A stretch of DNA of 48,732 bases, the filler included, from Jimgerdemannia flammicorona (lineage: Eukaryota): the NCBI GenBank assembly GCA_003990765.1. It is 2 parts of 2 records of this genome, joined end to end, with 100 filler letters (N's around TTAATTAATTAA, not from the genome) between each part and the next. Parts side by side here need not be neighbours in the genome. Positions count along the whole stretch, not along the records: positions 24,423 to 48,732 come from RBNJ01000991.1; 1 more part is not named here. One strand, given 5' to 3'. Both the position numbers and the translations under genes were made by a program. Under the pieces are notes generated by a model. That model saw nothing but the letters and a program-made list of their open reading frames with translations. It ran no database searches and was not told where the DNA came from. Every line of letters begins with the position of its first letter. Within the stretch, counting starts at the first letter, position 1. This document shows, piece by piece, positions 1-48,732 of the stretch.

Positions 1-14
1 AAAAAAAAAAAAAA
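1..14 (+). repeat. poly(A) tract, probably the tail of another LINE inserted into the LINE fragment downstream
   Basis: A run directly abuts mid-RT sequence (GGAAGTTGATAACTAAG = (R)KLITK), resembling the tail/TSD junctions at 33121 and 48471. Confidence 0.55.
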
Positions 15-2022
15 GGAAGTTGATAACTAAGATAGTTGTTGTGAGACTACAGAAAGTTGCTCATCAGATACTGAGTAAGGAGCAGTGGGGTTTTGTAGGA
101 GGTAGGCTTATAAGAGATGGTACTACCTGGGTGCATGACATCATTGAGAGAGTCTGGGTTTGTAGATTAGATGGTAGACTAGTTTTTTGGACCAGGAGAA
201 GGCCTACAACTGTATTTGGCAGATATGGCTGGGCAAGGTACTGGACAGAATTGGTGTTCCACTATAGTTTTGGGCCTCTATGTTGAATTTATTGGAGAGT
301 AGCAGAGCAGTGCTGATATATAATAGTCACAGGGGTTTGGTATTTCCATTGGGAAGAGGAGTGCCACAAAGAGACCTGCTGTCTCCTATCCTTTATGCTC
401 TTTTATTGAAACCTTTGATGGATAGGATATGTTGGAGAGTGGCAGGGCTCTCTATATACTATGGTATGGAAGGTAGGGGCCTTTGCAGATGATATAGTGG
501 TTGGACTTGGATTGGTGGCAGATATAGAGGTGCTTAAGGAGACTGTTGAATGGTATGAGGTATACTCTGGGGTGAAACTCAACTGATATAAGTGTGAGAC
601 AATGGTGTTGGAGAATGGGCTGATGGGAGGGGATATCATTAGAACTATTGTCCCCATAGAAGAGGTAGTGTGGTACCTGGGCATCTTCCTTTCTGTATAT
701 GGATCTGTTTTACCATGAGTATGGTGGGAAAGGAGGGTGGCCATTTGGAGGGAGGCTTTTAGAGGTTGGGGGGGTCGCCACATCTCCCTGATGGGGTGGG
801 TGTTGATTCTGAATATATACTGGTTTCCCAAGCTATGGTATGTAGTCAATTACTTAGACTTTCTGGCCTGGGTGGTGAAGAGGCTGATGAAACTGGCTAG
901 GGATTAGATTTGGGCAGAGAGGAGGTCCCAGATCAGTCGGGATACTCTTGTGATGCTGGTGGTTAGGGGAGGACTAGGACTGGTGGATTTCCCTAAATAG
1001 CTACACTGTCTGCAAGCTTGGTGATTGAAAAGGGCAGTTGAACTACAGAGAAGAGACTGGGTACCACTGATGCAGAAGGTGTGGGAGATGAGATTCTTCT
1101 CTTGGAAGTCCTCAGGAGATTTGCTCTCTCTGGTGAATCTAAGTGGAAGCCAATGCCTACAGTATAAGGGCTTCTGGTGGGGGGTGGTGGATGGGGTACA
1201 CTGGATAGGCCTGTACTGGTGAGGTGATGAGGGAGAGGTAGTGTGGGGCCCAGCTATGTGGCAATAGAACTGACTACTTCTGGGGGGAGCTCTGCTTATT
1301 GATTTTGATTTTGGTGATAGTATAGAGTATCAGCAAGAGCTTGGTCAGGATCTTTGACTGAGTAGTTTTGGCAGATAGTGAGGATTGGTAAGGAGTGGAA
1401 TTGGGCAGGAATCTGTTCTTGGAGTACTGAGATGCAGAGGTGGCTTCCTTCCAAGTTCTGGGTAGTATAGTGGTAGATGCTATAGAGAAATATTATGCTG
1501 AATTTCCATGCTAGATATCTAGTGGATGGTGGCTGCCTGGATTGTGAGAAGTGTTACAATGTAGAGCAAGTTGGGGGTTTTGTGCAAATGCCAGAACATT
1601 GGCTGGAAGAGTGTGAGGTTTTGTGGGATTTTTGGGTAACTATAGAGGACTGGCTGGGTGTAAAGAGGAGAGTAGATGGAGAGAGAGGTCACTGGGAGGA
1701 TTTAAAATCTCAATTAGTGGGAGGGGTCAGCAATAGGTAGCTCACTATAGGGTGGGTTATAGCAGTGTAAGTAGGGTTGGCTGGATATTAGCTCTTTGTT
1801 TTTGAGGAAGGGCAATAGATGGATATATAGGAGAAGTTGTTAAGGTGGAAGGAGTTGTTGGGAGATCTGCTGACTGGGTGGTAGATTGGTTAGGGGCCCC
1901 AGAGTGGGCACTGTTGCCATCTGGTGGAAGGGATCTATGAATAGAGTAGTGGGTGAGTGGAGATGATATTAGACAAAGTGGTCTTTCATTGAGAAGGAGT
2001 GGGGGAGGGGGGTGGGGGGGGG
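15..2022 (+). mobile_element. L1/Tx1-type LINE, 3' half of ORF2 (RT plus C-terminal Cys/His motif), degenerate and lacking its 3' tail
   Basis: Motifs GRGVPQRDLLSP, AFADD, YLGI and CLDCEKC..QMPEHWLEEC; colinear with 31030-33020; many stops and frameshifts; ends in a G-rich run. Confidence 0.9.
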
Positions 2023-3765
2023 ATTTTCAATGCCTGTCAGGGAAGCTGAAAGGCCATTGAGGGAAATTGAACGTACGTATTTATGATGGCGATATTTGGG
2101 ATACCCGTTATGCTGTATTGGGCCTGAGACATGGCCTAAGGACCTTTTTATTTTTCTTCTTGTGGTGAGATTTGAAAGTTCCATGAGACATGGAAATGGA
2201 ATAAGGTTTTTGAGATGAATTTGCTTTTGTTGAAAAGATGCTTGATGAGATATTTGAAATATTGGTGGGGGATCGGAATATTGGAAAGGCTTATGCACTC
2301 CTTCAGTGTCCTACTGCGTCTTGCATTCAGCGTCGAAGGTAATTTTGGAAGCTAGTCACCGTAAATAAATAATTCGAAAGGACATGGCGACAACTAGGTT
2401 GTAAACATTTGATAATGTCATTTGCACCTGATATATCAATATGGATCGAGAACACTCATGGGCCAGCAGGTAATGTGATATTTCCAATTTATTGAACCGC
2501 AGCAATGCTCACGTGGTCGTAATACTTCGTTAGCTCGTTAAGAATAGACTTCATTCCCAACAGCCTATCGAGTTTTTCGTCCACCAGGTCGAGCCGGGGT
2601 TCTCTTGTATGATTGGAACGTCATCCCTTCATGCAATTTTTACCCAAAATAAAAAATATATACATATGAATATTTGCAATGTATCGCTCCCCCTTTCTTA
2701 TCTCGCGGAAAATCGATTTGGCGTTCGTCTCGTCGTCATGATCCAGCATCTTTGGATTAGTGACCTTCGTCAACGTGCGGCGTAGGAATGGAGGTTGTGA
2801 ACTATGGAAGGTAACCCCATGTGCGACTAATACCTCCTTATACTGCTTTCTCCCTATTACGACTAAGAGGGTGGGGGACTGTTTGAAGCACTGGTATTAG
2901 AAATTACAAGACAATTTCAAGTATATATATACATCCCATATGACAATCATAGCAACGAATCCCTCGCGATATCGTTCAAACGGCGACGAACGGAGAAAAA
3001 ACGCCACATCTAGCGGCGCTCTCGGCGTCGATCAACCTGGTGGACACGGCTCTCTGGAAAAGACTCTATAATTTACTTTGCGCCCGTTGTTAAGTGGACA
3101 ATTGACCTCGTGAAATCACTTGTCGGCCTCGCCAACAGCTCCGACAAATAACTCCGCTTCTGCCGACGTGCTCAAAAACCATCCGACCGGTCCCGCCCTT
3201 TTAATCGTTTCTCCGCATCACATTATCTGAAATTGACCTTTTAACTGCCTCAATTTTGCCATGCTAATTATTGTGTTGTCATGGCTGGTCATGACCAGTG
3301 AATTGAACGTTTTCCATGTTCTTTAGAACGCCTTAATTACCCCTTCCCAGCACAATTAGAAATCATTGAATTCTGGCGGTGCATTGTTGAGAAACGATGA
3401 AAAACGTCCAACAGGAGTAGGGTTTTATCACATGGCACCAAGCCTTCCACTTCAATAAACTGCTATTTCCTGGCCCGCAGCCACGGCTCGCTGGCCACCT
3501 CGAAACCCAGGCATGTAACATACTACAAATACTGTTAATGCGACGAAAGAGCATCTCCCGGAACGACATATACTATGTGACTCGACAAAAGCAATGCGTC
3601 GATGGCATGTATTAAGGAGTACGACGGACTTCAAAGCTTCCGCTCGAGAATAGAGTGGTCGCGTGAATGCTTTTTAATGGATGAGATCTCAACGTACCCC
3701 TATATTCCTCATATTTCCCAGAGGTTTGAATATACCATCGGAATGACCGACATTGCTTGAGGCCA
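2023..3765. repeat. Decayed copy of the CpG-rich duplicated unit (modules B, C, Zn-gene relic, D)
   Basis: Colinear nucleotide similarity to 22670-23842; sub-blocks also match 4050-4400, 5728-5790, 6445-6640, 7920-8260 and 8355-8490. Confidence 0.8.
2950..3140 (+). pseudogene. Relic of the Zn-cluster gene family (middle portion)
   Basis: CGTTCAAACGGCGACGAACGGAGAAA..CACATCTAGCGGCGCTCTCG and TACTTTGCGCCCG match 6460-6630. Confidence 0.75.
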
Positions 3766-3952
3766 GGTAATATGACTAGTCGAAGTTTTCTGGACCCCAA
3801 AGTTTGCGGGACATGAAATGACCCCAACTTTGCTTTCCAAGTTACCCCACTACCGACATACCAACAACCCCACCGCTACCCAAGGACCGGTACAGGCCGT
3901 CGCCTTTGGTAGCCAATATATTGCCTTCCTTGCCTTTATTAGATACTAATAA

Positions 3953-4504
3953 TTAACATATGGTGGTGACTCGCCATAAGGTAAAGAGAAATAAAATGCA
4001 CCCAAATTTAAACAAAATAAGGGGCTTGTTTTTTTTACGATTCGTATCGTTTGTCGAAGAAGCTGAAAATCCATTGAGGGAGATTGAGCGTACGTTTTGA
4101 CGGTAATGGCATTTGGAATACTCGTTATGCTGTATGTAGGGCACAATAAATTGAGAGCACTGCGCACCGATAGCGAGGGCTGAGGCGAGGGCTGAGACAA
4201 AGATGGACAAGGAGAGGTAATTCGTGAGACATGAGAATAAAATGAGTGTTTGAAAGGAGATGCTGAGGAGATGTATTGAAGGTTGGTGGAGTCGCTCTTC
4301 ATACTTCGGATATTGGGCTGGCTTATGCACTCCTTCGATAAATCCTCTTTCTACTGCGTCGCCAAGGGTCCTACACCTTGCGCCATTTGTCGAGGGCGAG
4401 AAGTGGACAAACGCCAAGGAGAAAGGAAAGGCACGAGGTGTCTGTTTTTCTTTTTTTTTTTTTTTTTTTTTAGAATATTCGATATAGTTATGAACGTAGT
4501 TCAA
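3953..4504 (-). other. Most complete copy of duplicated module B; 183-codon ORF of uncertain coding status
   Basis: Homologous blocks at 2023-2340, 8355-8490 and 22690-22900; no recognised domain; N-terminus runs through a poly(T) tract. Confidence 0.3.
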
Positions 4505-5900
4505 ACTTCAGCAAAGTGGCCGAGCCGCGTACATTCATGCAGTCACACAACTTAGTTTCACCCCTTGCAAGCATCTTAAGATAGCATAAGGCCAGTTTTC
4601 GCCCCGCTTCAATTTAAATGTTAGCACCAGTTTCAGTACCTGTTTCGTTTCGCACCAGTTTAAACGTTAAGCGCCAGTTTTTAGTTTAGTACCTGTTTCG
4701 GTGTAGTACCCTATATACGTCGTTTGCCCCGCTGTACCTATCTCCAAGGGTGCTTCGCCAGTTAAGGTGTTAGCAATTGTAATCCTTTTACGCATCCCTC
4801 CCGCCCATTCCCCTGTCAATACATATATGGTTGGCCTCTTCGCGCTGAAGCACGGATGGCGGGCCTTGGAAGCGTTTTTACGCTTCATATAAGCCAAACC
4901 CATGTTGCGCCGTGTTTTTTTTTTTTCGTCCTCTTCTTTTCCTTTTCCCTTTGATCATGTTGGGGTTTCTTTCTCGGTTATTCGGACAATTGCGCACAAG
5001 GACACTTTGCAGTGCAACTGTGCGGGTTACCATCCTGAATCCGTCATTTTGCATATGATAATCAAATGACAGTGCCACCTAATACACCTACCCCTACGAG
5101 TATTGAATCCTTGACGGCCCTCCCACCAATGGCCATTGCGCGTGATGGTCAGCGGCTGCAGCAGAGGTTGCATTATTATTATGGCAATAATAATATAAAC
5201 GATCGGCAGTTCCTATAGCCGTAGCAGCCTTTTCTGGGTGGCACACGTGATATTTCTCGGTCCGAACCGGTGCCGGTCCAGTCCTCGACCGACTACCCAT
5301 TAAGCCTAGTACAAGGAACATATCAAAAGAGTTATATGCTGACTAAAGATCGGTTCTAAAGTCTTACGAAATAATGTATAGTGTGGTAATTGCTTCCAAA
5401 AAAATTGGAGGGCTGAAACGCCAAGAGCACGCACTGAATGCATGAGAGCTACCTTCCAATCAAAACACGCCTTAATGTCAATGAGCGGTAAAGCATGTTT
5501 TTGAAAAATTGCGCCTCATATATTGAAAGCGAGCTGCATTGTGGAGTTTTTGTTTGTTTGCATATCTACGTGTCTGCATTTGCTTTGCTTGCGACAGTGA
5601 TCCAAGAAGTCAGACCTCCGCTCCACATATCATGTTACACCCTCCGACTCCACCCGACTTACGGTGGCATACATTTGCTGATAATCTAATGGTTCGATTT
5701 TCACCGATGGTGTGCGGCACAGGAATGGCTGTGAACTATGGAACATAACCCATACAAAACACATCCTAATACCACCTTTTCTCTATAAAATCACAACAAC
5801 GTAAGGATATAACATATAGGGACCTAACGGAAACGGGTTCCGACGCATGTAGGTTTTTTTTTGTTTCCAAAGAATGCTGTCGAAAATTCCAAGCCATAAG

Positions 5901-5908
5901 TATATAAG
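5901..5908 (+). promoter_or_regulatory. Putative TATA box of the Zn-cluster gene
   Basis: TATATAAG about 95 bp upstream of ATG 5996; equivalent TATAAAAG at ~20692 upstream of the paralog. Confidence 0.5.
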
Positions 5909-5995
5909 CACTCTTTTCCTTGGAACGGTTTTCGGTCCTTTTCAACTGCACCTTCACTACCCACGAGTTCAAACACCAATACCGGCTCTGACCAC

Positions 5996-7360
5996 ATGCC
6001 ACCCCAAACCACGAGCTCAAGGCCAATATCGGCTCCCGACCACGTGGACCAACTCACCTCAATATCGATACCGCCTCTCGATCACATTCCAGACCAAGTC
6101 ATTCCAACCGTCCAGCACAAGGCATGTATGTCATGCCGCCAGAAAAAGAAAGGCTGCCCCCATGTCAATGAGAACGTCCGTAAGAGGAATGTGCCTGGCA
6201 TTGTGTGTGTCCGCTGCAAGAATCTCAAGAAAACGTGCATGGGTGTTCCATGCCGCCGTTGCCGAGACGCTGGAGAATCCTGCCAACCCCAGCCGGATAG
6301 GGGGTTAACGAAAAAGGCCCAGCTAGTTGGTCAACGGTCTCGCTCCCGTTCCGAGAACCTAGAGATAATTGTGGCTCGACAACCTTTGCCGCAACGGGCA
6401 TCACAAACCACGGCCGGCCCGTCCCGTATGGCATTTACAGAAACGATTCCCGTCGATACCGTTCAAACGGTGATGAACGGAGAAACGGCGCCACATCAAA
6501 TGCCGACACATCTAGCGGCGCTCTCGCCATCTACTCAACTGATTATCTACAACGCGGCCCACGCAACATCCATACTATGTGCAAAATGTAAAGCTCCCCG
6601 GCAAACATCCCATAGTCTACTTTGTGCCCGCTGTCAAGGCGACAGTTTTTCCCTCCGCGCCGCCCTTGGCAACCAACTCGCGGTCTCACCGACCGCTCGC
6701 TCCGCCGCCGAGGTAACCTCGCTCGAGACAACACAGCGCCAAGCCTTCTGCTCGAAGATTAGATTTACCCTTCAGTCTATTTCAAGCGTCGTCTTAGCCA
6801 TATGTGCAGAACGATCACTGCCAAGGATTGTCAATGACATCGTTGAAGACCTAACCCAAGGATCATTCGCGGCAGCATTTTCGCCTCATGTGATACAATG
6901 TAAATGGTTACAACCGAAGCTGGATGACCGCTTTGTCATTGCCGCCTCGGACGATGCAGCCCGTGAGGTTCTCGATATAGTCTGTCGGTTAGGAACCTTT
7001 CTCGAAAGAGCTCGTGTTTTACGAAGTCACCCGACCATTGAAGACGATGTAAAGGCCTTTCTAGGGATTTTGAAAGAGATCCAAGATGCATTTCAGATCA
7101 AGGTGTGTAGTAGATGCTCACAAGCGCTCTCTGAATTCTTTGAATTTGATTGGGAGCCACTGAGAGTTTGTAAGGATACCATCAAGGGGTTTATGATATG
7201 GCGTACTTTAGTTTGGTATGACTGTATATGTCTATATGAGCTCTGTATCGGAACCCATCATGCTGATCTTACCAATTTTTCGGTGAAAGTGACCGATATT
7301 GCGGATATGATTTTCTTTGGTTATCATATATATGATCCTCATAAGCATTCTATAGACTAA
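5996..7360 (+). CDS. Intronless 454-aa protein with an N-terminal Zn(II)2Cys6-like cluster (three CX2CX6C half-sites), a second CX2C..CX2C motif and an unrecognised C-terminal domain
   Basis: Uninterrupted ORF; KACMSCRQKKKGC-x16-CVRCKNLKKTC-x4-CRRCRDAGESC; CAKC..CARC; reading frame and cysteines conserved in paralogs. Confidence 0.85.
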   Translation: MPPQTTSSRPISAPDHVDQLTSISIPPLDHIPDQVIPTVQHKACMSCRQKKKGCPHVNENVRKRNVPGIVCVRCKNLKKTCMGVPCRRCRDAGESCQPQPDRGLTKKAQLVGQRSRSRSENLEIIVARQPLPQRASQTTAGPSRMAFTETIPVDTVQTVMNGETAPHQMPTHLAALSPSTQLIIYNAAHATSILCAKCKAPRQTSHSLLCARCQGDSFSLRAALGNQLAVSPTARSAAEVTSLETTQRQAFCSKIRFTLQSISSVVLAICAERSLPRIVNDIVEDLTQGSFAAAFSPHVIQCKWLQPKLDDRFVIAASDDAAREVLDIVCRLGTFLERARVLRSHPTIEDDVKAFLGILKEIQDAFQIKVCSRCSQALSEFFEFDWEPLRVCKDTIKGFMIWRTLVWYDCICLYELCIGTHHADLTNFSVKVTDIADMIFFGYHIYDPHKHSID

Positions 7361-7599
7361 GCATTACAAATTTCCTCATAAATATTTTAAAGAATCTACT
7401 GGAATTAAATTATTTTTTGTAAATCGCCGTAAATCGTGGCTTTGGGCCCAGTTAGCCATTTTGGGCGCGGACCGATTAACTTTCTTTTTCCGACGTTGAT
7501 CCGGCGTCGTGTGAGGATTGTCCGTCATTCGATATATTATATGAGGCGAACTGGTGATAACGATGCACAGAGGCAGGGAGTGCTGTCGCGTTAATCGCT

Positions 7600-8490
7600 G
7601 AGCGCGGTTAGAAATTTTCCAAACATCGCTTCGAATTAGGCATAACCCTGACGCCCAAGTAATCTGATACGAACCCTCCTAGTATATATATACGCTCTCC
7701 CTGTCCCAAATCCCCGTAAATAAACCGCGGCATGGAATACCTCCTAGACGTCGTCAACGGGGCCCATGACGGCATACCAAAATTCATCCGTTGCCCTACA
7801 TGCGAAGCGTCCAACTGGACGACAAGGTGCACCAGTCTACCTCAACTCGGATACTCCCGTCAATCTCCCAACAAATAACAGCGAACCCCATGGAGGTCAT
7901 TCTCATCTCCCGCCATTTGTTTCGGACGCTGCGATCGACTGTCATTTCCTGACCCGCATCCACGGCTCGCTGGCCGCCTCGAATCCTAAGCATGTGCCAC
8001 ACTGCAGATGCACACATCTTACCATTAATGCGACGAAACAAGCGTTTCCCAGAACGGTATAGGCAGATTTCAATGTCAGAAAAAGCAATGCGTCGATAGC
8101 AATCCGTGCCGTCGTTGTCGCAAGCATACCATCCTGTGTTTCAACTCCAATACCTACCGTGCCACCATCAAATCTCAATGTGAACTCTTCGCTTCACGGC
8201 GTTAATCGCTATGCGATATGTATTCAAGAGTACGGCGGTTTCCAAAAGCTACACCTTCTCCGAGTTTCTGAATTAACTGTAACTTTGCAGGATTGGAATT
8301 TCCTATATCTAAATTTAAACAAAATAAAGTCTATTTTTTTTTTTTTTTTTGCCGAATTTCAATGCCTGTCGAGGAAGCTGAAGGAATTTGAGCGTACGTA
8401 TTAATGATAGCAGTATTTGGGATACCAGTTATGTTGTATGTAGGACACAACAAATTGCCATTGGAATCGAGACATGGCCTATGGGCTTCT
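7600..8490. repeat. Duplicated modules D and B downstream of the Zn-cluster gene
   Basis: CACGGCTCGCTGGCCGCCTCGAA..TTAATGCGACGAAA shared with 3460-3650 and 23470-23670; 8355-8490 matches 2023-2140. Confidence 0.75.
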
Positions 8491-8598
8491 ACTTACATTG
8501 CTTACAAACTGGTAGGTCATGTAATACTCGCATAGTAACCAGCAACCATTACTGCAGAAAATGTATAAATAACCCAGATAGCTAAAAAAAAGAAAAAA

Positions 8599-8698
8599 CC
8601 CTGACAGTGGCTGTCACCCTGACAGTGGCTGTCACCCTGACAGTGGCTATACCCTGACAGTGGCTGTCACCCTGACAGTGAATGTCACCCTATAAATA
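8599..8698 (+). promoter_or_regulatory. Five 17-18-bp palindromic tandem repeats (CCCTGACAGTGGCTGTCA) followed by TATAAATA in U3
   Basis: Read directly; four decayed units plus the TATA motif at 17823-17905 in the 3' LTR. Confidence 0.7.
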
Positions 8699-9044
8699 AC
8701 ATTCTAGTTAACCAGATAGCAACCAAGATAGCAACCACAATGTATAAATTACCCCAGAGACAAGAGTGAATAAACCTCAGTTCCAAAATACAAAGCAAAA
8801 GACAAGTCTGCTTACTACACTTTGAGAGATATACCTGCCAAAAGCCACTTGATCCTAAAGAAATTGGATTGCAATACTTAGGAAAAATGCCTGCTCTATA
8901 GCCACTACTAGGAGATTGTGAGCTTTGCCCCTTTCCCACTTCAGTCCACTTTCCATTACAAAGAACAAGTCTGTTTTGGTTTGCTTATCAGATAAGCCTG
9001 AAGATTTGCTGCCCAAGTTCAAGGAAGAACTTCGCCACTGTTTC

Positions 9045-9420
9045 CCAGTAGAAGCCTATCAATTCAGGAAGAATTCATACCATCTAAATAGTATTTCCAG
9101 TTGAAGCTACTGATTCAGAAAGAATCTATGATATCTAAGTTATCTGTGCCATCTGAGTTATTTTCCAGAAGCCCACCAATTCAGGAAGAATCTGTGCTAT
9201 CTGAGTAGTATTCCCAGTTGAAGCCACTGATTCAGAAAGAATCCATAACATCTAAGTTATCCATGCTATGTATCTGAGTTATTTCCCAGAAGCTCGCTGA
9301 TTCAGGAAAATCCATATCATCTACTGTTTCCAAGTTATCTGTATTTCCAGAAGAGCTCAATTCGTGACATCTAAGTTATTTGTTTGTTTCCAGTGAGCCA
9401 AATTGAGTTATCTACCAGAA
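9045..9420 (+). repeat. Imperfect ~50-65-bp tandem repeats inside the LTR
   Basis: Recurring CCAG(TT)GAAGC..ATTCAGGAAGAATC..CATCT(G/A)AGTTAT; expanded at 18250-18690. Confidence 0.8.
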
Positions 9421-9887
9421 ATTACATACTTTTGGAGATTGCCTTGCTACACAAATTGTGGCATTCCTAGTTGATCTGAATAAGAAACCCAGTCACACTA
9501 TACAAGATTGTCATGCAGAAATCACATAAGGAGAACTGCTAAATTGCCAGACTATTATGCCCAGAAGATCATCATACTATACAAGATTATCACCTAGAAA
9601 TTGCATACTTTTGGAGATCATTATGCTACATATGAAATCCTACCAATTCCTGGTTAACCCAAGAAGGAAACTTGTTCACACAAATCGCTGCTACATCCAG
9701 AGAACAGTCCCAATAAGGAAACCACTTACAGATATCTAGCTTTTGACTATTATATCACTAAACACCAAGGACCTCAGGAATCTTAGAACATTTTGTTGCT
9801 TTTTGACAAAGTAACTGGGGGCTCAAGCCAAACTACATTAATCCCCAACCTTGTAATTTGCCTCCATTGAGCCAGGCATGTTATATT

Positions 9888-9905
9888 TGGAGGCTCAACT
9901 GGGAA
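9888..9905 (+). other. Primer-binding site of element 1, tRNA-Pro-like
   Basis: TGGAGGCTCAACTGGGAA 2 nt after the LTR end; resembles the tRNA-Pro PBS TGGGGGCTCGTCCGGGA. Confidence 0.55.
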
Positions 9906-10437
9906 GATTTTAAAATTGATATAACTTTTCAGCTTACAAGAACCCACAGTCAAACTGGATACATTTGATACAACACCAATCTCTGCTACTATAGGAGAAC
10001 CAGTTATTACCAGCATTTGGACAGGAAGAGAAATAATCATATCAAGACTTGCCAATTATTCAGTATCAGAAGGTTCCTAACCAGAAGATAGTATAGCCCA
10101 AAATCCCCAACCAGATCAACCAGATAATATAGGTAGCTCTATTAGAAATTTCGAAGAACTTGCACAAGAATTAGAAGATCTTATCACATAAACCCGAGAC
10201 CTTACAGCCAGACACCCCACACCAGTCCCACCAATCTCACCAATAGAACCTTTACCACAACCTCTTGCAGAGTTAGAAGTAGCTCCTATAAGAATACCTA
10301 GGCTTATTCCACTTCATCCAAGGTCCCAAACACTATCCTCAAGATACTCAAGCACCCTCACCTCCAGTAACAGTTCAGAAAGTAAATCAGAATCAGAATC
10401 TGAACTTGAACCAGAATCAGAAGAAAGTGATAACAAA

Positions 10438-11400
10438 ATGGCCACCTTATTGCCAACCTTTACAAGATATCTAGAGGAAGACCCCAGAGAATTCCTTGAT
10501 GGAATTGAAGGAATTGCAGCCTTGAGGAATCTCTCAGATAAAAGAAAGATTGCCATCTACAAAGCTCAGCTCAGAGAACCAGCTAGAGGAATTTTCCATC
10601 AAACAGCAAACAACCCAGATTCAGAACTAGCAAGACAGATATAAGCAGCAATGTCTTATAAGCTAGAATATGAGACCATGGTCCACTGGCTCATTGAAAA
10701 GTATACAGGAAATGAAACCCACTATAAGGCCCAAGAATCCATCATAGGGATGAAGATGAATCTTGAAGAATTATCTAGAGCCTTCTTTACAAGAATCCAG
10801 AAGAGAATGTATACTGCTGGGTTCAATGCCACTAACCAGGACATCATAGGTCTAATGACCTTCATGAATGGAATTCCCCTGAACATTACCCAGCATATCT
10901 GCACCCTAGGTATCATAAGGTTGGAAGAACAAGTAGATACAGCCCAAGGATTCTTCGATGTTAGATAAGGAACTACCTGAAGTGATCATGATAAGAAAGA
11001 AGATAAAGAAGATATCCTGGTCAAAGCCCTACAAGAACTCCTTCAAGGACAAGAAAGATCTAAAGAAAGAAGACCAGCCAAAGAAAGAAGGAAGGACAGA
11101 AGTAAAATCCAAGACCTCAGCTCCAAGTTAGACTGATTGGTTAGACAGATTGAAAAACTCACCACATGTGAAAATTGGGGCTACCAAGACAACAGAGGAC
11201 ACCCACCACAGAGGAACCAAGGTTATCCACCAAGAGATAATAGGAATTACCAGCAGGAAGAAAGAAGGTACTCTGTCTAAGACAGAGCCCAAGTCTAATG
11301 CTTCCACTGTAGACAATTAAGACACTATGCTACTGAATGTGATAATAAAAGAAGTGATTGAAGGGACTCAGAACCACTAAACTGAAGGAATGACACTCAG
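10438..11400 (+). pseudogene. gag: gag of element 1 with CCHC zinc knuckle
   Basis: MATLLPTF..EDPREFL; CFHCRQL.HYATEC at ~11299-11340; in-frame stops. Confidence 0.8.
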
Positions 11401-11939
11401 TACAAGAGGACTGAAGCTCATCCTGTTGAAGATTTTGAGGAAGCCAGCAATAGTGAAGACTACAGTGACCTAGACTTATACCCTACCAAAGTTACCACCC
11501 GAAAAACAGTCTACCCAGCAGAGAAGAGGAAGAGATCTGTAGGAAGGCCCTCCAGGAACATCAGCAGAAGAATTATCCAAGAGGAGGATGAAGAACATGA
11601 AGAGGAGCAGGTAGAAATACCTCCCCAAACCCCCTCCCCTTTTATTTCTGAGACAAATGAGTTGCCACCAGAAGATGAAGAAATGGAACAAAAAGAATGG
11701 GAACCTGCTGCTCTAAAGCCCAAGAAGAAGTATACCCCAAAGACCATGTCTAGAGACATTTATAACAAAGCCTGGTAGAAGATTCAAGAGATCAAAATAG
11801 AAATCCCTCTCTTATAGTTCCTGCAACTGACACCAGCTGGAGTCTGAAACAAATTGCTGAGAACCACCAGGTCTAGCACTGGCCAAGTTTCCATCCCACA
11901 GCAAGAACTAGCTTCCATTTCTATTCAGGCTGCAGAAAG

Positions 11940-12720
11940 ATATGTCAGCACCTACTTATATAGAGATATTGGAGGACAAAAGGTGAAGATCCTCACAGAT
12001 ACAGAAGCAGCTGTCTGTGTCATTGCCAAATGGTTTCTGGACACCCTCTAATAGCTGATTGATGGACCATCTAACCTCAGTATCATAGTGGCAGATGGAG
12101 TCCATAGTGCTCCCAAACAAGTCAAATCAATTCAAATTGAATTGAATTGAGGGTTAAACGAGTTGAATCGAATTGGGGATTTTTCAATTCGAATCAATTT
12201 GAATCGAATCAAAAGTTGAATCAAATTGAGAGTCTGATTTGAACCCTAATTTTCAAAATGTAATAACTCAGCGTAAAATCATCCAAATCTAACATAGTTT
12301 AGCTTGTTAGAATCACATTAATATGGTGAATCTAATAAGCTAAAATACATTAAATTTAGATGAGTTTTCATCGAGTTATTACATTTTGAAAATTAAGGTT
12401 CGAATCAAACTTCAAATCAAATTAGACCTTTGATTCGATTTGAATTGAATTGAATTGGACCCTTGATTTGATCGAATCAAATCGAGTTTGGGCCAAATTC
12501 GATTCAATTCGATTCATTGGGAGCACTAGGAGCCCGAACTCAACCCCTTGGAGAAGTATGAAATATTACTATCTCTCTTAGACACATTCAGTTCTCTATT
12601 CCAAAAAGCTATTATCACTGAAGCTATTACCTATGATATAATTCTTGGCACCAACTGGATGAAGGAAATGAATGCAATTGTTGATATCAGTCAACAGGTA
12701 CTCAAATTTGACTACTGAGG
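11940..12720 (+). pseudogene. Aspartic protease of element 1, interrupted by a MITE
   Basis: ILTDTEAAVCVI; removing the MITE and one TSD restores VADGARTQPLGEV; IILGTNW. Confidence 0.8.
12105..12528. mobile_element. 424-bp hAT-type MITE (fold-back)
   Basis: TIRs TAGTGCTCCCAA / TTGGGAGCACTA; 8-bp TSD GGAGTCCA (12097-12104) / GGAGCCCG (12529-12536); AATCG/AATTG subterminal pentamers; central long palindrome. Confidence 0.9.
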
Positions 12721-14029
12721 CAAGAAGTATAGAGTTAAGGTGACTAGCTATGAACAATCAAAAAAGAAGAAGAAGGTCACTATTCAGGAAGAATATACTA
12801 GCAGTGAGGAGTCTACTACAGAAGAGGAAGAAGAATCTGAAGATGGAAATAAACAGACCAGAAGACAATGTGTAAGCCAAGAACACCATCCCTATCACTA
12901 TTGGAGCCATTGTAGGAGAAATTAAAGAATGCCCTATCTGCCTCAAGAGATACAAGTGTCCTGAGCATTCCTCCAAGATTATGGAAATAAGGAAATCACC
13001 TGGCATAGCCTATCCAGAGTACAGAAAGAAGAAGAAGAAATGCAGATATGTTCCAGGAATACCTGCAACTGAAGCTGCAGAAGTATAAGCAATTTGAGGT
13101 CAAGAATCATCTGAGGAAGAAGAAACTTCTGATCAAGAAGTCCCTGAACAAGAAGCACCTGAAGAAGAAGAGATTCCTGAACTCATTCCCTGGGATAATC
13201 CTTATTGAATACCATCTGAAGACAATGACCCTTGGAATATAGAAGAAGGACCCAGTATAATAATCATTATCCTCAAGAAAGAAACTCACCAAGAAAAGGC
13301 TTTTTGGCTAGGAAGATGTCCACATCAAATGGTCTTCCACTCTCCCCGAGACTACTGCTATCAGTGCCATTTACTAGACTAACAGAAAAGATAGAGACCC
13401 CAGAGACCAGAACCCCTGAACACACTTACATAGTCAACTACCTTCTAAGAAATTACCACCAAGTTGCAAAGCCAATTCAGGGGACAAGGCTTCTTCACCC
13501 AAACAGAAATATATCCCTTGTCTACTCTTCCACCCACTTATGACCAAGATGGGTACCAATTCCCAAAGCAACAAGAGATCAACAACTGGAAACACCATTT
13601 CTGAGCAATGGGATATTGCAACCATGGGAGACACTCTGACTGCTGAGACTGTAGACATCAGAAGATTCACCTCAGTTATGATGTCATAGTCCATACTTTA
13701 AAGAGAGGAGACAACAGAGACCAGATCTGAAAAGCCAAACCAGGAAGTCAGGAAGAAGAATCCTCAAGATCTATGATTTAGAAGAAGATATTCTAGCTCT
13801 CATCAGATATACAACCCACCAAGAATGGGCAGAAGATGCAACCAACTTCATGGAAGCCCTAGATTCTATAGAAAGAAGGAGAATCAACTATCTCCGAGAC
13901 CCCTCTACTAGAGCCAGATGGCCACACCTCAACCTCAGAGCCTGGAGGCTCTCTGCTAGTAGAGCCTCAGCTCTAGGACAGCCCAAACTCAGTAAGGACA
14001 TTGTCCAGTATGCCCTGCTACATCTCAAG

Positions 14030-14410
14030 GCCAAACCTCTGACCAAAGCCCATCCAGAAGATATAGGATATGATCTTTACAGTCTGGGGAATGAATCTAT
14101 CAAACCTGGAAAAACCTTCATGATCAGAACCAGATTAGCCATGCAGCCACCCTAAGGATCTTACATCCAACTGACCTCAAGGTCCAGACTTGTTAGATAA
14201 GGAATAACTGTGGAAGGAGGAACTATCAACCCAGGATATACAGGTAAAATTAAGGTTATTTATATAACAGCAGTACAGAATGGCACCAAATTATTAGAGG
14301 ACAGAAGATTGCCCAAGCAGTCTTCATGAAGGTCAAGACCCCATAGTTACAAGAAGTCTCTGAACTAATTGAAGAAACAAAACAAGCCAAGGGATTTGAA
14401 AGTTCAGATA
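14030..14410 (+). pseudogene. dUTPase domain of element 1
   Basis: DIGYDLYS, SRSRL, VEGGTINPGYTGKIKV, KIAQAVF and GFESS motifs. Confidence 0.85.
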
Positions 14411-14959
14411 GGAAAGAAGTACACCTCCTTCAAGTCAACTACCTCAAGAAGAATGCTCTCCAGCAAGTATACTAGCAACCAGTCAGACTGCATAAGAATC
14501 TTATCCTGGAGCCTAAAGAACAAACTACCTTCAAAATCTTTGCACCACCCAACCTCAGAAACCTTTTCTTTGAACCCAAGGAAGATATCCCACATCTGAA
14601 TATAGAGGGACACACATTCCCCAACAAGATGAATTCAGTACACTCCTGAGTGATCAACCAAAGTTGGGAGACCATCATCCTGCTGAAAGGAACTATCATA
14701 GGACATCTGGTATCTTTTCTCAACTGAAATCATAGAGAAGTTTATGAACTAAACCTATCAGGAAATGGCAAAAGGTCTCAAAAGAAAAGAAAGGCCCCTC
14801 TGTGACCCAAGAGATAGTGAAGCCTTCCACTAACATTGGAGAAGAATTGACACCTTAACAACAGCAACAACTAGTAGAACTTCTCAACAAATATCAAGAT
14901 ATCTTTACTACTGATTATGGCAATCTGCCATACAATCCATCATATTACTACCATATAAA

Positions 14960-16189
14960 TATAGGAAATGCAATACCCATCTGGCAGAAATCCTATAGAA
15001 TACTCCATTACTTGAAAACATTTGAAAAGGAGTACATTCAAGAACTCTTAGATAATGGGGTCATCTGACCCTCTACCAGCTCCTGGGCCAGCCCTATACT
15101 TATTATACCAAAGAAAGGAAGATAGAGACTCTGTATGGATTACAGGAAACTCAATTCAGTCACCGAAAAGGATGCCTATCCTCTGCCCAGAATTGATGAC
15201 CTCTTGGATCAGTTACAAGATGCCAGATACTTCAGCAGTATGGACCTCTTTGCAGGATTCCATGAGATCCCCATGGACCCCAAGGACATTCAAAAGACAG
15301 CCTTCCTTGCTCTAAGAAAACTGTTTGAGTACCTCCAAATGTCCTTTGGACTTTGCAATGCACCCTCCACCTTCCAGAGGATGATGAATTCAGTCTATGC
15401 CCCCTTGATCCACTACTGCCTGATTGTATACATGGATGATTCCAACATCTATTCAGCAAATTTCAAACTCACCTATAAGAACCACTCAAGACTGAATGCA
15501 AAGAAATGCTACTTTGGGAAACAGAAACTTGAATTCCTTGGATTCATAGTTTTGAAAGAAGGAATCTATATAGACCTAAAGAAAACCAAGAAGATCAACA
15601 ATTGGTCAGTACCCAAAGGAAATACTATCATTCCTGATGCTAGTATCCTACTATAGAAGGTTTATCAAAGACTTTGCCCAAATTGCTGCTCTGATCTGAA
15701 TCCTTCTTAAGAAAGAAGTACCATTCAAATAGACAGAAATATAAGAAAAAGCCTTCAGAGAACTCAAGAACCACATAACTACAGCACCAATCCTTGTGCA
15801 CCCCAATTTACAGAAGCCATTCATCTTATATATAGATGCTTCTAAAGATGGCCTTGGGGCAGTTCTGACCCAAGAAGGACCCAATCAACAGTACCATATA
15901 ATAGCTTATGCAAGCAGAGCTACTAATTAGCAGCAGATAAACTATAGTAGCACCAAACTGGAATGCCTTGCAGTCATATGGGTGGTCACCCTGTTCAAGC
16001 ATTACCTCTGGAAAAAGATTCACCCTGATCACAGACCATGTAGCCCTTAAATAGCTATTTAACTGTAAGAAACCCACCAGAATCTTAGCTTGCTGGATCC
16101 TTATCCTTCAGGATTACAAAATCACCATCATTCACAAAGCAGAGAAAGCCCACAACAATGTTGATGTACTTTCCCACCAGCCCCAATGA
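14960..16189 (+). pseudogene. Reverse transcriptase and RNase H of element 1
   Basis: DYRKLN, YPLPRIDD, MSFGLCNAPSTFQR, YMDD, FLGF; YIDAS.DGLGAVL, TDH, DVLS. Confidence 0.92.
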
Positions 16190-17150
16190 ACCAGAAGAAG
16201 AGTGTCCTGAGGAACTATACCCTAAAGGAAGCTCCTCAGACCATCAAGGCACAAGAAGATCTCATCTAAAAAGAATATCAAAAAGCTCATCAAGGACAGG
16301 AAAATATAGAAGAGAAGTTGCAAACAATATACCAACATTGGCCCAACCTCAGAAAACAAGTCCAGGATATAGTTAAGAAATGTGATACCTGCCAGAAGTA
16401 CCAAGGAAGGAAGAACTATCAAGCATCACTGTAACCAATCATACCACCAGACAACATCTTTCAGAGATGGGGAGTAGATGTAATTGGACCTCTATCAGTT
16501 ACACCAAGAAGAAACAAATACTCAGATATGGACCCCCAGAAGAACTTATCTCTGACTGAGGCATAGAATTCATCAATAACATAATCACAAGTTATGCCTG
16601 AATTCACAAAATCCACCTCAAAAGGACCACATCATATCACCCTTAGATCAATGGAATGACAGAGAGAATGAACCAGACCATCAAGAAAGGACTTGCCCAA
16701 GTCAATCTTACTAATTGAGACCTCTGCTTACCTGAGATCCTATGGAAAATTCAGAACACCCCTGCTGCCTCTACCAAACAAAAGCTATTTGAAATGATGT
16801 TTGCTAAGAAAACCAGAACTGCTGACCATGAGGATCTTGGAGACCTCCTCAAGAAGGCAGAACAATTACATAATCAAGCCTGAGGACAGATTATCAAAGC
16901 CCAAGAAAGACAAAAGAAGTATTATGACCAGAAACAGAAAGATCAGAAGATCAAGATTGGTGATCAAGTCCTAATTTGAAGAAGCATAATAGAAACAAAC
17001 TTTGCCACTAAACTGGAACCAAAATGAGAAGGACCATACCTTATATACAACTTCAGAGGAACCAGCATCTATATAAGAAGTATGGATAGATGTGTCTTGA
17101 GAACTCCAGTCCATATCAATTGCCTCAAGATATACCTGCACAAACCATGA
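16186..17150 (+). pseudogene. Integrase of element 1 with GPY/F tail, apparently a separate ORF
   Basis: CDTCQK, WGVDVIGPL, SD.G.EFIN, YHP..NGMTERMNQT, EGPY; ATGA overlaps at both ends. Confidence 0.85.
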
Positions 17151-17692
17151 CTCAGAGAATAGATCAATGCCTCTAGACCCTCATCCCCAGCTCTTTCTAA
17201 GTCCTGCCAATTCCCCTGCCCCAGTTTTGCCAACTTGAAGGAACCCCTATACAATTGATCCAGAAGCATCAAGAGAACCTTACCATTGTCCAGAGATTAC
17301 TTCAGATTCACCATCTACAAGCCTTCTATAATATTGAACAGCTATTAACAGAACAATCTTATATAAGGAGCCTGGCTGGAATTACTCTCAGAGAATCAAG
17401 AACTGCTAAACGAATCTATACCCTATATAATTGAAATGTTGGAGCCCTGGTGTAGTCTCACTTCTATCTCAATGATATCCATCAGATGAATGAGACCACC
17501 TTTCAGAGTATTCTTCAACAAGTAGACATCCTATTTCCCAAAGAACAAGAAGAAGATCCAGAGCTAGAATAGAGTGACCCTGGTATAGACAATGAAGATG
17601 ATAGAATGGGCATAGATACAGAAGCAGCTTATGCTTATTGGAATAATAACTGAAGAACAGTCTGGGATAGACTATCCTTCAGTGGGGGCTGA
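17147..17692 (+). pseudogene. Extra 182-codon sense ORF between integrase and 3' LTR, unknown function
   Basis: Single frame from ATG 17147 to TGA 17690-17692; internal stops are all explicable by C>T or G>A decay; motifs AFYNIEQLL and RTAKRIYTLY. Confidence 0.65.
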
Positions 17693-19155
17693 TATGACAA
17701 ACTACAAAACATAGCAATCTTGAAACCCAACCAGGTGATGTGAACATTAGCATAGTATAGTAACTAGCAACCATTACTGCAGAAAATATATAAATAACTC
17801 AGATAGCTAAAAAAAGAAAAAACCCTGACAGTGGCTATCACTCTGATAGTAGCTATCACCCTGATAGTAGCTGTCACTCTGATAGTGAATGTCACCCTAT
17901 AAATAGCATTCTAGTTAACCAGATAGCAACTAAGATAGCAACCACATTATATAAATTACCCCAGAGATAAGAGTGAATAAATCTCAGTTCTAAAATACAA
18001 AGCAAAAGACAAGTCTGCCTACTATACTTTGAGAGATATGCCTGCCAAAAGCCACTTGATCCTAAAGGAATTGGATTATAACACTTAGGAGAAATGCCTG
18101 CTCTATAGCCACTATTAGGAGATTGTGAGCTTTACCCCTTTCCCACTCTGGTCCACTTTCTGTTACAAAGAACAAGTTCATTTTGATTTGCTTGTTAGAT
18201 AAGCCTAAAGATTTGCTGCCCAAGTTCAAGGAAGAACTTTGCCACCATTTTCCAGTAGAAGCCTGCCAATTCAGGAAGAATCCACACCATCTGAGTAGTA
18301 TTCCCAATTGAAGCCACTGATTCAGGAAGAATCTGTGACATCCAAGTTATCTGTACCATCCAAGTTATTTCTCAGAAGCCTGCCAATTCAGAAAGAATCT
18401 ATGCCATCTGAGTAGTATTCCCAGTTGAAGCTACTGATTCAGGAAGAATCCATGACATCCAAGTTATTCATGCCATCTGAGTTATTTCCCAGTTGAAGCT
18501 ACTGATTCAGGAAGAATCCATGACATCCAAGTTATTCACGCCATCTGAGTTATTTCCCAGAAGCCTGCTGATTCAGGAGAATCCACATCATCTGCCATTT
18601 CCAAGTTATCTGTATTTTCAGAAGAGCCTGATTCATGACATCTGAGTTATTTGTTTGTTCCCAGTGAGCTGAATTGAGTTATCTATCAGAAATTGCATAC
18701 TTTTGGAGATTGCCTCACTACACAAATTGTGGCATTCCCAGTTGACCAAATAAGGAACCCAGTTATGCTACACAAGATCATCATGCAGAAATCACATAAG
18801 GTGAACTGCTAAATTGCCAGACTGTCATGCCCAGAAGATCATCACGCTACACAAGATCATCACTCAGAAATTGCATACTTTTGGAGATCATCATGCTACA
18901 CATGAAATCCTACCAATTCCTGGTTAACCCAAGAAGGAAACTCATTCACACAAATCACCGCTATACCCAGAGAACAGTCCCAATAAGGAAACCACTCACA
19001 GATATCCAGCTTTTGACTATTATACCACTAAACACCAAGGACCTCAGGAATCTTAGAACATTTTGTTGCTTTTTGACAAAGTAACTGGGGGCTCAAGCCA
19101 AACTACATCAACCCCCAACCTTGTAATTTGCCTCCATTGAGCCAGGCACGTTACA
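17693..19155 (+). repeat. 3' LTR of Gypsy element 1
   Basis: Follows the purine tract AGTGGGGG (17681-17688); starts TATGAC (decayed TGTGAC), ends GTTACA. Confidence 0.9.
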
Positions 19156-19489
19156 ATATCTCAGTCTCAATATCTTCAATGTCAGGTCCAACCAGAATAG
19201 CAGAGCTTCTGACTCAACAATCCGCGAGTCCAGTAAAACTCAAGACCTCTCTAACGCGACAGCACTCCCTGCCTCTGTGCATCATCGCCGCCAGTTCGTT
19301 TCATGTAATGTATCGAATGAGGTCCATTGACTGGCGGTCACTCATGAGGTGCCAGATGAAACCGATGTTGGGTGATCTTTAGGAAGGTTGGTTCTCGGGT
19401 GTCGGAAAAAGCTGACTAAATGGAATCCGAAGCCGTGTATACATATATAATTTGATAATATTTATAATTGTAAATCATAATTCCTACAC

Positions 19490-20446
19490 TTAAAGAATTC
19501 TTATGTGGTCATATATATGATAGCCAAAGAAAATTATATCCGTAATATCGGTCACCTTAACCGAAAAATTGGTGAGATCTGCATAATGAGGTCCGAGACA
19601 GAGCTCATTATGCAGGCATATACAGTCATACCAAACCAATGTATGCCATATCATAAACCCCTTGATAGTATCTTTACAAACTCCCAACCAAATTCAAAGA
19701 ATTCAGAGAGCACTTGAGAGTATCCACTACATACCTTGATCTGAAATGCATCTGGATCTCTTTCAAAATCTCTAGAAAGGCCTTTACATCGTCTTCAATG
19801 GTCGGATGGCTTCGTAAAATACGAGTCCTTTCGAGGAAGGTTCCCAGCTGACAGACCATATCGAGAACCTCACAGGCTGCGTTGTCGTCCACTTGACAGC
19901 GGACGCAAAGCATACTATCGGATGTTGGCTGGGAGGTCTGGCATCTTGTCAATAATGTGGATGTTTCACCGTCCGTTGGTGGCCGCGCTGTGTGGGCCAC
20001 ATTGTAGATAATCAGTTAAGTCGACGGCGAGAGTGCTGCTAGATGTGTCGGCATTTGATGTTGTGTCGTTTCTCCATTCGCTGCCATTTGAACGGAATCA
20101 TTTATACGAATGTCATACAGGATGACCCGGACGTGGTTCTAGACCTTCGAAATGGGAGCGAGACTGCTGAACAGTTATCTGGGCCTTTTTCGTTAACCTC
20201 CTTTCCGGCTGAGGTTGGCAGGATTCTCCGGCTTCTCGACAACGATGGCATGGAACACCCTTGCACGTTTTCTTGAGAATCTTGCAGCGGGCACACACAA
20301 CGCCGGGAACGTTCCTCTTACGGGGGTTCTCATTGACATGCGGGCAGCCTTTCTTTTTCCGGCGACATGGTATGCATGCCTTATGCTGGACGGTTTGGGT
20401 AACTTGGTCTGGCGTGTGATTGGAAGATGTTGATGTTGGGCTCGTG
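19490..20446 (-). pseudogene. Zn-cluster gene paralog, inverted, with internal deletions and frameshifts
   Basis: ACIPCRRKKKGC..CARCKILKKTC..CHRCREAGESC; EVLDMVCQLGTFLER; VCKDTIKGFMIW; the downstream flank 19156-19490 is also homologous. Confidence 0.9.
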
Positions 20447-20786
20447 TTTGTTTTCAGTGCTTCGGCTAATGCCTTGACTCCATTCTCGCCAACACCATTG
20501 CCTATAGAGTGTTAAATGAAATGTATACCCTACGAGTATTGAATCCTTGTATAGTCTCTTCTATTAATGGTCATTACACGTGATGGTCAGCGGCTACAGC
20601 AGATGTTGCATTATTATTATAGCAATAAAAACATAAACAATCGGCAGTTCCTATAGCCTGGGTAGCACACATGCCATTTTGTCATTCGCATATAAAAGCA
20701 CTCTTTTTCTTGAAGCAGTTTTCGCTCCTTTTCAGCTGCACCTCCACTACTTACGAGCTCAAACACCAACATCGGCTCCCAACCAC

Positions 20787-22200
20787 ATGCCACCCCGACC
20801 CACGGGCTCAAGCCCAACATCGGCTCCCGACTACGTGGGCCAATTCACCTCAACATCAACTCCCGACTACTTGGACCAACTCACCTCAACATCAGCTCCA
20901 GACTATGTGGACCAACTCACTTCAACATCGACACCATCTCCCAGTCATATGCCAGACCAAGTCATCCCAACCGTCCAGCATAAGGCATGCATACCATGTC
21001 ACCGGAAAAGGAAAGGCTGCCCGCACGTCAATGAGAACGCCCGTAAGAGGAACGTTCCCGGCGTTGTGTGTGCCCGCTGCAAGATTCTCAAGAAACCGTG
21101 CAATGGTGTCCCATGTCGCCGTTGTCGAGAAGCCGGAGAATCCTGCCAACCTCAGCCGGAAAGGAGGTTAACGAAAAAGGCCCAGATAACTGTCCAGCGG
21201 TCTCGCTCCCGTTCCGAAAGTCTAGAAATAATCGCAACCACGTCCGGGTCATCCTGTATGGCATTCGTAGAAACGATCCCCGCGATACCGTTCAAATGGC
21301 GGCGAACGGAGAAACGACACAACATCAAATGCCGACACATCTAGCGGCACTCTCGCCGTCAACTCAACTGATTATCTACAATGCGGCCCACGCCGCGCGG
21401 CCACCAACGGACGGTGAAACATTCATCATGTACAAGATGCAAGATTCCCCGGCCAACATCCAATAGTCTGCTTTGCGTCCGCTGTCAAGTGGACGACAAC
21501 CTCTCCTTGGCTTCACGGAACCACCGCACCGCCCTTGGCAACCAACTCGCGGTCTCGCCGGCCACTCGCTCTGCTCCTGGACAAGTTCGAGAGGTAACTC
21601 GAGACAGCAACACAGCGTCAAGCCTTCCGCTCCAATATTAGACTTATCCTCCAGTCCATGTCAAGCGCCATCGCGACCATTGGTGCAGAATGGCCACTGC
21701 CAACGACATCGTAGAGGACCTACCCAAAGGATCGTTCGCGGCATATTTACACCTCATGTGATGCATTGTGAATGGTTACAACTGGAGTTGGATGACCGCT
21801 TTATCATCGCCGCTTCAGACGATGCAGCCCGTGAAGTTCTCAATATAGTCCGTCGACTGGGAACCTTTCTCGAAAGGGCTCGTGTTTTACGAAACCATTC
21901 GACCATTGAAGACGATGTGAGAGCTTTTTTAAGAATTTTGAAAGATATTCAAGATGTATTTAAGATCGAGGTATGTGGTGATGCTCTCAAGCACTCTATG
22001 AATTCTTTGAATTCGTTCGATTGAGAGCAACTGAGAGTTTGTAAGGACACCATTAAGGGGTTTATGATATGGCGTATGTTAGTTTGGTGTGATGTATATG
22101 TCTATATAATGAGCTCTGTGTCGGAGCCTGTCATGCCGATCTTACCAATTTTCGGTGAAGGTGACCGAAATTGCAAACAAGTTTTTCTTTGATTCTGTTA
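20787..22200 (+). pseudogene. Zn-cluster gene paralog, frameshifted, with an expanded N-terminal 36-bp repeat
   Basis: ORFs 20679-21344, 21068-21466, 21381-21641 and 21473-22024 tile the 454-aa protein in different frames. Confidence 0.9.
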
Positions 22201-22669
22201 TAAATTATTTATGAATATTATAAAGATCTTTGAAAATAAATCACTTCTGTTATCATAGCCTCGGATCAGAGTTGAGTTTGCTGTACCATACGGACTCTCC
22301 CGAGAAGCAACCTTCCTAACATCAGCTTGATTCGATGAACCTCACTCGACAAATTACATGAAACAAATGGTGAAGCCGACATGCGGAGTGCGAGTCGCGT
22401 TAGGGAGGCCTGGATTGACGCCGGTTGACTCAGAAGTTCTGATACTCTGGTTGGACCTTGGAATTAATATTGTCGAAAAGCTGTGCATGATTCAGTTCGG
22501 AGGATTTACAATATGCATAGGATGAGAGCATTACGGAAAATTTGATTTTATGAATACATGAAAAGTCAATGGATGTGCTTGATAGACGATATTATCGAGC
22601 TAGATATGTCAGCCCTTAGCACCGGCTTGCGTAGCGGTGTGAATGCAGGGCGCAACAAATTGTCATTGG

Positions 22670-23842
22670 AACTTTTTTTTTTTTTCTTTCTTGTGGTGAG
22701 ATTTAAAGTTCCGTGAGACATGGGAATGGAATAAGGTTTGTTTTTTATTGAATGAGATATTTGAAATATTGGTGGGGTACGGAATATTGGACTCCTTCAG
22801 TGTTCTACTGCATCTTGCATTCAGTGTCGAAGGTCCCATACCTTGCGCCATTTTCTGATATTGAGAAGTGAGTAAATTCAAACTGGAAAAGGTGTAATGT
22901 CTCTTCCCCCTCTTTCCCCCATTTTTTTTTTTTTATTGAATTGAATTTTGGCACTCCACCAAATAAGCTAGTCACCGCAAGTAAATAAATAATTCGAAAA
23001 AGGTCTCCTATGAGTTGCAAATATTTGATAATGTGATATATCAATGGATCGAGAAGTACACCTGACAGGGATGGGCGTGATGGTCAGCAGTTATGACGAC
23101 GAAAACACGCGATTATGCGATTATTGAATCGCAGTCAATATCCACGTGGTATATACACTCGTTAAAAATAGACTCCATTCCCAGTTCTTGGCTGCCATAA
23201 TTATCTTTTTCACGTTACAAGAATAGACCCGCCGAGCCGAATCTCCTCGGGATTCTATTGTATGATTGGAACGTCGTTCCTTCCGCTTCATGACATTGCG
23301 ATCATATGCTACTGTCAAGAATTGTCGGTCACATCGTAGAGGATACAACTCAAGGATCGTATTCGGACTTAAGTGATCAGTGCAAATGGTTACAACCGAG
23401 TTTAGATCTACGATTTGCCAATACCTCAATTCGGATCCTCTTGTCAAACCCAACGAAGTCCTTCGCATTTATTTCGGATGCTGCGATATACTGCTATTTC
23501 CTGGCCCGCAACCATGGCTCGCTGGCCGCCTCGAAACCCAAACATGTGACATACTGCGAATGCATAGATTTTACCGTTAATGCGACGAAAAGAGCCTCTG
23601 ATTTGCTGTGTGACTCGCGTCGATGGCATGTATTAAGGAGTACGGCGGCCTTCAAAGCTTCCGCTCGAGAATAGAGACAGATACAGATTGATCTCTACGC
23701 AGTTAGAGTGCGTGCATAAGGCGAAAACGATATTCATCGCGTGAATGAACATCGGGAACTTTTTAATAGATGAGATCTCAACGTACCTCATATTTTGCAG
23801 AGGTTTAAGTATACCATCGGAATGACCAACATTGCTCGAGGC
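22670..23842. repeat. Decayed copy of the duplicated unit (B, C, Zn-gene relic, D)
   Basis: Colinear with 2140-3765; 23310-23420 encodes RIVGHIVEDTTQGS..QCKWLQPSLDLRF, matching the 454-aa protein. Confidence 0.8.
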
Positions 23843-24322
23843 TAGTGCATCGCAACCCGAGCCGACCCGTGTACATATTTAACCCGACCCGGAATTATAC
23901 GTCACCCGTCTTTAACCCGACCCGGAATTATACGTCACCCGTCTTTAACCCGACCCGGAATAATACGTCACCCGTCTTTAACCCGACCCGGAATAATACG
24001 TCACCCGTCTTTAACCCGACCCGGAATTATACGTCACCCATCTTTAACCCGACCTGGAAACGTACGTCACCCGTCTTTAACCCGACCCGGAATTATACAT
24101 AACCCGTCTTTAACCCAACCCGAGAAATATACGTGACCCGACCCGTATTTAACCCGACACAGACCCGTCTTTAATCCGCCTTTAAGCTACAAGGCACCAA
24201 AAAAAATATATTGCACATCTAAGATATATTTAGAATAAACAAACAGAAACATAATTAGGAATCAGAAATCAAAATGAAATCGGAAATAAATAGGAAGTAA
24301 ATCAGGAAAATAAAGAACTTAC
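23843..24322. mobile_element. One end of a probable hAT-type DNA transposon, running into the gap
   Basis: Begins TAGTGC like the MITE TIR; homology of the flank to 3741-3763 stops exactly here; ACCCG-rich subterminal repeats. Confidence 0.65.
23878..24180 (+). repeat. 33-bp tandem repeat TTTAACCCGACCCGGAATTATACGTCACCCGTC, about 7 full units plus degenerate ones
   Basis: Read directly; head-to-tail units with no spacers. Confidence 0.95.
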
Positions 24323-24422
24323 NNNNNNNNNNNNNNNNNNNNNNNNNNNNNNNNNNNNNNNNNNNNTTAATTAATTAANNNNNNNNNNNNNNNNNNNNNN
24401 NNNNNNNNNNNNNNNNNNNNNN
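24323..24422. other. Assembly gap with artificial six-frame stop linker
   Basis: 44 N + TTAATTAATTAA + 44 N = 100 bp. Confidence 0.95.
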
Positions 24423-24634
<212 letters not shown>

Positions 24635-24639
24635 CCACA

Positions 24640-26061
24640 AGTCATAAAGACCATAAGATAGACATCTCAACGAATATAAAAGAAGAACCAAGAAACTACA
24701 GCAGCAGCAACTCGAATAAGACTCATAAAATCCTAAAATAGTTCAAAAGACTCATTATAAACAAAATACCTACTGCTTGCCAAACCTCAAGGTCCAGGAA
24801 CTACTAAGGCTTCTCAATCTAAGAAAGGATATTCCAAGACATCAGGAGAGCCATGAGGACCTGCACCAGAAAGATTTCTAGCCTCAACCTAAGTACTAGT
24901 GACTCTTACCACTTTACTCTCTACTATTGTAAAATGGAGACAAGGATCACTAACACTATTGAATATCTCTAGATGTCACAGAAATATGAAATAAGAAACC
25001 TCCTCTGTCAGAAATTCCCTCAGACCAGTCCCCAAGTAATATAAGATACCATCCTTATAGATGTATATAAATTGAGAATAGCCAAAAAGATCTATCAGGT
25101 CTTCAGGCATACACTTTGGTCAATCTCCAACTTGGAGTATACCAGAGTCTCAGACTTCAAGGAATTATCAGCCCACCATACAAATGCACTAAAAGCCATG
25201 GTAGCCACAGAAGCCCAATCCACTATCACTCTCAAAAGTGATGAGATAGAAGAGTTCTGAAATTCCATCCTCAAGGATAATCTAGATTAATTTTTATAAG
25301 AATTAATCTCAATATTCTAAGTCCTCAGTATCCAGGTCAGACCCCCTCAAGACTCCACCTATGTCTTCTACTTTGTAGAGGAAAATATCATAGATTGGAG
25401 AGCCCCTGATCTCCTTCCTACTACTATTAAACATAATAATATTACTAGTAATGACATCATCCTGCTAATTGATACATATGAAATAAATGAAATAGAAATA
25501 TTTTCTGACCTTATTTCCTTCAAAGACATCCTGTCTCCAACCTCTAGTCTTAATGATAGTGATAAAGATGAAGTCTCTATGATTTTGAACATTCTACTCT
25601 AATTTGTTTGTATAACTATTTGTTTGAACACTTGAATATTCCAGCATTCTGATCTTGTGTAATCAATTATATGGGTACTTAAATTTATACTTACAATCTG
25701 AAGTTTTCTGTATTCAAATATCTTATTTAGTTATTGGATTTTATATTTAGCTTTATATCTTAGTAACTATTGAATTATATTTTGTATAAATACTTCTCTC
25801 ATTTCTTTTAAAATAAAGTCAGTATTAAAAACACTCAAGCATAACTACTCAAGAGTACAAAAGTTCCAGTCCTCTACTCAATTCCAAGCAAGTAAATCCA
25901 AGAGATAATAGAACAGTTTATAGATAAGAAGTTTGAGGACTATAAGATCTTTGGAAGATACTCCAATAAAACTTTCTTATAAGAAACTTGTAGTTGGTCT
26001 AAGAGATATACCTTGAAGAGAATCTGATGTACTTAGAGAACTCAGCACCCACTATATGACA
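24640..26061 (+). repeat. 5' LTR of Gypsy element 2
   Basis: Matches 41374-42683 plus 48484-48606; ends TATGACA; followed by PBS-like TGGTGCCCA at 26065. Confidence 0.9.
24829..25602 (+). pseudogene. 258-codon ORF inside the 5' LTR of element 2
   Basis: Same frame and length as 41563-42336; several stops are complemented by sense codons in the other LTR. Confidence 0.65.
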
Positions 26062-26182
26062 ACTTGGTGCCCATTAGCTAGTGATATCATTAGGATCTCT
26101 CACTTTTAAGCTAAATAACAAATAACTACTACAATAATTACTCTGACTACAAGAGTTATCCTCTACAAGAATTCAAGATAAG

Positions 26183-27261
26183 ATGGAAATGCATTCCCCC
26201 ATATTTTATGGATTTACCACTGAAGATTTAATCCTGATCTTTATCAAAGACTTTGAACAATTTGCTGTCATATGAGCTCTCAATATTGAAGCACAATTGG
26301 CCCTCTTACCTGTCAGCCTCAGAGGACCTACTAGAGACAAGTTCAATGCAGCTACTATTGCTGACACTGGTGCAGCCAAACTTACCAATATAAAGAACTT
26401 TCTCAGAACTACATACTATACTAAATAGATTAAGTAAGCTCTCAAAGATCAACTCAACACTATCTGCCAAGGACTCAATGAAGACTCTAACTCATTCTAT
26501 ACTCAAATCTGCCACCAGATTATCTTGGTTAGCTATAATAATGCCCTCAAGGAATAGATAGCTGACTCAACCTTCTTAAAAAGAGTCTATTATAAAATTG
26601 CTCTAACAATCTGATCTACTTCAGCTGCTCTGACTCTTGACTAGAAAGTGGTCTTTGCATAGAGATATTGGACCATCAGATACCTTGCTGAACACTCAAT
26701 AGAAAGGATAACTGGCATCAAGATAGAGCCACCAAAACTAACCAGTATTATATCCACTATAGCTCTCAATAGACAACTATCTCCACCTACCTCAAAGATG
26801 GCCAAAACCAACCCAGTGGAGGAACTCACCCAGTAATTTGTCAAGATGACTGCACACCTTAATGACATTGTCAGAAAAGTATGAAGTATCTACAGGAGAC
26901 CAGTGCAGAAGTTTGTAGCTACTATAGAGGAATATACTATTATATGCTTCAAATATAGAGAAGAAGACCACTATGCAAAGAATTGTATGACTGAAATAAG
27001 ATATAGAGCTCAACCAAGTAATACTATCAGAACTAGAGAACAAATCAATACAGTAGTTATTAAAGAGATTGGTAATACTGATGATGAAGAATACTATGAG
27101 AAGTCTAAATTCTACTCTGTTACTGAAGGTACCAGAACTCAGTCCAAGCCCTATGATAAGAAGGACAACAACAAGCTAGTTGGAAGATCAAAAAATACCC
27201 CAACCATCACTATTAAAAGTAAGATCCAATCTGAGAAGATTGATCAAGATATGGAGTTAGA
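26183..27261 (+). pseudogene. gag: gag of element 2 (continues after 33133)
   Basis: PIFYGFTTED; decayed knuckle CFKYREEDHYAKNC at ~26945-26988. Confidence 0.75.
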
Positions 27262-27343
27262 CATCTTTCTCTGGTAACATTCAGGTTACACAATCCTTTG
27301 GCAACACTTTCGACACAGTTTCTGGAGAAAAGCTACTAGTATC

Positions 27344-29358
27344 ATGGCAACCAACGAGCATCCTGAGATACGTACTGGGCAGGGTGGCCCTGGAGTGTTT
27401 GAATGGCAGCAAGTGGGGAGAGGCCCCAGCTTGGGGGGAAGTATGAGGGGCCTGCTGGTGGGAGGCCATGGTGGAGGAGGGGGCAGAGCTGGAGGTCCAG
27501 GGTCTGGCAGGGTGAGCTTTACGGAGAAGGTGAAGGGGGGTTGGCAGGGAGCTGGACTGGAGAGCTGGCTGAGAGGGGGGAAGGTACCGGTAAAGGCTAC
27601 CAGGCAGCAATCTCTTGGGGGTACCTCTCTGGAGGGCCATAGGGGTGGAGCTGGGGGGGTAGCAGCTGGGGCGGGGACTGTTGATGGGGGTGTGACAGGT
27701 GATCTGGAAAAAAATCTAGATGGGACTGCTGATGGTGAGCCGAGCAGTGGGAAGGGCACAAGGCCTGGGGACCTGGCGGATGGTGTAATGGGACTGGCAG
27801 TAGCTCTGTTACTCAAGAAGTTGATCTCAGCATTCATGGTCACACTGTGCTTCTAGGGCTTAGCAGTGATGGTGAAAATGGTGTTGGAGCTTATCACTAA
27901 GCAGGTGGCAGGAGCAGCTTCAGTGAAGTTTCTGAAGGGACTGGAGGGGGTGGAGGTGGGTTTTGAGGAGGTTGAACCACTAGAGGAGACACTGAAGATT
28001 GGGTTGGTGGTTGGAGAGGTGTGTGTTCCAATGGCGAGATGTTTGAAATGGGATCTGAGGGTGGTCCAACTGCTGGTGAAAGGAGTACTCATAGTCTCAT
28101 AGTGACAGCAATGGAGACAAGGAAGAGAGTGGAGGATGTCATGGTGGAGTATGGAGAGGTGGTGGATATTGGTTTCAGGGTCTGGGAAGGGACCATGCTC
28201 AGGACTGGGGATGTGGATGTGAGGATTCAGCTGGCTGGGAAAGAGGCTACTGGAAAGGCGAGGGACTGGCCTTCAGTGATGGTTTGGAGAGCATTCCTGT
28301 GCAAGGTGATGCAGGTAAAAGGAAGTGAAGAAGAGGAGGAAGATTTATTAGAAGCGCTGGAAGAACTGGATGGGGCTGTGGAGCAGCAAGCTAAGGCCTG
28401 GAAGACTTTCGAGGAGTTGACACGCCTGGAGGTAGTGGATGGAAAGAGGATTTGAGTGGACAAGGTGTAGTGGGAAAAGGCTCAGGGGCAGAAGAGGCAG
28501 AAGGATCTGCTGGCTAAGCTGGGGGGTGGACTACAGAAGGATGGGAGCATGAAGCCAGGTGCAGAAGGGGCTGGAGTGAGTGTCTGGGCTGGTGAGAGGA
28601 GTGGGAATGATGGGGCAAAGACAGGGAAGGCAAAAGAGGTGAAGATTAGCAATCCATATGCTGATGGCACCTTAGAGGTTTGGGACAAAGTCTGGGAGAA
28701 CTCCCCCACCCCTTCCCCTCTTATCAGATATGGCCTGGCTTCCAGGAACAAGTCTGGGGAGGATGTAACAATGCTGGGGACCCAGCAGGTGAAATTCAGC
28801 ATTCCGGAGATAATGAATGGGGACCAAGTAGTGGTGGCCGGGGAGGAGGAACTGGTGGATATCCCGGAGGTGTGGGATGAGGATGCGAGTGCTGGAGCTG
28901 ACACCATGATGCTGAATGGAGGGAGGCCAGCGACCCCTGGCGGAAAGGAGGTGGGGAACCTACTTTGGATGTACTGGATGATGAATAACCTGGCAGCAGA
29001 AGAGCTGGGGGAGGTGGACTTGTGTGGGATGAGTGACGAGTACTGGACAAGAATTTTGCAGGGGGAGGGAGTGCTGATGGCACTGAAGGCGGAAATTCTC
29101 GCAGTGTATCTGGAGGAGGAAGGGTATGAGTTGGTGGTAGTTGCTGGGAAGAAGGCTGAGTACTGTTGGAACAGGCATCATGGGTTGCAGCTTTGGCAGG
29201 AGGCTTGCATCAAGTACAGAGAGGAGTTTGAGGAGAAGGCTAATGAGGAGATGAATGAGCTGTTGACTGGATTGGAGGCTCAGAGGGCTGAAGAGGAGGA
29301 GGTGATGGCTGAACATAATCTGGACACAGCACAGGGGGAGATGGACATGGAGCAGTAG
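27344..29358 (+). pseudogene. LINE A ORF1 (Gly-rich N-terminus, possible RRM-like core, acidic C-terminus)
   Basis: Tiled ORFs 27344-27856, 27866-28102, 28021-28455 and 28549-29358; homologous to 43092-43862 (MARCL.WD, GKEATG..RDWP). Confidence 0.8.
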
Positions 29359-29388
29359 GGATTGATTGAGAACAAACCGTATTTCATT

Positions 29389-32300
29389 ATGAACAGTACA
29401 ACCAATATTTTTTCTTTGAACGTAAATGGGCTAAGGGGCACAGTTAGGTACAGGAATATTTTTATTTGATTGAAGGGATTGGAGGCCGATCTCTTCCTCT
29501 TGCAGGATGTCAGGTGTGAGAATGATTCTGATAGGATAGAATGGACTATGGAATGGGGTGGCATGGCGATTTAGAACAGCAAGGTTGGGATTCTGGTTCA
29601 GAAAGGCAGAGGAGAGATAAGGGATGTAAGGAGCTGGAGGGAGCAACTGGTCTGGGGTGAGTGGATTCGTACAGGTTGGGAGCCAGTCACAGTTGGCTCC
29701 TGTTACTGCCCTGCTGTGTGGGGGGAGCAGGTTGATTGGGTGAAAGGGCTCCTGGAGAGTGAGATCCTTGCTGAAACTGGGTTGGATATGCTTAGAGGAG
29801 ATTTCAATATGGTTTGGGATATACAGCTGGATAGAACTGATGGAGGATGGGGTACTAAGAGCAGAGGTGGGGGGCTGGTGATGTGGGAGGAGGTCGAAAG
29901 GCTTGGAGCACTGGTGGATGCTGGTAGGAAGCACTGGGGGGACAAGAGGGTATATACACATTGGGCTGGAGGGCTGGGGACAAGGATTGATTGGATTCTG
30001 ATAGCTGACTGTTGGGGCCACGATGTTTGGAAGATGCTAGAGGTAGAATGGTGTCTGTGGTCAGATCACTAGAGCCTTTTAGGATAGGGGTGTTTTGGGG
30101 GAAGTGGTGATGGGCCTGGACATTAGTGCCTAAATTCCTCCTTGTTGGATGATGAGTCCCAGTGGGAGGAGTGGGCGAAAGACATTCAGCTAAAGGTAGA
30201 GAATTGGCGGCAGGAAGGGGCTGCAATTGGGGTTCGGTGGATGAGGATGAAAGAGATGGCCAGGTTGTACTGGAGCAAGGCTGGCAGAGTGGCTAGGAAG
30301 CAGCAAAGGTGGAGAGTGCATTGGGCTTCTACTAGATTGGCTAAGCTCCTGGAGGAGTGGGCGAGACTGGCAGTGGTGGAGAGAGAAGAGGATTGGAGAA
30401 TAACGAGAGTGAAGATGGAGGTTGGGGAACTACAACAAGTGCTGTGGGAAGAGGAAGAGTTAAGGATGCAAGGCCTGGTGGCACAGCTTCGTTGGCAGGG
30501 GCTGGAGGAAGGGGAGAGACCTTCCAAGTTTCTCATGAGGACACTTCGAGCGAGAAGGGTACAGCAGTGGTAGGAAGGGGTACTTGACTCAAATGGTTTA
30601 CTAGTGCATGGTGTATAGGATATCCTTGGAATGCTGAAGGCGTGATGGAGTGGATTATGGAGTGAGGAGGAGGGTGGGGCAGATGCTATAGCCATTGACC
30701 AAACATTAGAAGATTGGCACCCACCACAAGCTGAGGGATTAGATGACCTGGTGATGCCTGTAATAGAGGATGAGATCTGCCAGGTTCTTGCCGCGACAGC
30801 CTTGGGTATGGCGCCTGGGGAGGATGGCCTACCCTGGGACTTCTGGAAGCGAATGGTTGGAGTCCCAGGTATGTTGGGGGAGCTGACAGCACTGTGTGAC
30901 TTTATATTGCAGTCAGGAAGATGGGTAGGGGAGCAGGATCTTGGACTGGTGATGCTGCTTTATAAGAACAAAGGAAGATGAGAGGATTGGAAGAACTGGC
31001 GGCCAATAATGTTGCTAGATATGGACAGAAAGTTGGTGACTAAGGTGGTGGTTGCAAGGCTACAGAAGGTAGCCCAGCAAATTGTGGGTGTTGAGCAGAG
31101 AGACTTCATAGGGGGTCAGCTTATTAGAGATGGCACAGCCTGGGTATATGGAGTCATTGAAGGTGCTCGAGCCTGTGGACTGGATGGGCATCTTGTCTTC
31201 TTGGACCAGGAGAAGGCTTATGACCAGGTGCGGTGAGTCTGGCTGGCAAAAGTATTAGATAGAATTGGGGTTCCGGTCCCATTTTGGTCAGTGATAGTCA
31301 GCCTACTGGAAAGGAGTAGAGCTGTACTCATGTGTAATGGGCATAGAGGGGTAGCATTCCCTCTGGGTAGGGGAGTGCCCCAGGGGGGCCCACTGTCCCC
31401 CATTTTGTATGCTCTTTCTTTGGAACCTCTAATGGACAGGATTCGATGGAGGATAGTGGGGCTCTCTATCTATGGAGTTGGCTGGAAAGTTGGAGCCTTT
31501 GCGGATGATATGGTGGTTGGTTTGGGAGTGACTGCTGATGTCGAGGAGCTTAAGAAGACAGTGGAGTGGTATGAAGAGAACTCTGGAGTGAAGCTGAATT
31601 GGCACAAGTGTGAAACAATGGTGCTGAGCAACAGCCTGGTGGGCAGAGAGGTTATTGGAACAATTGTCCCCACCGGAGAGGCAGTGCGGTACTTGGGCAT
31701 CTATTTGTCAGTCTATAGATCTGTTTTGCCCAGGCTGTGGTGGGAGCAGAGGATTGGAATTTGGGAGGAGGATCTGTAGAGTTGGGGGGGAAGACACTTC
31801 TCTCTGGCAGGAAGGATCTCAATTTTGAATGTATACTGGCTGCCGAAGCTGTGGTATTTGGCTTATCATCTGGACTTCCCAGCCTGGGTGGTGAAGAGAT
31901 TGGTAAAGGTGGCCAAGGGATGGATTTGGGCTGGCAGGCAGAGTCAGATTGGTTGGGAGACTTTGTCCCTACTGGTGGCAAGAGGTGGTCTTGGGCTGGT
32001 GGACTTCTCCAAACAACTACACTGCTTGAGGGCATGGTGGCTTAAGAGGGCAGTGGAGTTGTATGGAGGGGGCTGGGTTCCCCTGCTGCAGAATGTCTGG
32101 AAGAGGTAGTCATCACCAAGAGGCGCGACTAGTGATCTTCTTTCATTAGTTGGGCTTCGGAACACTGCACAACTGAGATATAAAGGCTTCTGGTGGGGGA
32201 TAGCTGAGGGGGTACACCACATTGGTATTCGCTGGCAAGGGGATGAGGGGGAGAGGGCTTGGGGCCTGGCGATGTGGAGATGGGATGGCATTCTTCTAGG

Positions 32301-33045
32301 AGGCATGTCTTTACTTGATTTCAACATTGGTGATGAGATTGAATGCCAAAGGGGACCAGGCCAGGATCTGTGGCCTAGTGGTTGGCAAGGAGTTGGAATT
32401 AGTGAGGAGTGGGACTGGAATGGGGTTCAGACCTAGAGTACCGCAGTGAAAAATTGGATGCTGCTGAAGTACTGAGTGGTCTGGTGGCATGTACTGAGGA
32501 GGAATGTGATGCTTAACTTCCGCTCTGGACACCTTGTTGTAGGGGGCTGCTTTGACTGTGAGGAGTGCCATAATGTAGGGCAGAAAGGAGAATTTGTACA
32601 GATGCCAGAACATTGGCTAGGGGAGTGTGAGGTGTTGGGAGACTTTTGGTGGGCCATTGGAGACTGCTTGGGGGTGAGGCATAGGGGAGATGATGTATGG
32701 GGTAGGTGGGAAGACCTGGGGGATCGATTGGTAGGAGGGGTAGGGGAGGAGTGGATTACTTTAGGCTGGGCATTGGCTATTTGGATTGGGCTGGCTGGTC
32801 ACTGGCTATTTGTATTTGAGGAGAAAAGGTGACAGAGCTTGGGGAGCTGGTTATCATGGTGGCAGTATCTTACAGAGGATACCTTGACAGGCTGGTGGCT
32901 TTGTTGGGGGCTGCAGGGGGGTCAGAGGCGCCGCTTGGTGGTAAAAATCTGTGGTCAGAGTGGTGGGAGAGTTGGAGTTGTTGGTGAGAGGGTGGTCTTT
33001 ATATGTGAAGAGGTGGAGAGGGGCCCCCCGATGGGGATTGGGTAG
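29389..33045 (+). pseudogene. LINE A ORF2 (APE endonuclease, RT, C-terminal Cys/His motif)
   Basis: SLNVNGL, GDFN, RIDWIL, SDH; PGEDGL, WRPIML, DQEKAYD, GVPQGGPLSP, FADD; CFDCEEC..EHWLGEC. Confidence 0.92.
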
Positions 33046-33439
33046 TGGGTGGTAATATTGTATACTTATTCATAGACTGGTAATAAAGACAGAGTCCAAG
33101 GGACTATAAAAAAAAAAAAAATATGGAGTTAGATAAAGCTGCCCACCAAATTATTGAAAACACTACTCCAGTCTCAGGAGAAAGTAAAAGTAAGAAAGAA
33201 TAGAAGCTGTATAAGACCAAGATCTATCAGTATAATATCTACAAGGACCTCAAAGGAACAGAAGGTCAATGCTACTTTTGGACAACTAGCAGAAGTCTCT
33301 ACCTTCAGACAGTAGTTGAGAGTAGAGCTTATAACCACTATCAAGAACCAAGATTACAAGATCATAGAAGCTCACAATGCACAAGAAGATGAACAAGAAA
33401 ACTCAGGTGAAGAATCTAAAGATCAGCACAAGACCTCAG

Positions 33440-33790
33440 CCTATACCCAATATCAGATTAAAGATTGTATCTTTAATGCTATCATTGATACCAGTGCTGG
33501 AGGATGCCTTATGAGCAAGAAGACAATTGACCACATAGGCTAGAACATTGAAGAATCTATCAAAATGATCTATGTTACAGCAGATGGTATATGAGCTACC
33601 CCTTTAGGTAAGATCTGAGAAGTTCTCATCAAGATCAGAGAAGCTACCATTTTAGTAGATGTAATCATTACAAGTATCACCAACTATGATATCCTCATTA
33701 GTAACTAATAGCTTCACAAGGCCAAAGCTATCATTGACCTCAATGCTCAGAAGATATAGATCAACTATAGAGGAAGAAAGATATGAGTCT
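33440..33790 (+). pseudogene. Aspartic protease of element 2
   Basis: AIIDTSAGGCLM; ADG...TPLG; YDILI. Confidence 0.75.
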
Positions 33791-34149
33791 CTATTAATAT
33801 CCACAAATAAGTACTATCAGATATGGAGGAAGAAGATGAAAAGAATACTACACTAAGTATATAAGAACAAAAGCAAGACAACTAAGCTCACAGATGAGCA
33901 GTAGTACAACAAGATCATTGATGGCTATATCTCTCAAAGAAGATGCCCCTATAGTGCCAGAATGTACTGCTCTGAACACCTAAATAACTACTAGTCCTGT
34001 ATCAGTGAAGTCAGAAAAATCTGTCAATAAAAGCATGAGCAAGAAGTAGCTGAAGCAAAAAAGAAAGCCAAAGAAGATGACCAGCCCCCAGAGCTTCAAG
34101 CTGATAGTGATGATAAGGAGAAATAAGAACCAGACATCACTCTCAAGGT

Positions 34150-34520
34150 CAAGAAGTTTCACCCCAAAGCTAAGATCCCAGAATATAAGACTAAAGGAGT
34201 CATAGGAATAGACCTTGCTAGTATCCAAGATGCTATACTTGAACCACAAACCACTACTCTACTTGGCATTAGAATTGGAGTTGAGTTACTAGAGAATTAT
34301 GTCAGAATTATCAAGACTAGGAGTAGTCTGGCCAAGAGTGAAATCTCAGTTGAAGGAGGAATCATTGACTCTGATTATACTGGTGAGATCTTTCTTATAG
34401 TCAGGAATCACAACCCCACCACCCTATTCAAAGTCAAGAAGCATGACAGGATTGGCCAGACTGAAGCCATTGAACTCATCAAGACTAAGAGAGGAAAACA
34501 AGACTTTGAATCTACTGGAA
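34150..34520 (+). pseudogene. dUTPase domain of element 2
   Basis: GIDLAS, TRSSLAK, VEGGIIDSDYTGEI, DRIGQ, RGKQDFESTG. Confidence 0.85.
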
Positions 34521-34699
34521 GAGAAGTCTATACTGCTACCAAGATTACTGAACTCAAGCATAAGAAAGACAAAGACCAGAACAAGTACACATATATCATT
34601 GGAGAAAACTTTCTCCTAGAAAAACAACTTCTCAAAATTCTATATCAGAATAAAAGAGTACTTACCACAGACTTTAGAGATATCTATAATTAAAAACCT

Positions 34700-35398
34700 A
34701 AGTACTATTATAAAGTTGATACTAGTGATACTAAGTCCATCTATCAGAAAGTCAGACCCATATCACCTGCCTAAAGAGAATGGCTGCCAAGACTCCAAAC
34801 AACTACAGAAGTCTATACCTTTCTCAGACTGACATCTTACTATAGAAGATTCATCAAAGGATACTCCAGCATTATAGCATCTATCTATGAGCTACTGAAG
34901 AAAGAGATCAAGTTTAAATAGACTAAGAAATATCAAGAAATCCTTAATAAACTCAAGACCAAGTTGACCTAAGTATCTATTCTCAGAAGACCAGATTGGA
35001 ACCTAGAGTTCATCCTATAGACAGATGTAAGTGCTGTAGGACTTAAAGCAGTGCTAGCTCAGAAGAAAGATAAATATAAATATGTTATCTCCTATATAGG
35101 CCCAGATACTTATGGAGCAGAAAAAAACTATGAGTCATATAAGCTTAAATGCTTAGCAGTAGTCTGGGCAGTAGATAAGTTCTACTACTATCTAGCCAGA
35201 AAATACTTCACCATTCAAACATATTATTCTGCTCTCATCTGGCTATTCTACACTCTGAACTCCAAAGGAATATATACTAAATAGATCTACAGACTGTAAG
35301 AGTATGACTGTACTATCAAATACCATCTAGGAAGAACCAAAGTCAATGCTGATACACTCTCAAGGACATCCTAAAATACCCTCATCAAGACTATTTAA
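34700..35398 (+). pseudogene. RT N-terminal stub fused to RT thumb and RNase H of element 2
   Basis: YQKVRPISPA.REWL|PRLQTTTEVYTFL..YYRRFIKGYS; DVSAVGL, ADTLSR; no YxDD region. Confidence 0.8.
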
Positions 35399-35628
35399 CA
35401 TGAATAAAGAACTATACTATAGATTAATTAGCTATTTTGAGTAGCAGAAAATACCCAACTATCTCGAACTCTGGACTACTACTATTATTAACCAGACTTG
35501 AAAATAATTTGAACTAGACAATACCACACTCAGAAAAGAAGAAAAGCTCATTATATCTAAATATAGAAAGTATCAAGTAATGAAGAAAGTATATGAACCA
35601 GGATACTTAAGAGGAACTAATACATATA

Positions 35629-35963
35629 CAGAAGAGGAGGAAGGCCCAGTGGGAGCCAAGGGAGTGAACCCAAGCCAGTGTCAAAATGAACAGAAGACAT
35701 GTGGAAGAGCATATATAAGAGGGACAAACAAAGAACGTAACTGAAAATGCATCAGCCATTTATTACCACATAAAAACACAGTTCTTATATATAAAATATG
35801 ATGTCCCAAAAAGGAGGATGCACCACAACTCAGGGCAAACCGAATTAGGAACTACATGATCACTAGAGATAAGTAGAGATAAAGGAGGAGCCAATCCCTG
35901 TTGCAGGATAAAAATCACAAACAAATGCAAATAAAACAAATCCAAATTGGGATTAAAAAACAT
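35629..35963 (-). repeat. Inverted copy of PLE terminal repeat A
   Basis: Reverse complement of 36119-36454. Confidence 0.93.
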
Positions 35964-36118
35964 TCTTGCCCCCTCCGGGATCTCATGCTCACTCCAGGGT
36001 CTTGGCCTTACTCTGCTCTCCTCTGCTGCCTTTGGCCTCTTGCTTCACTCAGGCTTGCTGTGGCTCGCTCCATTTCGGCCTCACCCCTTGCTTATGCTCA
36101 CCCCTCCAGGGTCTGCAG

Positions 36119-36454
36119 ATGTTTTTTAATCCCGATTTGGATTTGTTTTGTTTGCATTTATTTGTGATTTTTATCCTGTAACTGGGATTGGCTCCCCCTT
36201 TATCTCTGCTTATCTCTAGTGGTCATGTGGTTCCTAATTCAGTTTGCCCGAAGTTGTGGCATGTCCTCCCTTTTGGGATGTTGTATTTTGTATATAAGGA
36301 CCACGTTTTTACATGGCAATAAATGGCTGATGCATTTTCGGTTATGTTTTTTATTCATCCCCCTTATACATACTCTTCCACATATCTTCTGTTTGTTTTG
36401 ACACTGGCTCTGGGTTCGCTCCCTTGGCTCCCACTGGGCCTTCCTCCTCCTCTG
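36119..36454 (+). repeat. 5' direct copy of PLE repeat A (pseudo-LTR), overlapping the ORF1 frame
   Basis: Contains TATATAAG (36291) and AATAAA (36318); matches 39596-39916. Confidence 0.93.
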
Positions 36455-37589
36455 CTGTACTTCCTGCCCTTGGGGCTTCTGTCCTCATCAACAAGCTCAT
36501 GGATGAGGTTCTTCCTCCTCCTCCTCTCCCTGCCTTCACCCCTGCTACTGTCTCATTCGAGACCTATATCTTGTCTGTCATTCTTTCCCTCCCCCTGGAC
36601 CTTCGTCCCTCTGGTCATCTGCTCCTCTCTCAGTTCCAGTTGGTTCTTGCCCTCTCTGCCAAGAAGGCTTGTCTCTGCCATGATGTCAATATCATTGCTC
36701 TGCCTGCTATCTGCTACTCCATTCTCCCCAAGGCCCACCACCAAGCTCTCTCTGAAGAGATTTGTGCCACCACTGCTGCTGCCAAGCTTGCTGCTACTGA
36801 TGCTGCTGCTACTTCCACCACCACTGCTTCCACCTCCTTCCACCACACCTGTGCTGCCTTCATGGCCTTCACCTCCTCTCGCCTTTTGGATGCTGCCCTC
36901 TTCTGTAGCTTCACCATCCATGAGGTTCCTTCTGTCACTGCTGATATTGACACTATGTATTGTTTCCTCCTCACCAACACTTCTTTTGTTGCTCACCTTC
37001 ATGAGCAGGAGACATTACATGCTACCACTGCTGCTTGTGCCACTGCCACTACTCCCCTGTCGCCTCCCCTGAGGTTTCAGTCTCCAAGGCCATTCATGCC
37101 AAAGCCTGCACTGCTGCCTATGCTGAGGTCCATTCCTTCACCACCGCTGCTGCCAAGACCCCCTCCAAGACCCCCACCAAGACCCCCACCAAGCCCAACC
37201 AGGCTTCATCAGCCTCTTCTCAGTCTCTCTCCCCTGCCAAGGCTTCCTCCTCTATTCCCCCTGCCCCCAAGCATGGCCACCAACTTGGTTCTCACTCTGT
37301 CGGGGTCTGGTCTTGTGCTATCTGCTCTGGTCACCTCCACCATACCTACTGGCACCTGGCTAAGTCCATCTGTCCTCATGGTGGTATTCCTTGCACTGCT
37401 GCCCCTTCAGCTGCTTGCTCACCTTTGGCCTCCTCTGCTGATTCCTCCTCCACCCATGCCCCTGAATATAAAGGCTGTACAAAAGCCTGTGGCTATAAGG
37501 TCTGGCACTCTGATGGGGTATGCTCCCATTTGTTGAGTTCATCACCTTCAAAAAAAGTCAGAGGGAAGGAGAAGGCCTCCTGCTCTTAA
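36424..37589 (+). pseudogene. PLE ORF1 (frameshift near 37060) with Cys/His-rich C-terminus
   Basis: ORFs 36424-37536 and 37035-37589; first in-frame ATG at 36499; CAICSGHLHH..CPHGGIPC and CTKACGYKVWH..C. Confidence 0.65.
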
Positions 37590-37599
37590 ACTTCCCCCC

Positions 37600-39600
37600 A
37601 GTATAGTTCTCCCCCGGTGTCTCTGTCCCTTCTTGGATTTCATCATCACTTCTGGTGTACTCTAAGTGGTTTCTCATGTTGTCCCCCCTTCACCTTTCCT
37701 AGTTGCTCATCCCAAACTTTCGGGTTTATTCTTCTCTTGGAACACTTTTGTCTCCTCCTTTCTCTTTAGCTGATTGCCCCCTTTCTCCTCTTCAAGTCTT
37801 TGCTTTGTCCTTGGGTCCTTGCTTCATTTTTCCTACAGCTCCCTCACAATTCTCCTTCACTGATTCGGCTCATCTCACATGTTTTCATCGTGCTTTTGAC
37901 CTTGCCATTTTCTTTTAAGATTGTGGTGAGATGTTCTCACTATTTTGTTCCCAGCAATTGGGTCCCCCCTCCCAATGTCTCTTCATACTGCATATTCCTC
38001 AATATGGCTTACTTGCTATCTGTTCCCAGATGCGCTTGCTCTTGCTTGGTTTCGGACTATGCCATATGTACCATGCTTAAATTGGTCAAGCAATTGCCCA
38101 TGTACTTGCTCACAGTCACTAATAAGAATCAAGGTTTTGTACTTATTCCTAAGTCACTCTACCTTAATGGCCTTTCTGCCCTCCTTTGAGCCATGGCTTA
38201 TGGGCCTAGTGCTCTTAGATTGGATGAGATTCTCACTCTTCTTTGGGTTTCTCTGGCTCATGCTAGATCACTTTCAGATTCTCCATTCACAAACCCTATT
38301 TTTAACTTCTTCCAGGACTCTTTGTCCTCTCTAGATATTTGTCTTCCGGTTTTCTATGCCCTTCCTAAAGTTCACAAGTCTACTTTGGCTTGACATCCCA
38401 TTATGGCTGCTTGTAATTCCCCTACCACCAAGATTTCAAAGTGGTTATCCCACTTCTTCCTCTCCTAGATAGCTCTCTTACAATACCATCTTGGGCCTGA
38501 GTATACTATTCTTCATGATACTCAGGAGCTCGCCCTTCTCTGCTCCACTATTGTGCCTGTTCACTATTTTTCCCACTTGGTCTCTGGTGATTTCTCCTCT
38601 TTTTATACTGCTATTTGTTTTGATGAGATCGATGATTGCCTTCACTTCTTGGGTTCCATTGTTTTTCCTTTGGACTCCCAGTCTCATTGGCTTCCATTGT
38701 TGAGCTTATGCTCCTTGTCTATGGCTCTAATTATTTTGAGTCAGCCCTTGGCTCCTTTTACCAGACTTCTGATATTGCTATGAGAATGAATTATGCCCCC
38801 ATCCTTGCCAACCTCATTGGCCTGGCCCATGAACTGCATGTGATATGTGATCTCTCTTCATCTCTTTCCATCATGTTCTGGGCTGGAGATATCTTCTTTC
38901 ACTGATATATCGATGACTTTATCATCTTTGCTGTTGCTGGTATTGATATCCCTAGTGTGTTTCTGGGCATCTACCCTCCCCACCACTCCATTACTTAGGT
39001 GTGCAGTATGACTAGTATCCCCTTTTTGGACCTTTCCATTTCTCTTTCTCCTTTCCAAACTGTTGTTTATTCATGTTTTCCCCATTCCCAACAGTTCTCT
39101 GACTTCTTGTCCAATCATCCTCATCATACTCTTTTTGAATGTGTTCATAGTGAGGCTCATTGTCTTGCACTATACTGCTCCTATCATTCCGATTGGGTGT
39201 CTGCTGTTCAGGTTCTTGGCAACTTCATGGTCCATCACCATGCCTATCCCATTTCTATCATTCATGATCTGCTTGCTTCTGTTGAATGATCTGTTGTTCG
39301 CTCCACCCTTCTCTCTCCTCTTTACCCCTCCTCCCTTCTCTCCCTCTCCTCTTACCCTCTCTGTACCCTCTCTTCTTTCCCACCTCTGATTCTCATTGTA
39401 CCATTTGATCATGCTTACTAGATTGCTCAATGTCCTGATACTGTCCTGTGCTCTTCTCTTTCTCGCCATGGACTTTCATCTCTTTCTCAACACTCTCTGA
39501 TTGCTCATTCACATCTTCCTTCTGTTTCTTCTTTAATCCATCACTCTCATTTTGCATTTTCGTCACCTTCTGGTGCCTCTGGCTCTGCTGGAGAGGATTT
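37600..39600 (+). pseudogene. PLE reverse transcriptase ORF2
   Basis: LSLGPCFI, FYALPKVHK...PI, GDFSSFYT, IAM..NYAPILANL, YIDD, IPFLDL, SNHP. Confidence 0.9.
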
Positions 39601-39916
39601 GGATTTGTTTTGTTTGTGTTTGTTTGTGATTTTTATCCTACAACTGGGATTGGCTCCCCCTTTATCTCCACTTATCTCTGGCAGTCATGTGGTTCCTAAT
39701 TCAGTTTGTCCTGAGTTGTGGTGCATCCTCCCTTTTGGGATGTCATATTTTGTATATAAGGACTGCGTTTTTATGTGGCAATAAATGGCTGATGCATTTT
39801 TGGTTATGTTCTTTGTTTGTCTCCCTTATACATACTCTTCCACATGTCTTCCATTCGTTTTGACACTGGCTCTGGATTTGCTCCCTTGGCTCCTGCTGGG
39901 CCTTCCTCCTCCTCTG
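39596..39916 (+). repeat. 3' direct copy of PLE repeat A
   Basis: Matches 36134-36454; ends CTCTG followed by TA. Confidence 0.93.
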
Positions 39917-41562
39917 TAACAAGATAAGAAGAACTATATTGTGGCCTAAGATAGAAGAAGATCTACACCAATCTATCAAAGAGTATAACAAGTATCAAAA
40001 ACAGAAATAAGATCAGTAAGACTAGGCACCTATATCATCAAGAATTGAACTTATTCTCTTCCACCACATTATAATTGACATCATTGGACCACTATCAGTA
40101 ACTCTATTAGAAAACCACTATATTATAGTTATTGTAGATCTCTTTATGAAATAGATAGAAGTAGGAGCATTATAAGAAGCCAATGCTCTCTCTATTACTG
40201 ACTTCCTGTATTGAGAAATCATCTACTACTACAAGATACCAAGGCAAATTACCACAGACCATGGTACAGAATTTGTCAACAGATTCTATAAGATAATGTA
40301 TCAGAAATACAAGATTCAGTATATTAAGACTACCATATATCACCTTTAAGAAAATAAATAGATGGAAAGAACAAACAAGACCCTCAAGAATATTCTGGCC
40401 AAGATCTCAGATACATATGAGAATTGGGATAACTACCTCCCAACTGCCCTCTCTATCCTATGAGACATATGATTACAGAGTACACACTTTATCCCAAGAG
40501 AACTGCTCTTTAGAGAAGAAGATTCTGATAGAACCTCAGCTACAAATCTAGACCTAACTTAGTGATGAATTGACTCAGAAATCCAGAGACTACACCAAAT
40601 CAGGAAGAAGGTAGAAGATTATATCATCAAGTTATAAGCACTAATAAGAAATAATATAGAAAAGAATCACGAGACCCTAGAATCCATTCAAATTGGAGAA
40701 AAGGTCTTGCTATATCAAAATATAGTAGAAGCCTCATGGTCATAAAAATTAGAGCCTAAATGAGAAGGACCCTTCTATGTATAAGATATCAAGAGAACTA
40801 TCTTTTGGCTTAGAAAACTCTCAGAGACTATACTATCTACTATAGTATATAGGAACAGACTCAAGAAGTACCATGAACCTATATAAGAGAAGTAAAACAT
40901 GATGACCACCCACAAAGTTCTAGTCTGTGAATCATAACAGTATATCCTATGACCAGCAGGTAATCTGTCTAGACTATTCTCTAAGAGATATAGTACTAGT
41001 AACTACTTATCTATGAGACTTTTGAAGCTAGGGGAGTTTGAACTATCAACTAATTAGTCAAGATCAAAATTAGGCCCTTGCTCTATATGAAGGGAGCTAT
41101 TTTTCACTATTATGCCAAAATACATAAGAAAGATACCAGCCCATAAATACTACTTTTTGACCTCCTGCCAGAGATTATAGGATCAGAAATTTTTTCAGAC
41201 TAGACTAATGAATAAGGACATTTAAGAGAAGATCTGTATTCAGAAGAAAGATATAATAGTAATCTCAGAATAATGATATCATTATAGGAGACAGCCTTTC
41301 CTTACAAGCTATCAGATTGGAGTACAGGAAGATTAAATGGTATGACTCACCCAGGCTACAAAATGAGCAATAATGTCATAATAACTACATGATAGACATC
41401 TCAAGGGAAATAAAAGAAGAACCAAGAAACTGCAGCAGTAGCAACTCAACCAAGACTCACAAAATCTCAAAATAGTTCAAAAGACTCACTATAAATAAAA
41501 TACCTACTACTTACCAAATCTCAAGGTCCAGAAACCACTAAGGCTTCTCAGTCTAAGAAAGG

Positions 41563-42336
41563 ATGTTCTAAGATATCAGGAGAGCTATGAGAACCTACAT
41601 CAGAAGGATTTCTAGCCTCAACTTAGGTACTGGTGACTCTTATCACTTTACTCTCTATTACTATAAAATGGAGACAAGGATTACTACCACTACTGAATAC
41701 CTCTGGATATAGCAGAAATATGAAATAGGAAATCTTCTCTGCTGGGAATTCCCTCAGACCAGTCCCCAAGAGTTATAAGATGTCATCTCTATGGATGTAT
41801 GCAAATTGAGAGTAGCCAAAAAGATCTATCAGATCTTCAGGTATACACCTTGGTCAATCTTCAACTTGGAGTATACCAGAGTCTCAGACTATAAGGAATT
41901 GTCAGCTTGCTGTAAAGATGCACTAGAAGCCATGGTAGCCACAGAAGCCCAATATATCATCACTCTCAAAAGTGATGATATAGAAGAGTTCTAGAATCCC
42001 ATCCTCAAGAACAATCCAGATCAATTTCTGTAAGGATTAATCTCAGTATTCCAAGACACCAGTATCTAGGTCAGATCCCCTCAAGATCCCACCTTTGTTC
42101 CCTACTTTATAGAGGAAAACATCATAGATTGGAGAGCCCCTGATCTCCTTCCTACCACTATTGAATATGATGATATTACCAGTAATGACATTATTCTACT
42201 AATTGATATATATGAAATAAATGAAACAGAAATATTTGCTGATCTTATTTTCTTCAAAGATATCCTGTCCCCAACCTCTAGCCTTGATGATAGCAATGAA
42301 GATGAAGCCTCCAGGATTTTGAACATTTTACACTAA
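41563..42336 (+). pseudogene. 258-codon ORF inside the 3' LTR of element 2
   Basis: ATG 41563 to TAA 42336 without frameshift; QKYEIGNLL..RVAKKIYQIF..WSIFNLEY. Confidence 0.65.
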
Positions 42337-42855
42337 TTTATTTGTATAACTATTTGTTTGAATACTTAAATATTTCAGCATTCGGATCTTGTACAACTAA
42401 TTGTATAAGCACTTGAATTTAAACTTATAACCTGAAGTTTTCTGTGTTTAAATATCATATTTGGTTATTGGATTTTATATTTAGCATTATATCTTAGCAA
42501 CTATTGAATTATATTTTGTATAAAATACCCCTCTCATTTCCTTTGAAATAAAGTCAGTATTAAAAACACTCAAGCATTCAAGTACCCAACTACTCAAGAG
42601 CATAAAAGTTCCAGTCCTCTACTCAATTCCATGCAAGTAAATTCAAGAGACAATAGAATAGTTTAAAGATAAGAAGTTTGAGGGGGACTTCTTTTGCTCA
42701 AACCATTCAGAGCAAGCTAAGCCACACGGACATCTTTTCATAACAAGCAATATGTTTTCAAGTTTTCCCATCATCTATTCTGGTGTACAAGATGCAGCAG
42801 GAGTCTAGCTACAGTATACAATAAGTCTCATCTGTTTCGGTGGAGTTTTTGTCGA

Positions 42856-44698
42856 ATGGCAACTCAGAGATCATCAAGCTCTGAGTGTTTGGAGAGAAGG
42901 AGGCCTGGTCTGGATCTCCCTAAGAGTTTTGTGGCAATAGTTGGAGCTGGTGTAGGGGCAAGAGGAGTAGGTGGTCAGGGGAGACAGGCTGATATTGAGA
43001 GTTGGCACACAGTGATGGGGGGCAAGAGGGCAGCTACTAGGCCCATGGGGGTAGAGCTGGGGGGATGTAGTGTTGACAGGAGTGGAGTCAGGTGACTGGC
43101 CAGGTGACTGGTCAGGTGACAGGTCAGGTGCCTGCTAGGGGCCAGGGGTCTGGAAGTGGTGTGGCTGGGACTGGTATTCCTGGGGCTGGACCGGTGGCTG
43201 GGGTGATTACTGGAGTGTCAAAGAACAGGAAGAAGGTGATGATGGCAGCAGGTTCTGGTGAACTGATGGTGCATCCCTTCTTCCATAAGTCGGTATCAAC
43301 ATGGGCCATTTCAGCGAATTTTCTGGGACTGGGGATGTCTGCTAGAGAGGTCTTGCAGCTAGTGGGAGAGGAGATTGCAGAGGCAGAGTTACTGAAGTTC
43401 ATCCCATCAGCTGAGGTAGTTGAGATAGGATTTGTTGAGGAGGAGGAGATGGTGAAGGCCTTGGAGAAAGGGCTGGTCATCAAGAACATCAAGGTTGGTA
43501 TGGCGAGGTGCCTGAGATGGGACCCATGGGTAGTGCGACTGGTGATTGAAGGGCTGCTGACATTAGAGAGACAGGAGACCAAAGGAATGGTGGCAGAGGT
43601 GCTGGGGGCATTTGGCGAGATGGTGGATTTTGGATTCATGTTCTGGGAGGGGACTAAGCTGAGGAATGGCAATTGCGAGGTGATGGTGAGGCTGGAAGGC
43701 AAGGAGGCCACAGGGCAAGGGAGGGATTGGCCAGAAGTAATTTGTATCAGAGAGCAGGAGTGCAAAGTGTGGAGAAGGAAGGGTTCTGAACAGGAGGAGG
43801 AGGAATTGCTAGTCACCCTAGAGGAGAGAGAGGCTGCAAAGGAACTGTGGAAGTGGAGATGAGAGGAGTTTGCCAAAGACTGGATCTAGATCCTGACAGA
43901 TGGGAGGAGGAAGAGGTGGTGAAGGGCAAACTGGGAGCACCTGCAGACAGTCCTCCAGGGCTCAGAAAGGGAGGAAAAGGAAAGAGCAGAGGTGGCCAAA
44001 AATCAGATGGAAGAGGTGGAGATGGCTGAGGTGTCCTTTTTATAACTAGGGGGTGTGGAGAACTCCACTCATGTACCGGTAAAGAGGAAGTGGGCTGATA
44101 AGGAGGAGGTGACTGCTGGGAGCTTTGAGGAGGTTATCAAGGTGGTACTGGAGACCCAGTTGGAGGATGTCCACATGGCAGGAGCGGCAAATGTCATTGG
44201 GAATGCCCAGAAGCAGGCAAAGTGGTTCAGCTGGAGAAAGGCACTAAGGAGGACGACCTAGTGGATGTGGCATCCAACATGTCAGTGGATAGAGAGATGC
44301 TGCAGGAGCTGAGTAGGACCCTGAGGCCTGCCACTCCTGGGCCCATGGTGATGACGGCAGATGACTGGTATCAGGCAGTACTTGAGGAACTTGTAGAGGA
44401 GGATATCAAGGAAGTGGATGTATTCAATAGATCATAGGAGGCCTGGGAAGGGTTCCTCAATGTGGTATTGTAGGGGCCAAAGTTGGTGATAGTGATGGTG
44501 GCAGTGCTTCTGGATGATGAAGGATATGAGGTAGATGAGGACCATATGGCTGATATCAGGAAGGTAGCATCAGAGTGAGTGGATGCCTTCTGCAGTGGTG
44601 GGAATAGAGTCCATATCTGGAGGGCTATCTGCAAGGAATGGAAGGCAATAATCTGTGGTAGGGCTGAAAAGGTGGTGGTGACTCCAGCTGAGCTTTAA
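42856..44698 (+). pseudogene. LINE B ORF1
   Basis: MATQ start; homologous to LINE A ORF1; short VTGQ repeats. Confidence 0.78.
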
Positions 44699-44710
44699 AT
44701 ATTTATATCC

Positions 44711-47700
44711 ATGATGATGAACAGTCTATGTATATTATCACTAAATATTGATGGTTTGTGTGATGGAGTGAAGTGAAGGCATCTGTTTCGGTAGCTGAAG
44801 ATCAGGAGGTATGATGTAGTATTTCTGCAGGACATTCAGGCCTATGGAGAGCAAGATTATGAGGAGTGGAGCAAGGAATGGTTTGGTAGTACAGGGTGGA
44901 ATGAGCAGGTGGGGCTTGGGGAGAGGAGAGCTGAAGGAGGTTGAGATATATAGTGATCAATTGATCTGGGGGAGATTGAAAGGAGGAGCTGGCAATGGGC
45001 TGGTGGTTGGCTCTGTGTATCTGCCAGTAGTTGGCAGAGAGCAAAACCAATGAGTGGAAGGTTGGCTGGATTGGGGAGGCCAAGATGAGATTGGGCTGGA
45101 TGTTCTGGGAGAGGACTTCAATATGGTGCATGACAGGACACTAGATAGGTCTGATAGTGAAGTTGGTGTGGTGGTTTTAACAGGGCTCTCGCGATGGCTG
45201 CAAATTGAGAAGGAAATGGGATTGGTTGATGGAGTATGATAATGTCAAGGTGCGAAGTCAGGACCATTCACTAGGTAGCAACTGGTCAGTGAGGATTTGG
45301 TTGGCATGAGGATTGACTGGATTCTGGTAGCAGAATGCTGGGGCAATGTTTTGGATTTGACAGAGGTACAGTGGTGTCCCTGGTCAGATCACTGGGGTGT
45401 GGAGGTGTGTGGGAGATTCCAGGCGGCCAGTGGCAGTGGAGGCAGATGGAGACTTAATGTGGCACTACTTAAGAGACAGGTGGAGCAGGACCAGTTTGTT
45501 AAAATTGCAAGAAAGGAAGTGGCATGGTGGAAGAACAGTGGCCAGTCAATAGCACAGTGGTGGGGGAAATTTAAATATTTGGCAGGTACATATTGGTGTA
45601 ATGTAGGAGAGGTAGCTGGGAGGGAGCAGAAGGATAGAAAAAGGAGAGTGGAGCAGGAGCTTTGCTGGTGGCTGAGGCTTCTGGAAGGAGAGAACTCCTC
45701 CAGGGTACAATGCTCCCTGTTGATTAAGGAGATAGCTGAGTTGCAGTCATATTTGAAGGTAGCAGAAGATAGGGTAGTGGATGGGTTGCTGGCAAGATTG
45801 TGAGCAAAGTGGTTGGAAGAAGGCAAGCGACCCACCAAATACTTGTCCAGAATCCTGAAGGCCAGGAGGGTGCAGCACAGCTGGGCTTCGGTGTTGTGAG
45901 AGGATGGAACTGAGGTGACTGATATCACAGATATGCTTGGGGAGATCTCTGGTTGATGGTGCACCCTATGGCAGGATGATGGAGGGCTGGTGGAGGGAGA
46001 GACAGCACTGGAGGCTAATAATGATTTGGTTGGTGGTTGGCCAGTAGTGGCAGAGCCTGTGATTGGTGAGGCAGTAATAGGTAGGGTGACCCTTGAAGAG
46101 GTGTTGGAGGTTCTGAGGAAAGTGCAGGCTGGTTCATCACCAGGGGAGGATGGACTGCCTTGAGAGTTCTGGAAGGAGTTTCGAATAGAGTTTGGGGCAT
46201 AGCTTGTAGAAATGGTGAACTTTATGCTAGGGGAAGGCTGCTGGATTGGCAATGGCTCCTTAGGGCTAGTCTCTCTGCTCTATAAGGAGAAAGGGGACAG
46301 ATGTGTGTGGCAGAACTGGAGGCCCATCATGTTGCCGAATGTGGATAGGAAGTTGGTCTCCAAGATTCTGGCAGGGAGAATGCAACAATGGATTGGCTGA
46401 TTGGTGAGTGATGAATAGTGAGGGTTTGTGAAGGGAGACAGATTCGAGATAGCACAGCCTGGGTGCAAAATGTTTTGGAGGGTTGTAGAAGCTGGCAGGT
46501 AGATGGAAGAATGGTGTTCTTGGACCAGGAAAAGGCGTACAATAGGGTGCGATGGAGCTACTTGGAGGTGGTTCTATGGAAGACTGGGTTTGGCATGGGG
46601 GAGGCTCGCAAACTGATGGGTCTGGTGCAAGGTTGCCAGGCAGCAGTGTTGATGAATGGGTAGAGTGGCCCAGAGTTTTTCTTAGGGCAAGGTGTACCAC
46701 AGGGGGACCCTCTTTCGCCCCTACTTTATATTTTATCTTTGGAGCCCTTGTTGGCATAGCTGAAGGGGAGGCTTACTGGATTGAAGATGGGGGATGTGGT
46801 CTGGAAGCTGGGGGCCTTTGTGGATGATATGGTGGTAGGGTTAGGCAGTATAGAAGATGTGGTGAGCTTGCAGGAAGGGGTAGGACAGTATGAGATGTTG
46901 GCAGGGGTGAAACTGAACTGGGGCAAGTGTGAGACCATGGAGCTTGGAGCTGGCTTGGGGGAGCATGGACACTTTGGACAATTAGTTGGTCCTGGGGAGG
47001 CAGTTCAATATTTGGATATCTGGTTCTCAGTATATGGGACAGTGTTGCTGAAAGAGTAGTGGTGTAGATTGGTACAGAAATGGGAGAACACCTTGGTGGG
47101 CTGGTCTGGGAGGGGCTTCTCTTTGGTTGGGAGGATTGTAGTCTTGAATATATATTGGTTACCAAAGCTGTGGTACTTGGGGTACCACCTGGACTTTCCA
47201 GGATGGGTGGTGCAGAAACTGAAAAAGGTGGTCGAAGGATAGCTATGGCAGAGAAGAAGACTACAGATTAGTTGAGAGGTAATGGTGACGCTGAGGGCAG
47301 ATGGAGGTCTGGGGCTGGTGGACTTTAGAAGGCATCTGAAGGCACTTCAGGGCTGGTGGGGTTATTGAATGGCAGAATTAGGAGGGGAGGGTTGGAGAAA
47401 ACTGGCTATGGAAAACTGGGAAGTTAGGTTCTGCCCCCAGAGTGAGATTTGGAAGGATATGTGAGGTTTGCTCCAGGTTGGAAGGGTTGGCAGGTTGCAC
47501 TATCAGGGATTCTGGTGGGGTATTGTGGAAGCTTGGCTAGTGATGGGACTTATGGGCCCAGAGCCTGGCAAAGAAGAGGAGGACCCAGAACAGCAATGGT
47601 GGCAATTTGGTGTGATTCGTATTGGCAGCCACCAGTTGGTTGAATACTCTTTAACTGGGGCAATGGAGTGGATCCAGACAGGTCTGCTTGAGAGGTGGCC

Positions 47701-48300
47701 AGTTGGTTGGCAGAAGGCTGGGTTTGGAGAAGAGTGGGAGTGGGGTTGGGTTTGGGGCTGGGGGACCTCACTACTCAAGATTGCCCCACCTAAGTTCTGG
47801 GTGGTATAGTGGTGATTTTTATGGAGGAATGTTATGCTGGGGTATAGGATGGGGTGGATGGTGGATGAAGGTGTGAAGGAATGTGAGTGGTGCTGTGAGC
47901 TGGATGGGAGAGTGGTGCAGATGCCAGAGCATGTTCTGGCAGCCTGTCCAGGGGTTGAAGGATTTTGGCAGACATTAGAAGGTTATTGGAGGGAAGAGAG
48001 TGAGCAGGCAGGGGGCCCCACTTGCCAGATGATCAAGCGTCGACTGGTGGGAGACATTGGGGATATCTGGGGAGACCTGGGTCGAATTATCGGCATCTGG
48101 GTACTGATGGCAGTATACTGGCGATGGGTGTTCGAGAGAGATCCTTTGATGGAAATTGGAGAATTGGTAGAGTGGTGAAAGGGGTTACTTTTGGAAGTGG
48201 TGCAAGGGTGGTGGTATCAGGGGCAGAGGCACCAGTTAGGGGCTATGAAGAAGGTGTTAGACATTGTTCAGAGGAGTCAGGAGCACCTCATACTTGGTGA
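44711..48300 (+). pseudogene. LINE B ORF2 (APE endonuclease, RT, Cys/His motif)
   Basis: SLNIDGL, EDFN, RIDWIL, SDH, PGEDGL, WRPIML, DQEKAY, GVPQGDPLSP, FVDD, CEWC..EHVLAAC. Confidence 0.92.
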
Positions 48301-48438
48301 GAAGGGGGTAAGGTGGAAAGAAGGAGTTGGTTGAAGTTGGTTAAAGGGCTCTACTTATATATGTTATGTGATGTTAGTAGTGGATTGTGGTTAGTTGATA
48401 TTATATTAGATAGTTCATAATAAAGGAGTCCAAGTAAC

Positions 48439-48474
<36 letters not shown>

Positions 48475-48624
48475 AGTTTGAGGACTATAAGATCTTGGAA
48501 AAGTACTCTAATAGAACTTACTTATAAGAAACTTATAGTTGGTCTAAGAGATACACCTTGAAGAGAATCTGATGTACTTGGAGAACTCAGTGCCCACTAT
48601 ATGATAGTATATACTAAATTGAAC

Positions 48625-48732
48625 ATACCATTCCAGTCTGATATACTGTTCTAGTCTGGTATGCTGTTCTAGTTTAATATACTGTTCTGGTATAGTATAC
48701 TGTTTTAGTCTGGTATACTGTTCTAGTTAGAT
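48625..48732 (+). repeat. 18-bp tandem repeat, consensus ATACTGTTCTAGTCTGGT, six units to the window end
   Basis: Read directly. Confidence 0.85.

What the first reader, a model, noticed from the sequence alone, without database searches (positions are those of the whole stretch)
35627..39918. Endonuclease-less Penelope-type retroelement with DNA-transposon-like ends (TA-CAG...CTG-TA) at an interstitial site
Seen: the layout is TA-[A inverted, 335 bp]-[155-bp spacer]-[A]-ORF1-RT-[A]-TA. Both outer ends stop at the same nucleotide of A, giving ~320-bp terminal inverted repeats that begin CAG and end CTG. Removing the element and one TA restores the host integrase frame (N-T-Y-N-K). I see no GIY-YIG motif before or after the RT and no telomeric repeats at the junctions. 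Known: EN-minus PLEs (Athena, Coprina) are described mainly at telomeres; inverted pLTR arrangements occur in PLEs; a TA TSD with CAG ends is the Tc1/mariner signature. Inference: either two RNA 3' ends primed at a staggered break, or this is an RT-encoding element integrated by a DDE transposase in trans.
Basis: partly seen in the sequence, partly recalled or inferred. Interest (0 to 1): 0.8.

Follow-up and report, generated by a model that had tools for sequence, protein, structure and literature searches.

The report
Cut-free fungal retroelement with built-in foldback
A telomerase-like jumping gene with no DNA-cutting domain has spread to many internal sites of a fungal genome, nearly always as a head-to-head palindrome joined at one short built-in inverted repeat, which suggests it patches broken DNA from both ends rather than being pasted in by a transposase.

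Summary
The layout is real: inverted A, 155-bp spacer, A, ORF1, RT, A, with a true 2-bp TA duplication (11 empty host paralogs). The Tc1/mariner reading fails. The element belongs to a high-copy family in this fungal genome (1282 RT candidates). Only 4 of 89 outer ends read CTG-TA, and ends are ragged. Resolved target sites range from 2-, 58-, 218- and 455-bp duplications to 3-78-bp losses.

It is an endonuclease-less Penelope-like element. No GIY-YIG was found in any copy, and its RT groups with EN-minus relatives. No telomeric repeats lie at 89 ends, no copy lies in 15 telomere-repeat loci, and there is no hammerhead core.

What is new: 49 of 53 head-to-head junctions sit on a 15-bp inverted repeat built into the pLTR. 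The spacer occurs in both orientations, and both arms of one insertion share subfamily markers. Best model: RT primes at both ends of a pre-existing break from one internal RNA site, and the cDNA snaps back on the 15-bp repeat. The papers read ascribe this architecture to the endonuclease and say fungal EN-minus PLEs lack it.

The parts
35627..35628 (+). left copy of the 2-bp TA target-site duplication (particular to this insertion)
   Evidence: 11 empty paralogs give a net gain of 2 bp
35629..35965 (-). inverted (fold-back) arm: pLTR from the inner 15-bp repeat to the fixed RT start site
35951..35965 (+). IRa, first arm of the 15-bp inverted repeat; 5' end of the pLTR and the point where the two arms join
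   Evidence: 49 of 53 junctions overlap here by 13-15 bp
35966..36116 (+). pLTR spacer (loop between IRa and IRb); found in either orientation among copies
   Evidence: fold of a natural copy z = -3.5 as RNA, z = -1.5 as DNA for the window copy
36117..36131 (+). IRb, second arm of the 15-bp inverted repeat
35951..36454 (+). 5' direct pLTR (~505 bp); its 3' part overlaps the start of ORF1
36331..37589 (+). ORF1 (about 420 codons in open copies; helical N-half, Cys/His-rich C-end; no family match); frameshifted in the window copy
37550..37556 (+). A7 run in the ORF1/ORF2 overlap; candidate -1 frameshift site (inferred)
   Evidence: present in 38 of 41 bodies
37514..39601 (+). ORF2: Penelope-type RT (GxRF, DKN, RT core, YIDD at 38906-38917, thumb) ending with no endonuclease; 696 codons in open copies, broken here
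39596..39916 (+). 3' pLTR remnant; has lost the IRa-spacer-IRb stem-loop (183 nt) at a 4-nt microhomology
   Evidence: same loss in L134, which is not among the 12 copies sharing most markers with the window
39917..39918 (+). right copy of the TA duplication
34127..35626 (+). host: decayed Ty3/gypsy-type pol region (dUTPase at 34127-34693; integrase zinc-binding part up to the insertion)
   Evidence: the gypsy and integrase labels rest on recalled motifs
39919..40900 (+). host: continuation of the interrupted integrase region (right limit approximate)

Best explanation
An endonuclease-less Penelope-like retroelement family that spreads by filling DNA breaks or nicks it does not make. SHOWN: two overlapping ORFs ending after the RT thumb; dispersed high copy number; both outer ends at one internal site about 500 nt into the pLTR, ragged by a few bases; a head-to-head junction fixed on a 15-bp inverted repeat; variable target gain or loss. 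INFERRED: (1) The RNA starts at IRa and carries both pLTRs. (2) A free DNA 3' end primes RT at the internal site of either pLTR, giving a 0.5-kb or a 4.1-kb cDNA. (3) At the RNA 5' end the cDNA ends in the complement of IRa, folds onto its own IRb copy and extends into plus strand. (4) The other broken end primes a second cDNA from the same site of the same template lineage, and this cDNA pairs with the fold-back strand. (5) Host repair seals the ends. This yields tail-out palindromes with short or long arms, either spacer orientation, and whatever duplication or loss the break dictated. TA in the window is one such outcome.
For: 49 of 53 junctions on the 15-bp repeat. In none of the 61 sequences mapped does pLTR position 1 abut host DNA, and only 3 loci (L068, L080, L090) show an internal 5' end without inversion. 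Arm classes among 53 junctions: spacer arm long/other arm short 29, both long 9, spacer arm short/other arm long 7, both short 1, cut 7. Ends ragged: 35 of 85 run 5 nt or more into the extension, against about 5 expected from a fixed end. Repeats of one insertion share more transversions than repeats of different insertions (0.63-0.73 vs 0.11), and no column tells inverted arms from direct ones in 945 tests. The two long arms of one insertion share 13, 7 and 6 transversions against 3.1 between insertions (3 pairs). Target outcomes resolved for 11 of 29 complete insertions: duplications of 2, ~58, ~218 and ~455 bp; losses of ~3, ~6, up to 6, ~54 and ~78 bp; 2 with unrelated left flanks. A PLE-type EN profile finds 27 of 189 stored proteins but no element copy in 744 frames. 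Internal RT initiation early in the ORF, on both strands, is shown in vitro for an EN-plus PLE (PMC11167929, parts 1-2 read).
Against: No biochemistry and no RNA data. Duplications of 58-455 bp look like two staggered nicks, which a borrowed nuclease could equally make. Only 11 of 29 sites were resolved, several against 1-2 paralogs at 75-88% identity. The two mismatched-flank cases may be later recombination between copies. The stem-loop is only weakly favoured as DNA in the decayed window copy (z = -1.5). Marker sharing cannot separate one RNA from several RNAs of a temporally dominant source, nor from gene conversion. Four junctions (L067, L079, L083, L092) are off the repeat. Copies were picked by best similarity, so long, less decayed insertions are over-represented.
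Confidence: 0.55

Rival explanations
1. Same RT steps, but the nicks come in trans from another element's nuclease (for example the APE endonuclease of the abundant LINEs) or from a host nuclease recruited by the RNP.
For: LINE-type RT sequences are in the window and serve as hosts. Long direct duplications fit staggered nicks. Copy number is high for an element that waits for chance breaks.
Against: No flank motif: the first two flank bases spread over 16 dinucleotides, and the flanks are 63% AT. The best 10 of 34 GIY-YIG hits in the genome show no PLE RT nearby, are not CpG-depleted, and three of them carry LSU rRNA or group I/II intron matches, so they look mitochondrial; the other 24 were not inspected. 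A PLE-type EN query found nothing in G000, a weak negative.
Confidence: 0.25
2. The palindrome is inherited. The whole inverted-arm unit is copied as one template and joined to breaks by end-joining, and spacer flips and arm homogeneity come from later recombination or conversion between the inverted repeats.
For: The commonest form is uniform (29 of 53). Inverted repeats can flip a spacer. Conversion would also make the arms alike.
Against: There are no variants private to inverted arms. Left ends are as ragged as right ends and sit at the same site. Arm lengths fall into two classes set by the two pLTRs. Arms of one insertion differ by ~8%, no less than 5' and 3' pLTRs do, so there is no sign of ongoing conversion.
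Confidence: 0.12
3. ORF1 or the RT N-terminus holds an unrecognised nuclease, so the element is self-sufficient.
For: ORF1 has no family match and its model is of low confidence. It ends in a Cys/His-rich segment.
Against: ORF1 is mostly helical or low-complexity. It has no GIY-YIG signal. There is no target preference.
Confidence: 0.05
4. An RT-carrying element with true TIRs that is integrated by a Tc1/mariner DDE transposase in trans.
For: The window copy has TA-CAG...CTG-TA and a real TA duplication.
Against: 4 of 89 ends read CTG-TA; the ends are ragged; 10 of 11 resolved sites are not TA duplications. Short direct repeats of 2 bp or more occur at 11 of 29 junctions against 26% in shuffled pairs, at most a slight excess.
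Confidence: 0.03

Closest known systems
Coprina (fungal EN-minus PLEs; PMC8557442 and PMC13159263, passages read)
   Same: RT with DKN motif and thumb, no endonuclease, ORF1 plus RT ORF, pLTRs overlapping ORF1; the RT sits among EN-minus relatives, apart from the EN-plus clade.
   Different: Not telomeric, no CCCTAA stretch, no hammerhead core, near-obligate inverted arm, dispersed at high copy number. A classical Coprina-like element with CCCTAA, a hammerhead core and direct pLTRs exists in the same genome (L163) and is only distantly related.
EN-plus Penelope/Poseidon elements, e.g. Pen2a_Av of Adineta vaga (PMC3846280, passages and Discussion read) and PAc (PMC11167929)
   Same: Inverted pLTR + direct pLTR + ORF + pLTR; a 15-bp overlap at the inverted junction in Pen2a_Av; pLTR includes the ORF start; internal RT start; dispersed.
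   Different: No GIY-YIG, two ORFs, no fixed short TSD, no 30-40-bp tail (longest extension 10 nt), fungal host. That paper states that fungal EN-deficient PLEs do not share this organisation.
PLE-X of Chara braunii and spike mosses (PMC8557442, parts 1, 2, 4, section 15 and passages read)
   Same: Endonuclease-less yet genome-wide (Chara); mechanism called open there.
   Different: PLE-X belong to the Chlamys group, with a CxC motif and hammerheads. This RT has DKN, no CxC motif and no finger insertion by eye, and no hammerhead core. No PLE-X sequence was in my tree.
Tc1/mariner elements and MITEs (recalled)
   Same: TA duplication and CAG...CTG ends in this single copy.
   Different: The family shows neither feature; no transposase is encoded.

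Membership tests
Penelope-like elements | PLE-type RT (GxKF, DKG/DKN, core, thumb) | tested here: met
   hits include RT + GIY-YIG proteins
Penelope-like elements | pLTRs from partial tandems, direct and inverted, overlapping the ORF start | tested here: met
Penelope-like elements | hammerhead ribozyme in the pLTR | tested here: not met
   Rfam found none in the window copy; no CTGAnGA...GAAA in the column-majority sequence, whereas the same kind of scan finds it in L163; atypical variants not excluded
EN-plus PLEs (Penelope/Poseidon, Neptune, Nematis, Hydra, Naiad, Chlamys) | GIY-YIG endonuclease N- or C-terminal to RT | tested here: not met
   many natural copies have an open 696-codon frame ending after the thumb
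Coprina / Athena (EN-minus) | no endonuclease domain | tested here: met
Coprina / Athena (EN-minus) | telomeric location and reverse-complement telomeric repeats at the 3' end | tested here: not met
   0 of 89 ends with two or more telomeric units in 150 nt; 0 of 15 TTAGGG loci hold the family; the assembly is fragmented, so not all telomeres were seen
Coprina / Athena (EN-minus) | RT falls in the Coprina clade | tested here: inconclusive
   own clade with four relatives (SH-aLRT 100) among EN-minus RTs; deep branches weak; no named Coprina, Athena or TERT reference in the tree; quick tree only
Chlamys / PLE-X | CxC motif and insertion in fingers domain | tested here: not met
   by inspection; no profile test
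Tc1/mariner | invariant TA target duplication and precise TIR ends | tested here: not met
Tc1/mariner | TIR match to an autonomous transposase family in the genome | not tested
   no such search was run

The most novel reading that the evidence does not exclude
A distinct lineage of endonuclease-less PLEs has left the telomere niche and reached high copy number by acting as an RNA-templated patch for both ends of chromosome breaks. A 15-bp inverted repeat in the pLTR serves as a programmed snap-back primer. This would show that the hallmark inverted-pLTR structure of PLEs is set by the RNA/cDNA and not by the GIY-YIG nuclease, and it would give a simple two-component system to test this.
Probability: 0.5. 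Interest if true: 0.75.

Novelty: new variant of a known kind. Interest (0 to 1): 0.62.

Why it matters
How PLEs make their tandem and inverted ends is an open question. PMC8557442 calls it very likely that endonuclease cleavage determines them, and leaves open how EN-less groups spread genome-wide. PMC3846280 says fungal EN-deficient PLEs do not share the structure. Here a fungal EN-less family has the structure in nearly every copy, with a fixed cis element at the junction, so the cause can be tested directly. The family also bears on how telomerase-like RTs use free DNA ends away from telomeres. Finally, it warns annotators that such insertions can mimic TIR transposons.

Tried and rejected
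- Tc1/mariner reading: rejected.
- Idea that the 183 nt missing from the window's 3' pLTR are a spliced intron: rejected, because the ends are a GATT microhomology at the stem base and not GT-AG.
- Microhomology priming as the cause of the ragged ends: the window's empty site lacks the extra bases, so ragged initiation fits better; 1-2-nt overlaps are seen at L076, L137 and L142.
- Rfam on the element: only a weak chance-level hit.
- ORF1: Pfam, Atlas and single-sequence fold uninformative (mean pLDDT 43), so no fold search was run.
- The first EN profile was built from wrong domain picks and was redone. The frame for host paralogs was off by one and was redone.
- The L138 flank search did not reach the junction.
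- No RNA holder listed. Contigs of two public runs hold pieces of the family at 80-99% likeness but do not span the junctions.
- Viral contigs: nothing. Metagenome contigs: 78 loci at only 23-29% identity, 7 with EN, none informative on architecture.
- Solved structures: only weak bacterial RT hits.
- Earlier findings: nothing.
- The careful tree did not finish; the quick tree was used.
Full report
Observation. The window holds repeat A inverted at 35629-35963, direct at 36119-36454 and direct at 39596-39916, with 155 nt between the first two and 87-89% pairwise identity. The ends read TA-CAG and CTG-TA. Eleven of 12 loci compared gave the empty host site, all with a net gain of 2 bp, so the TA duplication is real here; these natural paralogs read T-N-[TI]-Y-[ND]-K in frame. 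The window copy is broken by stops and frameshifts.

Host and family. G000 is fungal: 44 matches to a fungal transcription-factor family, none in 14 control genomes. It has TTAGGG repeats at contig ends. Repeat A gave 1075 candidates. The RT gave 1282 candidates; all 83 scored matched near full length, on about 76 contigs, and many have an open 696-codon frame. These are lower bounds. I mapped 60 fetched loci plus the window; they were chosen by similarity, which favours long copies. The 32 copies aligned lie 6-13% from their column majority, mostly by C>T and G>A changes at CpG and CpA.

Anatomy. The unit is a 3658-bp monomer followed by a second copy of its first ~505 bp, a PLE partial tandem. 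The pLTR is IRa (15 bp), 151 bp, IRb (15 bp), then the rest of A, and it overlaps the start of ORF1. ORF1 has about 420 codons and no family match. It overlaps ORF2 in the -1 frame at an A7 run kept in 38 of 41 bodies, a possible frameshift site (inference). ORF2 carries GxRF, DKN, the RT core and the thumb, and stops there; so do P0004 (48% identical) and P0040, the two close relatives that are complete at that end. A profile of PLE GIY-YIG domains finds 27 of 189 stored proteins, and weakly the intron-type GIY-YIG loci, but no element copy in 744 frames. In a quick tree of 47 RTs the family forms a clade with four relatives (SH-aLRT 100), one of them from Racocetra fulgida. The clade lies among EN-minus RTs and apart from the 14 EN-plus rows; deep support is weak and no named references were present.

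Not Tc1/mariner. Of 89 outer ends, 4 read CTG-TA. The ends stop at one site plus 0-7 nt, and the first flank bases spread over 16 dinucleotides. Of 29 complete insertions, 11 could be resolved: duplications of 2 (window), ~58, ~218 and ~455 bp; losses of ~3, ~6, up to 6, ~54 and ~78 bp; and two whose left flank is absent from 7 of 7 and 5 of 5 empty paralog loci. The other 18 were not resolved. Exact repeats of 2 bp or more stand at 11 of 29 junctions against 26% of shuffled pairs.

Not telomeric. None of 89 ends has two telomeric units within 150 nt, and none of 15 TTAGGG loci holds the family. One of those loci, L163, holds a different, Coprina-like element with CCCTAA, a hammerhead core and direct pLTRs. 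It serves as an internal control for the motif scans, which found no hammerhead core in this family.

The fixed inversion. Of 53 head-to-head junctions, 49 overlap by 13-15 bp exactly on the IRa/IRb repeat; four are offset. No pLTR 5' end abuts host DNA. The spacer travels with the long arm in 29 cases and with the short arm in 7; both arms are long in 9 and both short in 1, and 7 are cut. The repeat closes a stem-loop (z = -3.5 as RNA in a natural copy; z = -1.5 as DNA in the window copy). That stem-loop was lost at the same microhomology in the 3' pLTR of the window and of L134, probably independently. All A copies of one insertion share subfamily markers, and no variant is private to inverted arms; the same holds for three pairs of long arms. 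So the inversion appears to be made anew at each insertion from one template lineage.

Mechanism (inferred). A free DNA end primes RT at an internal site of either pLTR. The cDNA runs to the RNA 5' end at IRa and snaps back on IRb. The second DNA end primes from the same site, the strands pair, and repair closes the gap. Internal initiation on both strands is shown in vitro for an EN-plus PLE (PMC11167929, parts 1-2 of 4 read). The source of the break is the least certain step: chance breaks (0.55) or a borrowed nuclease (0.25). The best 10 of 34 GIY-YIG hits look mitochondrial and lack a PLE RT nearby; a PLE-type EN query found nothing, which is weak evidence.

Comparison with print. Inverted pLTRs are a known PLE feature, and Pen2a_Av even has a 15-bp overlap (PMC3846280; passages and Discussion read). 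That paper says fungal EN-deficient PLEs do not share this organisation. PMC8557442 (parts 1, 2, 4, section 15 and passages read) ascribes the structure to endonuclease cleavage and notes EN-less PLE-X dispersed in Chara, with the mechanism open. PMC4209133, PMC13159263 and PMC6431247 (passages only) describe EN-minus PLEs as telomeric. Seven searches showed no report of a dispersed fungal EN-minus family with a fixed inversion point. [quoted passage not shown]

Verdict. The feature is real. It is a PLE, works like an EN-plus PLE in structure and spread, and fails the telomere and hammerhead tests for Coprina. It is a new variant of a known kind; interest 0.62.

Noticed in passing
window 34127-34693 (+): The host LTR-type element carries a dUTPase upstream of its RT region (Pfam E 1e-16); its integrase region has 1433 candidates in G000.
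   Followed up: partly
L163 (G000:C787), RT at about 5977-7156 on the - strand: A second, classical Coprina-like PLE with CCCTAA stretches, a hammerhead core and direct pLTRs, inside a contig.
   Followed up: partly
L113-L122 (G000:C509, C6559, C24471 and others): GIY-YIG genes without CpG depletion, some beside LSU rRNA and group I/II intron motifs; probably mitochondrial contigs.
   Followed up: partly
window about 27000-33000 and 43000-48700 (+): Decayed LINE-type elements with strong G skew; a related LINE is the target of copy L065.
   Followed up: no
L073, L077, L085, L097, L126: Complex tandem and nested arrays of the family, including extra truncated units ending at the same 3' site.
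   Followed up: no
L138:7225-7440 and about 40 other contigs: A short high-copy repeat that matches itself on both strands (MITE-like palindrome; 2173 candidates).
   Followed up: no
L069:6300-6729 and L076:5016-5079: The same 60-nt loss inside the pLTR spacer (unit positions 65-124) in two insertions.
   Followed up: no

Follow-up and report, generated by a model that had tools for sequence, protein, structure and literature searches.

A decayed, probably once-selected orphan gene inside the LTRs of a Ty3/Gypsy retrotransposon of Jimgerdemannia flammicorona

Introduction

Annotation pipelines mask the LTRs of retrotransposons, which are regarded as control regions without coding capacity. To our knowledge, accessory genes in LTRs are otherwise found mainly in a few retroviruses. 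The sag ORF of MMTV fills most of U3 and ends ahead of the promoter and poly(A) signals; its product, Sag, is a membrane glycoprotein for which Pfam includes a model. The nef gene of HIV and SIV and the bel/tas genes of foamy viruses are 3′ genes that reach into the LTR, and their trans-acting products contain an acidic region. For MMTV, superantigen expression has been linked to the 3′ LTR open reading frame (PMC2118998, accessible part).

Among Gypsy elements, rice Retrosat2, RIRE3, and RIRE8 carry an extra ORF, ORF0, between the 5′ LTR and gag-pol, according to the accessible part of PMC3485330. A dUTPase is encoded between the protease and RT/RNase H in PosPlaTy3-5 of Postia placenta, and is also found in elements of Phanerochaete chrysosporium and Tuber melanosporum (PMC2864245, accessible part). 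A figure legend in that paper mentions an "additional ORF of unknown function" and gives no position for it, and the accessible text describes no ORF inside the LTR of these dUTPase-bearing Gypsy elements. The accessible part of PMC3601003, on LTR structure, makes no mention of ORFs in LTRs, and the "LTR ORF" of a fungal paper (PMC12037069) denotes the polyprotein ORFs of LTR elements. Across the open literature that we searched, the term was used in the sense intended here for MMTV only, the extra ORFs of retrotransposons were placed outside the LTR only, and no protein gene was described inside the LTR of a fungal Ty3/Gypsy element.

Here we describe an ORF that lies wholly inside the LTRs of a Ty3/Gypsy element of Jimgerdemannia flammicorona. 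The window analyzed spans 48,732 nucleotides of assembly GCA_003990765.1 and joins two parts with 100 filler letters, positions 24,423 to 48,732 being from RBNJ01000991.1. By position, MMTV sag is the nearest analogue, as it is likewise a complete ORF inside the LTR and so present in both repeats. The carriers differ, a vertebrate retrovirus in one case and an apparently fungal Ty3/Gypsy element in the other, and so do the products: the one described here looks soluble and has no sequence relation to Sag, its relatives P0001, P0002, and P0004 matching no Pfam model at E ≤ 10. The nef and bel/tas genes share only part of their length with the LTR, in contrast to the ORF described here, which the LTR contains entirely; no similarity to them in sequence or fold was found. 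As far as the accessible part of its description goes, rice ORF0 is comparable in being an orphan, fast-evolving extra ORF of long-LTR Gypsy carriers that is conserved across diverged relatives; however, it lies outside the LTR, so that each element has one copy and solo LTRs have none. The carrier element itself has its dUTPase in the same place as that given for PosPlaTy3-5 in the accessible part of PMC2864245.

Results

Comparing the window with itself by blastn gave a direct repeat pair, 24641-25938 and 41375-42683, with 86.2% identity over 1309 columns. The second repeat is split at 42683/42684 by a LINE-like retrotransposon (42684..48472, + strand) that carries a poly(A) tail and is flanked by a target-site duplication of 11-13 bp, and the LTR resumes at 48473. 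Past the poly(A) of the LINE and the duplicated GAAGTTTGAGG, positions 48484-48606 continue the match to 25939-26061. Because the match resumes in this way beyond the LINE, the LTR length could be set at 1422 bp (24640-26061). The 5′ LTR thus occupies 24640..26061, and the 3′ LTR is made up of its first 1310 bp, as far as the insertion point (41374..42683), and a remainder (48473..48606) that opens with GAAGTTTGAGG, the second of the two target-site duplication copies; all of these are on the + strand.

The ends of the LTR were set by the 7-bp inverted repeat TGTCATA...TATGACA, by a PBS-like TGG 3 nt beyond, and by the ATG of gag at 26183. The 5′ copy has A in place of T as its first base, (A)GTCATA, and ends in TATGACA (26055-26061), while the 3′ copy starts with TGTCATA at 41374 and ends in TATGATA. 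The primer-binding-site-like TGGTGCCCATTAGC (26065..26078, + strand; PBS-like TGGTGCCC) begins 3 nt past the LTR end. The stretch preceding the 3′ LTR, where a polypurine tract would be expected, is only weakly purine-rich. No matching flanking duplication was recognized as a target-site duplication of the Gypsy element.

The internal region is damaged in several ways. The gag gene (26183..27261, + strand) starts ~120 nt past the LTR end and runs from its ATG to the first LINE insertion; it has no Pfam match and was read from the translation, which includes a decayed zinc-knuckle-like C-X2-Y-X4-H-X4-C at 26945-26986. A Pfam scan of the translated DNA, with stops read as X, identified pol remnants at 33451..35305 (+ strand): a weak protease match (gag-asp_proteas, 33451-33642, E 0.0037), a dUTPase (34166-34459, E 1.3e-16), and an RNase H (RT_RNaseH_2, 34922-35305, E 6.2e-22). 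An integrase core (rve) followed at 40077..40319 (+ strand; E 4.7e-5), its score of 24 bits being below the gathering cut-off of 32.6. The order on the + strand, gag, protease, dUTPase, RNase H, and integrase, is that of Ty3/Gypsy elements. No RVT_1 match was obtained between the dUTPase and the RNase H, where the gap between Pfam matches is only ~460 nt, and the translation runs from the RT start motif directly into the RT-RNase H connection. We read the missing RT core as an internal deletion in a dead copy, and see in it no evidence against membership in Ty3/Gypsy.

Two nested LINE-like elements, each about 5.8-5.9 kb long, interrupt the carrier. Besides the one within the 3′ LTR, there is a LINE-like non-LTR retrotransposon at 27262..33120 (+ strand) that has a poly(A) tail, an RVT_1 domain at 31237-31776, and a target-site duplication of 13 bp, ATATGGAGTTAGA. 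A further nested insertion of 3.8 kb (36134..39916) is bounded by 320-bp direct repeats, a third copy of which lies inverted at 35627-35947; its ORFs gave zero Pfam matches. With its RT core deleted, its two LINE-like insertions, and the inserted 3.8-kb element, the carrier is a dead dUTPase-bearing Ty3/Gypsy (Metaviridae) LTR retrotransposon. The window holds a second Gypsy element, whose LTRs (8532-9883 and 17757-19153) contain no stop-poor frame and no match to the family HMM described below.

In each repeat, the ORF runs from LTR position 127 to 963 of 1422, at 24766..25602 in the 5′ LTR and 41500..42336 in the 3′ LTR (both + strand). Each copy comprises 279 codons including the stop, now starts with ATA, and contains 8 internal stops; the family HMM matches them with E 1.5e-90 and 2.2e-95, respectively. 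The original prediction, which placed the ORF within a Gypsy LTR, is borne out by the presence of the ORF in the two repeats and by the domain order of the element. That prediction was based on a shorter, 774-nt frame (24829-25602 and 41563-42336) said to be free of indels, and the two copies are indeed co-linear, the LTR gaps (1 nt and 10 nt) being only downstream of the frame. The true start lies 63 nt further upstream, at 24766 and 41500. Both copies read ATA CCT where the relatives have their MP start, and the ATA aligns with the ATG of a related locus, L001, at the DNA level; we placed the start of the 279-codon ORF at 24766/41500 because of this alignment with the MP start. The claim of an originally open ORF of ~257 codons therefore stands as regards its openness, given the intact homologues, and falls short in length by ~22 codons.

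The stop codons carry a record of the decay. The codon pairs on which the prediction was built are exact: in the numbering of the 774-nt frame, the pairs are CAA/TAA at codon 3, TAG/TGG at codon 48, and TGA/TAG at codon 144. The stops had also been taken to be complementary between copies, which is the case for codons 3 and 48 but not for codons 72, 144, and 157, where both copies have a stop. These last three are the positions common to both copies among the 6 internal stops per copy of the 774-nt frame; in the full 279-codon ORF, 5 of the 8 internal stops per copy are at common positions. Wherever a stop occurs in either copy, the nearest relatives covering the column have Gln or Trp (11/11 columns), with one member having Arg in 2 of the columns. 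The TGG predicted as the ancestral state of codon 144 agrees with the Trp of the relatives at that position, and no stop is left unexplained by C>T/G>A decay, the process to which the stops had been attributed.

Even in this condition, the frame is poor in stops. It has 9, including the terminal one, in 279 codons, compared with 13-31 in the other five frames, and base shuffles of the sequence gave 17.5-17.7 ± 4 stops, with ≤8 stops in 0.66% of 5000 shuffles.

We then looked for intact relatives of the ORF. A read-through query, with X at the stops, retrieved 5 proteins at E ≤ 0.01 among 202 scored candidates, the best of which, P0001 (271 residues), showed 67% identity at 100% coverage (E 8.5e-99). 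A profile search of 1.84 billion cluster representatives matched 5 proteins, and a profile word search found 12 proteins among 8000 scored candidates. The homologues comprise 13 metagenome proteins in three subfamilies with 28-50% identity. Five sequences from all three subfamilies begin with MP-x-x-R/C (the L001 ORF, P0001, P0008, P0010, and P0011), while P0002, P0004, and P0009 are among the relatives that start further in. The family HMM, built from alignment A8, matched the window at 24778-25599 and 41515-42333 (profile positions 7/8-277), and in the six frames of the window it had no match beyond these two LTR ORF copies.

At the DNA level, the sole locus found with P0008 as the query was L001, a 1535-nt metagenome contig with an open, compact, intronless copy of 291 codons. 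The DNA context of the family is that of this 1535-nt contig only, and the LTR location is seen in the window copies alone. Nearly all relatives are encoded on contigs of 0.6-2.4 kb; the contig of P0008 measures 4.8 kb and that of P0018 19 kb. Pattern searches gave 243 matches in metagenome contigs (patterns from alignment A3) and 125 in viral contigs, of which 0 were confirmed in either set. Among genome contigs, the bacterial MAG locus L002 was set aside as spurious, its sole match being 15 residues long. Taken together, the homologues and the stop columns indicate that the LTR ORF represents, in decayed form, a genuine protein-coding gene that belongs to an orphan family.

Selection on the protein was assessed by aligning the window ORF with L001. 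The match was confined to the ORF, with 35-39% amino-acid identity over 195 residues (tblastx), and no blastn match below E 0.2 was found at the nucleotide level, in the ORF or in its flanks. Identity at codon positions 1, 2, and 3 was 0.46, 0.62, and 0.39 over 253 codons, where 0.25-0.28 is expected by chance, in a comparison that relies on one distant DNA relative at which synonymous sites are saturated. Position 2 was conserved in 156/253 codons and position 3 in 98/253 (Fisher p = 3.6e-7), which is the pattern that purifying selection leaves in a protein gene. The two LTR copies, whose divergence dates only from the insertion, served as a control; they differ from each other at 41, 36, and 41 sites by codon position, an even distribution that points to neutral decay since then.

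Transitions make up 145 of the 170 differences between the LTRs, and the differences are enriched in CpA/TpG contexts (46 of 89 C/T and 35 of 56 G/A changes). CpG is nearly absent (observed/expected 0.03-0.06), and the GC content of the window ORF copies is 37-38%, versus 50% for the intact ORF of L001. The sequence evidence thus points to a gene that was under protein-level constraint while the elements were active and that, in this copy, has undergone neutral C>T/G>A decay since insertion.

Some of the damage is shared by the two copies. The nearest subfamily has 153 invariant columns, in 27 of which both LTR copies have changed (with the same outcome in 19), whereas simple arithmetic from the counts gives an expectation of ~9 doubly changed columns under independent decay. 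The shared changes include 5 stops and the lost start codon. They may be partly older than the insertion, may stem from gene conversion between the LTRs, or may mark hot spots hit in parallel. Given the excess of shared lesions, the source copy may already have had a broken ORF, which, if so, would speak against a need for the gene in cis.

The relatives show a common architecture. The first 45 residues have a net charge of +1 to +8 in 7/8 relatives examined, the eighth, P0018, starting inside the core. The acidic C-terminus anticipated for the translated frame was recovered in the full-length relatives, in which the last 75 residues have a net charge of -10 to -18; in 8/8 relatives, this tail contains 18-25 bulky hydrophobic residues, often in clusters flanked by D/E. 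AlphaFold models consist of a helical core and a disordered tail and are poor, with a mean pLDDT of 46.7 (8 sequences) and 51.3 (13 sequences).

None of the searches tied the proteins to a known family or fold. For P0001, P0002, and P0004, hmmscan returned 0 Pfam-A families at E ≤ 10, and a sequence profile search of the PDB at E ≤ 10 returned 0 matches. Foldseek against the PDB gave no match at E ≤ 0.001, its best rows being generic helical bundles with no DNA-binding fold among them, and the best Z of a wide VIA-align search was 4.7, with none ≥ 5. The ESM Atlas yielded unnamed clusters only (0.83-0.92), one of which, at 0.89, consists mostly of Mucoromycota and is taken as a lead only.

An acidic tail rich in bulky hydrophobic residues, found here together with a basic head, has the composition that characterizes acidic activation domains and short adaptor-binding motifs. 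On this composition only, the product could be a nuclear regulator with an activation-type or adaptor-binding tail. Acidic transcriptional activators such as foamy-virus Tas serve as a working comparison only, one that extends to the composition given above.

Finally, the LTR was inspected for signals that could serve expression of the ORF. A candidate promoter element, TATAAAAG, lies at 24675..24682 (+ strand; LTR position 36), 91 nt upstream of the ORF start, and is a consensus match only. The octamer is intact in 1/2 LTR copies, the 3′ copy reading AATAAAAG in its place, and L001 has the same TATAAAAG 80 nt upstream of its ATG. No ATG intervenes between TATAAAAG and the ORF start in L001 or in the 5′ LTR. 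As an 8-mer in AT-rich DNA, TATAAAAG is weak evidence for a promoter.

A second pair of motifs follows the ORF. TATAAATA (25785-25792) and AATAAA (25812-25817), a candidate genomic-RNA promoter and polyadenylation signal (25785..25817, + strand), are spaced 27 nt apart and lie 183-215 nt past the ORF stop, at LTR position ~1150-1180; the AATAAA is kept in the 3′ copy at 42547. This arrangement fits the end of U3, a short R, and a U5 of ~220 nt, and for this reason we infer that the ORF is in U3, which would place it at the 3′ end of the genomic RNA, as is MMTV sag. Another TATAAATA, at 41490 directly before the start of the 3′ ORF, was considered as a TATA box and rejected; it aligns with CACAAACA in L001 and is apparently a product of C>T decay.

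Discussion

Our analysis favors, with a probability of roughly 0.8, the view that the LTRs of this Ty3/Gypsy element contain a conserved, once-selected orphan gene that served the element as an accessory gene. An accidental frame is the reading that the evidence leaves least room for. An AT-rich, transition-decayed LTR might happen to be stop-poor in one frame, and both the 8 internal stops per copy and the shuffles, 0.66% of which do as well or better, would allow for it. Chance, however, does not provide homologues down to E 8.5e-99, an open 291-codon relative, a codon-position signature, or Gln/Trp in 11/11 stop columns. With the intact homologues, the ORF of L001, the residues of the stop columns, and that signature all against it, we regard a chance frame as refuted, its likelihood being negligible.

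The gene could be genuine and still be a passenger, that is, a host gene or fragment captured into an ancestral LTR with no role for the element, its frame having stayed open for a while only through chance or through selection acting on the original host copy. This orphan family shows no connection to retroelement proteins, the genomic context of the relatives is visible to 1.5 kb only, and the excess of lesions common to both LTRs would suit a gene that the element does not need. Yet the three subfamilies, at 28-50% identity, keep the type of start, the architecture, and the full length, for which long-term constraint is needed, and in L001 the gene is compact, has no introns, and is preceded by a TATA element at much the same distance. 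To a lesser degree, the contigs of 0.6-2.4 kb that encode nearly all relatives are what repeats leave in assemblies, and longer or fused forms of the family, which numbered 0 among 6370 candidates, also argue weakly against capture. We consider a passenger unlikely and infer an accessory gene of the element. Its place in the transcript might also differ from that in MMTV: if the genomic RNA started just past the TATAAAAG found at LTR position 36, R would be very long and would include the ORF, which would then precede gag as the first cistron of the full-length RNA, in a position resembling that of ORF0 in rice Retrosat2. The spacing of TATAAAAG, 91 nt before the start here and 80 nt before the ATG of L001 with no ATG in between, would agree with such a leader gene, and extra ORFs upstream of gag are documented for plant Gypsy elements in the accessible part of PMC3485330. 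But this arrangement requires an R about 1.1 kb in length and, in the 5′ LTR, transcription past the AATAAA at 25812. The second TATA-like motif, 27 nt ahead of that AATAAA, fits a conventional short R downstream of the ORF, and we consider a leader gene very unlikely.

For an accessory gene located in U3, the motifs suggest a mode of expression, which we put forward tentatively. Transcription would begin at the 5′ edge of the LTR, from a TATA element belonging to the gene, and the LTR's own signal would serve for polyadenylation, so that every LTR would be a complete small gene. This is the most likely of the modes considered, though at less than even odds, and a spliced subgenomic RNA would be an alternative route. 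The product would most likely be a nuclear, trans-acting regulator or adaptor for the element, as its composition suggests. Whether these proposals hold jointly, each LTR being a self-contained gene with promoter, ORF, and poly(A) signal for a trans-acting nuclear regulator whose acidic tail is an activation or adaptor module, is doubtful.

Its LTR location would give every element two copies of the gene, would preserve the gene in the solo LTRs that outlast an element, and would allow expression from thousands of sites. The retrotransposon would thereby have an accessory gene of a type that is otherwise linked to complex retroviruses. If each LTR is indeed a self-contained gene, a regulator in the style of complex retroviruses would have evolved independently in some Ty3/Gypsy lineages, apparently those of early-diverging soil fungi, and every LTR, whether 5′, 3′, or solo, would serve as a unit for its expression. 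Should the product regulate the element or act against host silencing, the LTR gene would represent a new class of interface between transposon and host in early-diverging fungi, as well as a source of orphan genes.

Changes shared by the two LTR copies

The carrier of the decayed LTR-encoded reading frame is a dead, dUTPase-bearing Ty3/Gypsy element, and its two LTR copies (24640-26061 and 41374-42683) were compared with intact metagenome proteins of the same orphan protein family. Among 153 columns that do not vary in the nearest subfamily, 27 were changed in both LTR copies, with an identical change in 19 of them. Relative to the same intact relatives, transition-type changes common to both copies were found far above the level predicted for independent decay. 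CpG is nearly absent from the LTR copies, and transitions in them favor CpA/TpG.

Structure of the carrier element and its insertions

Closely 5′ of the 5′ LTR lie a tandem array of ~10 copies of a 33-bp unit (23812-24155) and a (TAA)n microsatellite (24600-24633). The carrier lacks the reverse-transcriptase core: at 34690-34925, its frame passes directly from the first reverse-transcriptase (RT) motif to the RT-RNase H connection.

Two LINE-like elements of 5.9 kb (27262-33120 and 42684-48472) are inserted in this single Gypsy element in the same orientation, each with a poly(A) tail and a target-site duplication of 11-13 bp. They share the 3′ end AATAAAG..AGTCCAAG..ACTAT(A)n and an extreme GC skew on the + strand (~+0.45), and are only ~67% alike. 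A third relative is found at the start of the window (14-1808).

A 3.8-kb insertion, located within 35627-39916, has a 320-bp repeat in direct orientation at each of its boundaries (36134-36454 and 39596-39916, 88% identity) and is immediately preceded by an inverted third copy of this repeat (35627-35947). Both its GC skew and its AT skew are strongly negative, and it contains a 401-codon open frame (36331-37533) for which no Pfam match was found.

Other repeats of the window

A second Gypsy-type element, with LTRs of 1.35-1.4 kb (8532-9883 and 17757-19153, 84% identity), harbors an RVT_1 domain at 15126-15653. Neither a stop-poor frame nor a match to the LTR-encoded protein family was seen in these LTRs. 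Another repeat, carrying a 486-codon open frame without a Pfam match, recurs as direct and inverted pieces with 77-88% identity (5900-7357, 20887-22208, and 19491-20438).

A recurring motif beside an intact relative

On a 1535-nt metagenome contig that carries an open 291-codon ORF of the LTR-encoded family, a 33-nt motif occurs twice (170-202 and 1481-1513, 82% identity), and the spacing of the two copies, 1311 nt, is near the length of an LTR. The motif may represent a control element present in two copies; alternatively, the contig may extend out of one LTR copy into the next.
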